Virus record (IMG/VR): IMGVR_UViG_3300032214_000715
Span: 62,001 to 126,000 of that record
Length of the DNA: 64,000 nucleotides
Direction: 5' to 3' (one strand)
Shown here: piece by piece, positions 1 to 64,000 of the stretch
How the letters are laid out: every line of letters begins with the position of its first letter
How positions within the stretch are numbered: the stretch's first letter is position 1
Notes under the pieces: generated by a model
Database searches by the model: none
What the model was told of the DNA's origin: nothing
The model's input: only the letters and a program-made list of their open reading frames with translations
Translations under genes and position numbers: made by a program

Positions 1-339
1 GAAGCACACCATATGAAACAGCCCAAAAATAGACTCAAACATTCTATTCGCCAAAAGTCTTTAGGTAGTAATCATCATTTTAATACTCCAGAGAATCGCG
101 AGCGTATGCGTATCAACAACCCCGGATCATTCCCAGAGAATCGTGCTCGTGCCTCTAAACAACTATTAGAAAACAATCCAATGTATGATCCTGTAGCATT
201 AGCAAAGATAAGCGGTGAAAATCATTGGACAAAAAACAATGCCCACTTAAAAACTTGTGAGCATTGTAGTATTGCCGACATATCCAAATCGAACTACACC
301 CGATGGCACGGTCCCAAATGTAAGTCTATTACATTGTAG
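1..339 (+). CDS. C-terminal part of a probable homing endonuclease (runs off window start)
   Basis: Frame is open from base 1; ends in CxxC...NYTRWHGPKCK, a zinc-finger tail typical of phage homing endonucleases. Confidence 0.55.
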   Translation, partial: EAHHMKQPKNRLKHSIRQKSLGSNHHFNTPENRERMRINNPGSFPENRARASKQLLENNPMYDPVALAKISGENHWTKNNAHLKTCEHCSIADISKSNYTRWHGPKCKSITL

Positions 340-931
340 GACCGTTTCCACTCTTAAAGCCCACAGAGCCACCTTGTTCCGTAATCCTCTTTAAGGCATC
401 CTCAAAAAGGATAGGAGCAAAGTCTGTTTGTTCAACACAGGCACACCAGTATCTTGGATCTATCTCATCGCTGTATAAGATTTCACCAGTTCGGGCATCG
501 ACACCTCTCGCCTTCATAACTCTGTTGGCGTGTAAGTGTCCGTGTATGTTACACGCCATCCTACCAAGGCTTGCTTCGTGGACAGGAATATGACTTAAAA
601 TAAGTCCATTCATCACATGGTAGGCACGTAATTCTCTAAAGTACTGCCTGTACTCGTCATCACGAAAGATGTCGTGATTACCACGAATCAATACCTTGTC
701 GCCGTTTAAGCGGGCTAATGTCTTTAAACTCTTACGATTGATAACCACATCGCCTAGGTGATATACCTTATCACTAGGTTTAACCCGTTCGTTCCAAGCC
801 TTAACCATGTACTCGTCCATTTCTTCAGCGCAACTAAATGGGCGCAGTGAGCTACCATCTTCGCGCTTAAATACGGTACATGTCTTTTCGTGCCCGAAAT
901 GCGTATCACTAATTAACCATACTGCTGGCAT
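329..931 (-). CDS. Calcineurin-like metallophosphoesterase
   Basis: DTHFGH, GD, GNHD and HGHLH motifs. Confidence 0.9.
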   Translation of the reverse strand: MPAVWLISDTHFGHEKTCTVFKREDGSSLRPFSCAEEMDEYMVKAWNERVKPSDKVYHLGDVVINRKSLKTLARLNGDKVLIRGNHDIFRDDEYRQYFRELRAYHVMNGLILSHIPVHEASLGRMACNIHGHLHANRVMKARGVDARTGEILYSDEIDPRYWCACVEQTDFAPILFEDALKRITEQGGSVGFKSGNGPTM

Positions 932-976
932 ATTATTCTCCTAACTTGTTAGAATTCAGTGATATCGGGAATTAAT

Positions 977-1093
977 TTATCGTATAAGAAATTGAAACGA
1001 TAGAATCGCAATCATCATTACCACTAGAATATGACCTACATTCTGCCAGAATGTAAAGTCTTTACTATAAAACCACTCTAAAATAGACTTCAT
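977..1093 (-). CDS. Small membrane protein (38 aa)
   Basis: MKSILEWF...VVMMIAILSFQFLIR, one hydrophobic segment; below ORF-track cutoff. Confidence 0.4.
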   Translation of the reverse strand: MKSILEWFYSKDFTFWQNVGHILVVMMIAILSFQFLIR

Positions 1094-1096
1094 ATT

Positions 1097-1564
1097 TTAC
1101 CTAAAACTCAGTGCTGTAGTACAAATCTTGTGAAAATTTTCTGTATCCTCTTTATACAGATCATGTGCGAATTGAATAAGTTTAAGTTTTTTCTCAATAT
1201 CTTCCTGTTTCTTGTTCTTAGAACGTTCAACGTATGTAGGACTAAGAGTTTCTTTAAAATGCTTCATGTTTCCGGCGTGATTAGTCCACTCTAGATTAGA
1301 AACATCATTATTTGACTTGTTACCATCAATATGATTGACAACATTATATCCTGGCGGGGGCCCCTTCAAAAATGTCATAGCAACGAGACGATGAACTGAA
1401 ATCGTTACTGTTTTGCCGTTTACTGACAGCCCAACTTTGCGATACCCTTGCCAGTAACTGCCATTAATTTCAACTGGTTCGCCTCCTCGTTTAGAGGAAA
1501 ATACTTTTCCACTATTAGTGACAAAGTAACCTGGAAAATTTTTGATTTCTACTGCGTCTTTCAT
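1097..1564 (-). CDS. NUMOD4-HNH homing endonuclease
   Basis: YFVTNSGKV, VHRLVA and VNHIDGNKSNNDVSNLEW motifs. Confidence 0.9.
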   Translation of the reverse strand: MKDAVEIKNFPGYFVTNSGKVFSSKRGGEPVEINGSYWQGYRKVGLSVNGKTVTISVHRLVAMTFLKGPPPGYNVVNHIDGNKSNNDVSNLEWTNHAGNMKHFKETLSPTYVERSKNKKQEDIEKKLKLIQFAHDLYKEDTENFHKICTTALSFR

Positions 1565-1573
1565 TATTGTTCC

Positions 1574-1792
1574 TTAATAAATCCCAAGAATTCGTAGTTC
1601 ATCAGCGGTGAGTAGTGATTGTAGCCTACTTACCAATATCTTACGATTTTCTTTGTATTCTCGCCAATGAGCATCAATTTGAACCCAACGTTTCTTGCTC
1701 ACTGTTTTGTTGTATCGTGCGATCTCCTCATCAATCTCTTGAAGTTTGCGCGTTGCGCCAGACTTTGGAGTGCTTTCGTCATCAGTTGTCAT
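1574..1792 (-). CDS. Hypothetical protein
   Basis: 72-aa ORF in operon context. Confidence 0.6.
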   Translation of the reverse strand: MTTDDESTPKSGATRKLQEIDEEIARYNKTVSKKRWVQIDAHWREYKENRKILVSRLQSLLTADELRILGIY

Positions 1793-1804
1793 GATTTTTC
1801 TTGA

Positions 1805-2233
1805 TTATTTTGTAAGAAGATAGGGCTTGTTCCACTTGCCGACCTTTACATCAACGTAGTAAGCAATGTCAAAGTGATCAACCATAGTATCACTGTTGTC
1901 ATACCAACCAGCCGACTTGAGAGCCCGAAAAGCCTCAGCCAGAAAATTCTTGGCACTGCCAGAAAAATGCTCCTGAAACCAATATGGATTCACATCAATA
2001 TATTGCTTATTACGAACGTAATCAACTTGACTGGCTTCCATCTTGCGACCGCTGTAGCTATCAGCATCGGTCTTGATAAAATTCTCAACAAAATCAATCT
2101 TGCCAGATTTGAGAGTCAGCACGATAGTAGAGTGATTGTCAACAGACAGTGAGCCCTTGATGCCATACTTTTCCATAATGGGCTTGATCTTAGTAGCAAT
2201 TTGCTTCTTCATTTCCTGAGAGACATAAGCCAT
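1805..2233 (-). CDS. Hypothetical early protein
   Basis: 142-aa ORF with AGGAG RBS directly after the promoter at 2269-2297. Confidence 0.75.
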   Translation of the reverse strand: MAYVSQEMKKQIATKIKPIMEKYGIKGSLSVDNHSTIVLTLKSGKIDFVENFIKTDADSYSGRKMEASQVDYVRNKQYIDVNPYWFQEHFSGSAKNFLAEAFRALKSAGWYDNSDTMVDHFDIAYYVDVKVGKWNKPYLLTK

Positions 2234-2268
2234 TTCTTAACTCCTTGTTGCTTTCTGACTATGAATAC

Positions 2269-2297
2269 AGTATATCATCAATCTGATTTATTGTCAA
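2269..2297 (-). promoter_or_regulatory. Sigma70-type early promoter, representative of a family of about 20 copies
   Basis: TTGACA-17-TATACT. Related copies at 3965-3993, 4563-4591, 5668-5696, 5940-5968, 6230-6258, 6562-6590, 7008-7036, 7997-8025, 9301-9329, 15050-15078, 20067-20095, 20711-20739, 21765-21793, 21902-21930, 22098-22126, 22500-22528, 23073-23101, 24625-24653, 25450-25478, 63674-63702. Confidence 0.85.
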
Positions 2298-2328
2298 ATT
2301 TTCTCATTCGACTTAAAAAGACTGTTGA

Positions 2329-3240
2329 TTAGCACTTCCAGATATAAATCTTGTCTTGTTTCTTTTTTCCTGACTGTAGAGAACTTTGTCGTTGACCCAT
2401 TTGCTGTTTCAAATCTTCTTCTTCGTCGCAATCTGGCAATCCAAAGCTTAAAGCATCCTTGTACATTTTTGGAGAAATATTAAAGCAAACGTGACCGCCC
2501 GGCTTAATATTGTCTACGCATTTTTGCCATAGTGGAATAAGAAATTTCTTGTAAAAAATTTCATCAGATTCCCACTTAGACATATGTTCATAGACTTCTA
2601 AGTTTACATATGGCGGACTTGTCAGCACGAAATCATAATCAATTTTAGAAAAGTCAATATCTAAACAACTTGTCCATAGCATTTCTAGTCGCGACTTGTC
2701 ATCATAGTTTTTCAAATATGAGATCATATCGCGATAAGCGGGAATCATTTCTACGTTTGTATCTATTCCGGTGTAGTTTATTCCTAAAGCCCAGGCTCCT
2801 AACATTCTTCCGCCCCACCCAGCAGTGGGATCAAGTACACTGGTAGCTTTGTATTTTTTGTACAAATACTTGGAAGTTGTTGCTTTGAACATAACAACTG
2901 AGCCTAGATTTATACGAAAACACTCAAAGATGTTTCCAGCGGCAGTTCGCCCACCGCGATTTCTGTTTCTAGTATTGCTAATTAATTTAGCACGAGCGAC
3001 CTCATCATTCCATATATCGTAGATTGTTTTATCGCCGCGACGACACTTCAATAAATTTTTCAATTGAAAGTGATACAGAACTGGATTTCCAGCAAAACTA
3101 TTGGAATTAGTCGTAGCTTGAAATTTAATTAAGTTTTCAAGATCACGCACTAACTCCGCGTCGGTAATATTCTTGTGATTTTCTATATCTGTTATAGTAA
3201 CAGACTCTAAATTATTATTGATTGGCTTTATTTTTTTCAT
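2329..3240 (-). CDS. DNA amino-methyltransferase (N4-C/N6-A)
   Basis: Motif I VLDPTAGWGG and catalytic TSPPY. Confidence 0.85.
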   Translation of the reverse strand: MKKIKPINNNLESVTITDIENHKNITDAELVRDLENLIKFQATTNSNSFAGNPVLYHFQLKNLLKCRRGDKTIYDIWNDEVARAKLISNTRNRNRGGRTAAGNIFECFRINLGSVVMFKATTSKYLYKKYKATSVLDPTAGWGGRMLGAWALGINYTGIDTNVEMIPAYRDMISYLKNYDDKSRLEMLWTSCLDIDFSKIDYDFVLTSPPYVNLEVYEHMSKWESDEIFYKKFLIPLWQKCVDNIKPGGHVCFNISPKMYKDALSFGLPDCDEEEDLKQQMGQRQSSLQSGKKKQDKIYIWKC

Positions 3241-3247
3241 TGTTTAT

Positions 3248-3937
3248 TTACTGTAGCAAAGCAAACTTCAATACATTTTGTTCGCATATATTACGATTCT
3301 GATGTGTGAACCAGTTTGTGAGTTCTGAGCCGCCCTGTTGAAAGTTTTGTCTTCTGCTTTTCTGAATCCACCCACGATTATACGTGTCGGCAAGTTTCAT
3401 TCTAGCAGCAAACGTTTTTGCCAGTTCGTTCATTGCTCGTTCTTGTTCTCGTAGAATAAGAATAGCTTCTTTAGAAATAACGTCTTTTCCAAGAAAAACA
3501 GTGGTAGACTGATCATATGTACCGCTACTAAGGACATACACGGCATTTTGTTGCGGAACATTATCATTCCACATCGGAGTTCCGCCTCTTGATACACTTT
3601 TACATTCTAGCGCGATCCAAGAACCAGAAAAATCTCTTACTAGAATATCGGGAAAAGATTGAGTTCCCGCTGGCTGAAGAATGAATGAGCCAGCTGACAT
3701 GTCTTGAAAGGCAACGGAAATCTCACTGCTATTTCCAGTTTCGGCCCATTTCTTCAAAATTTTCTTAGAGCTTTTTACTTTATTCTTCAATGTACATCTG
3801 ACAAATTCAGCTTGCTCAAGTCTAACAGCAACAGCATCTTCGTGTCCGACTTTAAATACACCGGACCTGGCGCTGTCATTCTTGAAATATGGCATCGCAA
3901 GAATGTTCTTAATCGCTTGTTGAAATTGTACAGACAT
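3248..3937 (-). CDS. PD-(D/E)XK restriction-endonuclease-like protein
   Basis: QSFPDIL...LECK motif; directly upstream of the MTase. Confidence 0.55.
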   Translation of the reverse strand: MSVQFQQAIKNILAMPYFKNDSARSGVFKVGHEDAVAVRLEQAEFVRCTLKNKVKSSKKILKKWAETGNSSEISVAFQDMSAGSFILQPAGTQSFPDILVRDFSGSWIALECKSVSRGGTPMWNDNVPQQNAVYVLSSGTYDQSTTVFLGKDVISKEAILILREQERAMNELAKTFAARMKLADTYNRGWIQKSRRQNFQQGGSELTNWFTHQNRNICEQNVLKFALLQ

Positions 3938-3994
3938 TTAAAAGCTTTCTATGTAAGTTTATACAGTATATCACCAACCCGAATTATTTTCAAA

Positions 3995-4126
3995 TTATCG
4001 TGTTCGGAACCATTCACGGATATCGTAGATCAGAGTGTCCAGCAGTGAGATAAGGACAATCAAGAAGGGTGACACAACTACGCCCACGGCAACGATTACC
4101 ACCAGATTTTGAAAGAATTCGTTCAT
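3995..4126 (-). CDS. Small membrane protein (43 aa)
   Basis: MNEFFQNLVVIVAVGVVVSPFLIVLISLL...; AGGAG RBS. Confidence 0.55.
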   Translation of the reverse strand: MNEFFQNLVVIVAVGVVVSPFLIVLISLLDTLIYDIREWFRTR

Positions 4127-4135
4127 TACTACTCC

Positions 4136-4531
4136 TTAGTACTGATGGTAGATAACCATGTGATCCACTCCAGGAACATTTCCTAGAGGACGATAAACAC
4201 ACATCTCACCGTCCCAGCCATCCTGGTCGAACAGACGATCCTCAGGACCAACAGTAACGAAACGCACTTCCTTACCAGTGTGATGACTCTTGACGAAAAA
4301 AGTACGAGGCATACCGAAGTACTCGGACGCCAACTTGAGAACCTTACGGCGCTTGTCGTATTCGCACAGTTGGAGAGAAACGGTGGGAATCTGAGGTTCA
4401 CGATCAGGCACATAGCGACCTTGACGGGCGATTACATTACGGGCATAAGTTCCAAACATTTCATCTTCCTCTTCAAGTGTGGGCAGGGGATAGTGCTGCT
4501 GTTCCCATTCTGCTGACATAAAACCACGCAT
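4136..4531 (-). CDS. Hypothetical early protein
   Basis: ORF after promoter 4563-4591. Confidence 0.7.
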   Translation of the reverse strand: MRGFMSAEWEQQHYPLPTLEEEDEMFGTYARNVIARQGRYVPDREPQIPTVSLQLCEYDKRRKVLKLASEYFGMPRTFFVKSHHTGKEVRFVTVGPEDRLFDQDGWDGEMCVYRPLGNVPGVDHMVIYHQY

Positions 4532-4587
4532 TTCTTGCTCCGTTATCTAACTCAGTGAATACAGTATATCAAGAAATGGATTTATCG

Positions 4588-5127
4588 TCAAATTTTGCGA
4601 TTCAGTGATTTAATGATTATTTGTTTAGGAAGAAAATTCCAGCAAAAATAACTACTACTAAATGTAATCTTGTCGTTAGGACGACCATCCGGAGATATAA
4701 ATCGCATACGCTTATCAAACATCAATAATTGTAATTCGCGATTAGCAAAAAGTTGGGCCGGCGCGGCATCATTCAACCAGGTATTTGACATAATCAGAGC
4801 AAACGGTTTCTGAAAACTCAACGCTCTCTCAAATATCTTTCTTTTGTTAGTAAATGGAGGATTTGAAATCATGACATCCCATCTATCAGGCTCGTATGTG
4901 AAGAAATCTTGACCATTGTCTAGATGAGAATAAATTACTTGATTACTAATGGAGATTTGTTTTACAAACTCGCTTTGTGGCCCATCAAAAGGACACCAAA
5001 CTATTACATCTTTTGGAATGTATTCCAATATTGGCTCCACCCCATAAGATGGCGTATAGCATTCGTCATTGCTTCCAGCACTATACAGTATTTTTCCACT
5101 ATCAATAGATTTTCGTTCCGTATTCAT
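4588..5127 (-). CDS. Small phage DNA adenine methyltransferase-like protein
   Basis: DECYTP, WCPFD, DFF and ISNPPF motifs. Confidence 0.75.
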   Translation of the reverse strand: MNTERKSIDSGKILYSAGSNDECYTPSYGVEPILEYIPKDVIVWCPFDGPQSEFVKQISISNQVIYSHLDNGQDFFTYEPDRWDVMISNPPFTNKRKIFERALSFQKPFALIMSNTWLNDAAPAQLFANRELQLLMFDKRMRFISPDGRPNDKITFSSSYFCWNFLPKQIIIKSLNRKI

Positions 5128-5638
5128 AAATTTCTCCGTGAGTAATGATGGCCGAAAGCCTGGGGTCTTTCTTATTAGAAGAAGAAAGATATGCTTTTTT
5201 AAACTTTGGAATCAAAATCTTGCAAACAGTACTACCCGGGATGCCCCACATTTCAGCAATGCGACCATTCTCATATCTAGCATAGACATGATTATATTTA
5301 CCAAGTTTTTCTTCACGCAAATATTTTTCTTGCTTGTGCCAAGACGATTGAACACTAACTCCTGTGTAGGTGCCTTTGATTTTGTCCGAAATAGTGGACT
5401 TATATTCTTGCTCTTGTCCAGTATTTGGATCTTCGGCATCTTTTCCAGAGTAAGTTTCTCCAACTTTGTGTCCGAGCTTTGCGGCCATATGAATTTCTCT
5501 GGAACGAGCATAGTTGAACGGATCACCCCAACCATTTTCCTCGGAAAGACTATACATAGCTTCAAACAATATTTCGTATTGCTGCTCTGAAGTAAGAAGA
5601 TAAAAACTTGCAGAAAAAAATTGAGAATTAGGGTTCAT
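5102..5638 (-). CDS. Putative PD-(D/E)XK nuclease
   Basis: GKDAED...EYKST; overlaps the MTase start; start moved to MNPN, downstream of the promoter. Confidence 0.45.
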   Translation of the reverse strand: MNPNSQFFSASFYLLTSEQQYEILFEAMYSLSEENGWGDPFNYARSREIHMAAKLGHKVGETYSGKDAEDPNTGQEQEYKSTISDKIKGTYTGVSVQSSWHKQEKYLREEKLGKYNHVYARYENGRIAEMWGIPGSTVCKILIPKFKKAYLSSSNKKDPRLSAIITHGEIYEYGTKIY

Positions 5639-5703
5639 TTCTTGCTTCTGTTTTCTAACTTGAATACAGTATATCACCAAACCGATTTATTGTCAAATTT
5701 TGG

Positions 5704-5913
5704 TTACTCAACACGCTGACGACTGATATGTGCGTCCAAAAACGACATAGCACCTTCGCCAAACTGTTTGATACCAGCCTCGTAGGCATCGTCATAACGC
5801 TCATAGACACCGTAAACTGTGCCACGATAGACAAGAACATTGACCACGCCAGGCTGATCTTCGGGAAGACCCAGTGCCCTACGCAATTCTTCTCGTGTTC
5901 TCTTTGTCATCAT
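5704..5913 (-). CDS. Hypothetical early protein
   Basis: Own promoter and AGGAG RBS. Confidence 0.7.
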   Translation of the reverse strand: MMTKRTREELRRALGLPEDQPGVVNVLVYRGTVYGVYERYDDAYEAGIKQFGEGAMSFLDAHISRQRVE

Positions 5914-5964
5914 CTTCTCCTGTTTTCTAACTTGAATACAGTATAGCAGATACCCGATTTATTG

Positions 5965-6198
5965 TCAAGCGATCACGATCACGCGAGGGAATTCAGGCTT
6001 GTCAAACATATGTTGGCCTTGCTGCGGCGCCGTGAAGAAATCGGTCTTGAACTCGCGATCCTCAACGCCTTCCCAAACACGCTTGATGAACTTTGCGCGA
6101 AAAGTGCCCATTTCATGTACACCGACAACCACACCAACCATGTAGCAGTTGTCAATACCGTTGAAATCCAGACTCTTGACGATATCACCGACTTTCAT
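5965..6198 (-). CDS. Hypothetical early protein (SH3/KOW-like start)
   Basis: MKVGDIV; own promoter and RBS. Confidence 0.7.
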   Translation of the reverse strand: MKVGDIVKSLDFNGIDNCYMVGVVVGVHEMGTFRAKFIKRVWEGVEDREFKTDFFTAPQQGQHMFDKPEFPRVIVIA

Positions 6199-6264
6199 TT
6201 ATTGCTCCGTTGTCTAACTCAGTGAATACAGTATATCAAAAAACGGATTTATTGTCAAATCCGA

Positions 6265-6531
6265 TTACAGGAAATCCTTACGATTGTGACGTTCACGAGC
6301 ACTGCTGGCGAAATCACTGATGTTGCCGCACTTGTCTTCCCAACGAAGCAGACTACGAGCAGTAAACCCAATGTTCAGCTTAGACTCACATGCCGCCTCT
6401 TGATTCACTACACCGTTCAGCAGAACACGAACATGATAACGACCATTGATATTACGAACAGTGACTTCATGCTCACACTCGCCTACTAGACATCGTTGAA
6501 TTTTAACGATTTGAGTATACTTGTCAGTCAC
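6265..6531 (-). CDS. Hypothetical early protein
   Basis: GTG start, AGGAG RBS, own promoter. Confidence 0.65.
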   Translation of the reverse strand: MTDKYTQIVKIQRCLVGECEHEVTVRNINGRYHVRVLLNGVVNQEAACESKLNIGFTARSLLRWEDKCGNISDFASSARERHNRKDFL

Positions 6532-6567
6532 GATTTGCTCCTTGTTTTCTAACTTGAATACAGTATA

Positions 6568-6789
6568 TCAGATACCCAATTTACTGTCAAAAAAGTCTTC
6601 TATGAATTTAGGATCACATCGTTGCTTAAATTCATTCCATAGAGATTGATTCAGTAACGACAGGCGCAAGCTTGTCAATATTCCATTACTTTCACGAAAT
6701 CTCTCAAAATCACTACGCCAACGAACAATATCGCCGTATAGATCAGCAACTTGCTCGGCGATTTCCAATGCTTGACTTAAGCGATTCAC
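6568..6789 (-). CDS. Hypothetical protein
   Basis: 73-aa ORF. Confidence 0.5.
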   Translation of the reverse strand: MNRLSQALEIAEQVADLYGDIVRWRSDFERFRESNGILTSLRLSLLNQSLWNEFKQRCDPKFIEDFFDSKLGI

Positions 6790-6812
6790 TATGAACTCTC
6801 AGTATATTGAAA

Positions 6813-6980
6813 TTACTTTACAATAGAAAGAATGATACGTGCTTGACTAATCAATTCTTCTCTAGTGCTATTTGACAGACTCATTTGAGAGAATTTCCAC
6901 CAATTTTGATTGATAATCTCAACTTGAGCCCCAGTAAAAGTCTCAGAGAAGAATTGAACAAGCCAGAGAGGAATATTCAT
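6813..6980 (-). CDS. Hypothetical protein (55 aa)
   Basis: MNIPLWLV..., after promoter 7008-7036. Confidence 0.5.
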   Translation of the reverse strand: MNIPLWLVQFFSETFTGAQVEIINQNWWKFSQMSLSNSTREELISQARIILSIVK

Positions 6981-7233
6981 AACAAGCCCCTTATCAACAA
7001 CAAATACAGTATATCACCAACTCAATTTATTGTCAAATTTTAGACCCACGTATCTATATTGTATCCAGACACTGAGTTGGAGCGAAATCGCTGATAGCCA
7101 TACAAGTGTATAGCCACAATTTTATATGGAGGGAATATATGAATCGGCTCTATTTCTTTAGGTTTTACATTAAAAATTGGCCAAGTATCACAATGTGGAA
7201 TTGGCCAACCCGTATTTTTAAGTTCTTTTACTA

Positions 7234-7542
7234 TCACGTATGCTCTACAAATTTGATATTGGTGGCATTTATAGCAGACTGACACACATTACAGGGACGA
7301 GCCAGAGCAGGATTACCGTTTCTATCATATCTAACAATTACGAGTTTGTGAGCCCTGCTCAAATCTTTACACTTGGTAATAGCGGAAATTTCCGCGTGTA
7401 AATATACCTTATGTTCTTCTCCCACTTTTATAGCGTGTTTTGCTTGAAGTGGGTGAGTTTTCACATAAGAATTTTGTCCCACAGACAAAACTCTACCGCG
7501 CTTATCATATATGATAGCAGTGATATTTTGCTTCTGCGTCAC
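7234..7542 (-). CDS. Zinc-dependent cytidine/dCMP deaminase-fold protein
   Basis: HAE...PCxxC. Confidence 0.8.
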   Translation of the reverse strand: MTQKQNITAIIYDKRGRVLSVGQNSYVKTHPLQAKHAIKVGEEHKVYLHAEISAITKCKDLSRAHKLVIVRYDRNGNPALARPCNVCQSAINATNIKFVEHT

Positions 7543-7548
7543 TGTATT

Positions 7549-7965
7549 TTAGCCAATTTCGTTTAGTGCGCGACGAAACAAAATTTCTTGCTTGGCAAAG
7601 GCTTGAATTTCCCAGGGACGATTTAGATAATCAGTGTTCTTAGAATATCGCTTACCAGCCCAGCATTGAGCTCCGCGAGTGCTGCCCTTTAGAATTCCCT
7701 TTGTCATCTGAGCTACGTGAACCATTTCGTGTGCCAACGTTATTCCGAGATTTACCGGTGACGCTTTGGAATTCAAGACTACGAAAAACATATTCTTTGC
7801 GCCGGAAATCGGGACCGTGATTCCAGCTTCCGAGCAATCTGCTTTAAGCGTAATCAAAATAGACCCAACATTTCGGTCTATCTTTAGTTGAGACAACAGA
7901 CTTGGCATAATTGCCTCAAGCAACTTGATTTTTTTGCTGGAACGTCCAGAGAATTCGTACTGCAT
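7549..7965 (-). CDS. Zincin-like metallopeptidase
   Basis: AHEMVH...PWEIQA; start taken downstream of the promoter. Confidence 0.65.
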   Translation of the reverse strand: MQYEFSGRSSKKIKLLEAIMPSLLSQLKIDRNVGSILITLKADCSEAGITVPISGAKNMFFVVLNSKASPVNLGITLAHEMVHVAQMTKGILKGSTRGAQCWAGKRYSKNTDYLNRPWEIQAFAKQEILFRRALNEIG

Positions 7966-8021
7966 GTGTATGTTCGCTTTTCTACTCAACAGATACAGTA
8001 TATCATCAATCCTAATTATTG

Positions 8022-8630
8022 TCAAATAATATTGTCATTGTCTAGAATAACTTGCCAGCCCAATCGCAACAAATCAGTGCTAATTTCATCAGTGACTACG
8101 CTCTCGGCCACAAATTTAGCCACTACCATAGCACGGGCGCGTTGCTCTTCCGTCATATCTTCTAATTCGTCGTCTGTGTATTCTCTATTGATACCACTAC
8201 AGTACCAATTAATGTAATCACCTTCCTCACGCATATCAGCAATAATTCCGCCAGCATAGCGCCAGCTACAACTCCAAGTGGTTAGTCCATCTTTCAGAAC
8301 TAGTACAATATTCTCTGGCGTGTCCTCTACTGCGATTTTCTGAAATTCATTGTTACACATAGCCGCATACAAATTCTGTGCGTAGACCTCGCTAGTTCTT
8401 ACTTTTTCTAATACCCAATCAGTGGTTCTTAGATCGTATTCCATATTATTCTGTGTCCAGTCTGGATCTAGTTCTTTGTTATTTTGGTTTATTAACATTT
8501 GATTATAATAATCAACCATAGCTTGAGTTTCCTTATCATTCTCGGGAGTTTTACCATCAGCCGCCTGACGCTCCAAATATTTTTTTTGTTGAAAAGTATA
8601 TCGTTCTGGACTTTTACTAATTTTAGTCAT
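8022..8630 (-). CDS. Hypothetical protein
   Basis: 202-aa ORF, coupled to upstream gene. Confidence 0.75.
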   Translation of the reverse strand: MTKISKSPERYTFQQKKYLERQAADGKTPENDKETQAMVDYYNQMLINQNNKELDPDWTQNNMEYDLRTTDWVLEKVRTSEVYAQNLYAAMCNNEFQKIAVEDTPENIVLVLKDGLTTWSCSWRYAGGIIADMREEGDYINWYCSGINREYTDDELEDMTEEQRARAMVVAKFVAESVVTDEISTDLLRLGWQVILDNDNII

Positions 8631-8815
8631 ATTTCAAATCTTGTTAATTCTACGCCACTAAGAAAATTAGTATTTACCAACTCAGATAAAGCATCAAGTT
8701 TTACTAATATCTGATCGTGGGAAATATAAACCCCGGAAATCATATATTCTTTGTTATTGTAAGTGACTAATTGTCCTGTTTTATATATTGGCAAATAAAA
8801 TACTTTAGTTGGCAT
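8627..8815 (-). CDS. Hypothetical protein
   Basis: MPTKVFY..., overlaps both neighbours. Confidence 0.55.
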   Translation of the reverse strand: MPTKVFYLPIYKTGQLVTYNNKEYMISGVYISHDQILVKLDALSELVNTNFLSGVELTRFEI

Positions 8816-9275
8816 ACCAAATCTCTTTGAAGCCTTCTTCTTCAGTGGGCATTTCAAAATTTTGAATCATAACGCTAACCACATTCCACGGAATAGTTTT
8901 TCCTGGACGATTTGACAATCGTGTCAGTAATTCGCTTTCAGCCGGTGTACGAAACACTACCGCAATCGCATAGTAGTTAGACAGCATGTTGAACTTCTTT
9001 TTTCTGCTAATGACTGACGTAGAAGTTTGATCCCAGATAATATCCTTGCCTTCATCCCGCGCCCGTACTACATCGTCTGCCATTAGTTTTACGGCATACG
9101 GCATGTAGTCTCGAAAGACTTCACTGTAGGTTTGACCCACTGTATTGGCATAGTTTTCTACATGAGCGTCTGTGCTAACAATAGCACAATTTTTAGCCCA
9201 CTCTTGATTTTTGATCCACGTAGATTTACCACTACCTGGAACACCAACTAATACATACAACTTTGGCTGACTCAT
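8805..9275 (-). CDS. P-loop kinase (AAA_33 / polynucleotide kinase-like)
   Basis: GVPGSGKST Walker A; start at MSQPK. Confidence 0.8.
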   Translation of the reverse strand: MSQPKLYVLVGVPGSGKSTWIKNQEWAKNCAIVSTDAHVENYANTVGQTYSEVFRDYMPYAVKLMADDVVRARDEGKDIIWDQTSTSVISRKKKFNMLSNYYAIAVVFRTPAESELLTRLSNRPGKTIPWNVVSVMIQNFEMPTEEEGFKEIWYAN

Positions 9276-9362
9276 TTGTTTTCCATTTAATGATTGATGT
9301 AGTATACTATAGACTGTATTTTTTGTCAAACAAATTCTATGTTATTTATTCACGTGGGAAAT

Positions 9363-9386
9363 AAAAAAGCACCCGAAGGTGCTTTT
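9363..9386 (-). terminator. Intrinsic terminator after tmRNA coding piece
   Basis: AAAAGCACC-TTCG-GGTGCTTTT plus T-run. Confidence 0.85.
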
Positions 9387-9655
9387 AGGTTTTTTCTGTT
9401 GCCCGGTATTTCCTACCGCGATAGCCGGTTTAGGCAGCCATCAGGAATGCTTCATTGTTAGCATTTAAAGGTTTTGCTTCTACAGTCGAGATATCTCAAC
9501 ATTAACGACTTCTGCTTTGCCGATTCTAATCATTTCTTATTAGCTCCGTCGAATCCTTTCATCCCCATAAAAAACATTATATTGCTTTTTATGAAAATGG
9601 TGGAGATGCCGGCATACGATAGCCGGGTCCGCAACTCATCAGATAATGACTTTCA
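9387..9655 (-). ncRNA. ssrA: Two-piece (circularly permuted) tmRNA; tag (A)ANNEAFLMAA
   Basis: Acceptor piece ending CATCTCCACCA (9598) lies upstream of GGGGATGAAAGGATTCGAC (9566); 7-bp acceptor with G3.U; tag frame 9462-9430. Confidence 0.9.
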
Positions 9656-9666
9656 AGGAAAATATC

Positions 9667-10353
9667 CTAGCGAATATTTTTATTTATCTCAATCATTCTG
9701 CCAATTTTTATTAGTTCAGTTTCATATAGCATTCTTCTTTCGTGTGATTTTTTACCTTCGTCAAGATTTACTAAACAACCACTATGAATTATAAGCCCAA
9801 AAATATCAATTAGCTTGGATTCTATCGACAATGCTTCATTTTTTGTCATGTTTTCTTTAAGAATAGATACTGAAATTTCAGAACCAGATTTTTTTATTTT
9901 TTGACGATATTTTCTATGCGAATCATTTCTATCTAAATCGTATGCTCTAGATCCTTGACCCATTCCTATATAAAATGGCTGATGCTGCATTCCAATCGTC
10001 GCCGCAAAAGTAGTGACTCCGTGTTTTCCTATAGCTATTTTTTTAGAAGGATCACAGTGAGCATAAACATAATAAGAATTATCAGTGACGTCTTCGTTAT
10101 ATAAATGAAGAATATCTGTGTTGTAAATGTTGACGCACGACTCAAATACTTCTTTTGAATGCTTATTCTTAGAATAATGACCGTGATTGGATCTCAAATT
10201 ACCTAACATATTTTTTGACCACGTCAGTAATTTTTTTAGTTCTTCTTCTGATTGCGAATCAACTTCTATATTCCATATAGAAGTATTACGTATCTGACCT
10301 TTAGTGTCAGTGACCTGTTTTCTTTTTATTTCCATACTAGTAGTATAAGACAT
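9667..10353 (-). CDS. GIY-YIG (LEM-3-like) homing endonuclease
   Basis: YYVYAHCDP...PFYIGMG...R, plus EALSIESKLI and LVN. Confidence 0.8.
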   Translation of the reverse strand: MSYTTSMEIKRKQVTDTKGQIRNTSIWNIEVDSQSEEELKKLLTWSKNMLGNLRSNHGHYSKNKHSKEVFESCVNIYNTDILHLYNEDVTDNSYYVYAHCDPSKKIAIGKHGVTTFAATIGMQHQPFYIGMGQGSRAYDLDRNDSHRKYRQKIKKSGSEISVSILKENMTKNEALSIESKLIDIFGLIIHSGCLVNLDEGKKSHERRMLYETELIKIGRMIEINKNIR

Positions 10354-10375
10354 TTGAATGATAAGTCAAGTAATT

Positions 10376-10440
10376 TGGCGCAATGCTAGCCGTCCGGAAC
10401 ACTTTTCTCTTTGCTTCTTTCCTTACGGTCTTTACAGCAA
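10376..10440 (-). pseudogene. Possible truncated first copy of the tmRNA acceptor piece
   Basis: Follows TATAAATA (10444-10451); GTTCC-GGAC can pair with GGAGC of the coding piece, but no T-loop or CCA follows. Confidence 0.45.
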
Positions 10441-10466
10441 TAACTTACAATACTATTTATATAGTA

Positions 10467-10658
10467 TTACCAATTCTCCACGCTAGAAATTACAACTTCA
10501 AAGGTGCCTTCAATATCACCAATCTTAGTTTGAACTTTCATAGTAACAGTAGCGCCAATACCGCTGCTATTGTCACTTTCTACTTCAAAAAATTCCACAT
10601 CAGGAAATTTCTTTGACAGTTCAACCATCTTTTCTAAGTCATCACGATGTAGCAACAT
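10467..10658 (-). CDS. Hypothetical protein
   Basis: MLLHRDD..., overlaps upstream gene. Confidence 0.6.
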   Translation of the reverse strand: MLLHRDDLEKMVELSKKFPDVEFFEVESDNSSGIGATVTMKVQTKIGDIEGTFEVVISSVENW

Positions 10659-11130
10659 TTTGCTTACTCTTAACATATTCACGATATTCACGCTGCCAAT
10701 TATGTTCTTCGGGAACATCGTATGGCAATCCTAATTCACCCATCATAAGACGCATTACACGTGTATTTGGACTACGAAATCCTTCTACTAGCATAAAGCC
10801 CATATGTTCACCTACTTGTGCCACTGCGCCACTACGAGCTACTCCTGCGTAACAGTGTACTACAACATTCATATTCTTGTCAAGTGCGTGACGCAATAAA
10901 CCAACCAATTCTTTTGCTTGTGACTCACTGATAAACATTTCAGGATCATCAGCTTCATCGTTGTCATCAATATCAAGAAATTCAAAACGATAAATTTCTT
11001 TGAATTCATGCTTTGGTGTAGGGAACCAGCCTGCTGGATCCATAATTTGAATTAGCATAGAGTTTGATCCAGCTTTGTGATGGTGTCCTATAGGCACATC
11101 GGCAGCGGCTACATTTTCAATCCAGGGCAT
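10642..11130 (-). CDS. Protein tyrosine/dual-specificity phosphatase-like
   Basis: VHCYAGVARS (CX5R). Confidence 0.85.
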   Translation of the reverse strand: MPWIENVAAADVPIGHHHKAGSNSMLIQIMDPAGWFPTPKHEFKEIYRFEFLDIDDNDEADDPEMFISESQAKELVGLLRHALDKNMNVVVHCYAGVARSGAVAQVGEHMGFMLVEGFRSPNTRVMRLMMGELGLPYDVPEEHNWQREYREYVKSKQNVATS

Positions 11131-11141
11131 TATGTTTCAAA

Positions 11142-11423
11142 TTACTGAAGTCTAACTATGATGTGCCAACCAAATTGTGTTTGTACTGGGTTGCTTACTT
11201 GCCCAACAGTCATTGAAAGCACGGCGTCTTCAAACGGTTTTACCATTTGTCCTGGACCGAACATACCCAAGTTGCCTCCATTTTGTCCACTAGGACACTT
11301 TGAATGTTGTTTTGCTAATTCCACGAATGTTTCCATCGTGGAGCTTTCTGTTAGTTTCTGTAGAAGAGATTGTGCCGTGGTTTGATCTTCAACTAAGATA
11401 TGACTTGCTGCTACTTGTGACAT
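11142..11423 (-). CDS. ppiC: Parvulin-type peptidyl-prolyl isomerase
   Basis: ASHILV, SKCPSGQNGGNLG, MVKPFE and TQFGWHII motifs. Confidence 0.92.
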   Translation of the reverse strand: MSQVAASHILVEDQTTAQSLLQKLTESSTMETFVELAKQHSKCPSGQNGGNLGMFGPGQMVKPFEDAVLSMTVGQVSNPVQTQFGWHIIVRLQ

Positions 11424-11439
11424 ATTTTTCCTATATAAA

Positions 11440-11640
11440 ATGTCGTTGCCACCGCTACCACGCGGCCCACCGACTGAGTTGCTTGCCCTGTCACGACAGT
11501 ATTTAGTATGGAAGGTTACTGTTGCCCCCTAAGATATCTCAAGTCGCCCATGTTAGCGGGCCTTGCGGTATGATCCTAAGCACCGTGTAGATATGGTAAC
11601 TACAATACCCACTTTTGTAAAGTCAAAGTGTAAAACTGGT
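11440..11640 (-). ncRNA. Candidate structured ncRNA
   Basis: GC-rich, no credible ORF, several helices, directly 3' of tRNA-Gly. Confidence 0.4.
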
Positions 11641-11643
11641 TTT

Positions 11644-11719
11644 TGGAGCGTCCGCCCGGAAATCGAACCGGGTACTGGAACTTGGAAGGATCCTGTGTTT
11701 CCGCTTACACCACGAACGC
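11644..11719 (-). tRNA. tRNA-Gly(TCC)
   Basis: Cloverleaf with CCA. Confidence 0.9.
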
Positions 11720-11727
11720 ATTTATTT

Positions 11728-11802
11728 TGGAGCAGGATATCGGGTTTGAACCGATGACATTCTCGTTGGCAACGAGACATTCTACCACTGAATTAATCCT
11801 GC
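11728..11802 (-). tRNA. tRNA-Gly(GCC)
   Basis: Cloverleaf with CCA. Confidence 0.93.
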
Positions 11803-12066
11803 GCATTAATCTATTTGTTACTATACTTCCAATCAACTACTTGCCAATACCCTTCACGATATTCTTCAATCTGTCCCATATTATTTATTCGCAACGTTTC
11901 TTGCTGATTAACTTTTCTATCGTCAATTATAGCGTTCTCGTCAAGTTTGTCAAGTACAACATTTTCCATAATACTATTTACACACCGTCTTATCGTGTGA
12001 AAAAATATACTTAAGTACATAACACTGATCAACAGTACTACTTAAATAAGTCATAAGGAGTCTAGC

Positions 12067-12351
12067 ATGAGCAAAGATCGCGAATTATTACAACGATACC
12101 TTCAAGTTATTAACGAAGCCACTACAGTAATCGCAGAGAAGTGGGGCGTAAGCGGAGCAGTAAATCCACGCGAACAGGGTAAATACGCTGGCAAAACAAA
12201 AGAAGAGTTACTGAAATCATATAACGCTCTTAAACGTAGCGGACCACATCCACGTAACAGTCCCGAATACGGTCGCATGCGTGAATTAGCATTTGCTATA
12301 CGTGCCAAGAGTGGATGGGGCAAAGTTGGAGAAGACTATAGCGAAGAGTAA
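12067..12351 (+). CDS. Hypothetical protein (possibly late/virion)
   Basis: TAAATA element and AAGGAG RBS. Confidence 0.75.
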   Translation: MSKDRELLQRYLQVINEATTVIAEKWGVSGAVNPREQGKYAGKTKEELLKSYNALKRSGPHPRNSPEYGRMRELAFAIRAKSGWGKVGEDYSEE

Positions 12352-12354
12352 TAT

Positions 12355-12558
12355 ATGCCGCCGTGCGACTTCATCACTCTGTATGAAATAGGAGTTGGAT
12401 CATTAGCGGTACGACACAGTGAAATTACAACGATTGAACTTACCGCAGAATGCGCTAGTCGCATTACATTAAGCAATGGGTATAGCAAAGTAGTACAAGA
12501 AAATCCAACTAGAATATTGTTCTTAATCAACGCAGCACAAGAATTGTGTAAAGATTAA
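12355..12558 (+). CDS. Hypothetical protein
   Basis: 67-aa ORF following the previous gene. Confidence 0.5.
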   Translation: MPPCDFITLYEIGVGSLAVRHSEITTIELTAECASRITLSNGYSKVVQENPTRILFLINAAQELCKD

Positions 12559-13049
12559 GAATCCCAACTCAATCTAGATGTTTTCATTGCCGGAGCGCCC
12601 GCGTATTTCTTAACAATTTCTTCTCCAGCATCTATAAATCTAAGCGCTCGTAGTCCAACTACATTATTGGTAGTGTCAATGACTTCCTCAGCATTGGGTC
12701 TTTCGCTGTGATTGGATAATAAGAATGAGCTGATATGTATCACTCCAGTACTCTCACTGTATCTCCATCTTTTTGTCTTAGCAAACACAGCAGCATCTTC
12801 TGGTGATAATTTATATTCTATTCTACCAATTGGTATGACATGCTGATTATTGATCCAACGAAGACCCATCATTTTTACGAACCTAGTGTTCTTAATTATC
12901 TGCCAGTCTTCATCATCTATTTTTACAACTGGATCTAGAACAATTAATTCTCCATTCTGAATTGGAACAGAAGCAAATAATCCATTGCCCGCACTCTTAA
13001 TTCGTGACTTGGCCATATAACTCTTTGATGTTACTTCATTAATACGCAT
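12555..13049 (-). CDS. SET-domain protein
   Basis: GNGLFA, NHSERPN and ALRFIDAGEEI...Y motifs. Confidence 0.8.
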   Translation of the reverse strand: MRINEVTSKSYMAKSRIKSAGNGLFASVPIQNGELIVLDPVVKIDDEDWQIIKNTRFVKMMGLRWINNQHVIPIGRIEYKLSPEDAAVFAKTKRWRYSESTGVIHISSFLLSNHSERPNAEEVIDTTNNVVGLRALRFIDAGEEIVKKYAGAPAMKTSRLSWDS

Positions 13050-13075
13050 ATATGTATTTATGTTAGAAATAAACT

Positions 13076-13149
13076 TGGTGCTCCTAGCAAGAATCGAACT
13101 TGCGATTCGGCTTTACCAAAGCCGTAGTATGCCATTTACTTATAGGAGC
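13076..13149 (-). tRNA. tRNA-Thr(GGT)
   Basis: Cloverleaf with CCA. Confidence 0.93.
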
Positions 13150-13151
13150 AG

Positions 13152-13241
13152 TGGCGGGCAAGGTGGGATTCGAACCCACGGAAGAGTTTCCCCTTCGCCA
13201 GTTTTCAAGACTGGAGCCATAATCCACTCGGCCACCTGCCC
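13152..13241 (-). tRNA. tRNA-Ser(TGA)
   Basis: Type II cloverleaf with CCA. Confidence 0.93.
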
Positions 13242-13295
13242 ATATTCTTTAACACACTATTTATCACATTGTACACCGTGTGTTATGGTGAAGTT

Positions 13296-13369
13296 TGGCG
13301 TCCCTCCAGGGAGTCAAACCCCGGCCCTCAGTTTTGGAGACTGATGTGCTATCGTAACACTTGAGAGAC
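13296..13369 (-). tRNA. tRNA-Trp(CCA)
   Basis: Cloverleaf with CCA. Confidence 0.9.
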
Positions 13370-13376
13370 AATAATT

Positions 13377-13466
13377 TGGCGGAGTGACTGGGACTTGAAC
13401 CCAGAAGCCTGCTTTCGCAAACCGACGGATTAGCAATCCGCTCCAATACCATTATGGGACCACTCC
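13377..13466 (-). tRNA. tRNA-Ser(GCT)
   Basis: Type II cloverleaf with CCA. Confidence 0.93.
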
Positions 13467-13471
13467 AATTT

Positions 13472-13556
13472 TGGTGCCCCAGGTCGGACTCGAACCGACA
13501 CGCCTTTCGGCAATGGCTTCTAAGACCATCGTGGCTACCAGTTACACCACCGGGGC
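13472..13556 (-). tRNA. tRNA-Leu(TAG)
   Basis: Type II cloverleaf with CCA. Confidence 0.93.
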
Positions 13557-13567
13557 AATTTAAATTT

Positions 13568-13645
13568 TGGCAGGGGATCCAGGATTTGAACCTGGGAATG
13601 TCGGAATCAAAATCCGATGCCTTAGACCAACTTGGCTAATCCCCT
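13568..13645 (-). tRNA. tRNA-Gln(TTG)
   Basis: Cloverleaf with CCA; 5' end overlapped by the HNH ORF. Confidence 0.92.
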
Positions 13646-14086
13646 TTTGTTGTATTTTCCTCTTTTTTTACCGGATAAAGATGTTGAAATATTCTTTTTG
13701 TGTTCTTCTGATTTTGGTTTTGTGGATCCTTTATTCTTTTTCCCATTTTCAGATAACATATTTTTAGTCTGTTCTTCTCCGTATTTAAGAACAGATCGCT
13801 CGTATGGAGAAAGATGTGTTCCACGGTCTACTTGATCTAAGTGATTATCTTTATATGATCCCCAATAGATATGATTTGGATTTGAACATTTAGGATTATT
13901 ACAGGCATGACACACGATAGCATTGTCTCCCTTTTTAGGGATAGATGTATTAAGAGTGAATGCCAAAAGCCCAGTTAAATGATAAGAATATTTCAATCCT
14001 CTTTCGTCACATTTTTCATATAGTTTAATATGCGTCATTCTTTCATCTTTTGAACTAAACATATATTCTTTAATATCAATTGGCAT
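13622..14086 (-). CDS. HNH-type (zinc-binding loop) homing endonuclease with NUMOD3-like tail
   Basis: VCHACNNPKCSNPNH...N and KSEEHKKNIS; start at MPID after AAGGA RBS. Confidence 0.8.
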   Translation of the reverse strand: MPIDIKEYMFSSKDERMTHIKLYEKCDERGLKYSYHLTGLLAFTLNTSIPKKGDNAIVCHACNNPKCSNPNHIYWGSYKDNHLDQVDRGTHLSPYERSVLKYGEEQTKNMLSENGKKNKGSTKPKSEEHKKNISTSLSGKKRGKYNKRGLAKLV

Positions 14087-14125
14087 AATAATTCCTTTGT
14101 TTTTATTATTTAGTAAAACAACATA

Positions 14126-14158
14126 AATTCTATGCTCTCCCAATTGAGCTAACCCCCA
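14126..14158 (-). pseudogene. Orphan tRNA 5' half
   Basis: TGGGGGTTAGCTCAATTGGGAGAGCA gives acceptor strand plus D-arm, then breaks off before the HNH gene. Confidence 0.65.
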
Positions 14159-14168
14159 TCTGAATAAA

Positions 14169-14230
14169 ACAGGATGCTTTTTACGTTTCAAATTAAAAGT
14201 TTGATGTATAAAGTTTGCTGTACGCATCCT
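14169..14230 (-). ncRNA. Mini-RNA carrying a Lys(TTT)-like anticodon stem-loop
   Basis: AGGATGC/GCATCCT closing stem, TACAGCAAA, TCAAA-CTTTTAA-TTTGA. Confidence 0.55.
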
Positions 14231-14236
14231 AAAATC

Positions 14237-14331
14237 TGGACCGTCGGACAGGATTCGAACCTGCATCAGTATACAGTGATACCACTCCAGTTACCTTTGT
14301 CCGCGTTCGTAGCGCGAGGGGATACCGACGG
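14237..14331 (-). tRNA. Non-canonical tRNA-Arg(ACG) with rewired D-arm
   Basis: 7-bp acceptor, anticodon arm, T-arm and CCA present; only 7 nt where the D-arm belongs. Confidence 0.7.
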
Positions 14332-14341
14332 ATTGTATTCT

Positions 14342-14417
14342 TGGTGCCGCCTCTAGGGATTGAACCTAGTTCTCTGGTGCTTCAAACCAGCGTGAGGACC
14401 ACCTTCACCAAAGCGGC
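14342..14417 (-). tRNA. tRNA-Phe(GAA)
   Basis: Cloverleaf with CCA. Confidence 0.92.
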
Positions 14418-14429
14418 TAAAACTTCTTA

Positions 14430-14504
14430 GGGGTGACCAACGGAATTCGAATCCGTACTATCACGGTCACAGCATGAGGTGCTAACCATTACACTATGGT
14501 CACT
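14430..14504 (-). tRNA. tRNA-His(GTG)
   Basis: Cloverleaf with C discriminator; CCA not fully encoded; -1 base is A. Confidence 0.88.
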
Positions 14505-14519
14505 CCTAAGCAGTCTTTT

Positions 14520-14594
14520 TGGTGGAGGATACCGGGGTCGAACCGGTGACTATGCCTTGCAAGGGCATCGTGTTCCCAACTATACCAATCCCCC
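14520..14594 (-). tRNA. tRNA-Ala(TGC)
   Basis: Cloverleaf, G3.U70, CCA. Confidence 0.94.
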
Positions 14595-14603
14595 AATAAA
14601 ACA

Positions 14604-14661
14604 ACAGGATCCTTATTTTTTCAATTACAAGTTGAATTTTAAAATTTGCTGTAAGGATCCT
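14604..14661 (-). ncRNA. Mini-RNA carrying a Thr(TGT)-like anticodon stem-loop
   Basis: AGGATCCTTA/TAAGGATCCT stem, CAGCAAA, TTCAA-CTTGTAA-TTGAA. Confidence 0.55.
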
Positions 14662-14668
14662 AAAACTT

Positions 14669-14745
14669 TGGCGCACCGTAGGGGACTTGAACCCCTGGCC
14701 TCGGCAGTGACAGTGCCGCGATCTAACCAACTGATCTAACGGTGC
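14669..14745 (-). tRNA. tRNA-Asp(GTC)
   Basis: Cloverleaf with CCA. Confidence 0.94.
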
Positions 14746-14752
14746 GGAAATT

Positions 14753-15029
14753 TGGTGGGACCAGGGGGGTTCGAACCCCCGACCAACGGATTAACCTACC
14801 ACTATAGTTTTCACTACCAGTTTCCTGTTTGTGGTCTGGACTATACCTTCATCGTATCATTTCTGACTTAGATGCCCGCCGTCTAGTCTCTACACGTTCC
14901 CATTACTGGGCTTCGCTCGGTATCGCCATTTTACAGGGTTCACCGAATTTGACGGGTTCTACTTACAAAATTTCTTTTGTAGCACTCCTATTTTAAAGTC
15001 CGCTGCTCTACCGACTGAGCTATAGTCCC
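14753..15029 (-). tRNA. tRNA-Lys(TTT), intron-containing
   Basis: Exons 15029-14996 and 14794-14753 rebuild GCGGA-CTTTTAA-TCCGT. Confidence 0.88.
14795..14995 (-). mobile_element. Group I intron (about 201 nt, no ORF) in the tRNA-Lys anticodon
   Basis: AAATTCGGTGAA, GTAGAGACTAGACGG and AAGGTATAGTCC core elements; terminal G. Confidence 0.88.
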
Positions 15030-15088
15030 TTTATCAATCAACAGAACACAGTGTACTCGTTAGGGTAATTACTGTCAACAACTATCGG

Positions 15089-15164
15089 TGGTCTCCGTGC
15101 CCGGATTTGAACCGGGACCGCTCCGCCCCAAACGGAGTATGCAACCAGGTAACACTTCACAGAG
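15089..15164 (-). tRNA. tRNA-Pro(TGG)
   Basis: Cloverleaf with CCA. Confidence 0.92.
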
Positions 15165-15300
15165 ATAAAATTTCTTTTATTTTACACATTATGTATAAAT
15201 AAACGGTGAATCATAAGATTGTTTGATTAGGGCCAAACAATCAACCACACGAGGAGTGATGGCTGTCTGATTCGCAAGTATTTATAACGAGGAGAATCAA

Positions 15301-16182
15301 ATGAAATATAAATCACCACTGTGTTCATGCATAGTATGTCATGAAACAAAATCAGCAAAAGGCATATTTACCCATTATATAGTAAGTCACACTGAAGAAG
15401 GGTCAAACAGATTACAGCGTGGACAAAAAAATGGCGTCGAAAATGCAAAAAAATCAAACAATAAAAATTTCACTGAGAGAATTAAAAAATATGATCAGTC
15501 TCCAAAACAATGTATAAATTGCAACAAAAAATTAGATTATGACAAAAAATTTAGTAAATTTTGCAATCACTCTTGCTCCGCGTCTTACAACAATAATTTG
15601 CGCAGTGCCGATACAATTAGAAAACAAGGTAATTCTCTGAAAGAAACTCTTAAAAATATTTTTGAGTCAATCTCTAAAATAAAATTTAAAACTTGTACTT
15701 ATTGTTATAAAAATTACACATGGCACAAAGGAATGTCATTTAAATTTTGCTGTATAATCTGCAAAGAAAAGGAACAATTCCATAGATTATCTACTCTTGC
15801 AAAAGATCGTGGTCTTGGAGGGGTCAGACCGTCTAAACGAATACTGTACAAAGGAGTATTGCTTGGGTCCACATATGAAGTTAAATTGGCAGAATCACTT
15901 GATGATAATTGCATCAAATGGATAAAGCCAGCACGATTGAACTACGTGGATCCATTCGGAAAAGAGCGCACCTATGAAGCAGATTTTTATCTGCCAGAAT
16001 ATAATGTTTATCTTGACCCTAAAAATGACTTTTTAATTAATAATATTAATCCAAGATTAGGTTTTAAAGATTCAGAAAAAATTCATTTAGTATGTAAACA
16101 AAATGATGTTCAAATTTTCATACTTGATAAAACGCAATTAACATGGCAGCATGTTAAAAACATTATTGATGGTTCCTCGTGA
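15301..16182 (+). CDS. Zn-finger plus PD-(D/E)XK putative homing endonuclease
   Basis: Several CxxC pairs; STYE...YEADFYLPEYNVYLDPK; TATAAATA at about 15195. Confidence 0.7.
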   Translation: MKYKSPLCSCIVCHETKSAKGIFTHYIVSHTEEGSNRLQRGQKNGVENAKKSNNKNFTERIKKYDQSPKQCINCNKKLDYDKKFSKFCNHSCSASYNNNLRSADTIRKQGNSLKETLKNIFESISKIKFKTCTYCYKNYTWHKGMSFKFCCIICKEKEQFHRLSTLAKDRGLGGVRPSKRILYKGVLLGSTYEVKLAESLDDNCIKWIKPARLNYVDPFGKERTYEADFYLPEYNVYLDPKNDFLINNINPRLGFKDSEKIHLVCKQNDVQIFILDKTQLTWQHVKNIIDGSS

Positions 16183-16243
16183 AGGAATCGAACCTCCGTC
16201 TGTAGAATGTAAATCTACGGCCCTACCATTAGACGAACGAGGA
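16170..16243 (-). tRNA. tRNA-Val(TAC)
   Basis: Cloverleaf with CCA. Confidence 0.88.
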
Positions 16244-16266
16244 AAATTAAAAAAATAAGTATAACA

Positions 16267-16354
16267 GGGTTGCGGAACCTGGATTCGAACCAGAACTTGC
16301 ATTAGATGTCTCAGGGTTATGAGCCCCGCGTTTTGCCAATTAAACTATTCCGCT
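16267..16354 (-). tRNA. tRNA-Met(CAT), initiator-like, with long variable region
   Basis: 1:72 mismatch and GGG/CCC anticodon stem; about 17-nt variable loop. Confidence 0.8.
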
Positions 16355-16363
16355 GTATTCTAT

Positions 16364-16723
16364 TTATAAACCTAACGTCTTGTAACCATATTTCTTTGCT
16401 ACTTTGACAGAAACGCCAAGCGCAGCAGCACATGGAAACCGAACATGTTTCTTGAACCGATATCCATTTAAGGTGAATGGTTTCAACACTGTGTCACAAT
16501 TCCAACAATTTCGTTGACAACTGATGTAACCAAGTTCTTCTAACTGATTACGCAACTTAGCGAACTCATCGTGATCTTTATTGCTATGTGTAATCATTTT
16601 ATGGTGACCACTGAGAATTTTAATCAAATCATCTGGTGTAGGGTTCTCACGATCAGACAACAATGTATATTCTGTCGTGACATGTACATCAGTTAGGTAT
16701 TGTTCATCAATAGTGAAATCCAT
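16364..16723 (-). CDS. Hypothetical protein
   Basis: GAGGT RBS before MDFT. Confidence 0.7.
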   Translation of the reverse strand: MDFTIDEQYLTDVHVTTEYTLLSDRENPTPDDLIKILSGHHKMITHSNKDHDEFAKLRNQLEELGYISCQRNCWNCDTVLKPFTLNGYRFKKHVRFPCAAALGVSVKVAKKYGYKTLGL

Positions 16724-16846
16724 AATTACCTCTAAAAATATTTCTGTATACACCTGCTGACATGGGCACTAAGGTTAATAGTTTGTGCCTAGATTTTTTA
16801 CAGCCGATGAATCATTGTCACGACATAGCTAATAGCGACAACTTTA

Positions 16847-16886
16847 CCTGACGATTTTATAAATATCCTGACGATTTTATAAATAT
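16847..16886. repeat. 20-bp perfect tandem duplication
   Basis: cctgacgattttataaatat x2. Confidence 0.9.
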
Positions 16887-16971
16887 AAAATCAGCATCTA
16901 ACTCATGTGTCTTACCACACTATATATTAAATAATATTTTAACACATCAGCATGTGTATACAGAAACAAAA

Positions 16972-17058
16972 TGGAGTGCCGAGAGGGATTTGAACCCCCG
17001 ATGTCCTTTCGGATAGGGATTTGCAATCCCTCACATTCGACCGCTCTGTCATCGGCAC
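16972..17058 (-). tRNA. tRNA-Cys(GCA) with long variable arm
   Basis: Cloverleaf, U73, TCC-GAAA-GGA extra arm. Confidence 0.88.
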
Positions 17059-17134
17059 ATCGTATTCTTAAGGGGCACAGTGTCTGTCGTTTAAGAGTAG
17101 GCATCCTTCAGCCACTCCCCCAGATAAATCTATT

Positions 17135-17212
17135 TGGTGGTGATGGTTGGAATTGAACCAACCCCATTCTTCCTTATGAGGGAAGCGTACAGACCATCTA
17201 TACTACATCACC
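17135..17212 (-). tRNA. tRNA-Met(CAT)
   Basis: Cloverleaf with CCA. Confidence 0.88.
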
Positions 17213-17219
17213 TATTATT

Positions 17220-17296
17220 TGGTACCCACGGTTGGATTTGAACCAACGACTTTCGCCTTATCAAGACGCTACTCTGACCAACTGAGTTACGCGGGT
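17220..17296 (-). tRNA. tRNA-Ile(GAT)
   Basis: Cloverleaf with CCA. Confidence 0.9.
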
Positions 17297-17370
17297 ATAT
17301 AACCATATTTGAACACACTCAGGAGGTCAAATTCCTTTTACCAACCAGTTATGGTGAATGTGTTCAAATA

Positions 17371-17469
17371 TAGCGACCCTTTGTGGGCAGGATTCGAACC
17401 TGCAAGTGGCTTCTATTTCCACTGGCCCTATTAGAGGCCTATGTTTACCATATTCCATCACCACGGGTC
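17371..17469 (-). ncRNA. tRNA-like RNA (type II body, bulged 9-bp acceptor, abnormal anticodon loop)
   Basis: D-arm, long variable arm and perfect GCAGG-TTCGAAT-CCTGC T-arm. Confidence 0.6.
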
Positions 17470-17812
17470 ATCGGAGTCATGACTTCCGATTATGATCGAG
17501 GTTAATTACTCCTCTCTGTTAGACGCAATTTGAGTACAACTCAAGCGGCTCTTTCTAACATTTACCATAGTTCAGCACACTCAAACGGGTCTTTTCGCCA
17601 TTTCTCTTCCATGCCGTTCCACGTGAGAATGGGTAGAATGCGCTGAACTATGGTTAGTACGAGACACGATGAGCAATCCCAACTCCTCATGACCAATCGG
17701 TCACTTAGGTTAAACCTCATGCCACTTATGTACTACCATATTTGAACACACTCGCTCCCGCAATTAGACGGTTGCATTAACATCAAAAGGATGTGACGAA
17801 TGTGCTCAAATA

Positions 17813-17891
17813 TGGTACCCAGTATGGAATCGAACCGATTTCTCCAGCCGCACTTAAGAGGGTGGCGTCTTAACCAATAGACGAACTGAGT
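17813..17891 (-). ncRNA. tRNA-like RNA with distorted anticodon arm (CTCTTAA loop)
   Basis: Acceptor, D-arm, T-loop and CCA present; anticodon and T stems are bulged. Confidence 0.55.
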
Positions 17892-17981
17892 ATAACCATA
17901 TTTGAACACACTACCCAGCGTATCTAGAAAACTGTTTGTACATTAGCAATGTGCTCAAATATGGTGAAACTACGTTTTCAA

Positions 17982-18191
17982 TTACATCAACCAAATGCCG
18001 TCATAATAATATTGCCAGTGATAAGAAACACTACCAGTATCCCATTTAACCATAATTTCGTTATCATCACGGCGGCTGGCTTGTTCTATTGGAATAAGTT
18101 TATATATCATTCCCTCATTACCAGTATAAGAAGATTTTACTCTATCTCCGATTCTGAGAGACTGAAATGGAACATTCGATAGTTTTTGCAT
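17982..18191 (-). CDS. Hypothetical protein
   Basis: AGGAGG RBS. Confidence 0.7.
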   Translation of the reverse strand: MQKLSNVPFQSLRIGDRVKSSYTGNEGMIYKLIPIEQASRRDDNEIMVKWDTGSVSYHWQYYYDGIWLM

Positions 18192-18833
18192 TATGGCCTC
18201 CTATGCCATATTAAGATCCATTAAAAAATCCAAACAGTAAAATCTTTTGTGATTACTCTCCTACTATATTTGAAGATACTAGTAGACTTGCGGTCGCTTC
18301 ATCGGTGTCGTTGTGCGTCCCACTCGCATCCATTTTGTCGCTCTTTCGAGAACACCAAAACTAATACCTTCAAATATAGGCCCCACCGTTAACTGGTCAT
18401 ATCCCTAGAGTTACTTTTAGAAGGATTGTAGCACGGTGGGCACACCTGTCCTTCTCTACACTGTGTTTACTACTATTGCCTGCCCTAGGGATTAGGTACC
18501 TACCCTAGCGACTCATAGTGGATTTGTAGATAATCCGCTGCTCTTGCTAGTTTACACCATATTTTAGCAGACACGGGCCGATTCCTTATCCGTGTTTATT
18601 CTTCCCTGTGCTGGCCAGTCGGGTCGAGGCAAACTGCTAAAATATGGTGACCTGTGTTCGTATGCGGTATTGATTGACATACGGGAAAGGTCAGCGTTCC
18701 CTCTATCGGCCCTGATTTTACAGCTAGCGCGAAATTGGCGTCGGTGGTCCTAGACCTGAAGTGGTGCGGGGTCATTTCGCACGATTGCCACAAGGCTTTC
18801 GCCATCTTTCACTTACCGACATTGAATTATCAC

Positions 18834-19232
18834 TTATGATAGAAGTAATTTTTTTGATCCTTGCAGGAAATTCTGCAATTCTTTGTTTGTGCAAGCAATA
18901 GGCAAAGGAACTTTTCTCTTAACCTGCTGAACATATTTACTATCTTTGTTATTGGCATACCAATCTAGATTATCTTCCTGCATAGCAAACAAGACTGAAA
19001 TAAAACGATCTTCTTCGCCAGAATTGCTACCCACTAGTTTATATCCAACACCTAAGTTTTTTGGATGAAATTTATCCACCCATGATAAAAATTCGTTTGT
19101 TGTTATTCCTTGTGGGAAGAGATCCAAATTAGCCACACATCGCATGACATAATTTCCATACTGATCGGATTTAATCAGTTTTTTAGTTCCAACTGGAATG
19201 AGATGATCTTTTGATAAATTGAATTGTGTCAT
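18834..19232 (-). CDS. Hypothetical protein
   Basis: AAAGGT RBS before MTQF. Confidence 0.7.
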   Translation of the reverse strand: MTQFNLSKDHLIPVGTKKLIKSDQYGNYVMRCVANLDLFPQGITTNEFLSWVDKFHPKNLGVGYKLVGSNSGEEDRFISVLFAMQEDNLDWYANNKDSKYVQQVKRKVPLPIACTNKELQNFLQGSKKLLLS

Positions 19233-19257
19233 ATTGACCTTTTTAAGATAACTTGTT

Positions 19258-19332
19258 TGGTAGACCACCACGGTATCGAACCATGTTCTGTAGAGTAAGA
19301 GTCTACTGCATCACCATTAATGCTTGTGATCT
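19258..19332 (-). tRNA. tRNA-Lys(CTT)
   Basis: Cloverleaf with CCA. Confidence 0.88.
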
Positions 19333-19338
19333 ATTGAT

Positions 19339-19423
19339 TGGTGGAGTGTACTGGGATCGAACCAGTCGTGCCCGAAGGCGGCGGATTTACAGTCCACTGC
19401 ATCACCATTGATGCTTCCACTCC
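19339..19423 (-). tRNA. tRNA-Tyr(GTA)
   Basis: Type II cloverleaf with CCA. Confidence 0.93.
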
Positions 19424-19935
19424 ATTATTCTTTACCATAGTTCAACACACTACCAGTCCCGGGGACTTGAACCCCTTTGCTCTAGATAGTTTCCTGACAT
19501 TTCGGTCTGGCAAGTAATATGCTGAACTATGGTGCCAATCATTTACATTGGCTTAGGGAATTTCGGTCCTCACGGGTGCTCCGCTACATACCACCCATCT
19601 ACCATACAAATTATCCGGTCTTTGTATGTAGACTTTTTACTCTCATTTACCATATTGAAACACACTACCGCAAACTTTCAATGCACGATGCAGTCTATGG
19701 CATCCGTAATGTGCTTCAATATGGCGGCAAGTTTCGTGATAGTTTGATGACGTTGTAGAGGTTCACTATGGCGTGAACTTACAGAGCGCAATAACTTCTC
19801 CCTATCAAAAACCCACTTGCCTATTACCATAGTTCAACACACTGATGAGAATCACACTCCCCTATTTCTCACAATAGGTTACGCCTAGGAGTCACACACA
19901 GATTCGGCTGTGCTGCGATACAATACGCTGAACTA

Positions 19936-20010
19936 TGGTACCCCTGAACGGTTACGATCCGTCTTCTCAGCCTTGAAAGGGCCGTGTTCTAGCCACTAAA
20001 CTACAGGGGC
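19936..20010 (-). tRNA. tRNA-Glu(TTC)
   Basis: Cloverleaf; CCA overlaps the start of a conserved hairpin. Confidence 0.9.
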
Positions 20011-20026
20011 AAATACTCTATGCTGA

Positions 20027-20057
20027 TTCTTAAAGAACTGTTGCTGAACTCTCAGCG
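20027..20057 (-). promoter_or_regulatory. boxB-like hairpin plus boxA-like antitermination motif
   Basis: GCTGA-GAGT-TCAGC then GTTCTTTAAGAA; also at 21727-21756 and 22060-22087, boxA alone at 22874-22885. Confidence 0.65.
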
Positions 20058-20118
20058 TATGAACATATTATATGCTAACGCTGATTTATTGTCAACAGTC
20101 TTTTGTCAATTTGTTGTT

Positions 20119-20439
20119 TGGTGCCCGGAGCCGGAATCGAACCGGCACGGCCGAAGCCGAGGGATTTTAAGCGTGTTGTCTCAAAGTTTCCAATGAGCAC
20201 GGACTATCTCTTTACCTTCAACATTACTTGTTAAGGCAGTGGGCGTTCTATGCTGGTTATTAAGAGGGCTTTACCTCTCCAGTAGTCTCTACACCTTCAC
20301 TGAATGTATTCAGTGCTTGGCTCGCGATTGCCATTTTACAGGCTCTCCCGAATTAACCCACAGTTTACTCACACATTTCTGTGTGAGGGGGACGGGCTTT
20401 CTGGTCCTCCCTTGTGTCTACCTATTTCACCATCCGGGC
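20119..20439 (-). tRNA. tRNA-Leu(TAA), intron-containing
   Basis: Exons 20439-20408 and 20171-20119 rebuild AGGGA-CTTAAAA-TCCCT. Confidence 0.88.
20172..20407 (-). mobile_element. Group I intron (about 236 nt) at tRNA position 31/32
   Basis: TTAATTCGGGAGA, GTAGAGACTA and AAGAGATAGTCC core elements; terminal G. Confidence 0.85.
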
Positions 20440-20520
20440 GTTTTGTTAACTTTCCATTAATTATGTTTGTAATTTTATAGACAATATAATACATTTTAAT
20501 AACATGGTTAATGAAGTTTG

Positions 20521-20594
20521 CTGGCCTGATTGGGATCGAACCAATGACCTAACGATTAACAGTCGTTTGCTACTACCGTCTGAGCTACAGGCCA
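20521..20594 (-). tRNA. tRNA-Asn(GTT), no encoded CCA
   Basis: Cloverleaf. Confidence 0.9.
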
Positions 20595-20611
20595 GCAAAC
20601 TTCACTAATTT

Positions 20612-20689
20612 TGGTGGGAGCGGTCGGACTCGAACCGACATCTGCGCGATTATGAGTCGCGAGTCATTAACCAATTAGACGACACTCCC
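20612..20689 (-). tRNA. tRNA(CAT), probably Ile2 (lysidine type)
   Basis: Cloverleaf with CCA; third CAT tRNA, identity inferred. Confidence 0.85.
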
Positions 20690-20735
20690 AATCTTTTATC
20701 TAACAAACAAAGTATAACTGTATTATTTACAGTTG

Positions 20736-21521
20736 TCAACTAGTTCTTAGAATTTTTTCTAGTTCATCAACAATCTTATTCAGATCATTTTCTACATTAT
20801 CGCTCCAAATGTATCTTATTTTAAATCCACACATTTGAGCAAGTTGTTCTTTCTTTCTATCCTTCTGCCAGATTTCTTCTCTAGTTCCCATAGATTTATA
20901 TGGTACCTTGAATTCTTCTGTTAAAGTCTTAGGATGATACGCTATTCCTTGATATTCAACAATGTATTTTATATCTAGAAACACCAAATCATAAAAAAAT
21001 ATTTGAGAATCATCCCTTAAAAAGTATTCTCTTCCATTTTTATGAAAGAAAACATTAGTGACTTTTGGAATCTGTTCTAGAAGACGCTCAATTACAACTT
21101 GACTTTCAACCGAGGCATATGAAGTCCTCGGATTTCTCAGATTTCCCTCGCGTATCAATTGTCGAGTGTGCGCGGAAACTTCTGGTTTGTCTAAGCCCAA
21201 TTCTGCTGCCTTTGAGAACTTATTACGCCCGATCCCTAATCCTTTTTTACCCTTCATTCCATAAGAAGGGTTCTTAGTCTTTTTTTCGGGATTTTTCTTA
21301 CATAATGATTCGTGCTGAGAAATGCTATTTGAATTTTTTCCTACGAAATCACAAAACTTACATTTGTATTCAGCAAGCTTAAACTGGTCTGCTTTTTCTC
21401 TAACTAGAGAAGAGAACAATTTTCCAGTTTTACATTGCTTGGATCCATAATGGATCTTTAGATTATTAGACGTTATCTCATTTTTACATGAGATACAAGA
21501 ACATAAATATTTTGCTACCAT
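20736..21521 (-). CDS. Vsr/EDxHD-like putative homing endonuclease with Zn fingers
   Basis: YDLVF...VEYQGIAYH...KDRKK...GFKIRYIW. Confidence 0.7.
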   Translation of the reverse strand: MVAKYLCSCISCKNEITSNNLKIHYGSKQCKTGKLFSSLVREKADQFKLAEYKCKFCDFVGKNSNSISQHESLCKKNPEKKTKNPSYGMKGKKGLGIGRNKFSKAAELGLDKPEVSAHTRQLIREGNLRNPRTSYASVESQVVIERLLEQIPKVTNVFFHKNGREYFLRDDSQIFFYDLVFLDIKYIVEYQGIAYHPKTLTEEFKVPYKSMGTREEIWQKDRKKEQLAQMCGFKIRYIWSDNVENDLNKIVDELEKILRTS

Positions 21522-22137
21522 ACATCTATTTATGCTTTGACCTATTGTTCTATGTTTTTACTATATTTGAACACACTGCCAGTCCCGGGGACTTGAACCC
21601 CTTTGCTCTTGATAGTTTCCCGACATTTCGGTCCGGCAAGCAATGCGCTCAAATATAGTATCACGCTACGTCAACAGTGCTAGTATTTAGCACCTCAGTT
21701 GGCGTGATACAAAAACTCTATGCTAATTTTTAAAGATCATCGCTGATTTCTCAGCGTTGAAGACAGTATATCAGAGTTCTGATTTATTGTCAAGAAACTG
21801 CCAGGTAGCTTAATGTGTGATTTCCACTACCCTGTTACTCTGTATCAGTCTAGATTGCTCTAGCATCAACCTGCGTCACACTGTGTGCAGACAGTATCAT
21901 AACTATATCAGGACTCCCATTTATTGTCAACAACTCTCAATGATTAGATCGAAATGCACTCGCATCTGCTTTTTGAGCCGCGTGTTCTACACCCTTGATT
22001 CCTAGACTAGTACTAGAGGCGTGTGCCCATTTACACTAGCACTTCGATCTAATCACTGATTGTTAAAGAACTTGTTGATTTCTCAACTGTTAGAGACAGT
22101 ATATCAGGGTTCTGATTTATTGTCAAATTTTTGGTTA

Positions 22138-22470
22138 TCACTCCGTAGGCACAATACCAACTGCGCCACCGTGCGCCTCAATGTATGCCTCTACCAGTTC
22201 AACTGGAACATATGCAAACACGGTTTGGCTATCATCAATCGAGTCGCCACCCTCTTTGTACTCGGCCGCCTCAGGCCAAGGTGCAGACGGAAAGCCAACC
22301 TCTACAGCAGTGTAGGGACCCTCACTATCGCGTGGAGTGCAATAATGCCCCGCACTCGCCTGTACCGACAGTGTAGTACCGTCAGTGCACACAATGCCTG
22401 GGCGAACTCTTACCATGAGTCCTTCATGCGCTTCATGCGTAACCGTAGGCAGTACCAATTTGTAGCTCAT
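22138..22470 (-). CDS. Hypothetical early protein
   Basis: Own promoter 22500-22528 and RBS. Confidence 0.75.
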   Translation of the reverse strand: MSYKLVLPTVTHEAHEGLMVRVRPGIVCTDGTTLSVQASAGHYCTPRDSEGPYTAVEVGFPSAPWPEAAEYKEGGDSIDDSQTVFAYVPVELVEAYIEAHGGAVGIVPTE

Positions 22471-22710
22471 TTCTTGTTCCTTTTTTCTAACTTGAATACA
22501 GTATATCAGTTACCTGATTTATTGTCAACTGTTATCTGTAGTGTGCTTATCAGCCCATCCTGTTAATTCAAGCTATACACCCTTACCAGATGTTCACACC
22601 GTTACATGCGGGGGTTATTTCCCCTATCGTATGCCCCCGTAACGAGAGGCATATGGGCTGATAAACACACTATAGATATCTGTAATGCGTTTTAGGCTGA
22701 AGACTTCATA

Positions 22711-22780
22711 AACTCTAGAGGGATTCGAACCCTCGTCACCGACCGATGGGCCAGTGTCTTATCCGCTAGACGATAGAGAC
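22711..22780 (-). pseudogene. tRNA-like element with short anticodon loop and no CCA
   Basis: D-arm and GAGGG-TTCGAAT-CCCTC T-arm, inside long hairpin 22678-22874. Confidence 0.6.
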
Positions 22781-23108
22781 TCCCTCCTTTTTCGCTCGGC
22801 AAAGCTACTCTGATCGGGGTGAAGTAACAGACCTTCTGACGATTGCCGCCATCAGCCTAAAACACACTACAGATTGTTAAAGAACTGGACAGTTTACGCT
22901 ACTGTCAAACGAAGACCTGTAGGCTATCAGGCTGCCACGCTGATGTTAACACCGATCAACGGGATTGTGCTTCCCGAAACTTCTAGACAGTGACGGTGGG
23001 AGTTTGTTGTCCCGCTTATGTCAACAGTCTCAGAGACCCTGTTTTTTGATCAGTTCTTCAGCGTATGAATACATTATAGTTGAAGACACATTTATTGTCA
23101 AATTTTGG

Positions 23109-23339
23109 TCAATCAACTCCGAAATGTTGCTTGATTTTATCTGCATTAGTGCCACCGATCTGAAGTTGGTATTCAGCATAGTCGGCACATTTCCGAACAG
23201 TGTCTTCTATAAGCAACTCGGCGAACTTTTTTCGGTCAAATACTGTCCGGATAGTGCTCAATCCACCAGCATTCATATCAAAGTCGCAAGGCACCTTTAC
23301 CCAGCATTGATCTTCAAGTTCAAGAATTCGTTCGTTCAT
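23109..23339 (-). CDS. MNERI-family small protein, copy 3
   Basis: MNERI...KFAELL...HFGVD. Confidence 0.75.
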   Translation of the reverse strand: MNERILELEDQCWVKVPCDFDMNAGGLSTIRTVFDRKKFAELLIEDTVRKCADYAEYQLQIGGTNADKIKQHFGVD

Positions 23340-23644
23340 TTTTGTGTATCTAGATAAAAAGTGGCCACACGCAACATCGCCATTGCCTGTTCACGGTTTG
23401 TGGGGAGAGGAACCTGATCTTGTTCGATAGTTTGTTCTTCAACTCCGAAATGTTGTTCGATCCGCATAGCAATGATTAGACCAGGACCGCCAAGTTTAGA
23501 ACCATCATATTCTTGGGCAATGGACATACATTCCGCCACAATCAACTCGGCGAACTTTTCTAAATCTTGCTCAATACCAAATCGTACCATTGATACCGCA
23601 TCAAAACCAGCCTGTAGAGCAAGGTCTTTAATTCGTTCGTTCAT
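23336..23644 (-). CDS. MNERI-family small protein, copy 2
   Basis: MNERI...KFAELIVAEC...HFGVEE. Confidence 0.75.
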   Translation of the reverse strand: MNERIKDLALQAGFDAVSMVRFGIEQDLEKFAELIVAECMSIAQEYDGSKLGGPGLIIAMRIEQHFGVEEQTIEQDQVPLPTNREQAMAMLRVATFYLDTQK

Positions 23645-23895
23645 TCTTCAACTCCGTTTTTCATAAAGTCGTGTGCCCAGTCTTGAGTGTAGTCGCAGAA
23701 TGGACAGATCCATCCACGAACAGTGGGAACCAATACGCCACGATCACCAGCGACAACGGGATGATCACTACGGTTAGCACGACAAGTAAAAGGGTGCATT
23801 CTGTGTGGTAATGTAGAGTCAGTGTCGCCAAATTTTCGCCACGGTCCAAACTGATGCTGCCATAGTTTCTCTACTTCTTGTGGAGTAAAAGTCAT
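23641..23895 (-). CDS. Hypothetical Zn-binding protein
   Basis: HPFTC...WICPFC; ends GVEE. Confidence 0.7.
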   Translation of the reverse strand: MTFTPQEVEKLWQHQFGPWRKFGDTDSTLPHRMHPFTCRANRSDHPVVAGDRGVLVPTVRGWICPFCDYTQDWAHDFMKNGVEE

Positions 23896-24149
23896 TCTTC
23901 AACTCCGAAATGTCGTTTGATCTTATTTCCAACATATATCAATGCCTCGTTGAAGCCTTCATAATACTCACTTTTGGTATTGGCATATCGGCTATTCACA
24001 GATAACTCCGCACACTCTTCCACAATGAGTTCGGCAAACTTTTTTACAAACTTTTCACTATTGACTGACAATGCGATATTTGACACTGGATGCCGTGTAG
24101 TAGCATATTCATTAGCCTGTTGGGCAAGTTCAAAGATTCGTTCGTTCAT
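23892..24149 (-). CDS. MNERI-family small protein, copy 1
   Basis: MNERI...KFAELIVEEC...HFGVEE. Confidence 0.75.
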   Translation of the reverse strand: MNERIFELAQQANEYATTRHPVSNIALSVNSEKFVKKFAELIVEECAELSVNSRYANTKSEYYEGFNEALIYVGNKIKRHFGVEE

Positions 24150-24186
24150 TTTGATAGTCCTTCCGCCACACCTTGCTCATCTAGTT

Positions 24187-24402
24187 TCAAAGTTTCAAGT
24201 TTAATTGTTTCTGTGCTTTCTTTAGCGTTGATGCAGGAACATCGGTACCTACCTCATTCCAGTGTGTTGAAACATGATAAGTTCCATCGGAATTCTTTCT
24301 GTCTACTTTAACCGTTTTATTATGAAAAATATGACGAGGATTAGGATGCGTCACTACTACCCTATCACCTGGGCGATACTGGACACGAAAATCATCCATC
24401 AT
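24187..24402 (-). CDS. Hypothetical SH3/KOW-like protein
   Basis: YRPGDRVVV; ATGA-coupled start. Confidence 0.6.
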   Translation of the reverse strand: MMDDFRVQYRPGDRVVVTHPNPRHIFHNKTVKVDRKNSDGTYHVSTHWNEVGTDVPASTLKKAQKQLNLKL

Positions 24403-24593
24403 TCTTCTGACTCCCAAACAATTTCATCAGTCTCACCAAGCGGCTCGACACGAACAATCTTGGCACCGTAAATCAGGTTCTTGTTCCAGTAATTGGTCAC
24501 AGACTTCTTGACGCCGGAAACAGAATCATGACCGTAAGTGGTCCAAGACTCTACCTTACCTTCAAAGAGTGCAGTGACATGGTATGCTTTCAT
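24399..24593 (-). CDS. Hypothetical early protein
   Basis: Own promoter and AGGAG RBS. Confidence 0.7.
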   Translation of the reverse strand: MKAYHVTALFEGKVESWTTYGHDSVSGVKKSVTNYWNKNLIYGAKIVRVEPLGETDEIVWESEE

Positions 24594-24658
24594 TTCGCTT
24601 GCTCCTGTTTTCTAACTTGAATACAGTATAACAGATACCCGATTTATTGTCAAATTTG

Positions 24659-24687
24659 TGGCACCCCGGAGAGGATTCGAACCTCCA
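24659..24687 (-). pseudogene. 3' half of a split non-canonical tRNA-Arg(TCT)
   Basis: GGAGG-TTCGAAT-CCTCT-CCGGGGT-G-CCA. Confidence 0.75.
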
Positions 24688-24721
24688 TTGAGATAAATAA
24701 AATATCACGGAGAATAAATCA

Positions 24722-25318
24722 ATGTTTCACTATGTCTATAGAATTACTAATATAAAAAACAATAAACACTATTATGGCAAAAGATCATCTAAAGTTACTC
24801 CATTTGAAGATTTAGGCAAAAAATATTTCAGTTCCTGTAAAGATAAGTTATTTATTAATGAGCAAAAAAAATTTCCCCAAAATTTCAAATATAAAGTAAT
24901 AAGATGCTTCAATAGCTCAACTAGTGCTATAAATTTTGAAATAAAATTACACAATAAATTTCAAGTAGATATCTCACCTCATTTTTATAATAGGGCAAAA
25001 CAAACATCTAATAAATTTCAGACATCTTACGTTTCTATCGATACTAGAAAAAAATTATCAGATGCGACCAGAAAGACTAATATAGGTGCTATAACGTCTA
25101 AAAAAAGAGCGGAATCTAATAGAAAAAATGGAGACGTTAAATGGCAAAAATATATAGAAATAGTAAACGCTTCCACTATTGATTTTACCAAATATGGGTG
25201 GGCTAAATTATTGGCCGACCTACTAGGAATATCTCATCAACAATCGTCCAAATGGCTCAAAAGGCATTGCCCTGAAATTTATTCAACGTGTTTCAAACGA
25301 AAAAATGGTCCCGCGTAG
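24722..25318 (+). CDS. GIY-YIG homing endonuclease (Seg-like)
   Basis: HYVYRITNIKNNKHYYGKR...YFSS...E...FYN. Confidence 0.88.
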   Translation: MFHYVYRITNIKNNKHYYGKRSSKVTPFEDLGKKYFSSCKDKLFINEQKKFPQNFKYKVIRCFNSSTSAINFEIKLHNKFQVDISPHFYNRAKQTSNKFQTSYVSIDTRKKLSDATRKTNIGAITSKKRAESNRKNGDVKWQKYIEIVNASTIDFTKYGWAKLLADLLGISHQQSSKWLKRHCPEIYSTCFKRKNGPA

Positions 25319-25380
25319 TTGAATCGAACAACTATTCCAAATTTAGAAGATTTGTATATTTTCCATTATATGAACGCGAG
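25306..25380 (-). tRNA. tRNA-Arg(TCT), canonical, nested
   Basis: Cloverleaf with CCA. Confidence 0.88.
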
Positions 25381-25388
25381 AAATTCTT

Positions 25389-25439
25389 ATCACTCCAATT
25401 ACACTGCTACGCTTTAGAAGAGCGTTGTGGTACCGAGGT
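25389..25439 (-). pseudogene. 5' half of a split non-canonical tRNA-Arg(TCT)
   Basis: ACCTCGG-TACCACA-ACGCT-CTTCTAA-AGCGT-AGCAGTGTAATTGGAG. Confidence 0.75.
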
Positions 25440-25492
25440 ATAGATTCAAAGTATATCTGGTGTTTGATTATTTGTCAAGTGTTTGTGTTGAT

Positions 25493-25575
25493 TGGTGCTG
25501 AAGGTGAGACTCGAACTCACGTAGGTTTCCCGACGGCTTACAAAACCGTTGCAATTGCCGCTATGCGACTCCAGC
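25493..25575 (-). tRNA. tRNA-Thr(TGT) with long variable arm
   Basis: Cloverleaf, GG-GAAA-CC extra arm, CCA. Confidence 0.88.
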
Positions 25576-25799
25576 GTTACTATCTTTATTTAGTCTCTAT
25601 TATAGGCGCAATAATTTTTTTGTCAAACACTGTGTTGTCCGAAACTGCTTTAGTGTCATGATCGTCAATAAAGACGGCTCCGATATTGTTGACACAATTT
25701 GTTCCATTCATTAATTACGCGTTCGTTTATCGTACATGAGATTTCCCAATTACTCATTTTTAATCCTTTCAGTTGATAAATATATTTAAGGAGAATAGT

Positions 25800-25913
25800 A
25801 TGTTAGAAACATTATTATATCTATTGATTGGCGCATTCATTGGTTGGAATATTCCTCAACCAGAATTTGCTAAAAATTTACAAGCAAAAGTTATAGCATT
25901 ATTCAAAAAATAA
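25800..25913 (+). CDS. Small membrane protein (37 aa)
   Basis: MLETLLYLLIGAFIGWNIPQP...; ATAAATA and AAGGAG RBS. Confidence 0.65.
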   Translation: MLETLLYLLIGAFIGWNIPQPEFAKNLQAKVIALFKK

Positions 25914-26104
25914 CACACTCAACATTAAGTGTGTATATTAAAGAGCACTAGTTAATGCTCTTTAATATAGTATGCCCGTCGCATACATGTCTATTGAACT
26001 GCGTAGTTATAAATAACCAACACGGTTCTCCAGAACCCCCCGTTTTAATTAAGCAGATTAAGGCTGCCGACGCCCGGGTACGCCACACACTTTACTACAT
26101 AAAC

Positions 26105-26135
26105 AAAAAACCCTAGAATTTTTGGTTCTAGGGTT
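26105..26135 (-). terminator. Intrinsic terminator of putative attenuator
   Basis: AACCCTAGAA-CCAAAAA-TTCTAGGGTT-TTTT. Confidence 0.8.
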
Positions 26136-26176
26136 CAAGTATTTGTGTAGTATTATCTAGTTCTATACTTGAACCC
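26131..26176 (-). promoter_or_regulatory. Antiterminator helix (12 bp), mutually exclusive with the terminator
   Basis: GGGTTCAAGTAT (26176-26165) pairs with ATACTTGAACCC (26142-26131). Confidence 0.7.
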
Positions 26177-26270
26177 CTGTTAGACCATCATTATAGGCAC
26201 GGCTAAAGCAGGGCATTGACCATAATGTCTGCTCTGCTTTATGTACAATAATGACTCTGAGTGAATTCAT
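26163..26270 (-). CDS. Putative leader peptide containing all 20 amino acids (35 aa)
   Basis: MNSLRVIIVHKAEQTLWSMPCFSRAYNDGLTGVQV; AAGAG RBS; ATAAATA at about 26291-26297. Confidence 0.7.
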   Translation of the reverse strand: MNSLRVIIVHKAEQTLWSMPCFSRAYNDGLTGVQV

Positions 26271-26403
26271 AGTATTTCTCTTTTGTAGTATATTTATCAG
26301 AACTTATTAAACTCGCTAGAAAATCGCAAAATTTTGATGTTTTTGTTTTTTGCTAGTGTTGTTGATTAACAGTTCACTAACTTTATTTAGTGTTAATAAA
26401 AAA

Positions 26404-26988
26404 TTACTGCTTATTATCGCGTTTTTTTGAATAAAAAGTGTGATTGCCTACTGTCATAACTGGATCGTAATTCCATTTTGGTTTTACGGTATGATTATGA
26501 AAGAACAATACATTTGTTGGCACAATATCACTCCAGGCGTTTTCTGTTAATACTTTACGCGCTATATCTTCTGCTTGACTATATTTGACATTTTTAACGG
26601 GAGTTTCTTTTCCTTCGCATACCCAACTAAATTGACAAGTTACTCGTTCTTGTTCATCAATGATTACTGAGTTTTTAGCGTAAATTACAGCACATGGATT
26701 TTTTTCGAATCCGTGTTTAATACGATTCATTACTACACGAGCAACCAGTACTTGACCCATAAATGGTTCAGAACCAGCTTCGTGATATATATTAGTTGCC
26801 ATACATCTTAGATATTCTTTATTTAACACCGTTATATTATGCTTGCCGCTGGGTGAAGTAGCATAATGCTGTTCGTGTATTAGCTTATTGTTGTATTTAA
26901 TTCCAATATTGAATGCCACTAGTGCCACCATCACTAGCAAAATTAAATAAAAAAGATAAGTCACTATCTTAGAGATAGAATTTTTCAT
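26404..26988 (-). CDS. SleB/CwlJ-like cell wall hydrolase with N-terminal TM segment
   Basis: CMATNIYHEA, VVMNR, CQFSW and GNHTFY motifs. Confidence 0.9.
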   Translation of the reverse strand: MKNSISKIVTYLFYLILLVMVALVAFNIGIKYNNKLIHEQHYATSPSGKHNITVLNKEYLRCMATNIYHEAGSEPFMGQVLVARVVMNRIKHGFEKNPCAVIYAKNSVIIDEQERVTCQFSWVCEGKETPVKNVKYSQAEDIARKVLTENAWSDIVPTNVLFFHNHTVKPKWNYDPVMTVGNHTFYSKKRDNKQ

Positions 26989-26999
26989 AGTAAAACTCC

Positions 27000-29918
27000 T
27001 TAGTTATTCCAGCAGTCGCAATTACATTGCGTAACGTTTTCTATTGCTTCTTCTACAGTGTAACTACTGTCGTCAGTGGTGACTAAGTGATCGGGAACTG
27101 GATCGTTTCCAGTCCACGGCGACCCGGCAAAACTTCCAGGAACTGTGGTGTCTCCTAATCTAGCTGATACAGGGGGTGGATCAATAATAACTGGAATACA
27201 TCCATTAGCAGTACTGTAACCACCTCCACCGTTAACTACGTTAATCTTAGTTACTCTGCTCCCTTCAACCACTGCCTCTGCTATTGCCCCACTTCCAGCG
27301 CCACCAAAAACTCCACCATATGGTCCTATTCTTACTGCGGGTGGTTGTTGATCACTATACCCACTACCGGCTGAAGTTACTGTAATTGATGATATTCCAC
27401 CTGATTCATTAAGTTGACAGGCCTCGGCAGTAGCATTATTTAAGTTTAGACTATCTGGTATATCATTATCTAACTCTCCGCCCACATTTAGTATGCGATT
27501 TGCGTTGCGAGTTTCTCGCATCATAGCTACTAATGACTGACCGCCAAGCGTTGAGGTATCTGCTATTGCTTCCAGTACACTGACCGCTTCTCCGTATTCT
27601 GTTTGAGTTGCGTAATCATACACTGACTTGACAAAAGTTTCAAACTCAGTACCATCTATAGTTCCAAATACTTCATCATTATTAGGTATAGCGATTGCTA
27701 GTGCTCTCTGCTCAGCAGATAGTTGTTCACCTATTTTATTCCAGTAGTAATTTAACTTATCAATTGTATCAACGTTTAACGTGCTTATTTTTAGAATTTC
27801 TAAATTGGCAGCATCTATTAAATTCTGTACACTAATTTCGTATTCTGTTTCTTCTACGTAGACTAAGGAAGAATTGTTTATTTTTTCAGTGAGTTGAGTT
27901 GTAAGTGTAACTACGGTATTCAGCCCATCAAAATTGGTATTCAATACAGTATATGCGTTGTACCCATTAAAATTGAATGAAATTTTTGTTCCGTTGGGCA
28001 AAATTTGTCTAAGATCGTGTTTCAATAGAATTGAATTTTCACCTGCTTCGTGTGTGTTTACTGTAGAAAATAGAGTGTACGTATATTTTGAGTCCCACTG
28101 AGTGGATGGATTAATTACTGTGTCCAAGTATCCGCGACCACGACTAATGAGAGCCCAACCATTATTCAATGATTTTTGATAAATTTTCTCGTATACATTC
28201 TTTAACGATTCTGTACTAACTGCTTTCAACGACTCTATTATTTTTTGATAGTAATCTTCATATGGAACTGCGCTAACAGCTCCAAAAAAATCAGTTTGCT
28301 TGTATGTTCCATTACTTCCGCTACCAAGAGCTATTTTTGACAAATTTTCATTGACGTCACTGATGTTAACAGTACTTCCGTCCGCGCTGTTTATTAATGG
28401 CAAAGCTTTGTCTACTACTTCTAGATTTGCTATTGTTTGTGCCAGCTTTTCTGTATTCATTAGCCGAATGTTTTTTATTTGATTCATAGTCATCATAAAT
28501 GCTCCACAAGCTAATGACAAATCGTCGGCTACTATTCCAGATAGATATTCTCCCCAATTTTGTATTCTAGTGTTTACACTATCTTCTATGTAAATAAAAT
28601 CATAAATCTTACTTGTTCCCGGATTATTGATGTCATATTTTGGTATAGTAAGAGTTTTATAGCTAGTGGGGAACATTTTTTTAGGATTCATTAAATCAAC
28701 TAGCGAAGTTAAATTTTCGGTAGTACAATTTAAAATTAGCTTCACGGCGTTCAAATCGTTGCCGCGTATTAAATCCAACGCAGTCCATATTTTCTTTTCT
28801 TGATCCACAGTTGGAGTGTATGACGCTCCAAATATTTTATCAAGTTCTATTGTTGTTAGATCCGTGTATAGCAATGCCAACTTGATACTGTCTGTTATGG
28901 CTTTGTTTGATTGAAGATTTAACAAAAACTTACTTGGAAGACCAAATTTGTGAATGTTTGACATATCCAGAGATTTGCCTAGTCTTATCATGTCGTTTCC
29001 AAACAACTTGAACGACAGTGTAACTCCTGCTATATCACTGGTAGTCAAGTCATTCATATTGCTATAGTTGCCTCTTAAAAAACTCTTGCTGTTCACGAGC
29101 GAGGAAATGCTACTATTTTTAGACTGTTTCCATATATGAGTTTGCTGAAAGCTTTTTACTATTTCAGCATATTGATTAATTCTTCTAGCAGTATGATCCG
29201 ACCACAGTTCGTAGTAGGCTTGTCTAGCTATCGTGGCTATAAACCCATTCTTAAAATATTCATCGTACTCTATTAAATTTTGATCACGCTGTCTTATGTC
29301 CGGGCGTGGGAAATAAGCAATGCTATAACTATCTAGCTCTTTTTGAAACGTATTTCTAGCAGGCCATCCAGTTATCCATCCATATGGATGATTCCATTGA
29401 TGTTCATGTTGATATGATCCTGCCTCCGTAGAGCCCCACAAATTGTAGACGTAGCTATGTTTGCCGCTTGATGGATATCCAACTGGAGGATACGTATCAT
29501 TTACAATATTTAATGTGTTGGATACTACTGTAGTATTTCCAAATTCATCCACGACTTTGTAATCCCAAGTTCCATATCCAGCATAGGTTGTCTTGAACGA
29601 GTCGGGTCTACAGTTTCCAAGAGCGGGACAATTTATTCTATCGTCGGATTGAATGTTAATTGGTCTACCAATTTTAATAAGATTTCTGTATAAATTTACA
29701 CTTGTGATTTGATTGCTGGCTAACTCATAGAAATTTTTTATTGCTAGAGTTATCTTATTAAGTACAGTCTGAGTTACTATCTCGCCCTGTATATATGATG
29801 ATGGAGCCCAAGTGCCCTGAAATTTTTTAGCAGACAGTGCTAGTGAAAATACACTATTTTTTTCTAATTGTGTAAGTACATTTATACCAAGAGGGGTTAG
29901 TTTTCCGCTATAACTCAT
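27000..29918 (-). CDS. Large hypothetical, probably structural protein
   Basis: 972 aa; GSGY/GGGY beta repeats near the C-terminus; follows PAAR gene. Confidence 0.7.
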   Translation of the reverse strand: MSYSGKLTPLGINVLTQLEKNSVFSLALSAKKFQGTWAPSSYIQGEIVTQTVLNKITLAIKNFYELASNQITSVNLYRNLIKIGRPINIQSDDRINCPALGNCRPDSFKTTYAGYGTWDYKVVDEFGNTTVVSNTLNIVNDTYPPVGYPSSGKHSYVYNLWGSTEAGSYQHEHQWNHPYGWITGWPARNTFQKELDSYSIAYFPRPDIRQRDQNLIEYDEYFKNGFIATIARQAYYELWSDHTARRINQYAEIVKSFQQTHIWKQSKNSSISSLVNSKSFLRGNYSNMNDLTTSDIAGVTLSFKLFGNDMIRLGKSLDMSNIHKFGLPSKFLLNLQSNKAITDSIKLALLYTDLTTIELDKIFGASYTPTVDQEKKIWTALDLIRGNDLNAVKLILNCTTENLTSLVDLMNPKKMFPTSYKTLTIPKYDINNPGTSKIYDFIYIEDSVNTRIQNWGEYLSGIVADDLSLACGAFMMTMNQIKNIRLMNTEKLAQTIANLEVVDKALPLINSADGSTVNISDVNENLSKIALGSGSNGTYKQTDFFGAVSAVPYEDYYQKIIESLKAVSTESLKNVYEKIYQKSLNNGWALISRGRGYLDTVINPSTQWDSKYTYTLFSTVNTHEAGENSILLKHDLRQILPNGTKISFNFNGYNAYTVLNTNFDGLNTVVTLTTQLTEKINNSSLVYVEETEYEISVQNLIDAANLEILKISTLNVDTIDKLNYYWNKIGEQLSAEQRALAIAIPNNDEVFGTIDGTEFETFVKSVYDYATQTEYGEAVSVLEAIADTSTLGGQSLVAMMRETRNANRILNVGGELDNDIPDSLNLNNATAEACQLNESGGISSITVTSAGSGYSDQQPPAVRIGPYGGVFGGAGSGAIAEAVVEGSRVTKINVVNGGGGYSTANGCIPVIIDPPPVSARLGDTTVPGSFAGSPWTGNDPVPDHLVTTDDSSYTVEEAIENVTQCNCDCWNN

Positions 29919-30193
29919 GATACTATTACGTCTTCGCTACCTTCTACTATACTGTGTCCGCAACTATTACCACTGGTAACACGAAGAACTTTCGCGCCCT
30001 CGCAAATAACGTCTTCACTGGCGCTAGTAGTAACCGCTCTTTTATGTTTACTTTTTCTAGAGGGTCTATGAGCAGATATAGGACTAACGTGTAAACCCAC
30101 TGGCTTTCCGTTGCAGACTACTTCGCTAGCGCCTCGCTCTATAGCGCCGCCCTCTTGATTTTTATCGCCCTTTCTGCTCAGTTTATTACCCAT
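29915..30193 (-). CDS. PAAR-like spike tip protein
   Basis: RKGD, H...H, SCGHSIVEGSEDV. Confidence 0.75.
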   Translation of the reverse strand: MGNKLSRKGDKNQEGGAIERGASEVVCNGKPVGLHVSPISAHRPSRKSKHKRAVTTSASEDVICEGAKVLRVTSGNSCGHSIVEGSEDVIVS

Positions 30194-30194
30194 C

Positions 30195-30497
30195 TTATCC
30201 CATAATAATTTTTTTACTAGTTGTTGCTATACCAGTGGTAGCCTCAATATACTTCATACGTACTTGATCAGCAGTAACACAATACATAGTGACACTATTA
30301 GTATTTAGCACTACGTTTTTGTCTTGTTCGGCCGTAAACATACTGGGAATTAATCCCATACCTTGATGATTAGGTGCTACGCTTAGTGGCTCAGCAAGCT
30401 CAATATAATGATCATCTATTGCCACTACTTTGCCAATGACTTCTTCGCCAGAATTTAGCTTGAAGGTCACAACCTCGTTTAATTCAACGTTCTTCAT
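30195..30497 (-). CDS. Hypothetical Sm-like protein
   Basis: KLNSGEEVIG. Confidence 0.7.
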   Translation of the reverse strand: MKNVELNEVVTFKLNSGEEVIGKVVAIDDHYIELAEPLSVAPNHQGMGLIPSMFTAEQDKNVVLNTNSVTMYCVTADQVRMKYIEATTGIATTSKKIIMG

Positions 30498-30715
30498 TGT
30501 AATCTTTCTTTTAATTCATTAAACCCACCGATACAAGTCTCACCAAAAAATATCTGTGGCACTGATCTTGCTGTTGGTGCTGATTCTAATAATTGTTCTT
30601 TAGTCCATCCATCGCCGATCTTGCGCTCTTCAAACTCTACTCCCTTAAGTTTGAGTAAATTTTTTGCTGATTCACAATTTGGACAGTTATCTTTGCTCCA
30701 TACTATTACATTCAT
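30494..30715 (-). CDS. Glutaredoxin
   Basis: CPNC, SVPQIF and IGGF motifs. Confidence 0.92.
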   Translation of the reverse strand: MNVIVWSKDNCPNCESAKNLLKLKGVEFEERKIGDGWTKEQLLESAPTARSVPQIFFGETCIGGFNELKERLQ

Positions 30716-30717
30716 AA

Positions 30718-31065
30718 TTACTCCTTTACTGGAAATTTCATTAGTTTCTTCTCTACCCTAAATCCGCTGAGTGCTTGTAAGTCTTCTTCAGTTGTCTTAG
30801 TACTAATTGCTATCTGACCATATGGATCCGCTGCCCAGTCCATTTCTTCTGTTGTCATCAGTGGTTGGTCGTTCTCTTTCAACATAGCATTGATGTTGTT
30901 TATGATAGTGCGTTGTGCCTCGGTATATTTACTCAAAGGATCTGACTCAACGGTCAGAGTCTTTTTATATACTATTTTAGTACCATCTTCATTCTTCACT
31001 ACTATTGATAACGTTGGCTCAAAAGTATCTGGCTTAAGTGCATGTTGTAATAGTATCTTTCTCAT
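30718..31065 (-). CDS. Hypothetical protein
   Basis: AGGAG RBS. Confidence 0.7.
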   Translation of the reverse strand: MRKILLQHALKPDTFEPTLSIVVKNEDGTKIVYKKTLTVESDPLSKYTEAQRTIINNINAMLKENDQPLMTTEEMDWAADPYGQIAISTKTTEEDLQALSGFRVEKKLMKFPVKE

Positions 31066-31091
31066 TCTGCTCTCCTTGTATGTACTTATGA

Positions 31092-32192
31092 TTATAAGTC
31101 AGGTAGCAAAACTTTATCAACAGTATCGGACATTACACCTATAATATAATTTGTGGATTCTGTTTCTTGTAGTGCTGCTTGCTTCTTGTTGATGTTGATA
31201 TGCTTTGTAAACCAAGGTATCGGAGTACTCTTGGGATGAGAGCCTTGATACTTGATACCAATATCCTTCAAGCGATTGAAGGCCGTCCAATCTACAAAGT
31301 CTTTAAGAATCTCAGCATTTAGACCAATAACTGGGCCCTTCTTGAACAGATAATCAGCCCACGCCTTTTCTTCTGCAATTACTTCTTCGTATAGTTGATA
31401 TACTTCTTGCTCACAAACAAGTGCCACTCTAGCAAAACGTGGATCATCTTTTACTACTTGATTGATGATCCAAGCAGTCCATTCTGTGTGTAATAGTTCA
31501 TCTTGTAGAATTAGACTAATGATGTTGCCATTGCCGATGTAGATTTTGTTTTCTACCATAGCAAGACTGGTGGCAAAACTTACCATGAAGCGAAATGCTT
31601 CTAGTGCGTAGCTGGCATGTAATGCCATCCATATTGCCATAATGTGCTTGTCTTCGTTCACCTCATATCCCAATTCTTTATTACAATTGAGTTGATGTAA
31701 TTGCTCGTAGTATCTACCAACACTACTAGCCATGTCAATGATTTCTTGCGTGTCATGAATGGTATTGAAAACATCTTTTGGTACACCATAAATGTTACGA
31801 ATGATGTGACTATAACTCTTACTGTGAATATTGGTTTCAAAAAATGACCAGTTATTAACCAGTGCCTCTAACTCTGGAATGCTAATTACTGGATTGAATA
31901 CTTGCGCTGGAGCGCGACCTTGAATACTGTCTAGTGCTGTTTGACGTAGTAAGTTACTAGTAAAAATATGTTTGATAGCTTCACTAGAGTCTTTATGATC
32001 AATTTTGTCTTTAGTCAGTGATACTTCTTCTGGGACCCAAAAAAATCCCCTTGCCGTATCTTCAAATTTTTGAATTTTTGGATACTTAACCTCTTCAAAT
32101 CTTTGAACGGTTACTGGCCCAGCTGGATCCAGAAACATTGTACGATTTAGATAGTTTGTTTTTGTTGATAGATTATATTGTAAGTTACTCAT
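31092..32192 (-). CDS. nrdB: Ribonucleotide reductase class Ia beta subunit
   Basis: FFWVPEE, ETNIHSKSY, LEAFRF and DELLH motifs. Confidence 0.95.
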   Translation of the reverse strand: MSNLQYNLSTKTNYLNRTMFLDPAGPVTVQRFEEVKYPKIQKFEDTARGFFWVPEEVSLTKDKIDHKDSSEAIKHIFTSNLLRQTALDSIQGRAPAQVFNPVISIPELEALVNNWSFFETNIHSKSYSHIIRNIYGVPKDVFNTIHDTQEIIDMASSVGRYYEQLHQLNCNKELGYEVNEDKHIMAIWMALHASYALEAFRFMVSFATSLAMVENKIYIGNGNIISLILQDELLHTEWTAWIINQVVKDDPRFARVALVCEQEVYQLYEEVIAEEKAWADYLFKKGPVIGLNAEILKDFVDWTAFNRLKDIGIKYQGSHPKSTPIPWFTKHININKKQAALQETESTNYIIGVMSDTVDKVLLPDL

Positions 32193-32201
32193 ATGTTTCC
32201 C

Positions 32202-32807
32202 TCATAATTTCTTACTTGCTAACACGATCTGACAAATATGTTCCAAACGTTCCACATGTTCAAAAGCACGCCACGGACTAGTATCAACCGCAACCACTCC
32301 ATGACGATCAATCCCTACAATATGATTGTCTACAAACCCATTACTCTTCAAGCCCAACGCAGGTATAGTAGCATCTGCTAATTTCTGACTGATGGGCGGA
32401 ACGTCTGTAACATTTGAGCCTACCCTTGTATATCTGCCCAATTCTGGGAATTCTTTAACCAATTCATTTAACTTTATACCAGCGTACATAGCAGCCACTG
32501 TGTAGGTGGGATGTAGATGTAATACTATTCTGACCTCTGTGTCAGTGTGCTTTTGAAGCCCGTAATGTAATGGAATTTCTCCTGACGGTTTTAACGCACT
32601 ACTTAGATCAGTGTAGGGTAGTGCTCTATTTTCGGATATACTCCATTTTATAAACATTTCTGGCTGTAGCGTTTGCTTTCTAATACCACTTGGCGTGATG
32701 TACATATGATCACGATCATGCCAACGAATGCTGGCATTGCCATCTCTGGCAGTAATCCAGTTTCGCTTATATGCTTCTACAAATATTTCGCTAATAGTTT
32801 CTAACAT
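32202..32807 (-). CDS. Class II aldolase/adducin family protein
   Basis: DGNAS, ITPSG, PSGEIPLH, HLH and HG motifs. Confidence 0.88.
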   Translation of the reverse strand: MLETISEIFVEAYKRNWITARDGNASIRWHDRDHMYITPSGIRKQTLQPEMFIKWSISENRALPYTDLSSALKPSGEIPLHYGLQKHTDTEVRIVLHLHPTYTVAAMYAGIKLNELVKEFPELGRYTRVGSNVTDVPPISQKLADATIPALGLKSNGFVDNHIVGIDRHGVVAVDTSPWRAFEHVERLEHICQIVLASKKL

Positions 32808-32816
32808 AATTCTTTC

Positions 32817-34652
32817 TTAAAGTTTGCATGCGATGCAATCCGCATCTTCCTCTTCAACCGGAGGAGTAAATTGTATGACATTCTCTGTCTTGTCTGCCAG
32901 AGCGGCTTTTGCGCCCATCTTGTTGATCAAGCTGTAGTACAGACTCTTACCGCCCCAATGATTGTACAACATTAAGTTCTTAGCAATCAAGGTAGCTGGT
33001 ATCTTGCCGCCTTCAAAATGAGCCGGATTATAGAATGTGTTTGTACTGATACTTTGATCCACGTATGCTGCCAATACTGCTGCTGTTTTTAGATAGTCTA
33101 CACAATCGGTTTGGTCCCACATTAGTTGATAGCGATTCTTTAGACGCTTATAGTCAGGCACTACTTGAACAAATGACCCCGCTTTACTTTCTTTGACACT
33201 GATCAATTCCATTGGCAACTCAATCCCGTTAGTACTGTTCAACACTACTGAACTACTTTCTACCGGAGCGATAGCCATTAATGTGGCGTTACGAATGCCA
33301 CTCTTGAGTAGTCGTGCGCGTAGTGATTCCCAATCTAGCGATGGTGTGAAGTCTGTCAACTCATTGACACCCACTGCGCGGCGCTCCCATGGGAATACAC
33401 CCTTACCATACCACGTATGTTCACTGCGACCACAACTGCCACGTTCCTCCGCCAGTTCAATGCTGGCCTCAGTGAGATAATATGCTTGATGCTCCATCCA
33501 ACGCTTGACTTCAGCAAGTGCTTCTGGTGAACCATACTTCAGACCCCGCTTGGCATGCCAGTATGCTAGATTAGTAATTCCTATGCCTAGCGGTTCAAAA
33601 TCACTGTTAGCTAGTTTACTCTGTACACTCAGGAAATCTTGATAACTCAGTAGACTGCTCAGACTACGAACCAGTGTGCGACAACTCTTACGCATGTCTT
33701 GTGGATTACGGAACGCGCCCCAGTTCTGGCTGCCCAGTGTACATAACGAGATACGCCCATTTTCATCTTCTAGTCTCTGAAATGGTTTTGTTGGAAGAAG
33801 AATCTCAGCACATAGATTTGACATATAAATTGGATCAACCTCTGTGTCAAATGATCCTTGATTGATAACATTGTCAATGTTGACCATATAGATACGACCA
33901 GTGTCTGTGCGCTCTTTTAGTATTCCGTTCTTGAAGATTTCTTCTGCTGATAACACTTTACGTTTCTTTGTAGCATCAGCCTCATACTTAACATAGAGTT
34001 CTTCAAATCGCTGTGTGTTACGATAGTATGCTTCGTACAGGTCTGGCACCTCATGCGGATCAAATAGGGTAATGTTTTCACTGTTCTTATATCTGCGCCA
34101 GAATAACTTGCTAACTACAACACCATAGTCTAACTGTCGGACACGCGTTTCTTCTGTGCCTTGGTTGTTCTTGAGTACAATAAAGTCTTCGAACTGGTAG
34201 TGCCAAATAGGTAGATACACAGTGCAGCTAGCATTCCGAATGCCGCCCTGGCTATTGTGCGTCAATACCATAGGACCATTTTCACAATCGGATGCGAAAA
34301 AAGTATGCTCATCTTCTACTGTTATATCTATATAATTAGTAGAATTTTTTTGGCCCACATCACATGCAAGCAATCTTGTAAAACCATGCTCAGTCAAAAT
34401 TCTATCATTAATAGTCAACTCTTTTGGCTTCTTTTGAGAAAAACCATTTTCCCATACCATAAAAGGATGATTTGTCGAACAATTAATTACCGTACCATTT
34501 TCCAATTCAACCCTCACCTGGTCATGTTCTGGAACAATAGTATTCCATTTATCAGTTACTGTTTTAAAAACGATGTTTCTATTTTCGTCCAGTGTTTTGA
34601 TTTTCATGCCTACTTGGAGGTCTTTTATTTGAATTTTTTTAGTAATCGCCAT
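32817..34652 (-). CDS. nrdA: NrdA C-terminal fragment fused to the C-part of a split intein
   Basis: 133-aa IntC ending THN, then SQGGIR; SNLCAE, LCTL and C-terminal CIAC. Confidence 0.92.
   Translation of the reverse strand: MAITKKIQIKDLQVGMKIKTLDENRNIVFKTVTDKWNTIVPEHDQVRVELENGTVINCSTNHPFMVWENGFSQKKPKELTINDRILTEHGFTRLLACDVGQKNSTNYIDITVEDEHTFFASDCENGPMVLTHNSQGGIRNASCTVYLPIWHYQFEDFIVLKNNQGTEETRVRQLDYGVVVSKLFWRRYKNSENITLFDPHEVPDLYEAYYRNTQRFEELYVKYEADATKKRKVLSAEEIFKNGILKERTDTGRIYMVNIDNVINQGSFDTEVDPIYMSNLCAEILLPTKPFQRLEDENGRISLCTLGSQNWGAFRNPQDMRKSCRTLVRSLSSLLSYQDFLSVQSKLANSDFEPLGIGITNLAYWHAKRGLKYGSPEALAEVKRWMEHQAYYLTEASIELAEERGSCGRSEHTWYGKGVFPWERRAVGVNELTDFTPSLDWESLRARLLKSGIRNATLMAIAPVESSSVVLNSTNGIELPMELISVKESKAGSFVQVVPDYKRLKNRYQLMWDQTDCVDYLKTAAVLAAYVDQSISTNTFYNPAHFEGGKIPATLIAKNLMLYNHWGGKSLYYSLINKMGAKAALADKTENVIQFTPPVEEEDADCIACKL
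34254..34652 (-). mobile_element. Split intein C-fragment (133 aa)
   Basis: IKDLQVG, CSTNHPF, YIDITV...HTFF and THN/S. Confidence 0.9.
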
Positions 34653-35739
34653 TTTGATGTTGTTCCTTTGTTATCACTTTAATGTCTGGAAATTTTTTTG
34701 ACATATCATGTTGCTTTGCTTTTAATACTGTTTTGCCATTTCTGGTTTTTCTATAATAGATATCCAATAAGTTCTTTGATTTAAAGAATAAATCATCAAC
34801 TATGTAGAAACACTTGGTGGATAAGTTTGCGTAACTTTCGCTATTGGCATAATACTCTTCTGATGAAATTTGCATATTTTTTCTGTGTAGTAATGAATAT
34901 ACCGCAATTCGCTCTTCATTGGGATGTTTGTAAATCGTTGAATCATACTCATCTTTGGATATCATCCGCTTTTCGCCTGTTCTTCTATCAATGGCTTTAA
35001 ATTCACCATGTGTTACTCCCACGTACTCGCTGTCCTCTTTGTAAAATTCTGAAGCATCAACTATAGAAATTTCGCCAGTCTTTTTATTCTTGGCCGAAAC
35101 TTTGCCCGTAGTAATACCAATATATCTCTCGTTTGAATAGAACTCGTCTTTTGGTATTCTTTTGGATTTCCCGGTTATGCTATCAATGCACATCACATAA
35201 TCTTTGAATTCAGTGGTGTGAAGCATGGGATCATAGTCAACGACTTTAATTTTTTTAATTTCTCCTGACTCGGTTCTTATGTTCATCATACCGCTTGATA
35301 TATGTTTGTGATTTCCAGTTGAATATTCTTCAACCGAAACTCTATAAATTGTACCATCATCCGATCTACATAAAGTAGAACCAGCTCCGCAGTTAGTACC
35401 GCCAGCATTTATCACATTGTAAAATAATGGGTTTTTGCCAACATTAAATTTTTCGTGATACGCCTTTTCTGCATCAAAAGCGTCTGCTCTCGTAGAGAAG
35501 TATTCTACATAAATTTTAAATAATTCTGGATTGGTTTTCATTCGATCAACAAAATCAACAACAGTTGAACTAGAAAAATATCTAGAAAGTAAATCATGGG
35601 CATTAGTGCCCTCAACGCCCCTAGATCCAGAATAATATTTACCGTGTATTGTATCATACACTGTATAACAATAATAAATCGAATTTAGCAACATGTTTGT
35701 TTTTTGTCCGCCGTATGTTTCATATAGATATTTTGTCAT
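34639..35739 (-). CDS. Free-standing GIY-YIG-like homing endonuclease between the nrdA halves
   Basis: YCYTV...YYSGSR, YFSSS, E, FYN and repeated C-terminal modules; start at MTKY after the GAGGGAG RBS. Confidence 0.75.
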   Translation of the reverse strand: MTKYLYETYGGQKTNMLLNSIYYCYTVYDTIHGKYYSGSRGVEGTNAHDLLSRYFSSSTVVDFVDRMKTNPELFKIYVEYFSTRADAFDAEKAYHEKFNVGKNPLFYNVINAGGTNCGAGSTLCRSDDGTIYRVSVEEYSTGNHKHISSGMMNIRTESGEIKKIKVVDYDPMLHTTEFKDYVMCIDSITGKSKRIPKDEFYSNERYIGITTGKVSAKNKKTGEISIVDASEFYKEDSEYVGVTHGEFKAIDRRTGEKRMISKDEYDSTIYKHPNEERIAVYSLLHRKNMQISSEEYYANSESYANLSTKCFYIVDDLFFKSKNLLDIYYRKTRNGKTVLKAKQHDMSKKFPDIKVITKEQHQNGDY

Positions 35740-35778
35740 TTCGTACTCCCTCATAGTTATTTATGAAGGGGTACGAAA
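35739..35778 (-). promoter_or_regulatory. RBS-sequestering hairpin containing a late-promoter-like ATAAATA
   Basis: TTTCGTACCCCTTCATA-AATAAC-TATGAGGGAGTACGAAA. Confidence 0.7.
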
Positions 35779-35783
35779 AACAC

Positions 35784-36737
35784 TCAGATATCGTTGTTTT
35801 TTTTATCTTCTTCGACTAAAACTTCGACCCACGTATCTGGAGTAACACAACAACTACGTAGATCGCCGTACCACTTCTTTAGGAACGGAATCAATCCAGT
35901 GTGCTTTATTTCACCGTTACGAATTGGTGCGCCGACTGGACGAATTCGTCCAATTTCCAATCCGATGCCAGCACGTTTACTAGCATACTTTGCCATCATT
36001 TCACCAGCCGCGAAAATGCTGTCGAGAGTATCGTCTGCGCTAATAAGTACACAACTACTAAACTGCTTAGTAGTAGTGCCAAGACCAGCCAACACAGGTG
36101 TAGCCAGTGTAAAGTGCCCTTCACTAGCACATTCATAATATTCTTTAACATATTTCAATCTTTTTTCTTTTGGTTCCGAGTGAAATGCGGTTGCGGCGGC
36201 GATAGCGTATCGTACTTGCGGAGTTTCGTAGATTTGACCCGTGCTACGATTTTGAACAAGATATTTTTCGCATAGTTGAGCAATTGCCGCATATGTATAC
36301 TTTTCATCTTTACTATGATCAATGAATAGATCAATGATATTCCATTCATCTTGAGTGTACCAATCAAGCAATTCAGGAGTGTATAGTCCCGCTTCTACAT
36401 TTCGTTTAACTATATCATATAGTTTTGGAGGATCATAGTCGTTATACACTTCTTTACGCAACATGCTTACACGCTGTCTGCCGGCCACATATTGATAATT
36501 TACGTTGTTGATTTCTGGATTTTCAGTCTCGTCAATCAAATCCACCATTGCGTTTAATAGCAATTGATCAATTGTTGATGTTTTGATCCCGTCGTGAAAT
36601 TGAATCTGCGCACGTATTTCAATCATACTGGCACTTACACCATCTACCCCGCGACAGGCATGCGCTACTTGTCGTTGAATTTTGGAAATGTCCAACGGAA
36701 CTCTAGCTCCGTCTCGCTTGATAACGTGTATAGTCAT
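35784..36737 (-). CDS. nrdA: NrdA N-terminal fragment (ATP cone) fused to a 21-aa split intein N-part
   Basis: VIKRDG, ATPVLAG, FSSCVL; ...LRSC followed by CVTPDTWVEV. Confidence 0.92.
   Translation of the reverse strand: MTIHVIKRDGARVPLDISKIQRQVAHACRGVDGVSASMIEIRAQIQFHDGIKTSTIDQLLLNAMVDLIDETENPEINNVNYQYVAGRQRVSMLRKEVYNDYDPPKLYDIVKRNVEAGLYTPELLDWYTQDEWNIIDLFIDHSKDEKYTYAAIAQLCEKYLVQNRSTGQIYETPQVRYAIAAATAFHSEPKEKRLKYVKEYYECASEGHFTLATPVLAGLGTTTKQFSSCVLISADDTLDSIFAAGEMMAKYASKRAGIGLEIGRIRPVGAPIRNGEIKHTGLIPFLKKWYGDLRSCCVTPDTWVEVLVEEDKKNNDI
35787..35849 (-). mobile_element. Split intein N-fragment (21 aa)
   Basis: Block A CVTPDTWVEV followed by a short charged tail and stop. Confidence 0.85.
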
Positions 36738-36866
36738 ATTATTTTATCCTAATAATTATGTAACATTTTATACTTATAAAAGTGCTATGTCAATTTATTT
36801 GAGTAAACATTGTGCTCCGAAACTGAACGTACAATTTCGTATTACAGTGCGAATGTTATAGCTTAT

Positions 36867-38477
36867 TTATGTAACTCTAATGCTCAGACTAGTTTTAGTT
36901 TTAACGCTAGCAAAACACGTATTGGTATTGTTATAGGGAGTAACCCCTACAGCGTAAAATCCAGTTTTAGTGGGGGTTCCAGTAATAGTTACTCTTATAG
37001 ATGGTGGTAAATTTGAAGAAGTCGGAATAGCAGTTACTGTAGCAGTGAGTCCACTAGAGATTAAACGTGTTGTGTCTAAATCAGCCGTGGTTGCGTTTCT
37101 TATATTTACTATTGTATTAAGCGGTACATTGACTCGCGCTTGTATAAGCGTGGCGGACGTATATTGGGGGGCGGGGCAATCGGGTGGAGCTACAACTCCG
37201 CTTCCGGCACTTACATTTGTAACGTTGGCTACTGCTCCTCCGTTTCCTAGATTATTAGTAGCATTGACTAGCACATTCCAAGCCTGATTCGTAGTAGTTG
37301 GAGTTCCAGTTATTGTTAGCACATAATCAGTTGCTTTAATCTTGCTTTTTGCGCCACTAAACGTCATAGTAGAGGGCAGACCAGACGCTATAGTAGCGCT
37401 AGTGGCATTTTGTATAGTGATAGTTCCGGTATAGGGATAGTTTCTTTGAAACACCGAGTTTGTATCACTTTGAGTTTTGCTGTTCTTTGATATTTGTCCT
37501 ACCACTGGGTTTGGAGCCGGAGCGGGCAATACAGTGCCAGCACCCGCTGATTTAGTAGTACTAACAGAGGTACAAGTGGTTAGCGCATTAGTGGCTACAA
37601 TGTTAACATTGTAGCTATTAGAACTTGACAGTCGTGGCATTCCACTAATCGTAAGCAAATAATTAAACCCACTTTTTACTCCAGAATGCGTTATTCCTGA
37701 TGGCCAAGTTGTAGTTCCGGATGAACTTAATACTGGAGTGGCGTTAGTGGCATTTTCAATAATTAAAGTTTCCGAGTACGGAACTCCAACAGTAAAACTG
37801 TTGGTCTGTAAGTTTGGAATAACAGGGGCGATACAACTAACGGGAGTAACCTTACCAGTGTTGATAGATACGTCATCTGTGGCAAAGCCCCCTAGATACT
37901 GCTCCAAACAGCCTGTTCCAGTATTAGTGGCCCTTACTTTGATATTGTAGGATTGATTTCCAGTAGTTGGAACTCCAGCTATTAAAAACGTATAATTTCC
38001 AGAGATGGCAGATTGTGACTGAACCTCAATGCCAGTTGGAAGTCCACTTATAGCTGCGCTAGTAGCATTATTAATTGTAATGCTACTACTAAATTGAGTT
38101 CCAACTGTAAAGACCAGAGTTTTTGTAATAGTTCCAATAGTTGGTCTAGTACATGATGGATAATTAACTGATATACTTCCTGTCCTAGTTGAGCTACATA
38201 AACTAACACTACTTATCGTACAGCCTCGTGGGAAATTACAAGCACTTCCCGTCCAAGTGAAACTACTAGGATTTGCCGGGGCAACTCCAGTGAGCATGTA
38301 CCCCGTTTGCGCGGTCCATTCGAATTTAGCACCAGGAAGAGTAGTATTAAACTGAATTTGAGTTGAAGGGTTAGCTACTACAGGTATACTATATGGCTGA
38401 CCCGGAGTTAGCGGGCCGACTAGTCTAAGACTAACTTGGCCGGCACGAATACAAGGATTATTATTAGAGATAATCAT
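36867..38477 (-). CDS. Ig-like (He_PIG-type) repeat protein, about 5 domains
   Basis: LPxG...GTPT repeats. Confidence 0.75.
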   Translation of the reverse strand: MIISNNNPCIRAGQVSLRLVGPLTPGQPYSIPVVANPSTQIQFNTTLPGAKFEWTAQTGYMLTGVAPANPSSFTWTGSACNFPRGCTISSVSLCSSTRTGSISVNYPSCTRPTIGTITKTLVFTVGTQFSSSITINNATSAAISGLPTGIEVQSQSAISGNYTFLIAGVPTTGNQSYNIKVRATNTGTGCLEQYLGGFATDDVSINTGKVTPVSCIAPVIPNLQTNSFTVGVPYSETLIIENATNATPVLSSSGTTTWPSGITHSGVKSGFNYLLTISGMPRLSSSNSYNVNIVATNALTTCTSVSTTKSAGAGTVLPAPAPNPVVGQISKNSKTQSDTNSVFQRNYPYTGTITIQNATSATIASGLPSTMTFSGAKSKIKATDYVLTITGTPTTTNQAWNVLVNATNNLGNGGAVANVTNVSAGSGVVAPPDCPAPQYTSATLIQARVNVPLNTIVNIRNATTADLDTTRLISSGLTATVTAIPTSSNLPPSIRVTITGTPTKTGFYAVGVTPYNNTNTCFASVKTKTSLSIRVT

Positions 38478-38497
38478 TAGTTTCCTATAAATGTTAT

Positions 38498-41400
38498 TTA
38501 TGCGCCACCAACTTTACCACTTCCGGCTGGAGCTTCTTCCACAATTGCTGTAGTACAAGTGCTACTAAAGTTACTTGCTTTTACTATTAACGAATATGAC
38601 TGTCCGCTGACGGTGGGAGTTCCAGTTAAGGTGATAACATAATTATTGCCTGATTTTGCGCCTGTAGCTTTTATTCCACTAGGGAGTCTATTCTTTAAAA
38701 ATACAAATGACGCTAAGGTGGCATTTGTTACCGTTATACTTCCGTTATATGGAACTCCTTTTACAAACACGTTCGGCGCGACAGTTCCTACTACGGGCGT
38801 AGTACACGCAGGCTGTTTTGCTACAACTCCTGCTCCTACACTGAATTCTGTTATTTGTGCTGCGGCTTTTCCTCCGCCACAAGCATTGGTAGCATTCACA
38901 GTTGCGCCCCACGGTTGATCCTCTGTTGTAGGAGTTCCGCTGAGAGTTAGAACATAATTAGCTCCACTTGGAGCCCCAGTTACTGTTATTCCAGTTGGCA
39001 GTCCGCTTATGGTAGCCACTGTTGCTTTGCTTACGGTTATAGTTACGGGACCGTAAGCCACATTTCGCTGAAAAGCTGACTGCGTTGTAGTCATTTTTGA
39101 CACAGACGGAGTATCACATACTGGGGCAGAGGCAACGATACCGTTTCCTATCTTAACGTCTTTTATTTCTGTGGTGGTTTTTCCACTGCCACAGGCGTTA
39201 GTAGCACTAACTGTAGCACTCCATACTTCAGCAGCATCGGTAGGTGTGCCGCTGATTGTAATTACATAATTACCAGCATTAACAGCTCCAGTCTGCGTGA
39301 TTCCTTTAGGAAGACCAGTGATTGTAGCTGCGGTCGCTTTGCTTACTGTTAGCGTTGCGGGGCCGTATGCTACATTCTTTTGAAACTGAGTGGATGTTAA
39401 CTGGGCAGCAATCGGAGTATCACATTCTGGTGCCGCCGCAACTGTTCCACTTCCAATTTGTATGTCTGATACTTCAGCATCGTCATTTCCGCCTTCACAA
39501 ACATTGGCGGCGCTAGCTTTAATTGTCCAAGAACCAGCAGTAGTTGGAGTGCCACTGATTGTGAGTACATAATTAGAACCGCTAATTGCCCCAGTGGCAG
39601 TAATTCCAGCCGGCATTCCACTTAGTGTGGCAATGGTTGCGTTAGCTATAGTTAGCGTTGTTGTTGTATATGCTACGTTTCTTTGAAATACTGTGTTAGA
39701 CAGTAACGGAATATCTGGAGCAGCGCAGCGCGGTGCCCCGAGTACAGTTCCACTAGCGATTTGTTTATTCAAAAGTTGACCAACAATTCCTCCGCACTCA
39801 TTCTTGGCGCTGATTATAATTGAGTATGTACCCACTGTTGTAGGAGTACCACTCAACGTGTAAGTAACACTTGAAGAAGTAGACGTGACGGTTCCATTAA
39901 TCCCCGGCAATCCATTTATTGTTATTGAAGCGTCCCCGTCCGTTACCGGAGAAATTAATATAGTTACTGGACCGTATGGCACGTTCTTTTGAAATTGTGT
40001 TTGAGCCAGAGTGGTTGTTACTGTTGGAGTGTCACATTGTGGCGCTGCTGCCACTGTTCCATTTCCAATTGATATGTCTTTTACTTCAGCGGTTGTTTTT
40101 CCTTCGCCGCAAGCGTTGGCCGCACTAACCTTTGCCGCCCAAGTACCAGCAGTAGTTGGAGTGCCACTGATTGTGAATACATAATTAGCTCCACTGATTG
40201 CTCCCTCGGCAGTAATGCCAGCTGGTAATCCGGTAACTGTAGCAGTGGTGGCGTTAGTGATGGTTAGAGTTGTTGGTCCATAAGCAGTGCTAACTTGTAG
40301 TGCGGTAGACTGTAGTGTTGGCACCGTTGGAGCAACGCAGAGAGGGGCATCCAAAACTACTCCACTGGAAACCTCAAAATTGTTGATAACCGTTTTTAAT
40401 TTACCAGAGCCGCAATCATTTGTAGCAGTGACTAATATCTTCCAACTTTGCGCTGCGTCAGTTGGCGTGCCGCTGACAGTGAATACATAATTGAGTCCAC
40501 TAACAGCACCCACAGCAGTAACTCCACTGGGTAGCCCACTTAAAGTAGCAGTGGTGGCGTTGTTTATAGTTAGAGTTGTCGGACCATACGCTACATTCTT
40601 TTGAAAAATTGGAGTAGCAAACGCGCTTATTGTTGGGGTAGTACATAGTGGGGCTGGATCTACTTTTCCGCTGCCGGCATTCAAATTACTGACGACGGAA
40701 GTAGTTTTTCCTCCACCACAAGCATTTTCTGCTGCTATCACCATAGCGTATACTTGTCCACTAGTAGTGGGAGTTCCACTTAAGTTAATAACATAGTCAG
40801 CTCCATCAACCGCTCCAGTTTGATTTATACCAGTCGGAATAGTTCCTGTTAATGTTGCTTTTGTGGCATTTTTAACTGTGATTTTTCCCGTATACGCTAT
40901 TTGTTCCACGAACGTATTTGGATCTACTAATATAACTAGTGGGCTAGTACAAATTGGAGCTGCGGTTACAGTTCCAGTTCCCACACTTGACCCTATTATT
41001 GAAGACTTGGTTTTTCCACCGCCGCAATCATTATCGGCACTTACTAATACTTCCCATTTTTGATCGGCAGTTGTAGGGGTACCGCTAACGGTAAATTTGT
41101 AATTGACTCCATCTTGTTGTCCAGTGGCTGCTACTCCAGTTGGAAGTCCACTAATAGTGGCGCCCGTGGCATTAGTGATCGTAATTGTGCCACTATACGC
41201 TACATTTCTTTGAAATGCGGTTGCTCCAAAAGTTAGTGATACACTTGGAACAACACAAAGTGGAGCCGCAGATACCGTACCAGTAAGAACAGTTCTTCTT
41301 GAGGTATTAGTACTACAAGTAGAACCACTATTGGTGGCATCCACTAGTATAGTATATGACTCTATGCTAATAGTAGGTGTACCCGATAACGTTAGTATGT

Positions 41401-44400
41401 AATTAGCTCCGTTAGCAGCACCCGTACTGGTAATACCAGTTGGGAGCCCAGTTATAGTAGCGCTAGTAGCATTAGTTATCGTAACAGACCCACTATAAGC
41501 AACGCTTTTTTGAAATTGAGTTGAACTCAGTGTTCCTATAGATGGAGCGGCACATGGTGGGGCTGCTGCCACTGTTCCTTTACCAATGGGAATATTAGTT
41601 ATCTCACTAGTAGTTTTTCCTCCACCACACGCATTAGTACCGCTTATTGTAGCAGCCCAGGTCTGTGATGCGACCGTAGGAGTTCCACTTAGTGTAAGAA
41701 CGTAACCATTGTCACTGGCCGCACCGGTTACGGTAATGCCAGTTGGAAGTCCGCTGATGGTGGCGATAGTTGCGTTAGGTATCGTTAACGTCGCAGAGTA
41801 TGCTACCGCTGCTTGAAAATTTGTAGAAGAAAGTTGTGAAACAGTTGGTTTAGTACATAGCGGAGCTGGTCGTACTGTTCCGGAACCAGCCGCTAATGTA
41901 GCCGTGGAAGTAGTTTTCCCACCACCACAAGCATTAGTAGCACTTACAGATGCTGTCCACGCCTCTTCTGTTGTAGGAGTTCCGCTGAGTGTTAGTACAT
42001 AATTAGCTCCGCTGACTGCGCCTGTACTAGTAACTCCAGTTGGAAGTCCAGTTATAGTAGCGCTAGTTGCGTTTGATACAGTGATTGTCTCACCAGTCGC
42101 TACATTTTTTTGAAACACTGCTGTCCCTAAACTTGTAGTAGTAGGGGTTGTACAAGCTGGTGGAGGAGCTACTGTCCCAGATCCCAAATAATTATTAGGG
42201 AAAGACAGACTGCTTGACGAATCAACGCAGTTTTTCCCCGAATTTATTGCTTGAATTTTTATGTCGTATGCTTGACCGCTTACCGTAGGAGTTCCACTAA
42301 TAGTGAATACATAGCTGGTTCCACTAGCTGCGCCAGTAGCTGTTATTCCAGTTGGTAGTCCAGTTATAGTAGCTGTAGTTGTGTTTTGTAAACCAATGTA
42401 ACTTGTAAACGCAACGTTGGCTTGAAACTTAAAGACGGTGTAAGTAGATAATGCTGAACTGGAGCAACCAAATCCTGGGGCGGTTCTAGAAACACCTGTT
42501 GATATCGCTTGATCGTTCAGGAAAATAGCATTATCTGGAAAACTGTAGACTTCTACACCGGTGTAGGTCTCCGCAGCGCGACATATCCCAAATTTAGCTG
42601 GAGCGTTGATAGTCATCAATATAGGACCAAATTTTTGATAGGGTAACGTTGGGGTTCCTTGAATACTGAATGCTATATGTTCAGGATAACTAGAATTAGC
42701 TGGCGCCGGACTGATGGTTATTCCCGTTGGTAGCATAGGTATTCCGGCTGCGACACTTGCGGAGCTAGTACTAAATATAGCAGACTCGCCATTAATGTAA
42801 AAAGTATGATTGTACTCAAATTTTTCTCTAAACATTGGCAGCGGGGTGGGCTGAGATTTAATGGGGACACAGGGCGATAAATTAGTCACAGTTCCGCTAC
42901 CAGCACTGATATTGGCAACCGATGATGAAAATTCTTTATCAGCGAGATTATTTTCAGCACTCACCGCTATATTATAGGGTTGACTAGTGGAGGTAGGAGT
43001 TCCACTAAGTGTAAAAATATAATCGCTGCCACTTGCCGCACCTACAGCAGTTATTCCAGCAGGAAGCCCGCTTATAGTAGCACTAGTAGCATTGGTGACT
43101 TTAACAGTTCCTGTATATTTGGTCTCAATTTTAAAAGAATTAGAAGAAATGAAGCCGACCGATGGTTTGGGACTAGTTCGTTCCGCTAACGATTTAGTAA
43201 CAGTACCAGTTCCCGCACTTACGTTAACCAGATTTCTAGGCGGTTCCTGAGTACAAAACTGAGAGGAAGCATTAACTTTAATATCGTATACTTGACCCCC
43301 TTTATTCGGTGTACCAGATAACGTTAGAAGATAATCACGCCCAAATGCCTGACCAGTTACAGTAATTCCACTAGGTAAATTGGCTAAATTTTCTTTTGCT
43401 ATGCCTGCCGTTTGAGCCTGTTTAACAGTAATGCTTCCAGTATACGCAACACCAGAGGCAAAAGCATTTGGACTTACTGTTTGTACATCTGGATCTATAC
43501 ATTTAATATATCCAGTGGCAATTTGAATGGCAGTCGCAGTATTAGTAAAACAAGTGCTACCAGTATTAGTTGCGTCAAATCTAATGTTATACGTGGCTCC
43601 AGGGGGTCCAGAAGCAGTTCCACTAATTGTTATGCGATATCCAGTTCCGAACGGTGTTGAACTTGTTGCTGTAATTCCAATTGGAAGACCATATATTTTT
43701 GGAGCAGAGGTACAGTTGAATACGTCTATCGTGCCTGTATAAGCATCAAATATTCTAAAGTTATTTTCACTTGTAAGAGTCGCAGTTGGTAGTACGCACG
43801 AATCGTACTGAACTGTACCGCTACCCGCTGAGCCACTAATAGTATTAGTTTCAACCCCAGAAACTTCGTTAGTAGCAGTGACTGTAGCTGCCCACGACTC
43901 TCCACCGACTGTGGGTTTTCCAGTAATAGTGAATATGTAACTTGTGCCGCTTCTAACTCCGGTAGCAGTTATTCCAGCTGGGAGTCCAGTTATAGTAGCG
44001 CTAGTAGCATTAGATATCGTCAATGTACTATTGTAGTTAAAATTTGCCTGAAATATAGAGTTGATTTTATCTGGTTGTGATAGTGAGTTAGTCGCTATTT
44101 TTCTTATAGTGGGCGCGGTTGCTTTTTCTTTATTCACAGTCCCAGTTGCCACAGATGTTAATCCGGTACTTGCTTGACCGCATCCACCAGGATTATTAAT
44201 GGCGTTTATTTTAAAATCAAATATTTGTCCACTAGTAGTTGGAGTTCCAAGAAATCTAGCTGTAAAAGTAGTGCCAACTTTTGAGTTGGAACTGTATACA
44301 ACACCAGTTGGTAGTCCAGTAACTGTAATGCCAGTGGCATTTTCTATAGTAACATTTCCAGTGTAATACACACCTTTTTGAAATGTAGTATTATCAAGTG

Positions 44401-45034
44401 TTCCAATTGTTGGAGTGGTACATGGAGTTAGTCCTACCTTGCCCGACACCACTAACGTTGGAGACATACCAGAGGCAGCACATCCGCCTGGGCTATTCCC
44501 GCCAGTTACTGAAATATTGTATGACTGATTAACAGTTGGAGTTCCAGATAGAGTCCAAACATAATTACTTCCGCTTGTCGCTCCAGTTCTATTAATACCA
44601 GTAGGCAGCCCTGAAATTCCACTACTAGTGGCGTTATTTATGGTGATTGTTCCATTAAATGCTTGTCCTAGTATAAAATTTAGCGGAGGACTAACTGTTC
44701 CAATTGATGGAGTCGCGCATGCTGGCGCTCCTACCGTGCCCGAAACTGTTGTTCCTATTTTTCTGTTACACCCAACAGCATCAGCGTTGGTGGCTTCAAA
44801 ATACATTTTGTATTTTTCACCAGAGGTAGTGGGAGTTCCAGCTAATGATATACTTGATCCACTAGTTTGTCTAGTGACTCCAGATACACTTATTCCCGAT
44901 GGCAGCCCTGTCACTGTTATACTAGTCGCGTTACTGAAATAATATGAGCCGGACATATATACGCCCTGTCGCATATTGGTAAATACTCCAGGAACAGTAG
45001 TAGCTGGTGCTGGGTTAACGCATGGAAATGGCAT
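38498..45034 (-). CDS. Giant Ig-like repeat protein, about 21 domains
   Basis: About 100-aa repeats GLPTGI...LSGTPT...N-C. Confidence 0.8.
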   Translation of the reverse strand: MPFPCVNPAPATTVPGVFTNMRQGVYMSGSYYFSNATSITVTGLPSGISVSGVTRQTSGSSISLAGTPTTSGEKYKMYFEATNADAVGCNRKIGTTVSGTVGAPACATPSIGTVSPPLNFILGQAFNGTITINNATSSGISGLPTGINRTGATSGSNYVWTLSGTPTVNQSYNISVTGGNSPGGCAASGMSPTLVVSGKVGLTPCTTPTIGTLDNTTFQKGVYYTGNVTIENATGITVTGLPTGVVYSSNSKVGTTFTARFLGTPTTSGQIFDFKINAINNPGGCGQASTGLTSVATGTVNKEKATAPTIRKIATNSLSQPDKINSIFQANFNYNSTLTISNATSATITGLPAGITATGVRSGTSYIFTITGKPTVGGESWAATVTATNEVSGVETNTISGSAGSGTVQYDSCVLPTATLTSENNFRIFDAYTGTIDVFNCTSAPKIYGLPIGITATSSTPFGTGYRITISGTASGPPGATYNIRFDATNTGSTCFTNTATAIQIATGYIKCIDPDVQTVSPNAFASGVAYTGSITVKQAQTAGIAKENLANLPSGITVTGQAFGRDYLLTLSGTPNKGGQVYDIKVNASSQFCTQEPPRNLVNVSAGTGTVTKSLAERTSPKPSVGFISSNSFKIETKYTGTVKVTNATSATISGLPAGITAVGAASGSDYIFTLSGTPTSTSQPYNIAVSAENNLADKEFSSSVANISAGSGTVTNLSPCVPIKSQPTPLPMFREKFEYNHTFYINGESAIFSTSSASVAAGIPMLPTGITISPAPANSSYPEHIAFSIQGTPTLPYQKFGPILMTINAPAKFGICRAAETYTGVEVYSFPDNAIFLNDQAISTGVSRTAPGFGCSSSALSTYTVFKFQANVAFTSYIGLQNTTTATITGLPTGITATGAASGTSYVFTISGTPTVSGQAYDIKIQAINSGKNCVDSSSSLSFPNNYLGSGTVAPPPACTTPTTTSLGTAVFQKNVATGETITVSNATSATITGLPTGVTSTGAVSGANYVLTLSGTPTTEEAWTASVSATNACGGGKTTSTATLAAGSGTVRPAPLCTKPTVSQLSSTNFQAAVAYSATLTIPNATIATISGLPTGITVTGAASDNGYVLTLSGTPTVASQTWAATISGTNACGGGKTTSEITNIPIGKGTVAAAPPCAAPSIGTLSSTQFQKSVAYSGSVTITNATSATITGLPTGITSTGAANGANYILTLSGTPTISIESYTILVDATNSGSTCSTNTSRRTVLTGTVSAAPLCVVPSVSLTFGATAFQRNVAYSGTITITNATGATISGLPTGVAATGQQDGVNYKFTVSGTPTTADQKWEVLVSADNDCGGGKTKSSIIGSSVGTGTVTAAPICTSPLVILVDPNTFVEQIAYTGKITVKNATKATLTGTIPTGINQTGAVDGADYVINLSGTPTTSGQVYAMVIAAENACGGGKTTSVVSNLNAGSGKVDPAPLCTTPTISAFATPIFQKNVAYGPTTLTINNATTATLSGLPSGVTAVGAVSGLNYVFTVSGTPTDAAQSWKILVTATNDCGSGKLKTVINNFEVSSGVVLDAPLCVAPTVPTLQSTALQVSTAYGPTTLTITNATTATVTGLPAGITAEGAISGANYVFTISGTPTTAGTWAAKVSAANACGEGKTTAEVKDISIGNGTVAAAPQCDTPTVTTTLAQTQFQKNVPYGPVTILISPVTDGDASITINGLPGINGTVTSTSSSVTYTLSGTPTTVGTYSIIISAKNECGGIVGQLLNKQIASGTVLGAPRCAAPDIPLLSNTVFQRNVAYTTTTLTIANATIATLSGMPAGITATGAISGSNYVLTISGTPTTAGSWTIKASAANVCEGGNDDAEVSDIQIGSGTVAAAPECDTPIAAQLTSTQFQKNVAYGPATLTVSKATAATITGLPKGITQTGAVNAGNYVITISGTPTDAAEVWSATVSATNACGSGKTTTEIKDVKIGNGIVASAPVCDTPSVSKMTTTQSAFQRNVAYGPVTITVSKATVATISGLPTGITVTGAPSGANYVLTLSGTPTTEDQPWGATVNATNACGGGKAAAQITEFSVGAGVVAKQPACTTPVVGTVAPNVFVKGVPYNGSITVTNATLASFVFLKNRLPSGIKATGAKSGNNYVITLTGTPTVSGQSYSLIVKASNFSSTCTTAIVEEAPAGSGKVGGA

Positions 45035-45036
45035 AA

Positions 45037-45474
45037 TTATTTAATGTTGTTCTTTAAAGTATCTAAGTTCATTTGTCTTAGTATGGTAAAATCGTTTATA
45101 CTAGTATTTAGCACAGATTTTGGATAATAGTTCAACACATACTTAGCGTGACCCACAATTACTAAATAATGTTCTTCGGCCTGAGTATCGTTTGCTGCTA
45201 CTAAATTTACTTCAGTAATATCACTGAGCATAAGCGTATAGCAAATGCCCATAGCTCTAGTTAGAGTACAATAAGTATTGTCCGATAACATAGTCCAGGG
45301 ATCAGGCCACGATTCACTATCAGCCCAGTGTAAATGATGATTTATTAATGGGGCTCTTTGCCACCAATCATCAACCGCTACACAAACTTTATCCAAAGAC
45401 ATACCACGAATTTCAATACGAAGACTTTTCCACTCTCTTATTCTATAGTTATAGTCTGCCTGAAAAACGTTCAT
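45037..45474 (-). CDS. Hypothetical protein
   Basis: 145-aa ORF in the structural operon. Confidence 0.75.
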   Translation of the reverse strand: MNVFQADYNYRIREWKSLRIEIRGMSLDKVCVAVDDWWQRAPLINHHLHWADSESWPDPWTMLSDNTYCTLTRAMGICYTLMLSDITEVNLVAANDTQAEEHYLVIVGHAKYVLNYYPKSVLNTSINDFTILRQMNLDTLKNNIK

Positions 45475-45475
45475 A

Positions 45476-47539
45476 TTAGCTGAGTATTGTTTTCTTTAAG
45501 GATACAGTGCTATCGTTAACATCAGAAGATGATACTGCTGATGGACGAATACTCCACGTATCAGTAGTAGGATCAAACTGATAGGTAAAACTTCTATCAA
45601 CTATAAATCTATCAACGGCAAAATGTATATCGTGTAATTTATATTGCCACATTGTGTTTATATTATTTTTAATAGTTTCGCTGCGCCCTGGGTTTGTATA
45701 GCAAATAACAAATGCCGAAACAAATCCCAAAGTATTACCATCAGGCTGTACACTTCTCATCCATAATGGTAAAATTTCGTTTTTATTAATGCTTCCAAGC
45801 TGAGCAACTATCTGTTTTCTCATATTCACCAGACTAGCGGGATATACCACTGTAACAGTGTTATTTATTTTTTCTGGCCACAATAATTCTTTGCTTACAG
45901 ATGTATTATTGTCGTTTATTAAGTCATCAATTACTTTACTATATACCACTTCATAAATTACTTTACCAGTAGAATCTTTTGCTACTGCGGTTTTTAATTC
46001 GCCCAAAACAACATTGCGCTTGTAGTGATTTCTATTGGCGGCTGTTACATAGTCATTGGTAACAGAAGACGGTACTCCAAATAAATGATGAAATAGTATT
46101 TTTGACGCTTTTCCGTAGTACGGATCCGAAAGTCTGTAAATGTACTCATCAGGAAATATTTGATCGTTAGTAATCAAATCATCATACAATTCTCTTTGTT
46201 TTTCAGTGACGAATGCCTGTATGTACAAATTATCATAGGGAGTACTATATGTATAGTTTACTGTTAAGTTAAAAGTTTTAGTTGAGGAAATAAAAGAGTA
46301 ATCAGCATTCTGCGCTCTAACAGTAAACGTATAAACAGTTTTATTATTAATATTCTGTGTAGTTGATAGAGTTTCAAAGGCAACTCGCCCAGAAATTTCT
46401 CCAGTTGAAAGCAAAGATAATCCGGGCGGTAAAGTTCCCGAGATTAAAGTATAAGTTAATGGTTCATTTGCTGTTGATTTTGCCAACACACTTGCCCTGC
46501 TTATCTCGGTGTTGCTAATTATTTCAAGATTTGATTCAGTGCTCCATATTACTTCTGGATTTATATTGCCCTGAATTTTAAAATTCAATGACAGCGGAGC
46601 GCTTATTAAAGAACCTTTACTAACAGATACACTAATAACTACAGTAGTTAAGTTATCTCCAATAGTTGGAAGTAATAGAGTAATCCATCCTGAATCAGCA
46701 TCGCATAGTATAGTGGCTACACCACTCATAATAGTAGCACTATATATTAGCGGAGTTGTTGACACCGTATCAAAGTCGTGTCCTAAAATTTTAAACTTAA
46801 ACTGTGTTCCTTGAGCAAATGTTCCCATTGAGTCACTGCTTAAGTAATAAGAATAATATTCGTCTGTTTTTGAGATAGTAGCAGTAGGATGATTTACATT
46901 AAATATTGCCGGTGTTCTACCAACAAATCCAGCAATTGTTTCCTGATTAATTATTGTGATGGAAAACGCGGCAGTTGAAAACTGTTCACCATTTGAAATT
47001 TTCAAAACAAACTCATATGTCTTAGACGTAGGACTTCCATTCGCGGTGTATTGAGCGCTTGGATAACCCTTTAACGCAGAATCTATTAATTCAAGTCCGT
47101 CTGGAAGTTCACCGTCTATAAATTCAATAGTTACTGTAGTATTTTCTAGTGGGTTTATATATGGCAAGTCAATTACGGTCCATACACTATCATTGTAACT
47201 ACCTAAATTTGAATTAGTTGATGTAAATCTAGGAACTGATTCACTACTAATAGTGAGGGAAAATGTTCTGTCTTTAATGGCAATTACAGTAGCAGATGAT
47301 AACTCAGTTACTCTAACAGTAAATGATGTGGTATATGTAGTGTTTGTCGTGATTGGAGTTCCTGATAATACTCCAGATTGACTTAATGTTAATCCAGCAG
47401 GTAATACTCCATTTAGTAATACATATTTTAGTGTATTTGATGAGTTACCTTTAGTAGCACTAAAAGAAAACGACATAGCTTTATTTTCTATGTACGCTCC
47501 TATATTTCCAGCCGAAGTATTCCAAGTTAATTGTGACAT
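45476..47539 (-). CDS. Structural protein with Ig-like domains (possibly baseplate)
   Basis: GxLPxGL...G(V/E)(L/I)SG repeats. Confidence 0.65.
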   Translation of the reverse strand: MSQLTWNTSAGNIGAYIENKAMSFSFSATKGNSSNTLKYVLLNGVLPAGLTLSQSGVLSGTPITTNTTYTTSFTVRVTELSSATVIAIKDRTFSLTISSESVPRFTSTNSNLGSYNDSVWTVIDLPYINPLENTTVTIEFIDGELPDGLELIDSALKGYPSAQYTANGSPTSKTYEFVLKISNGEQFSTAAFSITIINQETIAGFVGRTPAIFNVNHPTATISKTDEYYSYYLSSDSMGTFAQGTQFKFKILGHDFDTVSTTPLIYSATIMSGVATILCDADSGWITLLLPTIGDNLTTVVISVSVSKGSLISAPLSLNFKIQGNINPEVIWSTESNLEIISNTEISRASVLAKSTANEPLTYTLISGTLPPGLSLLSTGEISGRVAFETLSTTQNINNKTVYTFTVRAQNADYSFISSTKTFNLTVNYTYSTPYDNLYIQAFVTEKQRELYDDLITNDQIFPDEYIYRLSDPYYGKASKILFHHLFGVPSSVTNDYVTAANRNHYKRNVVLGELKTAVAKDSTGKVIYEVVYSKVIDDLINDNNTSVSKELLWPEKINNTVTVVYPASLVNMRKQIVAQLGSINKNEILPLWMRSVQPDGNTLGFVSAFVICYTNPGRSETIKNNINTMWQYKLHDIHFAVDRFIVDRSFTYQFDPTTDTWSIRPSAVSSSDVNDSTVSLKKTILS

Positions 47540-47540
47540 T

Positions 47541-48155
47541 TTATAATAATTTCATTGCCAATTCATAATGATGTATACGATCTTCCAGTCCGTTTGTGCC
47601 ACCATTAATTCGTTTTGTTAATCCAACAAAGTCTTTTCTATCACAGTAGCCGTTCAAATCATTATTGTCCCAGAACCAACCACTACTACTTACAGCACCC
47701 TCTGGAGTTTCCATATATGTCACGCACTCATCCACTGATATACCTAAACCATCGGCAAACTTAGTATAATTATCTCTGCCCGTAAGTTGTATTAAACCAC
47801 GACCGCGAAACTTCCAACCATCACCGCTATTTTCTGATCCATTTTTCATTCTATTAGCATATACACGATTAGCTATCTTTTCTGGCTTACGCTCATATTG
47901 TTTTGCCAACTCTTCTGTTGGGAAGTATTTTTTGAATACAGTCATTAAACCCTGAGCACTGTAATTTAAATTTTCTTTTACAAAATTAAATCCACCGCTT
48001 TCGTGAATGATTTGAGCAAGATAACAAGCCAATCTTTCATTTGTATTTGATATCTCATAGTAATCAACTACATCATTTAACGCATCTACGTATGATTCTA
48101 ATATTGCTGGTTTTGTTTTTGGGCATAATTTTTTAAGTAGCGCTGCGGTAATCAT
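47541..48155 (-). CDS. Glycoside hydrolase family 19 endolysin
   Basis: AQIIHESG, ENLNY, FRGRGLIQLTG and INGG motifs. Confidence 0.92.
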   Translation of the reverse strand: MITAALLKKLCPKTKPAILESYVDALNDVVDYYEISNTNERLACYLAQIIHESGGFNFVKENLNYSAQGLMTVFKKYFPTEELAKQYERKPEKIANRVYANRMKNGSENSGDGWKFRGRGLIQLTGRDNYTKFADGLGISVDECVTYMETPEGAVSSSGWFWDNNDLNGYCDRKDFVGLTKRINGGTNGLEDRIHHYELAMKLL

Positions 48156-48192
48156 ATTACATCCTCGTTGTATGTATTTATGACTAGTAAAT

Positions 48193-48223
48193 AAAAAATC
48201 CCAGTCAAAAAATTGACTGGGAT
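48193..48223 (-). terminator. Intrinsic terminator
   Basis: ATCCCAGTCAA-TTTT-TTGACTGGGAT plus T-run. Confidence 0.8.
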
Positions 48224-48246
48224 GTTAAGAGCATCTTGTAAGCAGA

Positions 48247-51200
48247 TTACTTGATGCCGGCTAATTTTTTCATCGTTTTGGAAATATTTTCAGAAAGATT
48301 TTCCTTAACAATTTCTGCTTTCACCTTTGTGTGTGGTAGTGTTGTCTGGTCACGATTCTGACGATTCAAACCACCACTTATTAAATGAGTCATGTAATTT
48401 AATTCAGTTTGGAACTGTTCATCTTTACTGAGTTCGCCGCGACTGTTAGCCCACTCGTTCAACTGCTCATCGCAACCGCACTTACCTTCGTAAACGCCTT
48501 GTCCGCATTCGTTACATGATTCTGTTGATTCGTCAGTCTTTTCTTTGTCTTCGGACTCATCAGAATCTTCGTCTTCGTCTTCGTCTTCCTCTTCGTCGTC
48601 ATCAGAAGAATCTTCTTTGCCTGACTTGACTGGGTATTCTTTTCCATCTACTTTCATTGTTTCGCCCGGCTGAACTCCATCAGCGCGATGTTTTTCTAAT
48701 TCACCGGTGAATTTATTTCCCTCTTTAACATCGTCATCCTCTTCTTCATGATCCGCGTGATCAGGCTCTTCAGAAGCTTCGGGTTCTTCACGAGAGCCAA
48801 GCATGCGCTTTAAGAAATCAAATTCTTGATCACCGTTATCACCATCTTGTGGTTCTAATGTTCCCATTATCTCATCATGCGCTAGTGGCTCTACTTCAAT
48901 AGCAGTGCCGCTGGTGTCGTCTGCGTGACTCATTCCTGCTCCACCGCCCATGCCAGCACCCATGCCGATTCCAGCTTGTGATAGTATCTTCATCAGTGCT
49001 TGTGCGTCTTCGTCAGTGGCACTAACACTTACGCTGTCGCCCATGCCGTTTTGTCCAGTAGAAGTAGTTACAGTCATACCCTCATTTAGTAATGCGTGTA
49101 ATTGACGATCCCATGCTTCCATTTGTGCGTCTTTAACTTTTTTCATTTCTAATTTTTCCTTTTTATTCTTGCCTTCCGCCACATCTTTCTTTTTATGATC
49201 TTTGTCCGGATATCTTTCTCCGGGGAACGGACCCTCCCTATCAGGGTGTCTCTCACCAGGCCACTTACTCTTACGATTCGGATACTTGTCACCTTCCGCC
49301 ACACCTTGCTTAGCGTTGATTGACTTTTCCAATTCTTCCGGACTCGGAACTCCTTTAAGTTGCCTCACGGTTTGATTTAGTCTAGCAAGTGACACCTTGC
49401 CGTCTTTTCTTACTGGCAATATGCGCGGCAGTCCAATTCTACCACTAAAACTAAATCCTATTATGTATGGATTCGCCTCTGATCGAAAGACTTTCTCAGC
49501 ACCTGCTTTTTTCAGTGCCTCAATTGCTCTCTCTACACTAACACCAGCATCAGATAATATGTTGCCTTCCGCCACACCTTGCTCGCTTTCGTACATAGCT
49601 TCGTTGGGAAATGGAAACTCAGCGTCATCTGACATTTCATCTTCAGTAGCGAACATGTCATCTACTCGTGATCCCAAATTTCTATCAATACTTCCCTCGG
49701 CAGCGTCTTCTATGTCGGCTCCTAATCCTTCGTCTGTCATGCTAGAAGTAGGACCAGCACCCAGTGCGCCGCCGATAAAGGTTTCGTCTAAATCTTCTTC
49801 TCCTAGCAGTGGCTTGGAATCTTTCATATAGCAGTCAAGTACATGTTCGCGACATTCTTCTTTGTCTCCGTACATAATTTTGTTTGGAATGAATCCGTTT
49901 TCAAAATAGTAATGTCTTAGTGCTTCGTATAGACCTTCATCTAACACCCAACCTTCTTCGCACATTTTGATTTCGTGAGGGAATCGTTGCTTAATTTCTT
50001 CTAGAGAATATCCCTCTGAAATTGACTTCTTAGATTCACCCATAGCTTGCTTGCGTATAGTTGAGAAATAAACATCTTCGCCCTTTTCTGGACCGTACTG
50101 ATCTATCATAGATGCTTTCATCTCGGATTTATCGTACTTGCTCTTTAGACGCGCTTCTTTTGCCTTGTGAGCGGCGGACATAGATACTTCGTCAACTTCT
50201 TCTTCTGACATTGGTTGACTCTGCTGTTGTTGTCCTTGAGTCATTGCCTGAACTGCGCCCTGTGCTGGCTTTGTTTGTTGTCCAGATTGTGCTGTGCTAG
50301 TCTGTGCTGGAAGAGTTGCTCCAGGCACTGCTGTTATTTTTCCACTCTCTATGCCCTGTTGTATTGTTTTCTGTAGAGTAGCGTCAGTGGTACTCAGCGC
50401 AGAAATTGGCTGGCCAGGACGAGGTTGTGGCTGTCCTGCTTTTGGAGGCACAACCATAGTTCCCGGAGGTAATTGCGTTGCCTCAGCTAACATAGTCGCT
50501 TCAACATGCTCCATCCAGTCTTTTAGTTTGTGTTTTACACTTGCTTTGCCTGGTAGTGTCTTTGGTTTGCTTCCCACGATCCAGCGTGATAGTTCATCAG
50601 TGTCCCATTTTTTAACTTCGCCGGTATCGCTATCACTATCCTTCTTTGGACGACCGCGTCCTTTTTTCACTGCTGGCTTGACCTTCTTTCCATCCTCGTC
50701 ATCGTCATTTTTACGACCATAACCACCGGGTTCTGCTTTATGAATTTTACCAGTTTTGGTTTCTTTTGTGCCTTCCGCCACACCTTGCGGTGCAGGTATT
50801 ATAGACCAACCGCGCATATTTGCTGACTTACTGATTTCACCTTTGCTCTTGAATACCGTTGCTTTTGCTTTGTCTGTTACCCAAGTCATTTGGCCGCCAC
50901 CTGCAGGATGTCCTCTTAGATACTTTGATCCATTTTTAACGATATAACCCTCATTCAAGGAGCCTTCCGCCACACCTTGATTTTTTGTAGAACTTTCGTC
51001 TTTTAGTTTATGCTTAACACTTGCTTTACCAGGTAGAGTCTTTGGCTTGCTTCCAACAATCCAACGAGCCAACTCATCTGTGTCCCACTTCTTTACTTCA
51101 CCAGTATCGCTATCACTGTCTTTCTTAGGGCGTCCGCGACCCTTTTTTACAGCAGGCTTTACTTTCTTGCCGTCTTCGTCGTCATCGTTCTTGCGACCGT

Positions 51201-51399
51201 ATCCGCCTGGTTCTGCTTTATGAATTTTACCAGTCTTGGTTTCTTTAGTGCCTTCATTTACACTCAATCTAGCATCTTCGTTTAAAGTTTTGCGGCCGTC
51301 GGCATACTGACTAGCAACTTTTTTAGCAGCATCATCTACTTTATTAGATGTTACTTCGCTAAGACTATCCATTTTAGAAATTAATGATTTGAAATCCAT
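48247..51399 (-). CDS. Large acidic modular protein (probable internal head/scaffold-type)
   Basis: Low complexity, duplicated AT-hook module, five VAEG motifs. Confidence 0.7.
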   Translation of the reverse strand: MDFKSLISKMDSLSEVTSNKVDDAAKKVASQYADGRKTLNEDARLSVNEGTKETKTGKIHKAEPGGYGRKNDDDEDGKKVKPAVKKGRGRPKKDSDSDTGEVKKWDTDELARWIVGSKPKTLPGKASVKHKLKDESSTKNQGVAEGSLNEGYIVKNGSKYLRGHPAGGGQMTWVTDKAKATVFKSKGEISKSANMRGWSIIPAPQGVAEGTKETKTGKIHKAEPGGYGRKNDDDEDGKKVKPAVKKGRGRPKKDSDSDTGEVKKWDTDELSRWIVGSKPKTLPGKASVKHKLKDWMEHVEATMLAEATQLPPGTMVVPPKAGQPQPRPGQPISALSTTDATLQKTIQQGIESGKITAVPGATLPAQTSTAQSGQQTKPAQGAVQAMTQGQQQQSQPMSEEEVDEVSMSAAHKAKEARLKSKYDKSEMKASMIDQYGPEKGEDVYFSTIRKQAMGESKKSISEGYSLEEIKQRFPHEIKMCEEGWVLDEGLYEALRHYYFENGFIPNKIMYGDKEECREHVLDCYMKDSKPLLGEEDLDETFIGGALGAGPTSSMTDEGLGADIEDAAEGSIDRNLGSRVDDMFATEDEMSDDAEFPFPNEAMYESEQGVAEGNILSDAGVSVERAIEALKKAGAEKVFRSEANPYIIGFSFSGRIGLPRILPVRKDGKVSLARLNQTVRQLKGVPSPEELEKSINAKQGVAEGDKYPNRKSKWPGERHPDREGPFPGERYPDKDHKKKDVAEGKNKKEKLEMKKVKDAQMEAWDRQLHALLNEGMTVTTSTGQNGMGDSVSVSATDEDAQALMKILSQAGIGMGAGMGGGAGMSHADDTSGTAIEVEPLAHDEIMGTLEPQDGDNGDQEFDFLKRMLGSREEPEASEEPDHADHEEEDDDVKEGNKFTGELEKHRADGVQPGETMKVDGKEYPVKSGKEDSSDDDEEEDEDEDEDSDESEDKEKTDESTESCNECGQGVYEGKCGCDEQLNEWANSRGELSKDEQFQTELNYMTHLISGGLNRQNRDQTTLPHTKVKAEIVKENLSENISKTMKKLAGIK
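49172..50979 (-). repeat. 17-bp repeat CAAGGTGTGGCGGAAGG (QGVAEG)
   Basis: Exact at 50963-50979, 50771-50787, 49565-49581 and 49292-49308; variant at 49172-49188; exact orphan at 24159-24175. Confidence 0.9.
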
Positions 51400-51403
51400 T
51401 TTA

Positions 51404-52021
51404 TTAACCCTTAGATTTTGATGCGCCAGTTTCTGGACGAGGCATACGAGTCACTTTCGTCATTGGACTATTGTTGTTGCCCTCTAATTTACGCATATCT
51501 TCTGCCGCTTTTGTTTTTGGAGCAGCAAATGACATATCCATTTTGTCTTTTTCGTGAGCAGCACGAATTCTACTCATATACTGCTCTCCGTATTCTTTGT
51601 TAGCCTTCTCAGCATTTTTTTCGCTTTCTAACTCTGCTGTAAGAATTGGACTAGCTTGATTGGCATATTGTTCTTCTTCTTGCTCAACGCCATCAACATA
51701 ATCTGCTTGATACATACGAACAAGATTCTCGTCATAGTTTAATAAACGAGCAATTTGCTTTACCATTGGTTCTGTACAAGGATACTTAAACTCAACGTCA
51801 ATTATTATTAATGGTTGATTTTCGGCGCCAGACACATTCTTAAAACCCATATGTTGTTTTTGAATAGGCTTAGTAACTGGAGTTCCTATTTTTACTGGAT
51901 CAAATTTTTGAAGATTCATAGCAAACATATCCATCCAATTTTTTGGAGGCTCGCCACAAATATAAATTTTGTGCTTGTACGATCTAACCGATTCCATTAA
52001 AAAATGCTTAAACGTCTTCAT
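51404..52021 (-). CDS. Hypothetical protein
   Basis: 205-aa ORF. Confidence 0.75.
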   Translation of the reverse strand: MKTFKHFLMESVRSYKHKIYICGEPPKNWMDMFAMNLQKFDPVKIGTPVTKPIQKQHMGFKNVSGAENQPLIIIDVEFKYPCTEPMVKQIARLLNYDENLVRMYQADYVDGVEQEEEQYANQASPILTAELESEKNAEKANKEYGEQYMSRIRAAHEKDKMDMSFAAPKTKAAEDMRKLEGNNNSPMTKVTRMPRPETGASKSKG

Positions 52022-52045
52022 TATAGTATTCCTATACTTTATATA

Positions 52046-52555
52046 TTATTTATCTTTTTGAGTCTTTTTGGCAGCTTCGGCAAGAAATGATTTTATCAAT
52101 TCATTTCTATCAACTACTTTACCAGTGCCCTCGGTTGAAGCCGGCAATTCATCCTTTTTAGCGTTGTCCAGTTTTCTTTCAAGCTCTGCCTTCTTAAGTT
52201 GTAGATCAATCATCTTTAACTTTTTGTTTATCTTGGCAGTTTTCGCTGTGATGGCGTGGCCTAACATGCTACTGGCACTATTGAATATTTCAGCACTGAA
52301 TCTGGAATCCACCTGCATGCCAAGATCCATCAGATTATTAAAAGCATCTTTAGCTAATGATGCCATCTCATCCATCTCGGAATCGCTAGCCTCTAAGTCT
52401 TTTACCGCTGGTAGCGCTGATTCTATTTTATCTATAGTGTTCAGAGTTTCAGTTGAGACAAATGTCTGCGGAAGAGTAGCAATCGCAGTATCTACAACAT
52501 CAGCGTCAATCTCATCTGATTCTATGTTAAAAAGTGATTCCAATTTTTTGGTCAT
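52046..52555 (-). CDS. Hypothetical coiled-coil protein (possible small terminase-like)
   Basis: Helical and acidic, ends DRNELIK; functional guess is weak. Confidence 0.5.
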   Translation of the reverse strand: MTKKLESLFNIESDEIDADVVDTAIATLPQTFVSTETLNTIDKIESALPAVKDLEASDSEMDEMASLAKDAFNNLMDLGMQVDSRFSAEIFNSASSMLGHAITAKTAKINKKLKMIDLQLKKAELERKLDNAKKDELPASTEGTGKVVDRNELIKSFLAEAAKKTQKDK

Positions 52556-52569
52556 AATATATGTATTTA

Positions 52570-53004
52570 TTACTTGCGACCGTTATGAAAAATTTGGTCT
52601 TCATTTATGACCCGAAAGCCGATACCATTTTGCTTACACCAAGCAGAGGCTGCCGCCCACTTTGCGTGATTAAGAACTACTGCTGCTCTATCTCGTGCGT
52701 TGGTTACTTTTTCTTCTATGATAGATTGTTTTTTTGGTTTTATCTCTATCATCTCTGCTAGCTTACGTCCGTTTTTGTCTTGATACACTATAAAAAAATC
52801 AGGGACATAGATTGTTTGTTTTCCAGTTAATGGATTACGATATGGTACGTGTATTGATTCGCTGGCCCACTGTAGTATTTTGTCGTTGTTATCGCAAAAA
52901 TTCATAAACGTCAATTCCCATCCAGAACGATATCGTATCTTTCCCTTTCCTATATATTTCTGAGGGTTTTTAGGTGTATAAAATCCTTGAGCCCAACGTG
53001 CCAT
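52570..53004 (-). CDS. gp4: Head completion nuclease (T4 gp4-like)
   Basis: PKNPQKY, YRSGWE, WASE, YVPDF, EIKP and KWAAA motifs. Confidence 0.88.
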   Translation of the reverse strand: MARWAQGFYTPKNPQKYIGKGKIRYRSGWELTFMNFCDNNDKILQWASESIHVPYRNPLTGKQTIYVPDFFIVYQDKNGRKLAEMIEIKPKKQSIIEEKVTNARDRAAVVLNHAKWAAASAWCKQNGIGFRVINEDQIFHNGRK

Positions 53005-53010
53005 AATTTA

Positions 53011-53367
53011 TCATCCCGCAACTGGATTATCTTGTATAATATTGCGTTGAACTTTTTCGTTAGGCACGATTACATTGTTTACTCCATACAGAACGGTTTT
53101 GTTTTCGCTCAAGGTGTTCAAGTAATATGCTAATGTAAGTGCTATTTTCATACTGTCGGTCCCACGAAACTGATCTAAAAGTTGAAGAACATTGGTATCG
53201 GTTTCGGAACTTACTCTAAACAGTATTTCTGTAAATGTTTTCGCAATATTTGTATTTTTAGTGTATTCAGCGAAGAATGAATACACCAGGTCATACTCGT
53301 TTGCTGAAACTACTAAATTTACATTGTAGAAATTATTAAATATAGCTACGGTGTTATCTAAATTCAT
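53011..53367 (-). CDS. Hypothetical protein
   Basis: 118-aa ORF. Confidence 0.7.
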   Translation of the reverse strand: MNLDNTVAIFNNFYNVNLVVSANEYDLVYSFFAEYTKNTNIAKTFTEILFRVSSETDTNVLQLLDQFRGTDSMKIALTLAYYLNTLSENKTVLYGVNNVIVPNEKVQRNIIQDNPVAG

Positions 53368-53368
53368 A

Positions 53369-54574
53369 TCAAGGCTTAGGTTCTGATCGTCCAGTTATTG
53401 GATTGATATCTTTATTTATTACCGGAACTGATTCAATAGTTCTTGCGTTTTTAGCAAGTGAGTCCTGAGAACCAGTCCTTGTAGTGGCACCAGCGGCAGG
53501 AAAGTTGAAGAGACCACGCGCTGCGCCAGACGCCACAGAATTGATCACTCCGCCTACTACCTCAGACTTTGCCGCTTGAAGAATTTGAGAAGAATTCTTC
53601 CAAGTTTTACCTAGACGACCAGCAGTTTGAACTGCTCTCAGCGCTCGTATTGGGTCTCCACTGGACAAATCTTCTAGTATACCTAGTCCGCCATCTACAA
53701 GTCCACCCTTACCAAGTATACTTCTATTAGTTCCCTGTAGATTTAGTGGACTCAATTCAGTGTCGTATGTTTCCTTTTCTCCAAATCTATCCACTACACT
53801 ATTGGGAGTCTCTCCATTAAGAGCTCCTTCTAAGTACTTTACAGTTTCATAGCGAATGGTCATAGTGTTTTCCATTATGCCCTTTGTATCATAGTAGTTA
53901 TAGGTGTCATGATTGAAGTTTTCAATCATTGGATTAATTAATTCATACAGAGCAAAACTATGCTGATTGAAACCATAAATTTTTATTGATCTAAAAAACT
54001 TAGCTTTATTGCGTATTGATATCTCATCACTGGAAGTAATATTTCCTTTAAGTCCCCAATCTTGATTCTTAGAAATATCAGGATCGTATGTATTGATTCT
54101 GTTTAATTCCGGCGCTGCTACCCCAGACTTGCTGTTGGCAGTACTAACATAGTTAGGCTGACTTGGATCACTATAATAGTAATTAAAGTAAGCATGCCAC
54201 ATATGTCGCACTTGATTGGCGTTATCATCGTGAAATGTTACTCTTAGTGGGTCATAAGAAATCTTAGATTGAACCAGCTTTTTACGATTATATTGATTCA
54301 TTTCACTAAGTTGAATGCTGAATTTTGGTAACTCAATACTCTTTACTAATAACCCTAGATTAGTATCTTTTGGAAATATCTTTTCATACAGGTCTCCAGC
54401 AACGGCAGTTTTATTGATTTCAAAATAAACGTGAAACAGCCATTTAAGTTTTGGAGAATTAGAGTATTGCGCCTGTACAAATGTTTTGCTGGCGTGTTTA
54501 TAATCTCTTAAGTAAGGAGAGCCGAAGAATCCATCCCCGGCCCCTTTTAAGAACTGCTGGAAAAAACCAGCCAT
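53369..54574 (-). CDS. Tail tube-like / baseplate tube initiator protein
   Basis: VKSIELPKF...YDPLRVTFHDD tube-fold pattern; follows the tube gene. Confidence 0.65.
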   Translation of the reverse strand: MAGFFQQFLKGAGDGFFGSPYLRDYKHASKTFVQAQYSNSPKLKWLFHVYFEINKTAVAGDLYEKIFPKDTNLGLLVKSIELPKFSIQLSEMNQYNRKKLVQSKISYDPLRVTFHDDNANQVRHMWHAYFNYYYSDPSQPNYVSTANSKSGVAAPELNRINTYDPDISKNQDWGLKGNITSSDEISIRNKAKFFRSIKIYGFNQHSFALYELINPMIENFNHDTYNYYDTKGIMENTMTIRYETVKYLEGALNGETPNSVVDRFGEKETYDTELSPLNLQGTNRSILGKGGLVDGGLGILEDLSSGDPIRALRAVQTAGRLGKTWKNSSQILQAAKSEVVGGVINSVASGAARGLFNFPAAGATTRTGSQDSLAKNARTIESVPVINKDINPITGRSEPKP

Positions 54575-54577
54575 AAA

Positions 54578-55219
54578 TTAACTACCTATTCCGCTTACGT
54601 TTGTGCCAATGGTTCGTCCAACCGCGGCACCAATGCCATAAGCAGGACCATCGCCATCCAATGGAGTTTGTGTCGCGTTATCAAAACGAATACTTAGTGT
54701 AATAGTTACAGGCTCGTTTGTACCGTAATTTAAGCTATTGTAATTAGCACTGGAAATATAGCATCCATAAAGTTCCCAACTCTCTAGAATATTAGGGGTT
54801 GCTACACCGCGAGCACCATCAAGTACTTGGCACACCAATTTGAATTTATAATCGCTGCCACTTGCCGCACTAGCTTGTTCCTGGAAGTCAAATTGCTTTT
54901 GAATTTGTTCTCCAACTCGTTTTGCCACTTCACCAGTAGCGTCATCACGTAGATTAACAGTAACTGCTTGCCAGGTTGGTTTACCAGCTAGATAAACTCT
55001 GCTGTTGTAGAGTTCAATTGGAATTTCTCCAAATTCTACGTTAGGACGAGTAAAGTCAATTACTTGCTTAGTTAATTCAGTCGTGGGCTTGCTAACTCCA
55101 AAATTTTCAAACAATATACGAAATCTATATTGTAATTTTGGCATCAATAAACCTTGAGCATCTCCAGTTCCATCACTGCTTACTGGTACCGTCATTCTTG
55201 CTATTGAGCTAAAAGCCAT
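54578..55219 (-). CDS. gp19: Tail tube protein
   Basis: YLAGKPTWQAVTVNLRDD, WELYGC and IRFDNA; follows the sheath gene. Confidence 0.85.
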   Translation of the reverse strand: MAFSSIARMTVPVSSDGTGDAQGLLMPKLQYRFRILFENFGVSKPTTELTKQVIDFTRPNVEFGEIPIELYNSRVYLAGKPTWQAVTVNLRDDATGEVAKRVGEQIQKQFDFQEQASAASGSDYKFKLVCQVLDGARGVATPNILESWELYGCYISSANYNSLNYGTNEPVTITLSIRFDNATQTPLDGDGPAYGIGAAVGRTIGTNVSGIGS

Positions 55220-55277
55220 AGTTTGTATCTCCTTAATGTTATTTATCTTGGTCAGGAATTGCTTCCTGACCAATTAA

Positions 55278-58200
55278 TTATGCTCCGCCTATCTCTCCAG
55301 TGTTGAGCAGACGAACCGGAACGTAGATGAATTCAACTGCCTTAGCTGGCTCAATTGCTATATCAATCCACAATTCATTTCTATCTATGCGTGCGGGAGT
55401 ATTATTACTCTCATCACATACCACTACGTAGTCATAGATTCCTCGTTTAGACAATATGTCGGCCATTAATGTCTGTACTACGCCGCGTGCTTCGTTACGA
55501 GTGATAGTATCATTCGGCTCAAATATAAACGGACGTAATGCTCGCTGTAACTGATAACGAATATAGCACACTAATCTAGCCACGTTTGTTCTATCAAGTG
55601 AACTTTGACTATCAAAGCTGTTTTTATTACCGTAGTTTAATATTCCTAGATTGGTGAAATAAGAAATTGGGTTGATAAAGTTTGTATATTCAATATCACG
55701 TAGAGCAACACGATTCTTTGTTACCGTAAACTCACCTGTAGCGGCATCAATATAACCGATGTTACTTGCGTTATCAACTATACCACGACGCTGACCAGCG
55801 GGCGCAAACCAAGGATAAGCAACATTATCGCTGTAAATCATAGTACGTAGTATCATATGACTAGCAGGAACAGTTACTTCAGCCCCAGTTAAGTCGGTTG
55901 TGATTCCACTTGGGTAGTATAGACCCATATAAGTGTTACGAGTTACTAGACCGTCTTCGCCTGTGCCACTAGCGTTAGAGGCGTTTGTAGCCCAGTTGAC
56001 TATTGCGTTGGCATCAGCGGGTAATCTTAATGGAGTGTCGCCTATTACATAAGCAGTTTGTCCACGATCATTATTTAATGTTACCATATCTGGCTGTAGC
56101 TCAGGGTATCCGCAAGCAGCTATTAGATTAATAAATGTGTCTTCTTCACGTATTTGTGTGTTAACATTTATTGCGTTCTTTAGCGCTTGTACTACCATAT
56201 GTCTTTGCGCCTTACGACCCATATATGGAGATCCATTATTTTTCAATCCACTTACCGACACCCAAGTATTTCGTTGAGCTGGAATTGTTCCAGAAAAATC
56301 AGCACTATTAAAGTAGTTAGTGCGATATTCCTTTACATTGTATCCACTACGACGAGTGTTAAACAGTAGTGTTCCACGTGGGTATAGTGTTGGATCTGGA
56401 GCGTCCAAGTCTACGTAGTCACTTAATAATAGACCAGCGATTGACGGGAAGGCACTAGTAACTGGATCTGTGCTTCCGTTAGAAGCCCAACGTGCGTCCG
56501 CGAATACTACACCGTTTTCGCTTGTTTGATCGGTGTTATCAATACGAACCCATTGATTTACTTGACCAACTGCTTGCCAGCGATTTATTACAGGATAATT
56601 TTCCAAATCACTAGTATCAATCCATAAATCTCCAAATTGTAATGGCAGACCAGCGGAATTTGTGGTCGGAGCAATCGGAGAAATAAGCGGACCGCTAGTA
56701 TCAGTTTGTGGAGTGCCAGTTGATTTTGGAAGTCCGTTAGCTGCGTAAGCAACGTTACGATATCCGCGCCACTGTCCGCCAACGTTAGTCATGATATCAA
56801 CTTGATTTACGCTACTGTAATACCACTGAGTTCCATTTAGTGGGTATTGAGTAGGAACTATTTCGTTAGGGATATAAGCTACTATTCTCCAATCACTTAG
56901 TTGTACCGTATACTGTGGAGTTGCGAATCCGCTTAGCCATCTTACTTGTTCAATACCACCGTCATCATCAACCGCAGTAACTTCTATTTGATATGAACCG
57001 TTTAGTGGGGAGGCTTCAGTAATAGTAAGAGCGGCACCGACTACGTATCCGTCTCCAGGGGCTGTTACTGTAAAAGAGGGTATATATCCAGTAGTTTGTA
57101 CTTGAAATAGTGCCTCGCCTGAATTTACCTCTATGTCGGAGTATGTAACAGTCTTATAAGGACCCCATTTTGCGCCCGGAGTAACTTCGCTTACAAAACC
57201 AAGCTGAGTTAGTAAAGAGCTTTGCCCGTCAAGTATAATAACTCCACCCTCGGTATGCTCTAGCACAATTGCTCCAGCAGTAGATACAGATGCCTTTGTG
57301 TAATCAATATTGGCAGCAGTCCAAGCGGCCACAAAAGCACTAGCATCTTGTGTTGCTGGACTACTTGGCATAACTATTTCGTATTCATCACTTAGTGCGT
57401 TGCTACTTGGAAAGCTAACTCTAACCTTAAGAGTTGCACCCGCTGATATTGCGGGACTAGCTACTGTGCCGACAAACAGTGATGAGCCGCTTGAGAATCT
57501 GCGATACACTTGAAGTGGTCCTACAAAGTTGGTAGGATTAGTGTTGTACTGAGCGTAAAGTGAACCCTCTGTAATATTTCTTCCACCAGAACTGTCTAAT
57601 GTACTGTTAATAGTCCAATCGTTAGTACTCATCGGAGCGGATACTGATACGAATGACCCTAATGCCGCACTGTATTGATTGAATACTAGATTTGTTCCGG
57701 CATTGGCTGAGTTGGTTTTAATCCAAACACTGCCTGTTGGGCGAGGCTGACTGTCCGAACTTCTCCATAGTGGTTGTTGAGCGTTAGTTCCAAATAGCAC
57801 CTGTGGTGAATTGTAAGTGCCGCTTCCAATTCCTATTTCTGTAAGAACAGTATTTGAACCAACAGGAGCAATTATTATGGCTTGATCCACTTCACTGTAA
57901 ATCTCCAATCTTCCACCAACAGCAGCAGCAGAAACAAATGGAACGTTTGCCTCTTCAATCAAGTCAACAAGTTCACCTAGTGTGTTAGCTGGAGCAGCTG
58001 GAATAGTAATGGTGGTACCATTTATAGAGAACGCAGCTCCAGCTGTTAATGAAGTCACTACCTGTGATCCTTGAATGGTAGGCCAATTATTTCTCCACTC
58101 GGAACCACCTACGGAAACCCACTGATTATTTTTTGCTTTATACCAGTATGTGTGATATGTGTCTGGATTATCAGCTAGTGTAAGATTAGCTGTATTGGTC

Positions 58201-58778
58201 TTCATAGAAATAGCGTAGTCACCAATATTTCCAATAGCAGAAGATGGGCGACCAGATGGGGCATCAGCCATATCACTAGTTTCCATTACAATTAGTGGAG
58301 TCTTGTTAATGAAGTTTCCAGTTACCTGATCAAATTCAAAAATTCCCCAAGTAGTATTTGTTGTATCTAGCCAGTATGTTCCGTCGCTTACGTCAGCCGC
58401 GGGTCTGGTAGTTCTACCCACTAATGATGCCAAATCAATATCGGCACGTAGCACATAGCATAAATTGGTAAGACCCAATACGCTATAGGCGGCCATTAAA
58501 CCGTATTCATTTAACTCATAACCTTGAATGGGTGTACCATTTGTGGTCTTGTAAAAGAATGGATTTCCAAATAGAGTAGTCAAGTCTCGCTGACTAGTTA
58601 CTCTGTATAACTTGTTGGCATTAGCAGCAATAGTGCCAGTCGCTACTCCCGTTCCCGCCGCATTTGATTTATTTTGAGCAGTTGCTAAAACAATAAGAGG
58701 AACTGATGCCGGTGCTGCCGGTAAATATTGACTCTCGTCAACTATGCTTACTTGTACGCCTGGACTGTTTAGTGCCAT
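55278..58778 (-). CDS. gp18: Contractile tail sheath protein
   Basis: SPGV N-terminus; PWFAPAG, RG, INPI, FEPND and CDESNNT motifs. Confidence 0.93.
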   Translation of the reverse strand: MALNSPGVQVSIVDESQYLPAAPASVPLIVLATAQNKSNAAGTGVATGTIAANANKLYRVTSQRDLTTLFGNPFFYKTTNGTPIQGYELNEYGLMAAYSVLGLTNLCYVLRADIDLASLVGRTTRPAADVSDGTYWLDTTNTTWGIFEFDQVTGNFINKTPLIVMETSDMADAPSGRPSSAIGNIGDYAISMKTNTANLTLADNPDTYHTYWYKAKNNQWVSVGGSEWRNNWPTIQGSQVVTSLTAGAAFSINGTTITIPAAPANTLGELVDLIEEANVPFVSAAAVGGRLEIYSEVDQAIIIAPVGSNTVLTEIGIGSGTYNSPQVLFGTNAQQPLWRSSDSQPRPTGSVWIKTNSANAGTNLVFNQYSAALGSFVSVSAPMSTNDWTINSTLDSSGGRNITEGSLYAQYNTNPTNFVGPLQVYRRFSSGSSLFVGTVASPAISAGATLKVRVSFPSSNALSDEYEIVMPSSPATQDASAFVAAWTAANIDYTKASVSTAGAIVLEHTEGGVIILDGQSSLLTQLGFVSEVTPGAKWGPYKTVTYSDIEVNSGEALFQVQTTGYIPSFTVTAPGDGYVVGAALTITEASPLNGSYQIEVTAVDDDGGIEQVRWLSGFATPQYTVQLSDWRIVAYIPNEIVPTQYPLNGTQWYYSSVNQVDIMTNVGGQWRGYRNVAYAANGLPKSTGTPQTDTSGPLISPIAPTTNSAGLPLQFGDLWIDTSDLENYPVINRWQAVGQVNQWVRIDNTDQTSENGVVFADARWASNGSTDPVTSAFPSIAGLLLSDYVDLDAPDPTLYPRGTLLFNTRRSGYNVKEYRTNYFNSADFSGTIPAQRNTWVSVSGLKNNGSPYMGRKAQRHMVVQALKNAINVNTQIREEDTFINLIAACGYPELQPDMVTLNNDRGQTAYVIGDTPLRLPADANAIVNWATNASNASGTGEDGLVTRNTYMGLYYPSGITTDLTGAEVTVPASHMILRTMIYSDNVAYPWFAPAGQRRGIVDNASNIGYIDAATGEFTVTKNRVALRDIEYTNFINPISYFTNLGILNYGNKNSFDSQSSLDRTNVARLVCYIRYQLQRALRPFIFEPNDTITRNEARGVVQTLMADILSKRGIYDYVVVCDESNNTPARIDRNELWIDIAIEPAKAVEFIYVPVRLLNTGEIGGA

Positions 58779-58907
58779 ATTATTTTCCTTTATCTAAATA
58801 ATTACTGTGATTATAGAATTTCTTTTATCACTAAATTTATTTATGATAAATTTCAAAAAAACGCTACTTAAAAACTCTTCGCAAAGAGTTGATATCTAAA
58901 TATAGAT

Positions 58908-59255
58908 ATGAGTAGACCAATATGCCCGGCATGTGGCAAGCACTATGTAGCCCCAAACTACTACAAGAACGAAGTAAGACACTATCGCAGTCGCTGTAGT
59001 ACTTGTATTAAAGGTAACAAAAGAATAAAAGAACCAGAGCCGCGATGGAAAATAAGCGGGTACAAGAAAAAAGCCACATGTGACTTATGTGGCTTCAAAG
59101 CAAGTTATAGTAGTCAAATTACTGTGTTTCACATAGATGGAAATCTCAATAATTCTGCGTTATCAAATCTACGTAGCGTGTGTTTATGCTGCGTAGAAGT
59201 TGTAAAACGTAAAAACGTTAACTGGATTCGTGGAGATTTAGAAGTAGATTTTTAA
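58908..59255 (+). CDS. Zn-finger/HNH-like protein
   Basis: CxxC pairs; HIDGNLNN...NL. Confidence 0.7.
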   Translation: MSRPICPACGKHYVAPNYYKNEVRHYRSRCSTCIKGNKRIKEPEPRWKISGYKKKATCDLCGFKASYSSQITVFHIDGNLNNSALSNLRSVCLCCVEVVKRKNVNWIRGDLEVDF

Positions 59256-59841
59256 CCGACTCATAAGTGAGCGCTAATGGTCCATTATTATCTATTACAC
59301 AATCATAATCCCATTCAATGCTGCTGTATTCACTAGCGTGTATGTTTTTGTACTTCTTAGCAAACTGAAGTGTACGACCAGTACGTTTGTACTCATCTAG
59401 CCACTCGGGATCATCACCGCGAACTACACGTGCGGTAATTCCACCAAGTCTCTTGACGCACTGTAGCTCATTGATAAACCGACAATCAGTGATTACAATA
59501 TTTTCGCTGGCAGATAGCAACTTACGTTCTAGACTGGCAATCCATATTTCACTGTGAAAGTTGTCTCGCATAATCTCAGTAGCATACTCCTGTAATACAA
59601 GACGAGGAGTTAAATTTGATATACTCAATCTCTCTGCCCACCAGATATCTACAGTTTCTCGCCAGGCACGAGATTTTAGTGTGCGACCTTCCAGTAGCTC
59701 GCGATCCCAACCAAAAATAACAGACACAGAATCTTTTACAGAATCGGCCCAACTAGCGCGAACAAAATTATGCTCGTTTACCAAATAGTCAGCAACTGAG
59801 TCCTTGCCCGAATTTATAAAACCACTAATACTAATTATCAT
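59218..59841 (-). CDS. Deoxynucleoside monophosphate kinase
   Basis: GFINSGKD, TPRLVLQ, ITDCRFINE and HASE motifs (T4 gp1-like). Confidence 0.88.
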   Translation of the reverse strand: MIISISGFINSGKDSVADYLVNEHNFVRASWADSVKDSVSVIFGWDRELLEGRTLKSRAWRETVDIWWAERLSISNLTPRLVLQEYATEIMRDNFHSEIWIASLERKLLSASENIVITDCRFINELQCVKRLGGITARVVRGDDPEWLDEYKRTGRTLQFAKKYKNIHASEYSSIEWDYDCVIDNNGPLALTYESVKNLLLNLHESS

Positions 59842-59883
59842 CGTAGCAGTATAACTGCTAACTCACGAATAGTCAAACGTGAG

Positions 59884-60639
59884 TTATCCAATCACCCATG
59901 TAAGAGGGGCGCTGCCGTCAATGTATCGCTTCAAGTCTTCTAGCAAGTCTTCCTGCATCTTGGTGCCCTCGGCCTTCATAGCAGAACCGTTTAGACTAGT
60001 TCCACCACCAGGACCAACGATAGTACCAAATTTCTCACGTGCTTCGCCCATTATGATTTTACACTGCGCTACTGTCCAACTAGTAATCCAGTTGCCAGTT
60101 TGATAGTTTTGTAATAGAGTAATCTCGGGTTTAAGATTATCAGTCCATAGCAATAATTGCTCGCCGCTGCCCTTGAAAGTTCTAACAAAGTGTATTACTT
60201 TAGTAACTGGATTGAATGTGAAAATTACGTAGCCACCAAACATACGCGCTGCCAATTCAATGTACCCAGCATAGAAATCATAAGTAGCCAATCCACCAGC
60301 ATAGTTGTAGTTCAACAAGTATGTGTTTAATATGGCACTGCTGAATGGGTCAAAACTGCTAGAACTGGGACCAGTTTCTAAACCCACTGTTCTACGAAAT
60401 ACTTGTCTCACATTGATAACTTCATGTGGCAACGTGTAAGTATTTTGATCCTTCTCTATAGTTAACAGACTATAGGACTCTTCATAAGCATTTTGCGCTC
60501 GTTGTCTGTACGTAGCTATGGCATACTGATAAGCAGCCTCATAGTGTTCTGGGTCTAATTCCAAATCAATAATGTTTTTTCCTAAACGAAAGCCAACATT
60601 ATCAAATATCTTTTGTTTCATTTCTGCTAGATCGGCCAT
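59884..60639 (-). CDS. gp13: Neck protein (T4 gp13-like)
   Basis: RLG...IDLEL; KF...GPGGGTSLNG. Confidence 0.8.
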   Translation of the reverse strand: MADLAEMKQKIFDNVGFRLGKNIIDLELDPEHYEAAYQYAIATYRQRAQNAYEESYSLLTIEKDQNTYTLPHEVINVRQVFRRTVGLETGPSSSSFDPFSSAILNTYLLNYNYAGGLATYDFYAGYIELAARMFGGYVIFTFNPVTKVIHFVRTFKGSGEQLLLWTDNLKPEITLLQNYQTGNWITSWTVAQCKIIMGEAREKFGTIVGPGGGTSLNGSAMKAEGTKMQEDLLEDLKRYIDGSAPLTWVIG

Positions 60640-60661
60640 ATATTCACCTCTGTGAATATAT

Positions 60662-61147
60662 TTATGTTTTTGGCTCTATCGTAATAGAAATGGACGGAGA
60701 TTTGCCACTGTAAGTAGTAGGCTCTCCTACAATGTATTTGTTTTCATTACCACGTATCAATCTGTTTATTATTCTTTGATAGACGGGCAACATGCCGCTC
60801 TTATCAGTGACAATCAATCTGATTTTTTCACCGCGATCTAATTTGTCTTTATACAACTGAATAGCAGTAGTAAGATACTTGGTTGCTTTTGATGTGCTTG
60901 GTTGTGTGCCTACATCTTTTACTCTTGAACCGCTATAGTGTTTTCCTTTAACTACAGTAGTGTGATGTACTTCCCAATACCCATCTGGTTGTTTTAGTTC
61001 TACGAATATCTGTGATGAATCAGTACTACTTACATAAACATGTAGTTCTTCATCTATATTTTTATCAGCTAGCCATTTTTCTAGTCTTCGTGTGTACTCA
61101 TTAGATATTAATTCGTGTTGAGTATCAAATATTTCCAATATACGCAT
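60662..61147 (-). CDS. Hypothetical protein
   Basis: ATAAATA upstream. Confidence 0.7.
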   Translation of the reverse strand: MRILEIFDTQHELISNEYTRRLEKWLADKNIDEELHVYVSSTDSSQIFVELKQPDGYWEVHHTTVVKGKHYSGSRVKDVGTQPSTSKATKYLTTAIQLYKDKLDRGEKIRLIVTDKSGMLPVYQRIINRLIRGNENKYIVGEPTTYSGKSPSISITIEPKT

Positions 61148-61163
61148 GCGTATATTTATCAGT

Positions 61164-61605
61164 AATCAATAATTGTTTTGATTGAAACTTATTGTATGCA
61201 GCAGAATATGCGAGTAGATACATGCTACCCGCAAAATCGTATGCTCGTCACACGCGACGATGAATTATACAATTACGGTGGGGGATTGTCTATGTCTCAC
61301 CAATCTACTAGAGTAGAAAGTATCTATATTCGCTGTTATCGCCGGAACATTATTCATCGAGTAGTCCCAACCAGCCCACGCCCTCTATCGCTATTACTAT
61401 GACGCGGCACACTTTAAGGCGCATTACTGCGCTCACAACCATTACGACACAGAAAACGCTGCTGCCAGAGGGCAGCCGTTTGTGGCATCCTATTAGGGTA
61501 GTTCTGTGAAGCTGTCTGACCGGACAACTACCGTCCAATAAAAATTAACGGATTTTCGGCATACTTCCGGGTGATGCTAACCCATGCGGTCAATAATTAT
61601 TGATT
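61164..61605. ncRNA. Candidate large structured ncRNA (about 440 nt)
   Basis: 11-bp terminal inverted repeat, many internal hairpins, no credible ORF. Confidence 0.45.
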
Positions 61606-61622
61606 GCTTGTTACGCTAATCA

Positions 61623-62060
61623 TTAGTTAGCTACAATACGATTTACTCTTACGTAAGTAGCATCAAAAATATCGGTCTTAACCACGCCGTAATCGTTCGC
61701 TTCATGACGAACGATATAATCGTTAGCGGTGGTGTAGTAGAGATTCTGTGGACCACTGCCCCAGTTAACTACTACATGCCCGTCGTGATCGGCTAGTTTA
61801 GCTAGCTTGACGATCTTTACTGGACGACATTCTCCATTACCCAAGTCTTCTTTTGTATTCTTAAAAGTTTCTGGGCTCACGATCCAACGTTCGTTCTTAA
61901 CTCCAGTAAGAATATAATCACCTACACCATACGGCACTGGATTTGGATTTTCAAGCGATACTAATGTTCCAGCTTCAGTTGCGATTTCATATCGCTCAAC
62001 ACGATCTTGCCTTTTATAACACTCAAAAGAATTTGAGTCAAACCACGATTCATCAATCAT
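61623..62060 (-). CDS. Hypothetical protein (PGDYG-like)
   Basis: SLE...GDYILTG...ERW...F; two-repeat layout. Confidence 0.7.
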   Translation of the reverse strand: MIDESWFDSNSFECYKRQDRVERYEIATEAGTLVSLENPNPVPYGVGDYILTGVKNERWIVSPETFKNTKEDLGNGECRPVKIVKLAKLADHDGHVVVNWGSGPQNLYYTTANDYIVRHEANDYGVVKTDIFDATYVRVNRIVAN

Positions 62061-62066
62061 TTTACT

Positions 62067-62432
62067 TTACTCCTTAACAAATAATTTAAGATTGGGTGGA
62101 GTCCAACCTTCGGGCTTTAATACTTTGCCGTCATCACGCTTACGAACTTTTCCGGTGACGCTATCAATCTTGGCAAAGTTTGTACGCATTACTTCATTCC
62201 ACGCACCATCTCCGTCTGCTCCAAGACTGTGAATAGCACCAGCAGTTACCACCATGATATCAATCAGTGCGTCTAAACACTCAACGCGATCACCGGCAGA
62301 ATTTGCTTCCCACAATTCATCTACTTCTTCAGCAATCAACTTTGTATAAAGATTGAATTGACTCTCATTAAACGTGCCCACTGATTGGTCACACGCCGAC
62401 ATAAATTTTTCTTGGTCTTTAAATACACTCAT
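62067..62432 (-). CDS. MazG-like NTP pyrophosphohydrolase
   Basis: EEVDEL, DALID and DGKVLKPEGW motifs. Confidence 0.88.
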   Translation of the reverse strand: MSVFKDQEKFMSACDQSVGTFNESQFNLYTKLIAEEVDELWEANSAGDRVECLDALIDIMVVTAGAIHSLGADGDGAWNEVMRTNFAKIDSVTGKVRKRDDGKVLKPEGWTPPNLKLFVKE

Positions 62433-62466
62433 TTGGGTTCTTTCTTTGACTTAGTGTAGTACACTA

Positions 62467-63648
62467 TTAATTCGCTCGCAAGATGATTAGGTCATCATTG
62501 GTCCGACCCTTAACTTGTGCCTGCACTGCGTTGATTTCCTTGAACAGCTTACGAGCAGCCGGCTTACCTACACCAAGCAACTTCTTAAGTTGGTCCCCAG
62601 GCTTCCGAAGTGTCTTCATTCCACTTTGAGTAGAATCAAAGCCCACAATCGTAGTGCCCTTAACAGACAGAGTTCCAACATGCGAGTCGGCAATGTAGTA
62701 GTGAAGCTTACGCTTGGCACTATCGTATGCCCACACTTCAGTGGCACCAACAATCTTGCTAGGATGAATGCTAACCAAATCAATCTTGGCAGCGTCATCC
62801 TTAAATTGGCGCATGTACTTGATTTTGGAAACTTGCTTCTCAACGGGGACAGGCTTACGCTTGCGAACCGTTTTGGTTTGCTTCTTTACGCTTACATAGG
62901 ATCCAACTGCGGCCAACACCGAATCGCAAAACTTAATCATATTGCGAATGGCAATTTTTCCGTACTGAGCATGGCCTTCCTTAAGATCGGCGTCACTGCC
63001 CTGTTGTACTTCTTCCAGTTCAGCGCGACGACGCTTCCACACTTCAACAATAATGCTGGTGTGTTGAGGAAGAATGTTGCGCTCGGAAAGAATACCAACC
63101 ACGTTTACATCGGCGGGTTGAGGTTCGCCATTCAACAGATATGAGTCAAAAAGACCCTCAATGTCGCCAGCAGCTTCACGTGCCTTGTCGCGCATAATCT
63201 CCTGAACGTTTGGGCGAGTAGAAATCTTTTCTACTTCAGGCTCAACTTCTTCTTGCTTAGCGGTTTTAGTCAACAGAGCCTTGAGATGATCGCCGATGCG
63301 AGCCAATTCTTGTTCGGTTAGAACAAGACCGCGCATTCCCATACGAGCAATCCATCCAAGAGAAATGTTATATTCACGCTCGTGTACACCGCGCAGACGC
63401 TTGATATCAGCAGCAGTGACTCCGCGATGAGCAGCAAATTCCAGAATCAATTCTTTGCTCATCTTACGATCAAAAAAGCGAGAGTACCAGTTCAGTGATT
63501 GAACCAGAATTCCCTTGCGAGACTCAGTGTCAGGCTGCTCAAAAAATACTGGTTCGGAACCAGCAAACTTTGTATCAGCGTCACGAGGATTCAATTCGGG
63601 TGCGATAACAACGTCACCGACCACTGTATTGCGAGATTTGCGAGCCAT
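62467..63648 (-). CDS. Hypothetical early protein
   Basis: 393 aa, promoter 63674-63702. Confidence 0.8.
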   Translation of the reverse strand: MARKSRNTVVGDVVIAPELNPRDADTKFAGSEPVFFEQPDTESRKGILVQSLNWYSRFFDRKMSKELILEFAAHRGVTAADIKRLRGVHEREYNISLGWIARMGMRGLVLTEQELARIGDHLKALLTKTAKQEEVEPEVEKISTRPNVQEIMRDKAREAAGDIEGLFDSYLLNGEPQPADVNVVGILSERNILPQHTSIIVEVWKRRRAELEEVQQGSDADLKEGHAQYGKIAIRNMIKFCDSVLAAVGSYVSVKKQTKTVRKRKPVPVEKQVSKIKYMRQFKDDAAKIDLVSIHPSKIVGATEVWAYDSAKRKLHYYIADSHVGTLSVKGTTIVGFDSTQSGMKTLRKPGDQLKKLLGVGKPAARKLFKEINAVQAQVKGRTNDDLIILRAN

Positions 63649-63781
63649 GTGTATTTCCTACTGAACAGACTATAGTATAGCACTGTATTGATTTATTGTC
63701 AAATTTTTGGTTAATCAAAAATATCGTTTATTGGTGCTAACACAGACTCTATTTATTGTCAAGTTTTTTGATAAATACAAT

Positions 63782-64000
63782 ATGCCACGTTTATCGCTAT
63801 ATCGCTCGGAAAAATCCAAAGACTATAAATTCTTTGACAGAATAATCAGTCAAATGTTTACTGCTGGGGCAACTGATTTGTATATTCACAAGTATATTGG
63901 AGTTAACAATAGCTCGACAAGTAAGGACTTAACTCAACCTCATTATGATAAGACAGACGTAACTAATATACAAGATTTGGTGTTTATGGAAAATCGGGAT
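63782..64000 (+). CDS. Neck protein (T4 gp14-like), N-terminal part
   Basis: MPRLSLYRSEKSKDYKFFD...IQDLVFMENRD, open to window end; ATAAATA upstream. Confidence 0.65.
   Translation, partial: MPRLSLYRSEKSKDYKFFDRIISQMFTAGATDLYIHKYIGVNNSSTSKDLTQPHYDKTDVTNIQDLVFMENRD

Follow-up and report, generated by a model that had tools for sequence, protein, structure and literature searches.

Natural split inteins in which the N-terminal part (IntN) is of peptide-synthesis size are wanted for protein semisynthesis and live-cell labelling, and in papers published up to 2026 their number is put at only about five, the published range of atypically split IntN being 15-37 aa. Among these, VidaL (16-aa IntN) and PolB16 OarG (15-aa IntN) are broken just after strand 2, the S1 split position (PMC13014065). 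Like the locus described here, AceL-TerL (25 aa) and GOS-TerL (37 aa) come from phage-like metagenomic genes and pair a short IntN with a long IntC; they differ from it in breaking after the first helix (S2) and in residing in the terminase large subunit (PMC13014065). Fractured phage genes form a second group of close counterparts. Those described by Dassa in 2009 (gp41-1, NrdJ-1, IMPDH-1 and NrdA-1 to NrdA-7) share with the present locus the order host-N plus IntN, spacer, free-standing endonuclease and IntC plus host-C on one strand, and are reported with 27-51 nt spacers, hairpins and overlapping frames (PMC2677866). Unlike the present locus, they are split where endonucleases are canonically inserted, which leaves a long IntN and a short IntC, and their NrdA site adjoins the thiyl-radical Cys, not loop 2 (PMC2677866). 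In Aeromonas phage Aeh1, a free-standing endonuclease gene (mobE) likewise divides nrdA within one operon and places the catalytic cysteines on two chains; in contrast to the present locus, Aeh1 has no intein, its two chains are not joined but assemble by way of short tails, and its endonuclease is of the HNH type (Friedrich 2007; Crona 2011).

The window (the whole stretch of 64,000 nucleotides that was analysed) carries an nrdA which the preliminary description had read as two parts with an endonuclease-type gene between them, the first gene ending in LRSC before the intein and the last opening with 133 intein residues up to THN, followed by SQGGIR. ORF calls and Pfam confirmed this arrangement of three minus-strand ORFs:

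36737..35784, minus strand: ORF of nrdA-N plus IntN, 317 aa, ending in LRSC followed by CVTPDTWVEVLVEEDKKNNDI and a stop.
35754..34639, minus strand: middle ORF, 371 aa.
34652..32817, minus strand: ORF of IntC plus nrdA-C, 611 aa, the first 133 residues ending in LTHN before SQGGIR.
34639..34652, minus strand: 14-nt overlap of the end of the endonuclease gene with the beginning of IntC (ATGGCGATTACTAA).
32202-32807, minus strand: class II aldolase-like gene, downstream of nrdA-C.
31092-32192, minus strand: nrdB, downstream of nrdA-C.

Each intein part has an ORF of its own on the same strand, with the endonuclease gene between the two, as in a naturally split intein in a fractured gene, and nrdA-N plus IntN and IntC plus nrdA-C are read as separate proteins within a set of three genes on one strand. 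We are largely confident that the locus is a fractured class Ia nrdA of a large (jumbo-type) freshwater or sediment myovirus, with a class 1 split mini-intein at the junction equivalent to E. coli C292 and S293 and a putative GIY-YIG gene in the loop after strand 2. The host and intein parts are delimited as follows:

35850..36737, minus strand: nrdA N-extein, 296 codons, with ATP-cone, all-alpha domain, barrel start and FSSC, ending in LRSC.
35787..35849, minus strand: IntN, 21 codons (CVTPDTWVEVLVEEDKKNNDI), with its stop codon at 35784-35786.
34254..34652, minus strand: IntC, 133 codons, with a Lys-rich head (MAITKKIQIKDL), block B CSTNHP, block F YIDITVEDEHTFFAS and block G LTHN.
32817..34253, minus strand: nrdA C-extein, 478 codons plus stop, starting with SQGGIR and carrying SNLCAE, LCTL, a YY pair and a C-terminal CxxC.

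By Pfam, the first ORF carries the ATP-cone and all-alpha domains and runs into the RNR barrel, the remainder of which (profile positions 70-522) matches the third ORF. Alignment with E. coli R1 places the N-extein on residues 6-293 (E = 1.7e-81), its last residue corresponding to C292, and the C-extein on residues 293-744 (E about 1e-113), its first residue corresponding to S293, with no residue missing or duplicated at the seam. In more than 40 close relatives, which have uninterrupted, intein-less genes, the end of the N-extein and the start of the C-extein are adjacent nucleotides. Removal of the insert in frame restores the conserved host sequence at this point, which bears out the proposed seam RSC-SQGGIR, and the insertion point is specificity loop 2 of NrdA. 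The catalytic cysteines are divided as had been claimed, FSSC (C225) lying in the first gene and SNLCAE (C439) and LCTL (C462) in the third. Purifying selection is strong on both extein halves (pN/pS 0.12-0.16).

The residues of a class 1 intein are distributed over the two parts, with Cys1 in IntN, S59-x-x-H62, D109/H116/F118 and T131-H132-N133 in IntC, and Ser at +1. The IntN core CVTPDTWVEVL, nearly invariant across loci, accounts for strands 1-2 and is followed by an acidic tail; residues 6-133 of IntC match the Pfam families Intein_splicing, PT-HINT and Hint below their gathering cut-offs. Block B, F and G residues of IntC are invariant in 14 sequences. Furthermore, Cys1, the block B S-x-x-H, the block F D/H and the terminal HN are invariant down to 45% identity, and the +1 residue is Ser throughout, apart from one sub-type with Cys (alignments A1 and A3). 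For IntC, pN/pS is 0.25 (pN 0.18 against a saturated pS of about 0.7). The opposite charges noted beforehand were also recovered, the net charge being -4 for IntN and +4 for the first 20 residues of IntC, and they are kept in 19 loci (IntN -3 to -8, IntC head +4 to +7).

The fold was examined on L032, a contiguous relative whose IntC is about 69% identical, in place of the halves of the window. Its predicted structure (pLDDT 92.5) has the HINT horseshoe fold, and Foldseek matched it with probability 1.00 to more than 50 intein/HINT chains (TM 0.65-0.78), VidaL (6vgv) included; sequence identity of the intein is 14% to VidaL and exceeds 21% with no solved intein. The break falls in loop 12-19, following strand 7-11 of the model, which places it after strand 2, an S1-type atypical split with a 21-aa IntN, the VidaL position being compared by its published description. 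On the model, the element is thus predicted to be a class 1 mini-intein of 154 aa in total with an S1-type split. It resembles VidaL and PolB16 in this break, in an IntN of synthesis size, in a long and folded IntC and in its phage or metagenome source; it differs from them in sequence family, in host gene and site (NrdA C292/S293) and in IntN length (21 aa, 12-25 in relatives), and pairs Cys1 with Ser+1, as opposed to Ser1 with Ser+1 in PolB16. The contiguous mini-inteins of Shewanella phages Thanatos-1/2 and Vibrio phages SUMAE/VPALA are homologous (41-50% identity to IntC) and occupy the same loop-2 position, those of Thanatos, like that of KARL-1, sitting one residue upstream (S|C...N|C). 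Unlike the present element, the Thanatos-1/2 and SUMAE/VPALA inteins are unsplit and without an endonuclease.

Overall, the system is real and probably functional in trans-splicing. An unlikely alternative is that the NrdA fragments assemble non-covalently as in Aeh1, the intein halves acting as interaction tails with no splicing. The split NrdA of that phage is reported to work unligated, with tails that aid assembly (PMC3045599), and the charged intein tails of the present locus could play a similar role. Nevertheless, the residues needed for splicing alone (Cys1, block B His, terminal His-Asn and the +1 nucleophile) are invariant over deep divergence, and a folded 154-aa domain would otherwise stay lodged in specificity loop 2. 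Less probable still, and in our view quite improbable, is a decaying, non-functional nrdA broken by a selfish endonuclease in a phage that depends on the host RNR. The intein-riddled nrdA of Campylobacter phages was judged to be degenerating (PMC3653736), and relatives of the present locus have as many as three or four insertions. Against decay stand the purifying selection on the exteins and IntC given above, the intactness of all catalytic NrdA residues and the presence of nrdB downstream on the same strand. Since nrdA is sometimes dispensable for phages, a viable phage such as KARL-1 is no proof of splicing.

The middle gene and the expression signals of the locus are delimited as follows:

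34639..35754, minus strand: free-standing homing endonuclease gene (putative), its likely real start being the second ATG at 35739.
35727..35792, minus strand: conserved RNA hairpin, covering the 29-nt spacer together with the endonuclease 5' end.
36765..36793, minus strand: sigma-70-like promoter candidate, TTGACA-17-TAAAAT, upstream of nrdA-N, 11/12 match.

The hairpin masks both the Shine-Dalgarno sequence GAGGGAG and the ATG at 35739, and its loop carries an invariant CATAAATAA (35757-35765). It has a stability of -25.2 kcal/mol (z = -5.76), with none of 200 shuffles equally stable, and comparison of 10 loci gave 22 pairs, five with compensatory changes. By sequence and modelling, a conserved, covarying hairpin locks both the ribosome site and the start codon of the endonuclease. 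The 9-mer CATAAATAA occurs five times against 1.55 expected and sits upstream of structural genes; the exact T4 late promoter TATAAATA showed no enrichment. For T4 I-TevI and Aeh1 mobE, transcripts from late promoters lack the 5' arm of the hairpin and are translatable. The sigma-70-like site is a candidate only, because the region as a whole does not exceed shuffles in its number of such sites. With the genes of Dassa 2009 the locus further shares overlapping frames, a hairpin where the endonuclease gene begins, intein parts of opposite charge and an endonuclease of GIY-YIG type, here a putative one.

Direct naming of the middle gene by Pfam, NCBIfam and PHROG gave no significant match. Its N-terminal ~100 residues are a putative divergent GIY-YIG domain, and the C-terminal ~250 residues consist of beta-hairpin/helix repeats with a presumed role in DNA binding. 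Relatives of the gene (E 1e-18 to 1e-38) reach PF01541 and PF19835 just below cut-offs by transitive homology. The alignment A5 shows a GIY-YIG motif register with invariant Y8/Y10, Y21-G23, E76 and N93 and a nearly invariant R25, a spacing which we take to resemble positions Y6, Y17, R27, E75 and N90 of I-TevI. In one profile search of the PDB, I-TevI was the sole match (E = 0.49); the whole-family profile gave no meaningful match to the PDB, and hhalign against one putative GIY-YIG neighbour, itself without a Pfam match, was negative. Language-model look-alikes are GIY-YIG proteins (ESM score 0.94, 179 shared features). The AlphaFold model is poor (pLDDT 64), with the element order beta-beta-alpha-alpha-beta-alpha, and Foldseek with this model found weak matches, none significant. 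The assignment to a divergent GIY-YIG domain thus has several indirect lines in its favour, none of them significant alone. The family occupies the same site in 10 loci at 42-58% identity and is under purifying selection, with pN/pS 0.29 (pN 0.20 against pS of about 0.7), and no clear signal of a co-conversion tract was seen around the insertion site in comparison with empty alleles.

The proposed course of events is as follows. Entry of a free-standing endonuclease gene into the loop after the second beta-strand would have cut the intein ORF in two. The hairpin would curb translation of the endonuclease from read-through transcripts, and the late promoter-like CATAAATAA in its loop may give rise to transcripts without the 5' arm, which would be translatable. 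The 21-aa IntN, comprising two strands and an acidic tail, would dock into the 133-aa IntC, the Lys-rich head helping, and complete the HINT fold. Splicing would then take the usual class 1 course: Cys1 would form a thioester, attack by Ser+1 would yield a branched ester, and cyclisation of the terminal Asn would release the intein; an O-to-N shift would leave C292 and S293 joined by a native peptide bond in a 774-aa NrdA whose single chain holds C225, C439 and C462. The endonuclease, in turn, may cut alleles without the element, through which the element would spread.

The preliminary description had allowed for a sequencing error joining the frames; the split is neither error nor chance, because about 19 distinct, diverged viral contigs share this architecture, with varied stop positions and a conserved IntC Met start, as does Acinetobacter phage KARL-1. 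The exact sequence has support at contig level: a contig of the probable source (depth 39) has zero differences over 32800-36800, contigs of an independent sediment run span 34261-35771 with one SNP, and the 12% of reads sampled from two runs contained 0 over the locus. Near-identity DNA search among cultured phages returned no close match to the exact sequence. A break due to sequencing or assembly, or a group I intron with endonuclease that restores a contiguous intein ORF at the RNA level, is most improbable. In its favour is that the backing of the exact sequence is at contig level only. Against it, the split recurs with different stops and the conserved Met start, Rfam found neither a group I intron nor another RNA family at the locus, and the endonuclease-less loci L029 and L049, with 18 nt between stop and IntC ATG, leave no room for an intron.

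By sequence comparison, the element is a member of a large family that is present, unrecognised, in public data. Many metagenomic relatives have an IntN of 14-25 aa, KARL-1 carries an unannotated version in GenBank with an IntN of 12 aa, and at locus L063 the predicted IntN is 14 aa, compared with a published natural record of 15 aa. At the same site, relatives hold three different endonuclease types, and others have a split without endonuclease or a contiguous, re-fused intein, which suggests repeated gain, replacement and loss of endonucleases together with intein re-fusion. A description of an atypically split NrdA intein was not found in the literature covered, Burton 2020, Thiel 2014 and Neugebauer 2017 lying outside it. 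Taken together, we tentatively propose, at slightly less than an even chance, that this is the largest natural family of S1-split inteins, apparently undescribed, with predicted IntN below the 15-aa record, that, within the HINT fold, homing endonucleases naturally land at a second place, the strand2-strand3 loop, and that fracture, replacement, loss and re-fusion have occurred repeatedly. For biology, the locus would be a case of an intein fractured at a non-canonical point by a free-standing endonuclease, with split and contiguous forms that may interconvert, and this inside the allosteric specificity loop of a nucleotide-metabolism enzyme that is essential. For application, it opens a family of many diverged natural variants, members from cultured phages included, to mining and consensus design, and the family could supply tools for protein ligation. 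A second NrdA element, of the type described by Dassa, is also present in relatives of the window.

The locus at 32817-36737 is a real and very probably functional trans-splicing system, with splicing predicted from the sequence. It comprises three genes:

36737..35784, minus strand: nrdA-N with IntN (21-aa first intein half), ORF of 317 aa
35754..34639, minus strand: middle gene, ORF of 371 aa
34652..32817, minus strand: IntC (133-aa second intein half) with nrdA-C, ORF of 611 aa

The stop codon of the middle, endonuclease gene and the ATG of IntC overlap by 14 nt. The 317-aa product harbours the ATP-cone, the all-alpha domain and positions 1 to ~60 of the RNR barrel, and the 611-aa product harbours barrel positions 70-522 after 133 leading residues that match HINT families weakly (Pfam). 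Alignment to E. coli R1 covers residues 6-293 with the 317-aa protein (E = 1.7e-81) and residues 293-744 with the C-extein of the 611-aa protein (E about 1e-113), therefore placing the NrdA break exactly at C292|S293 (E. coli numbering), a position in specificity loop 2. The nrdA-N gene ends LRSC|CVTPDTWVEVLVEEDKKNNDI* and IntC ends LTHN|SQGGIR; the ORF calls thus agree in every detail with the LRSC| gene end and THN|SQGGIR junction of the preliminary description. Its division of the catalytic cysteines is likewise borne out by the R1 alignment, with C225 (FSSC) in the first chain and C439 (SNLCAE) and C462 (LCTL) in the second. On the same strand, nrdA-C is followed by a class II aldolase/adducin-like gene (32202-32807, minus strand; Pfam E = 3e-27) and then by nrdB (Pfam). 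This aldolase-like gene, situated between nrdA-C and nrdB, is an unusual partner for a phage RNR operon.

A sequencing error joining the frames, the alternative raised beforehand, is countered by contig agreement and by recurrence of the split. The probable source contig is identical over 32800-36800 (word depth 39), and contigs from an independent sediment sample extend across 34261-35771 with one SNP; raw reads (12% sample, two runs) gave no coverage of the locus, and sequence support is at the contig level. The same split occurs in about 19 distinct diverged loci (viral contigs), among which stop positions vary and the IntN core and IntC Met start are conserved. This recurrence is a stronger argument against an artefact than contig agreement. 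Over 40 close relatives, sharing as much as 97% extein identity, have an uninterrupted nrdA in which the last N-extein and first C-extein codons adjoin at the seam, and no intron was found at the locus (Rfam).

Cys1, block B S-x-x-H, block F, the terminal THN and the +1 nucleophile are invariant in alignments down to 45% identity. Across ten loci, pS is saturated (about 0.7) and pN remains low (0.18 for IntC vs 0.09-0.14 for the exteins), indicating purifying selection on both IntC and exteins. The model of L032, a natural contiguous relative (pLDDT 92.5, pTM 0.86), matches solved inteins including NrdJ-1, gp41-1, Aes123 PolB1, Npu DnaE and VidaL (probability 1.00, TM 0.65-0.78, identity <=21%). 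Its order is strand 7-11, loop 12-19 and strand 20-24, and on this model the break of the window's intein maps into loop 12-19. VidaL and PolB16 have their natural S1 split directly after beta-strand 2, and natural short IntN span 15-37 aa (PMC13014065); the 21-aa IntN, with its modelled break, fits this S1 short-IntN class. The acidic IntN and basic IntC head described earlier are common to all 19 loci (net charge -3 to -8 and +4 to +7, respectively), an echo of the opposite charges that the intein parts of fractured genes are reported to carry (Dassa 2009; PMC2677866).

The fractured NrdA genes of Dassa 2009 differ in having the insertion at the thiyl-Cys site and canonical splits (PMC2677866). 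Natural atypical splits named in 2023-2026 papers are AceL-TerL, GOS-TerL, VidaL and PolB16, with a count of n = 5 and a shortest natural IntN of 15 aa. Literature searches pairing NrdA with atypical or split inteins turned up no account of the family (Burton 2020, Thiel 2014 and Neugebauer 2017 lie outside their scope). With a new host site and a new sequence family, the locus adds a member to two known kinds, the fractured gene and the S1 atypically split intein, and is not categorically new; its chief value is as an entry point into a large, unexploited natural intein family.

Used as a query, IntC together with 67 extein residues retrieved 6009 cluster representatives, a count inflated by extein-only matches; nearly all of the best 120 of these start M-x-K-T-K-K-I-Q-I-K-D-L, the IntC start. 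Only five cultured phages carry the intein: Thanatos-1/2 and SUMAE/VPALA (contiguous), a Campylobacter phage, and Acinetobacter phage KARL-1 (split; L003:1219-4938 = MH713599.1 40953-44672). At this locus the KARL-1 record annotates only a pair of NrdA fragments plus a hypothetical protein. The KARL-1 N gene ends HS|CLTPDTKVEILV*, and its predicted IntN of 12 aa (CLTPDTKVEILV) falls below the 15 aa published as the natural minimum. The KARL-1 intein halves have a DUF7487 protein between them; at the same break, relatives carry the middle gene's putative GIY-YIG family, an HNH+NUMOD3 gene, DUF7487 proteins or no insert. In the endonuclease-less loci L029:4766-4860 and L049:86-180, the halves are in frame with one stop codon and 18 nt between them, a junction that looks like a scar of endonuclease loss. 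Some contiguous inteins retain an internal M-(A/V)-K-T-K-K. The IntC tree is poorly resolved overall, with split and contiguous near-identical sisters (L005 and P0110, support 100/98), and its starred branches require at least 4 state changes; the intein has therefore been repeatedly fractured and re-fused, and its endonuclease repeatedly swapped and lost.

Several relatives show further variation. The KARL-1, Thanatos and L063 inteins (L003, L002, L063) are one residue off that of the window, with S|C...HN|C-SQGG and +1 Cys, and the window (35847-35852 / 34251-34256) and SUMAE inteins have SC|C...HN|S-QGG and +1 Ser; the spliced product is equal for both registers and the +1 nucleophile differs. 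In some relatives (L040:752-5524; proteins P0002, P0010, P0026, P0041, P0042), nrdA is in at least three pieces or carries several inteins. At the SNL|C thiyl site lies an intein that is either contiguous or canonically split, an additional N-part is found at APVES|C, and a GIY-YIG-like gene of 235 aa accompanies a break ahead of I(A/S)LCTLGS. Tails at this last break look only partly intein-like (a 43-aa tail begins SLTLDNGTEITL; a 14-aa head is without His-Asn). In proteins P0057 (residues ~341-365) and P0084/P0085 (N-termini), the endonuclease C-terminal end (...DIEIITREEHENG...) runs on in frame into IntC; either a deletion or an error of gene calling may have produced these joins. Between IntC...SQGG and the remaining C-extein, a few residues past the first site, loci L054-L057 (~6406-7868) carry an extra ~1.46 kb insertion and L064/L065 (~6394-6990) one of ~0.6 kb.

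The middle gene has no direct family match in Pfam or NCBIfam. Its family (42-58% identity, ten loci, same insertion site) is under purifying selection (pN/pS 0.29), and an exhaustive profile search with it yielded 1761 cluster representatives. Among distant members that align to profile positions 24-120, some hit GIY-YIG PF01541 (E = 2e-4) and SegE_GIY-YIG PF19835 (E = 4.5e-4), and others bear NUMOD3 and I-TevI DNA-binding modules. The N-domain alignment reads Y-x-Y...Y-x-G, then Arg, Glu and Asn, with I-TevI-like spacing; the only PDB matches of its profile are two I-TevI catalytic-domain entries (E = 0.5). ESM look-alikes are GIY-YIG or NUMOD clusters throughout (score 0.94), and the C-terminal part forms about seven repeated hairpin modules in a poor structural model. 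The product is accordingly accepted as a putative divergent GIY-YIG nuclease domain with ~seven hairpin modules; motif register, distant homology and look-alikes support the endonuclease first proposed between the halves.

The 29-nt spacer and first codons of the middle gene fold as a hairpin (-25.2 kcal/mol, z = -5.8); ten loci share it, and compensatory changes affect five of its pairs. The second ATG (35739) is the likely start, because the hairpin buries it together with the Shine-Dalgarno. The loop contains an invariant 9-mer, CATAAATAA; against an expectation of 1.55, the window has five copies of it, every one on the minus strand (1/100 shuffles reaches 5):

Copies of CATAAATAA in the window
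35757-35765, minus strand
36863-36871, minus strand
38494-38502, minus strand
44634-44642, minus strand
58837-58845, minus strand

One copy precedes the tail sheath gene by 59 nt and another precedes the gene of the structural-looking 536-aa repeat protein by 17 nt, suggesting a candidate late-promoter motif of the phage. A late promoter in the hairpin loop would give endonuclease transcripts that escape the hairpin. This proposal mirrors T4 I-TevI and Aeh1 mobE, where late-promoter transcripts escape a hairpin. Hairpins were also noted in the fractured genes of Dassa 2009 (PMC2677866).

The phage is a large uncultured myovirus; genes for a tail tube, a 1166-aa tail sheath and giant repeat proteins lie in the window. 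Viral contigs (154 kb and 239 kb) and a further contig of 341 kb contain the same phage, which occurs in metagenomes from sediment, freshwater and aquatic sources. The closest cultured-phage NrdA exteins (54-60% identical) are those of Xanthomonas BUDD and X1, Ralstonia RSP15 and Stenotrophomonas phages. At 36867-45034 (minus strand), adjacent giant proteins of 536 and 2178 aa are composed of ~90-aa repeats (...NATSATI(T/S)GLPTGIT..G....Y.(L/F)T(L/I)SGTPT...); PHROG gives no match for either, and both probably serve as fibre or decoration proteins of the virion.

What the first reader, a model, noticed from the sequence alone, without database searches (positions are those of the whole stretch)
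49172..50979. Nucleotide-invariant 17-bp QGVAEG repeat delimiting protein modules, with an orphan copy 25 kb away
Seen: CAAGGTGTGGCGGAAGG is identical in four places (plus one variant), each ending an unrelated 40-90 aa module. The duplicated module nearby has many synonymous changes, yet this motif has none. An exact copy lies between genes at 24159-24175. Inference: a DNA-level recombination site for in-frame module shuffling, possibly doubling as a prohead-protease site (T4 gp21 cleaves after Glu).
Basis: partly seen in the sequence, partly recalled or inferred. Interest (0 to 1): 0.62.

Follow-up and report, generated by a model that had tools for sequence, protein, structure and literature searches.

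The report
Recombining linker joins phage protein modules
A 15-17 base stretch that probably encodes a protease cut site is kept almost letter for letter between the small modules of a large protein in a giant T4-like phage, and hundreds of related phage contigs show modules being gained, lost and swapped exactly at it.

Summary
CAAGGTGTGGCGGAAGG occurs five times exactly, plus one variant. Four exact copies and the variant lie in frame (QGVAEG / KDVAEG) in a 1050-aa ORF (48247-51399, minus strand). One orphan lies at 24159-24175. The rest of the 239-kb phage record has none.

The motif is not private to this phage. Two capped IMG/VR scans found it in at least 174 contigs, nearly always in the same frame inside long ORFs with unrelated flanks. 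The conserved unit is a 15-nt DNA core, AAGGTGTGGCGGAAG. It uses Val and Ala codons that are rare in these phages. Synonymous sites in it are hardly freer than non-synonymous ones.

Homology between contigs ends at the motif. One identical 217-bp unit (17+183+17) sits in otherwise unrelated contexts. The closest relative and two independent metagenomes lack modules 2, 4+5 or 5, with junctions inside the motif.

Bearer ORFs often start with leaders resembling the T4 capsid-targeting sequence. Related phages encode a T4-type capsid protein and gp21-type protease, and their capsid protein has an L-A-E site at the expected cut position.

Best reading: a packaged polyprotein whose protease-site linkers double as in-frame recombination junctions. 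The shuffling is shown by comparison. The cleavage is inferred.

The parts
48247..51399 (-). 1050-aa multi-module ORF (putative packaged polyprotein) carrying 4 exact linkers and 1 variant
   Evidence: ORF. Pfam finds only AT_hook and PHROGs finds nothing. The gene order gp4-like, orf169, orf205, this ORF, then (not always adjacent) GH19 lysozyme is conserved in 80 related loci.
51355..51399 (-). N-terminal 15-aa leader MDFKSLISKMDSLSE ending in L-S-E; candidate capsid-targeting propeptide
   Evidence: Orthologues share the same leader type, for example MDFKSLLDQLSQLSE and MNFKDMLQKMSQLNE. T4's targeting sequence is 10 aa ending I-A-E (PMC8442874, PMC9026906). The assignment is an inference.
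50963..50979 (-). linker copy A (exact 17-mer, QGVAEG), border of modules 1 and 2
50771..50787 (-). linker copy B (exact), border of modules 2 and 3
   Evidence: An X4 metagenome contig joins 50769 to 50962, removing 192 nt.
49565..49581 (-). linker copy C (exact), border of modules 3 and 4
   Evidence: L182 has a single linker here followed directly by module 6.
49292..49308 (-). linker copy D (exact), border of modules 4 and 5
   Evidence: An X2 metagenome contig joins 49171 to 49292, removing 120 nt.
49172..49188 (-). linker copy E, variant AAAGATGTGGCGGAAGG (KDVAEG), border of modules 5 and 6
   Evidence: It has the same GAT codon as the L182 linkers (CAAGATGTGGCGGAAG).
50773..50964 (-). 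module 2 (aa 146-209, 64 aa), an insertion/deletion cassette
   Evidence: Absent from L182 and from the X4 contig. No homologue in the 120 loci held at that point.
49294..49566 (-). module 4 (aa 612-702, 91 aa), cassette
   Evidence: Absent from L182; present in the X2 contig.
49174..49293 (-). module 5 (aa 703-742, 40 aa), cassette
   Evidence: Absent from L182 and from the X2 contig.
50518..50769 (-). AT-hook module, second copy (aa 211-294)
   Evidence: Pfam AT_hook. 82% DNA identity to the first copy with 1 amino-acid change.
50998..51249 (-). AT-hook module, first copy (aa 51-134)
48250..49173 (-). module 6 (aa 743-1050), the conserved C-terminal part of the protein family
   Evidence: Found downstream of orf205 in most of the 80 syntenic loci at 27-77% identity.
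24159..24175 (-). orphan exact copy; frame reads ..LDEQGVAEGLSK-stop and its TGA overlaps the ATG of the next gene
   Evidence: The upstream context (LDE-QGVAEG) recurs at coding linkers in L037, L040 and L153. Linkers followed by 1-6 aa and a stop occur in L030, L061, L109 and L125.
24187..24417 (-). 76-aa ORF whose 3' end overlaps, in another frame, the open frame that holds the orphan linker
   Evidence: Found only in the near-identical record G015.

Best explanation
The 1050-aa ORF is most likely a packaged, later injected polyprotein of a roughly 350-kb T4-like freshwater phage. Small, independently folding modules are strung together by one standard connector.

At the protein level, the connector (x-G-V-A-E then G) resembles the site cut by the T4-type prohead protease: hydrophobic residue, any residue, Glu. 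T4's capsid-targeting sequence ends F-I-A-E. After head assembly the chain would therefore be cut into separate small proteins. This step is inferred.

At the DNA level, the 15-nt core AAGGTGTGGCGGAAG is the same in many genes and phages. It serves as a short patch of homology, always in one reading frame. At this patch the phage's recombination machinery, or an unidentified site-specific activity, deletes, inserts and exchanges whole modules without breaking the frame. This step is shown by comparison; the enzyme is unknown.

Frequent exchange would itself keep the core uniform. Copies that drift stop recombining and are lost as modules turn over.

The orphan at 24159 is most simply the relic of a linker at the 3' end of a small gene whose frame has since been broken.
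For: Motif distribution and frame:
All 162 copies are in the QGVAEG frame of long ORFs with unrelated flanks.
- The 15-nt core scan added 54 further loci. In them, 58 of 61 hits are in the same frame; the base before the core is C, G or A but never T.
- As a control, 120 hits in bacterial genomes are single-copy, come from GC-rich genomes (median 65%) and are spread over all six frames.

DNA-level conservation:
- Single-mismatch variants change positions 1 and 17 (62 of 90) and seldom the third codon positions (12 of 90).
- In a module-ascertained sample, GTG and GCG are used at 74% and 79% of linkers, against 7% and 6% genome-wide. There are 43 synonymous against 59 non-synonymous codon changes. 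The next third position, just outside the core, varies freely.
- Synonymous codon identity is about 0.78 in linkers and 0.48-0.63 in the adjoining modules.

Exchange at linkers.

Packaging and cleavage:
- Leaders such as MKAYEFITE and MRAQEFITE resemble T4's MKTYQEFIAE (PMC8442874). They occur in 17% of bearer ORFs against 6% of other ORFs, P = 3e-6.
- In some ORFs the leader runs straight into a linker, for example MRATEFIIEGVAEG in L079 and MRINEILVEQGVAEG in L100.
- Gp23 capsid protein and Peptidase_S77 protease are present in related records.
- Capsid proteins carry HLAE-S, YLKE-N or LLSE-S at the expected maturation site.
- Divergent module homologues keep V-N-E, V-T-E or M-E-E at their borders.
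- Modules elsewhere include GNAT, ParB_N, nucleotidyltransferase and NT5C domains. T-even internal proteins are described as diverse defence proteins that share only the targeting sequence (PMC3012670).
Against: - There are no proteomic or expression data, so virion location and cleavage are unproven.
- This phage's own record is only 68% complete and lacks the head gene cluster, so its protease is inferred from relatives.
- This protein's own leader (15 aa, ending L-S-E) is a different class from the T4-like M-[KR]-A-x-E-F-I-x-E leaders.
- Only 17% of bearer ORFs match a strict leader pattern.
- The gene sits beside head-completion, lysozyme and possible baseplate genes, not among head genes.
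- 15-17 nt is short for homologous recombination, and no recombinase or nuclease specific for the site was found.
- Most of the roughly 60%-identical orthologues have no such linker, so the linker is not needed for the protein family to function.
- The uniformity of the DNA could have a further cause at the RNA or translation level.
Confidence: 0.7

Rival explanations
1. An active, site-specific cassette system. A dedicated recombinase or nuclease recognises the 15-nt core and moves linker + module units, much as integron cassettes move, rather than general homologous recombination acting on short homology.
For: The core is conserved as DNA, with sharp edges at positions 2 and 16. Cassettes are shared at 100% identity with breakpoints inside the core. 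A homing-endonuclease gene lies about 550 bp from the orphan, and related ones sit next to linker genes in L018, L034 and L054.
Against: No integrase or other enzyme was found consistently near the linkers; only 3 of about 330 loci have the endonuclease. The site has no inverted-repeat symmetry. The phage carries five intact sites itself, which would be self-targets for a nuclease. T4-type recombination needs only small patches of homology, under 50 bp (stated in PMC2839356).
Confidence: 0.2
2. The nucleotide uniformity is selected for translation or RNA reasons. One possibility is a rare-codon or Shine-Dalgarno-like pause at domain borders that helps each module fold. Shuffling at the motif would then be a by-product.
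For: GTG and GCG are rare codons here, at 7% and 6% of Val and Ala, and sit exactly at module borders. In the orphan, the GGAAGGA stretch lies 9 nt before a start codon.
Against: A pause signal would tolerate many sequences, yet one 15-mer dominates. It does not explain identical cassettes in unrelated contexts or the deletion joints. No Rfam family matches at any copy. Flanks differ at every copy, so no common RNA fold is possible.
Confidence: 0.12
3. The linker is only a flexible hinge in a multi-domain protein that stays in one piece. It is not a protease site.
For: No cleavage data exist. Gly/Ala-rich short linkers are common. Most orthologues function without it.
Against: The invariant residue is Glu, with Val or Met two places before it, even in diverged copies; a hinge would not need this. 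Leaders run straight into the linker in L079 and L100. The site resembles the expected capsid-protein cut site and the end of T4's targeting sequence (PMC8442874).
Confidence: 0.25
4. Chance, codon bias, recent tandem duplication or metagenome mis-assembly explains the repeats.
For: CAA, GGT and GAA are the preferred codons (80%, 58% and 83%).
Against: The frequency expected from codon usage is about 0.16%, against 36-56% observed in unselected junctions. Modules flanking the copies are unrelated. The duplicated module in the same gene has saturated synonymous sites. Two separate database records of this phage are identical, though they may not be independent assemblies. The repeat (17 nt) is shorter than the word size Logan's contigs are built with (31, from my own knowledge), so it cannot create false joins. 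The bacterial control shows what chance looks like.
Confidence: 0.02

Closest known systems
T4 internal proteins (IPI, IPII, IPIII, Alt) with the capsid-targeting sequence, cut by prohead protease gp21
   Same: Both have a short N-terminal leader ending hydrophobic-x-Glu. Cargo is diverse, rapidly exchanged, packaged in the head and injected. The loci are highly polymorphic among relatives (PMC3012670, PMC9026906, PMC2839356).
   Different: In T4 each cargo is a separate gene with its own leader. Here several cargos are chained in one ORF, and an internal copy of the cut-site motif, fixed at the DNA level, separates them. Packaging and cleavage are not shown here.
PeSL elements (promoter-early stem-loop) of T4-type phages
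   Same: Both are conserved repeats that flank variable units. Close relatives differ by presence or absence of a unit between two repeats. Recombination between repeats is proposed, and for PeSLs was shown through mini-circles (PMC2839356, PMC4122927).
   Different: PeSLs are about 100 bp long, intergenic, and carry a promoter and a terminator. This element is 15-17 nt, lies inside a coding frame, and must also encode a usable peptide.
Conserved motifs of T-even tail-fibre adhesins (gp37 motifs, gp38 glycine-rich motifs)
   Same: Both are in-frame conserved motifs separating variable segments, and genetic exchanges often fall in or near the conserved motifs (PMC3157838, citing Tetart 1996 and 1998).
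   Different: Those motifs form the structural core of one domain and swap receptor-binding loops. Here whole independent modules are swapped, across many unrelated proteins, and the motif looks like a cleavage site.
Polyvalent proteins of phages and conjugative elements (Iyer et al. 2017, PMC5512222)
   Same: Many effector-like domains sit in one polypeptide that is thought to be delivered with the DNA and processed into units. Shared domain types include ParB-like domains.
   Different: Processing of polyvalent proteins is attributed to their own metallopeptidase domain, and the text search of that paper found no mention of linkers or shuffling. No such peptidase domain was found here.
Integron gene cassettes
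   Same: Both are arrays of interchangeable units bounded by a recurring site, with gain and loss of single units.
   Different: Integron cassettes are whole genes with attC hairpin sites and an integrase. Here the units are in-frame protein modules, the site is not palindromic, and no integrase was seen.

Membership tests
T4-type capsid-targeted internal head proteins | N-terminal 10-20 aa propeptide ending in hydrophobic-x-Glu | tested here: met
   This ORF starts MDFKSLISKMDSLSE. Many other bearer ORFs start M-[KR]-A-x-E-F-I-x-E, compared with T4's MKTYQEFIAE (PMC8442874). Enrichment is 17% against 6%, P = 3e-6. This is a sequence pattern only.
T4-type capsid-targeted internal head proteins | The phage has a gp23-type capsid protein and a gp21-type (Peptidase_S77) prohead protease | tested here: inconclusive
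   Found in related records G016, G008, G001 and G003. Not found in the window's own record, which is 68% complete.
T4-type capsid-targeted internal head proteins | Protein present in the mature head and cut at the motif | not testable with these tools
   Needs virion proteomics or N-terminal sequencing.
PeSL mobile regulatory cassettes | Intergenic composite of an early promoter plus a stem-loop | tested here: not met
   All copies but one are inside an ORF. There is no inverted repeat at the site. The motif is 15-17 nt long.
PeSL mobile regulatory cassettes | Close relatives differ by units lying between two copies of the repeat | tested here: met
   L182, X2 and X4 differ from the window in this way.
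Polyvalent proteins | Multiple unrelated effector domains in one polypeptide of a phage | tested here: met
   Up to 9 linkers per ORF. GNAT, ParB_N, NTP_transf_2, NT5C and several DUF domains occur in bearer ORFs. This ORF has two AT hooks and unknown modules.
Polyvalent proteins | Own zincin-like metallopeptidase domain for processing | tested here: not met
   No peptidase family appeared in Pfam scans of this ORF or of nine other bearer ORFs.
Integron-like cassette arrays | Tyrosine-recombinase integrase and a palindromic attC-type site | tested here: inconclusive
   The site is not palindromic. No integrase was noticed near the loci, but the neighbourhoods were not searched systematically.
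In-frame conserved-motif recombination (T-even adhesin type) | Breakpoints of exchange coincide with a conserved in-frame motif between variable segments | tested here: met
   42% of homology-block ends lie within 10 nt of a linker, against 1.2% at random. The 217-bp shared units end in the linkers.

The most novel reading that the evidence does not exclude
T4-like giant phages of fresh waters share a standard in-frame connector. It is a protease-site codon string, fixed at the DNA level, that turns their packaged proteins into open cassette arrays. Small injected effector modules, possibly anti-defence proteins, would then be traded between genes and between phages as plug-in units, possibly through excised circles or a dedicated enzyme. 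This would be a protein-module counterpart of integrons and the clearest natural example of the linker sequences postulated in the modular theory of phage evolution.
Probability: 0.5. Interest if true: 0.85.

Novelty: new variant of a known kind. Interest (0 to 1): 0.75.

Why it matters
If this reading holds, one short sequence is selected at two levels at once: as a peptide (a cut site) and as DNA (a recombination handle).

It also gives a concrete, testable mechanism for how giant phages diversify the proteins they inject with their DNA. Those proteins are where counter-defence functions such as T4 IPI reside.

It would supply a simple search key, the 15-mer, for finding hundreds of uncharacterised small modules that are probably delivered into host cells.

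It suggests a natural design rule for loading foreign proteins into T4-type capsids as cleavable chains.

No paper in the searched library mentions the motif in phages.

Tried and rejected
- Codon bias, chance and recent duplication were tested and rejected.
- The motif is not a genome-wide repeat in this phage; there are no copies outside the six.
- A known RNA family was ruled out: nothing in Rfam matches at any copy.
- No cultured relative was found. Megablast of the gene against 50,697 phage records gave no match. tblastn gave only a 45-aa patch in two Synechococcus phages.
- The linker is not vertically inherited with this protein family. The 79 syntenic loci, mostly about 60% identical in the neighbouring orf169, hold almost no GVAE linkers.
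- Homologues of the 76-aa ORF next to the orphan were sought in 17 related records. Only the identical record G015 has it, so the orphan's history stays open.
- A programmed frameshift from the 76-aa ORF into the orphan's frame was considered. I saw no slippery site by eye, so I did not adopt it.
- Protein-atlas look-ups of modules 4 and 6 gave nothing usable.
- Many read laying joints with sides of only about 20 nt are linker-only matches from unrelated contigs; I discarded them.
- Structure prediction, the complex test and the large protein searches were not run. The modules in this window have too few relatives for a useful fold, and the claims do not rest on them.
Full report
**1. The observation**

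The 17-mer CAAGGTGTGGCGGAAGG occurs exactly at 24159, 49292, 49565, 50771 and 50963, all on the minus strand. A two-mismatch variant lies at 49172. Shuffled sequence gives 0.11 matches on average. The whole record, a 239,163-bp IMG/VR virus contig of which the window is bases 62001-126000, has no other copy.

Four exact copies and the variant lie in frame in one 1050-aa ORF (48247-51399, minus strand), reading QGVAEG or KDVAEG. Cutting after the Glu gives pieces of 145, 64, 402, 91, 40 and 308 aa.

The same gene holds a duplicated 84-aa AT-hook module. Its two copies differ by one amino acid but use a different synonymous codon at 44 of 81 positions. The linkers do not differ at all, which has a probability of about 2e-7 at that rate.

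**2. The motif is widespread, in one frame, and conserved as DNA**

All 162 copies there are in the QGVAEG frame of long open frames (median about 500 aa, up to 1570 aa), and the flanking sequences are unrelated to each other. Copy spacings are multiples of three.

Single-mismatch variants in those loci change position 1 (Q to E or K) and position 17 (G to A, D, E or V) in 62 of 90 cases. The five third-codon positions change in only 12 of 90. The conserved unit is therefore the 15-nt core AAGGTGTGGCGGAAG.

A second scan with this core brought in 54 more loci. In them, 58 of 61 hits are in the same frame. The preceding base is C, G or A but never T, which would make a stop codon.

As a control, the 17-mer was scanned in 596 Gb of bacterial genomes. 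It gave only single-copy hits, in GC-rich genomes and in all six frames, inside ordinary genes. Among the low-GC hits examined, only one looked like a mis-binned phage contig.

**3. An unbiased measure of the conservation**

The first two sets were selected by the motif itself. I therefore fetched 69 loci through a 61-aa module with its linkers trimmed off.
- Of 44 distinct module copies, the exact core flanks 14 on the upstream side and 18 on the downstream side. 34 and 33 are within two mismatches.
- Among 87 linker-like junctions, Val is GTG in 74% and Ala is GCG in 79%. These codons make up 7% and 6% of Val and Ala in related phages.
- Codon changes from the canonical form are 43 synonymous against 59 non-synonymous. 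The third position of the next codon, just outside the core, varies freely.
- Codons for the same amino acid are identical in about 78% of linker comparisons, whatever the divergence of the module. Inside modules of 60-80% DNA identity the figure is 48-63%.

So the motif is not invariant across phages. It is nevertheless held as DNA far beyond what the peptide requires.

**4. Modules are exchanged at the motif**

*Closest relative.* L182 is 75-84% identical in the neighbouring proteins (gp4-like, orf169, orf205, lysozyme). It has a single linker (CAAGATGTGGCGGAAG) where this phage has module 2, and another where it has modules 4 and 5. Sequence on both sides continues colinearly.

*Other metagenomes.* Contigs of two other aquatic metagenomes were laid on the gene.
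- One joins 49171 to 49292, removing the 120 nt of module 5. Twelve letters fit either side, and 169 nt match on the shorter side.
- One joins 50769 to 50962, removing the 192 nt of module 2. Eighteen letters fit either side, and 124 nt match on the shorter side.
- The repeat is shorter than the assembler's word size, so these joins are not assembly artefacts.

*Shared cassettes.* Copies of the 61-aa module that are 94-100% identical in DNA lie in contigs that share nothing else. For L308 and L312 the only alignment is 217 bp at 100% identity, which is 17 + 183 + 17 nt. In other pairs the same blocks occur in a different order or spacing.

*General statistic.* Across 174 loci, 42% of the informative ends of high-identity blocks fall within 10 nt of a linker. 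For random positions the figure is 1.2%.

*Distribution.* Orthologues of this gene in 79 syntenic loci, mostly about 60% identical in the neighbouring orf169, almost never carry the linker. Yet one of those phages, G016, has it in other genes. The linker is therefore spread horizontally, not inherited with one gene.

**5. What the proteins are**

Related records of 300-360 kb carry a T4 Gp23-type capsid protein and a Peptidase_S77 (gp21-type) prohead protease. The window's own record is 68% complete and lacks that region.

Their capsid proteins read HLAE-S, YLKE-N or LLSE-S at the place that, from my recollection of T4 gp23, corresponds to its maturation cut.

Many linker-bearing ORFs begin with leaders such as MKAYEFITE, MRAQEFITE and MKINEIISE. 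These closely resemble T4's capsid-targeting sequence MKTYQEFIAE, which is removed by gp21 (PMC8442874, PMC9026906). A strict pattern for this leader is met by 17% of bearer ORFs and 6% of other ORFs (P = 3e-6).

In L079 and L100 the leader runs directly into a linker (MRATEFIIEGVAEG, MRINEILVEQGVAEG). The V-A-E of the linker differs from T4's I-A-E by one conservative change. Diverged copies of the 61-aa module that have lost the canonical DNA still keep V-N-E, V-T-E or M-E-E at both borders.

Modules in other bearers include GNAT, ParB_N, nucleotidyltransferase and 5'-nucleotidase domains. This ORF has two AT hooks, which fits a DNA-associated head protein.

T-even internal proteins are described as a diverse set of defence proteins sharing only the targeting sequence (PMC3012670). 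More than 30 variants are known, at polymorphic loci (PMC2839356).

**6. Mechanism and what remains inferred**

Shown by comparison: the motif marks the points at which modules are deleted, inserted and exchanged, and it is conserved as DNA.

Inferred:
- The protein is packaged and cut at V-A-E by the prohead protease.
- The exchange uses the phage's general recombination system acting on short homology. T4-type recombination is said to need only small patches under 50 bp (PMC2839356).
- Frequent exchange, together with loss of drifted copies, keeps the core uniform.

A dedicated enzyme, or an added RNA or translation role, cannot be excluded.

**7. The orphan copy**

It lies in a region of small ORFs and tRNA genes. 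It reads LDEQGVAEGLSK-stop in a frame open for about 35 codons with no start codon. That stop overlaps the ATG of the next gene, as is usual for neighbouring genes in this region. The annotated 76-aa ORF upstream instead ends 37 nt earlier, in another frame.

Its upstream codons resemble those of coding linkers elsewhere. Linkers followed by a few residues and a stop occur in other phages.

The simplest reading is a small gene that once ended in a linker and has since suffered a frameshift. The identical record G015 shows the same sequence, and no other relative was found.

**8. Comparison with known systems and novelty**

The element works like PeSLs and like the conserved motifs of T-even adhesins. 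It sits in proteins that look like T4 internal proteins and, in architecture, like polyvalent proteins.

It differs from each. It is intragenic, 15-17 nt long, in frame, shared by many unrelated proteins, and probably also a cleavage site.

The library search found no paper that mentions QGVAEG in phages. I rate it a new variant of a known kind.

**9. Limits**

- Both motif scans were capped at 120 rows, so total prevalence is unknown.
- Read laying used contigs, not reads.

Noticed in passing
window 24722-25318 (+): A free-standing homing-endonuclease gene (phrog_314, E 2e-21) lies about 550 bp from the orphan linker. Related endonuclease genes sit just upstream of linker-bearing genes in L018, L034 and L054. 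That is too few loci to call an association.
   Followed up: partly
window 9385-25575 (-): A large RNA gene region: 25 Rfam tRNA matches (11647-25575), a permuted alpha-type tmRNA (9385-9708) and two group I introns (14814-15005, 20180-20414). The two-piece tmRNA type may hint at an alphaproteobacterial host.
   Followed up: no
window 50518-50769 and 50998-51249 (-): The two AT-hook modules differ by 1 amino acid but by 47 of 252 bases (44 synonymous codon changes). Either purifying selection on the peptide is very strong, or there is selection against DNA identity between repeats that would otherwise recombine.
   Followed up: partly
window 23109-24149 (-): Three consecutive paralogous small ORFs (76, 102 and 85 aa) all begin MNERI and contain HFGVE or HFGVD at or near the C-terminus. 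Homologues occur in L024 and L026. Function unknown.
   Followed up: no
window 48484-48501 (-): QGVYEG lies within the conserved C-terminal module, between Cys pairs, and is encoded by different codons (CAAGGCGTTTACGAAGG). It is probably unrelated to the linker.
   Followed up: no
window 48499-48655: An acidic low-complexity stretch (Asp/Glu/Ser run) attracts contig depth in the thousands from unrelated DNA in metagenome runs. It is a trap for read- or contig-based analyses of this gene.
   Followed up: no
L264 (G016:C1:84000-97000): The head gene cluster of a complete 359-kb relative runs portal, methyltransferase-like ORF, acidic 276-aa protein, protease, scaffold, capsid protein. The scaffold contains K-L-V-A-E-G-K, a linker-like site encoded outside the canonical DNA form.
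   Followed up: no
G016, G008, G001, G005, G010 (related records): Each 260-360 kb related record carries 3-7 copies of the core (up to 1 mismatch). Within a genome all copies are on one strand, grouped in one to four places that differ between phages.
   Followed up: partly
loci L089, L095, L111, L122, L154 and others: A second recurrent short module or motif (A-x-Q-A-A-I-A-I followed by a Lys-rich stretch) follows many leaders in bearer ORFs. It may be another standard part of these proteins.
   Followed up: no
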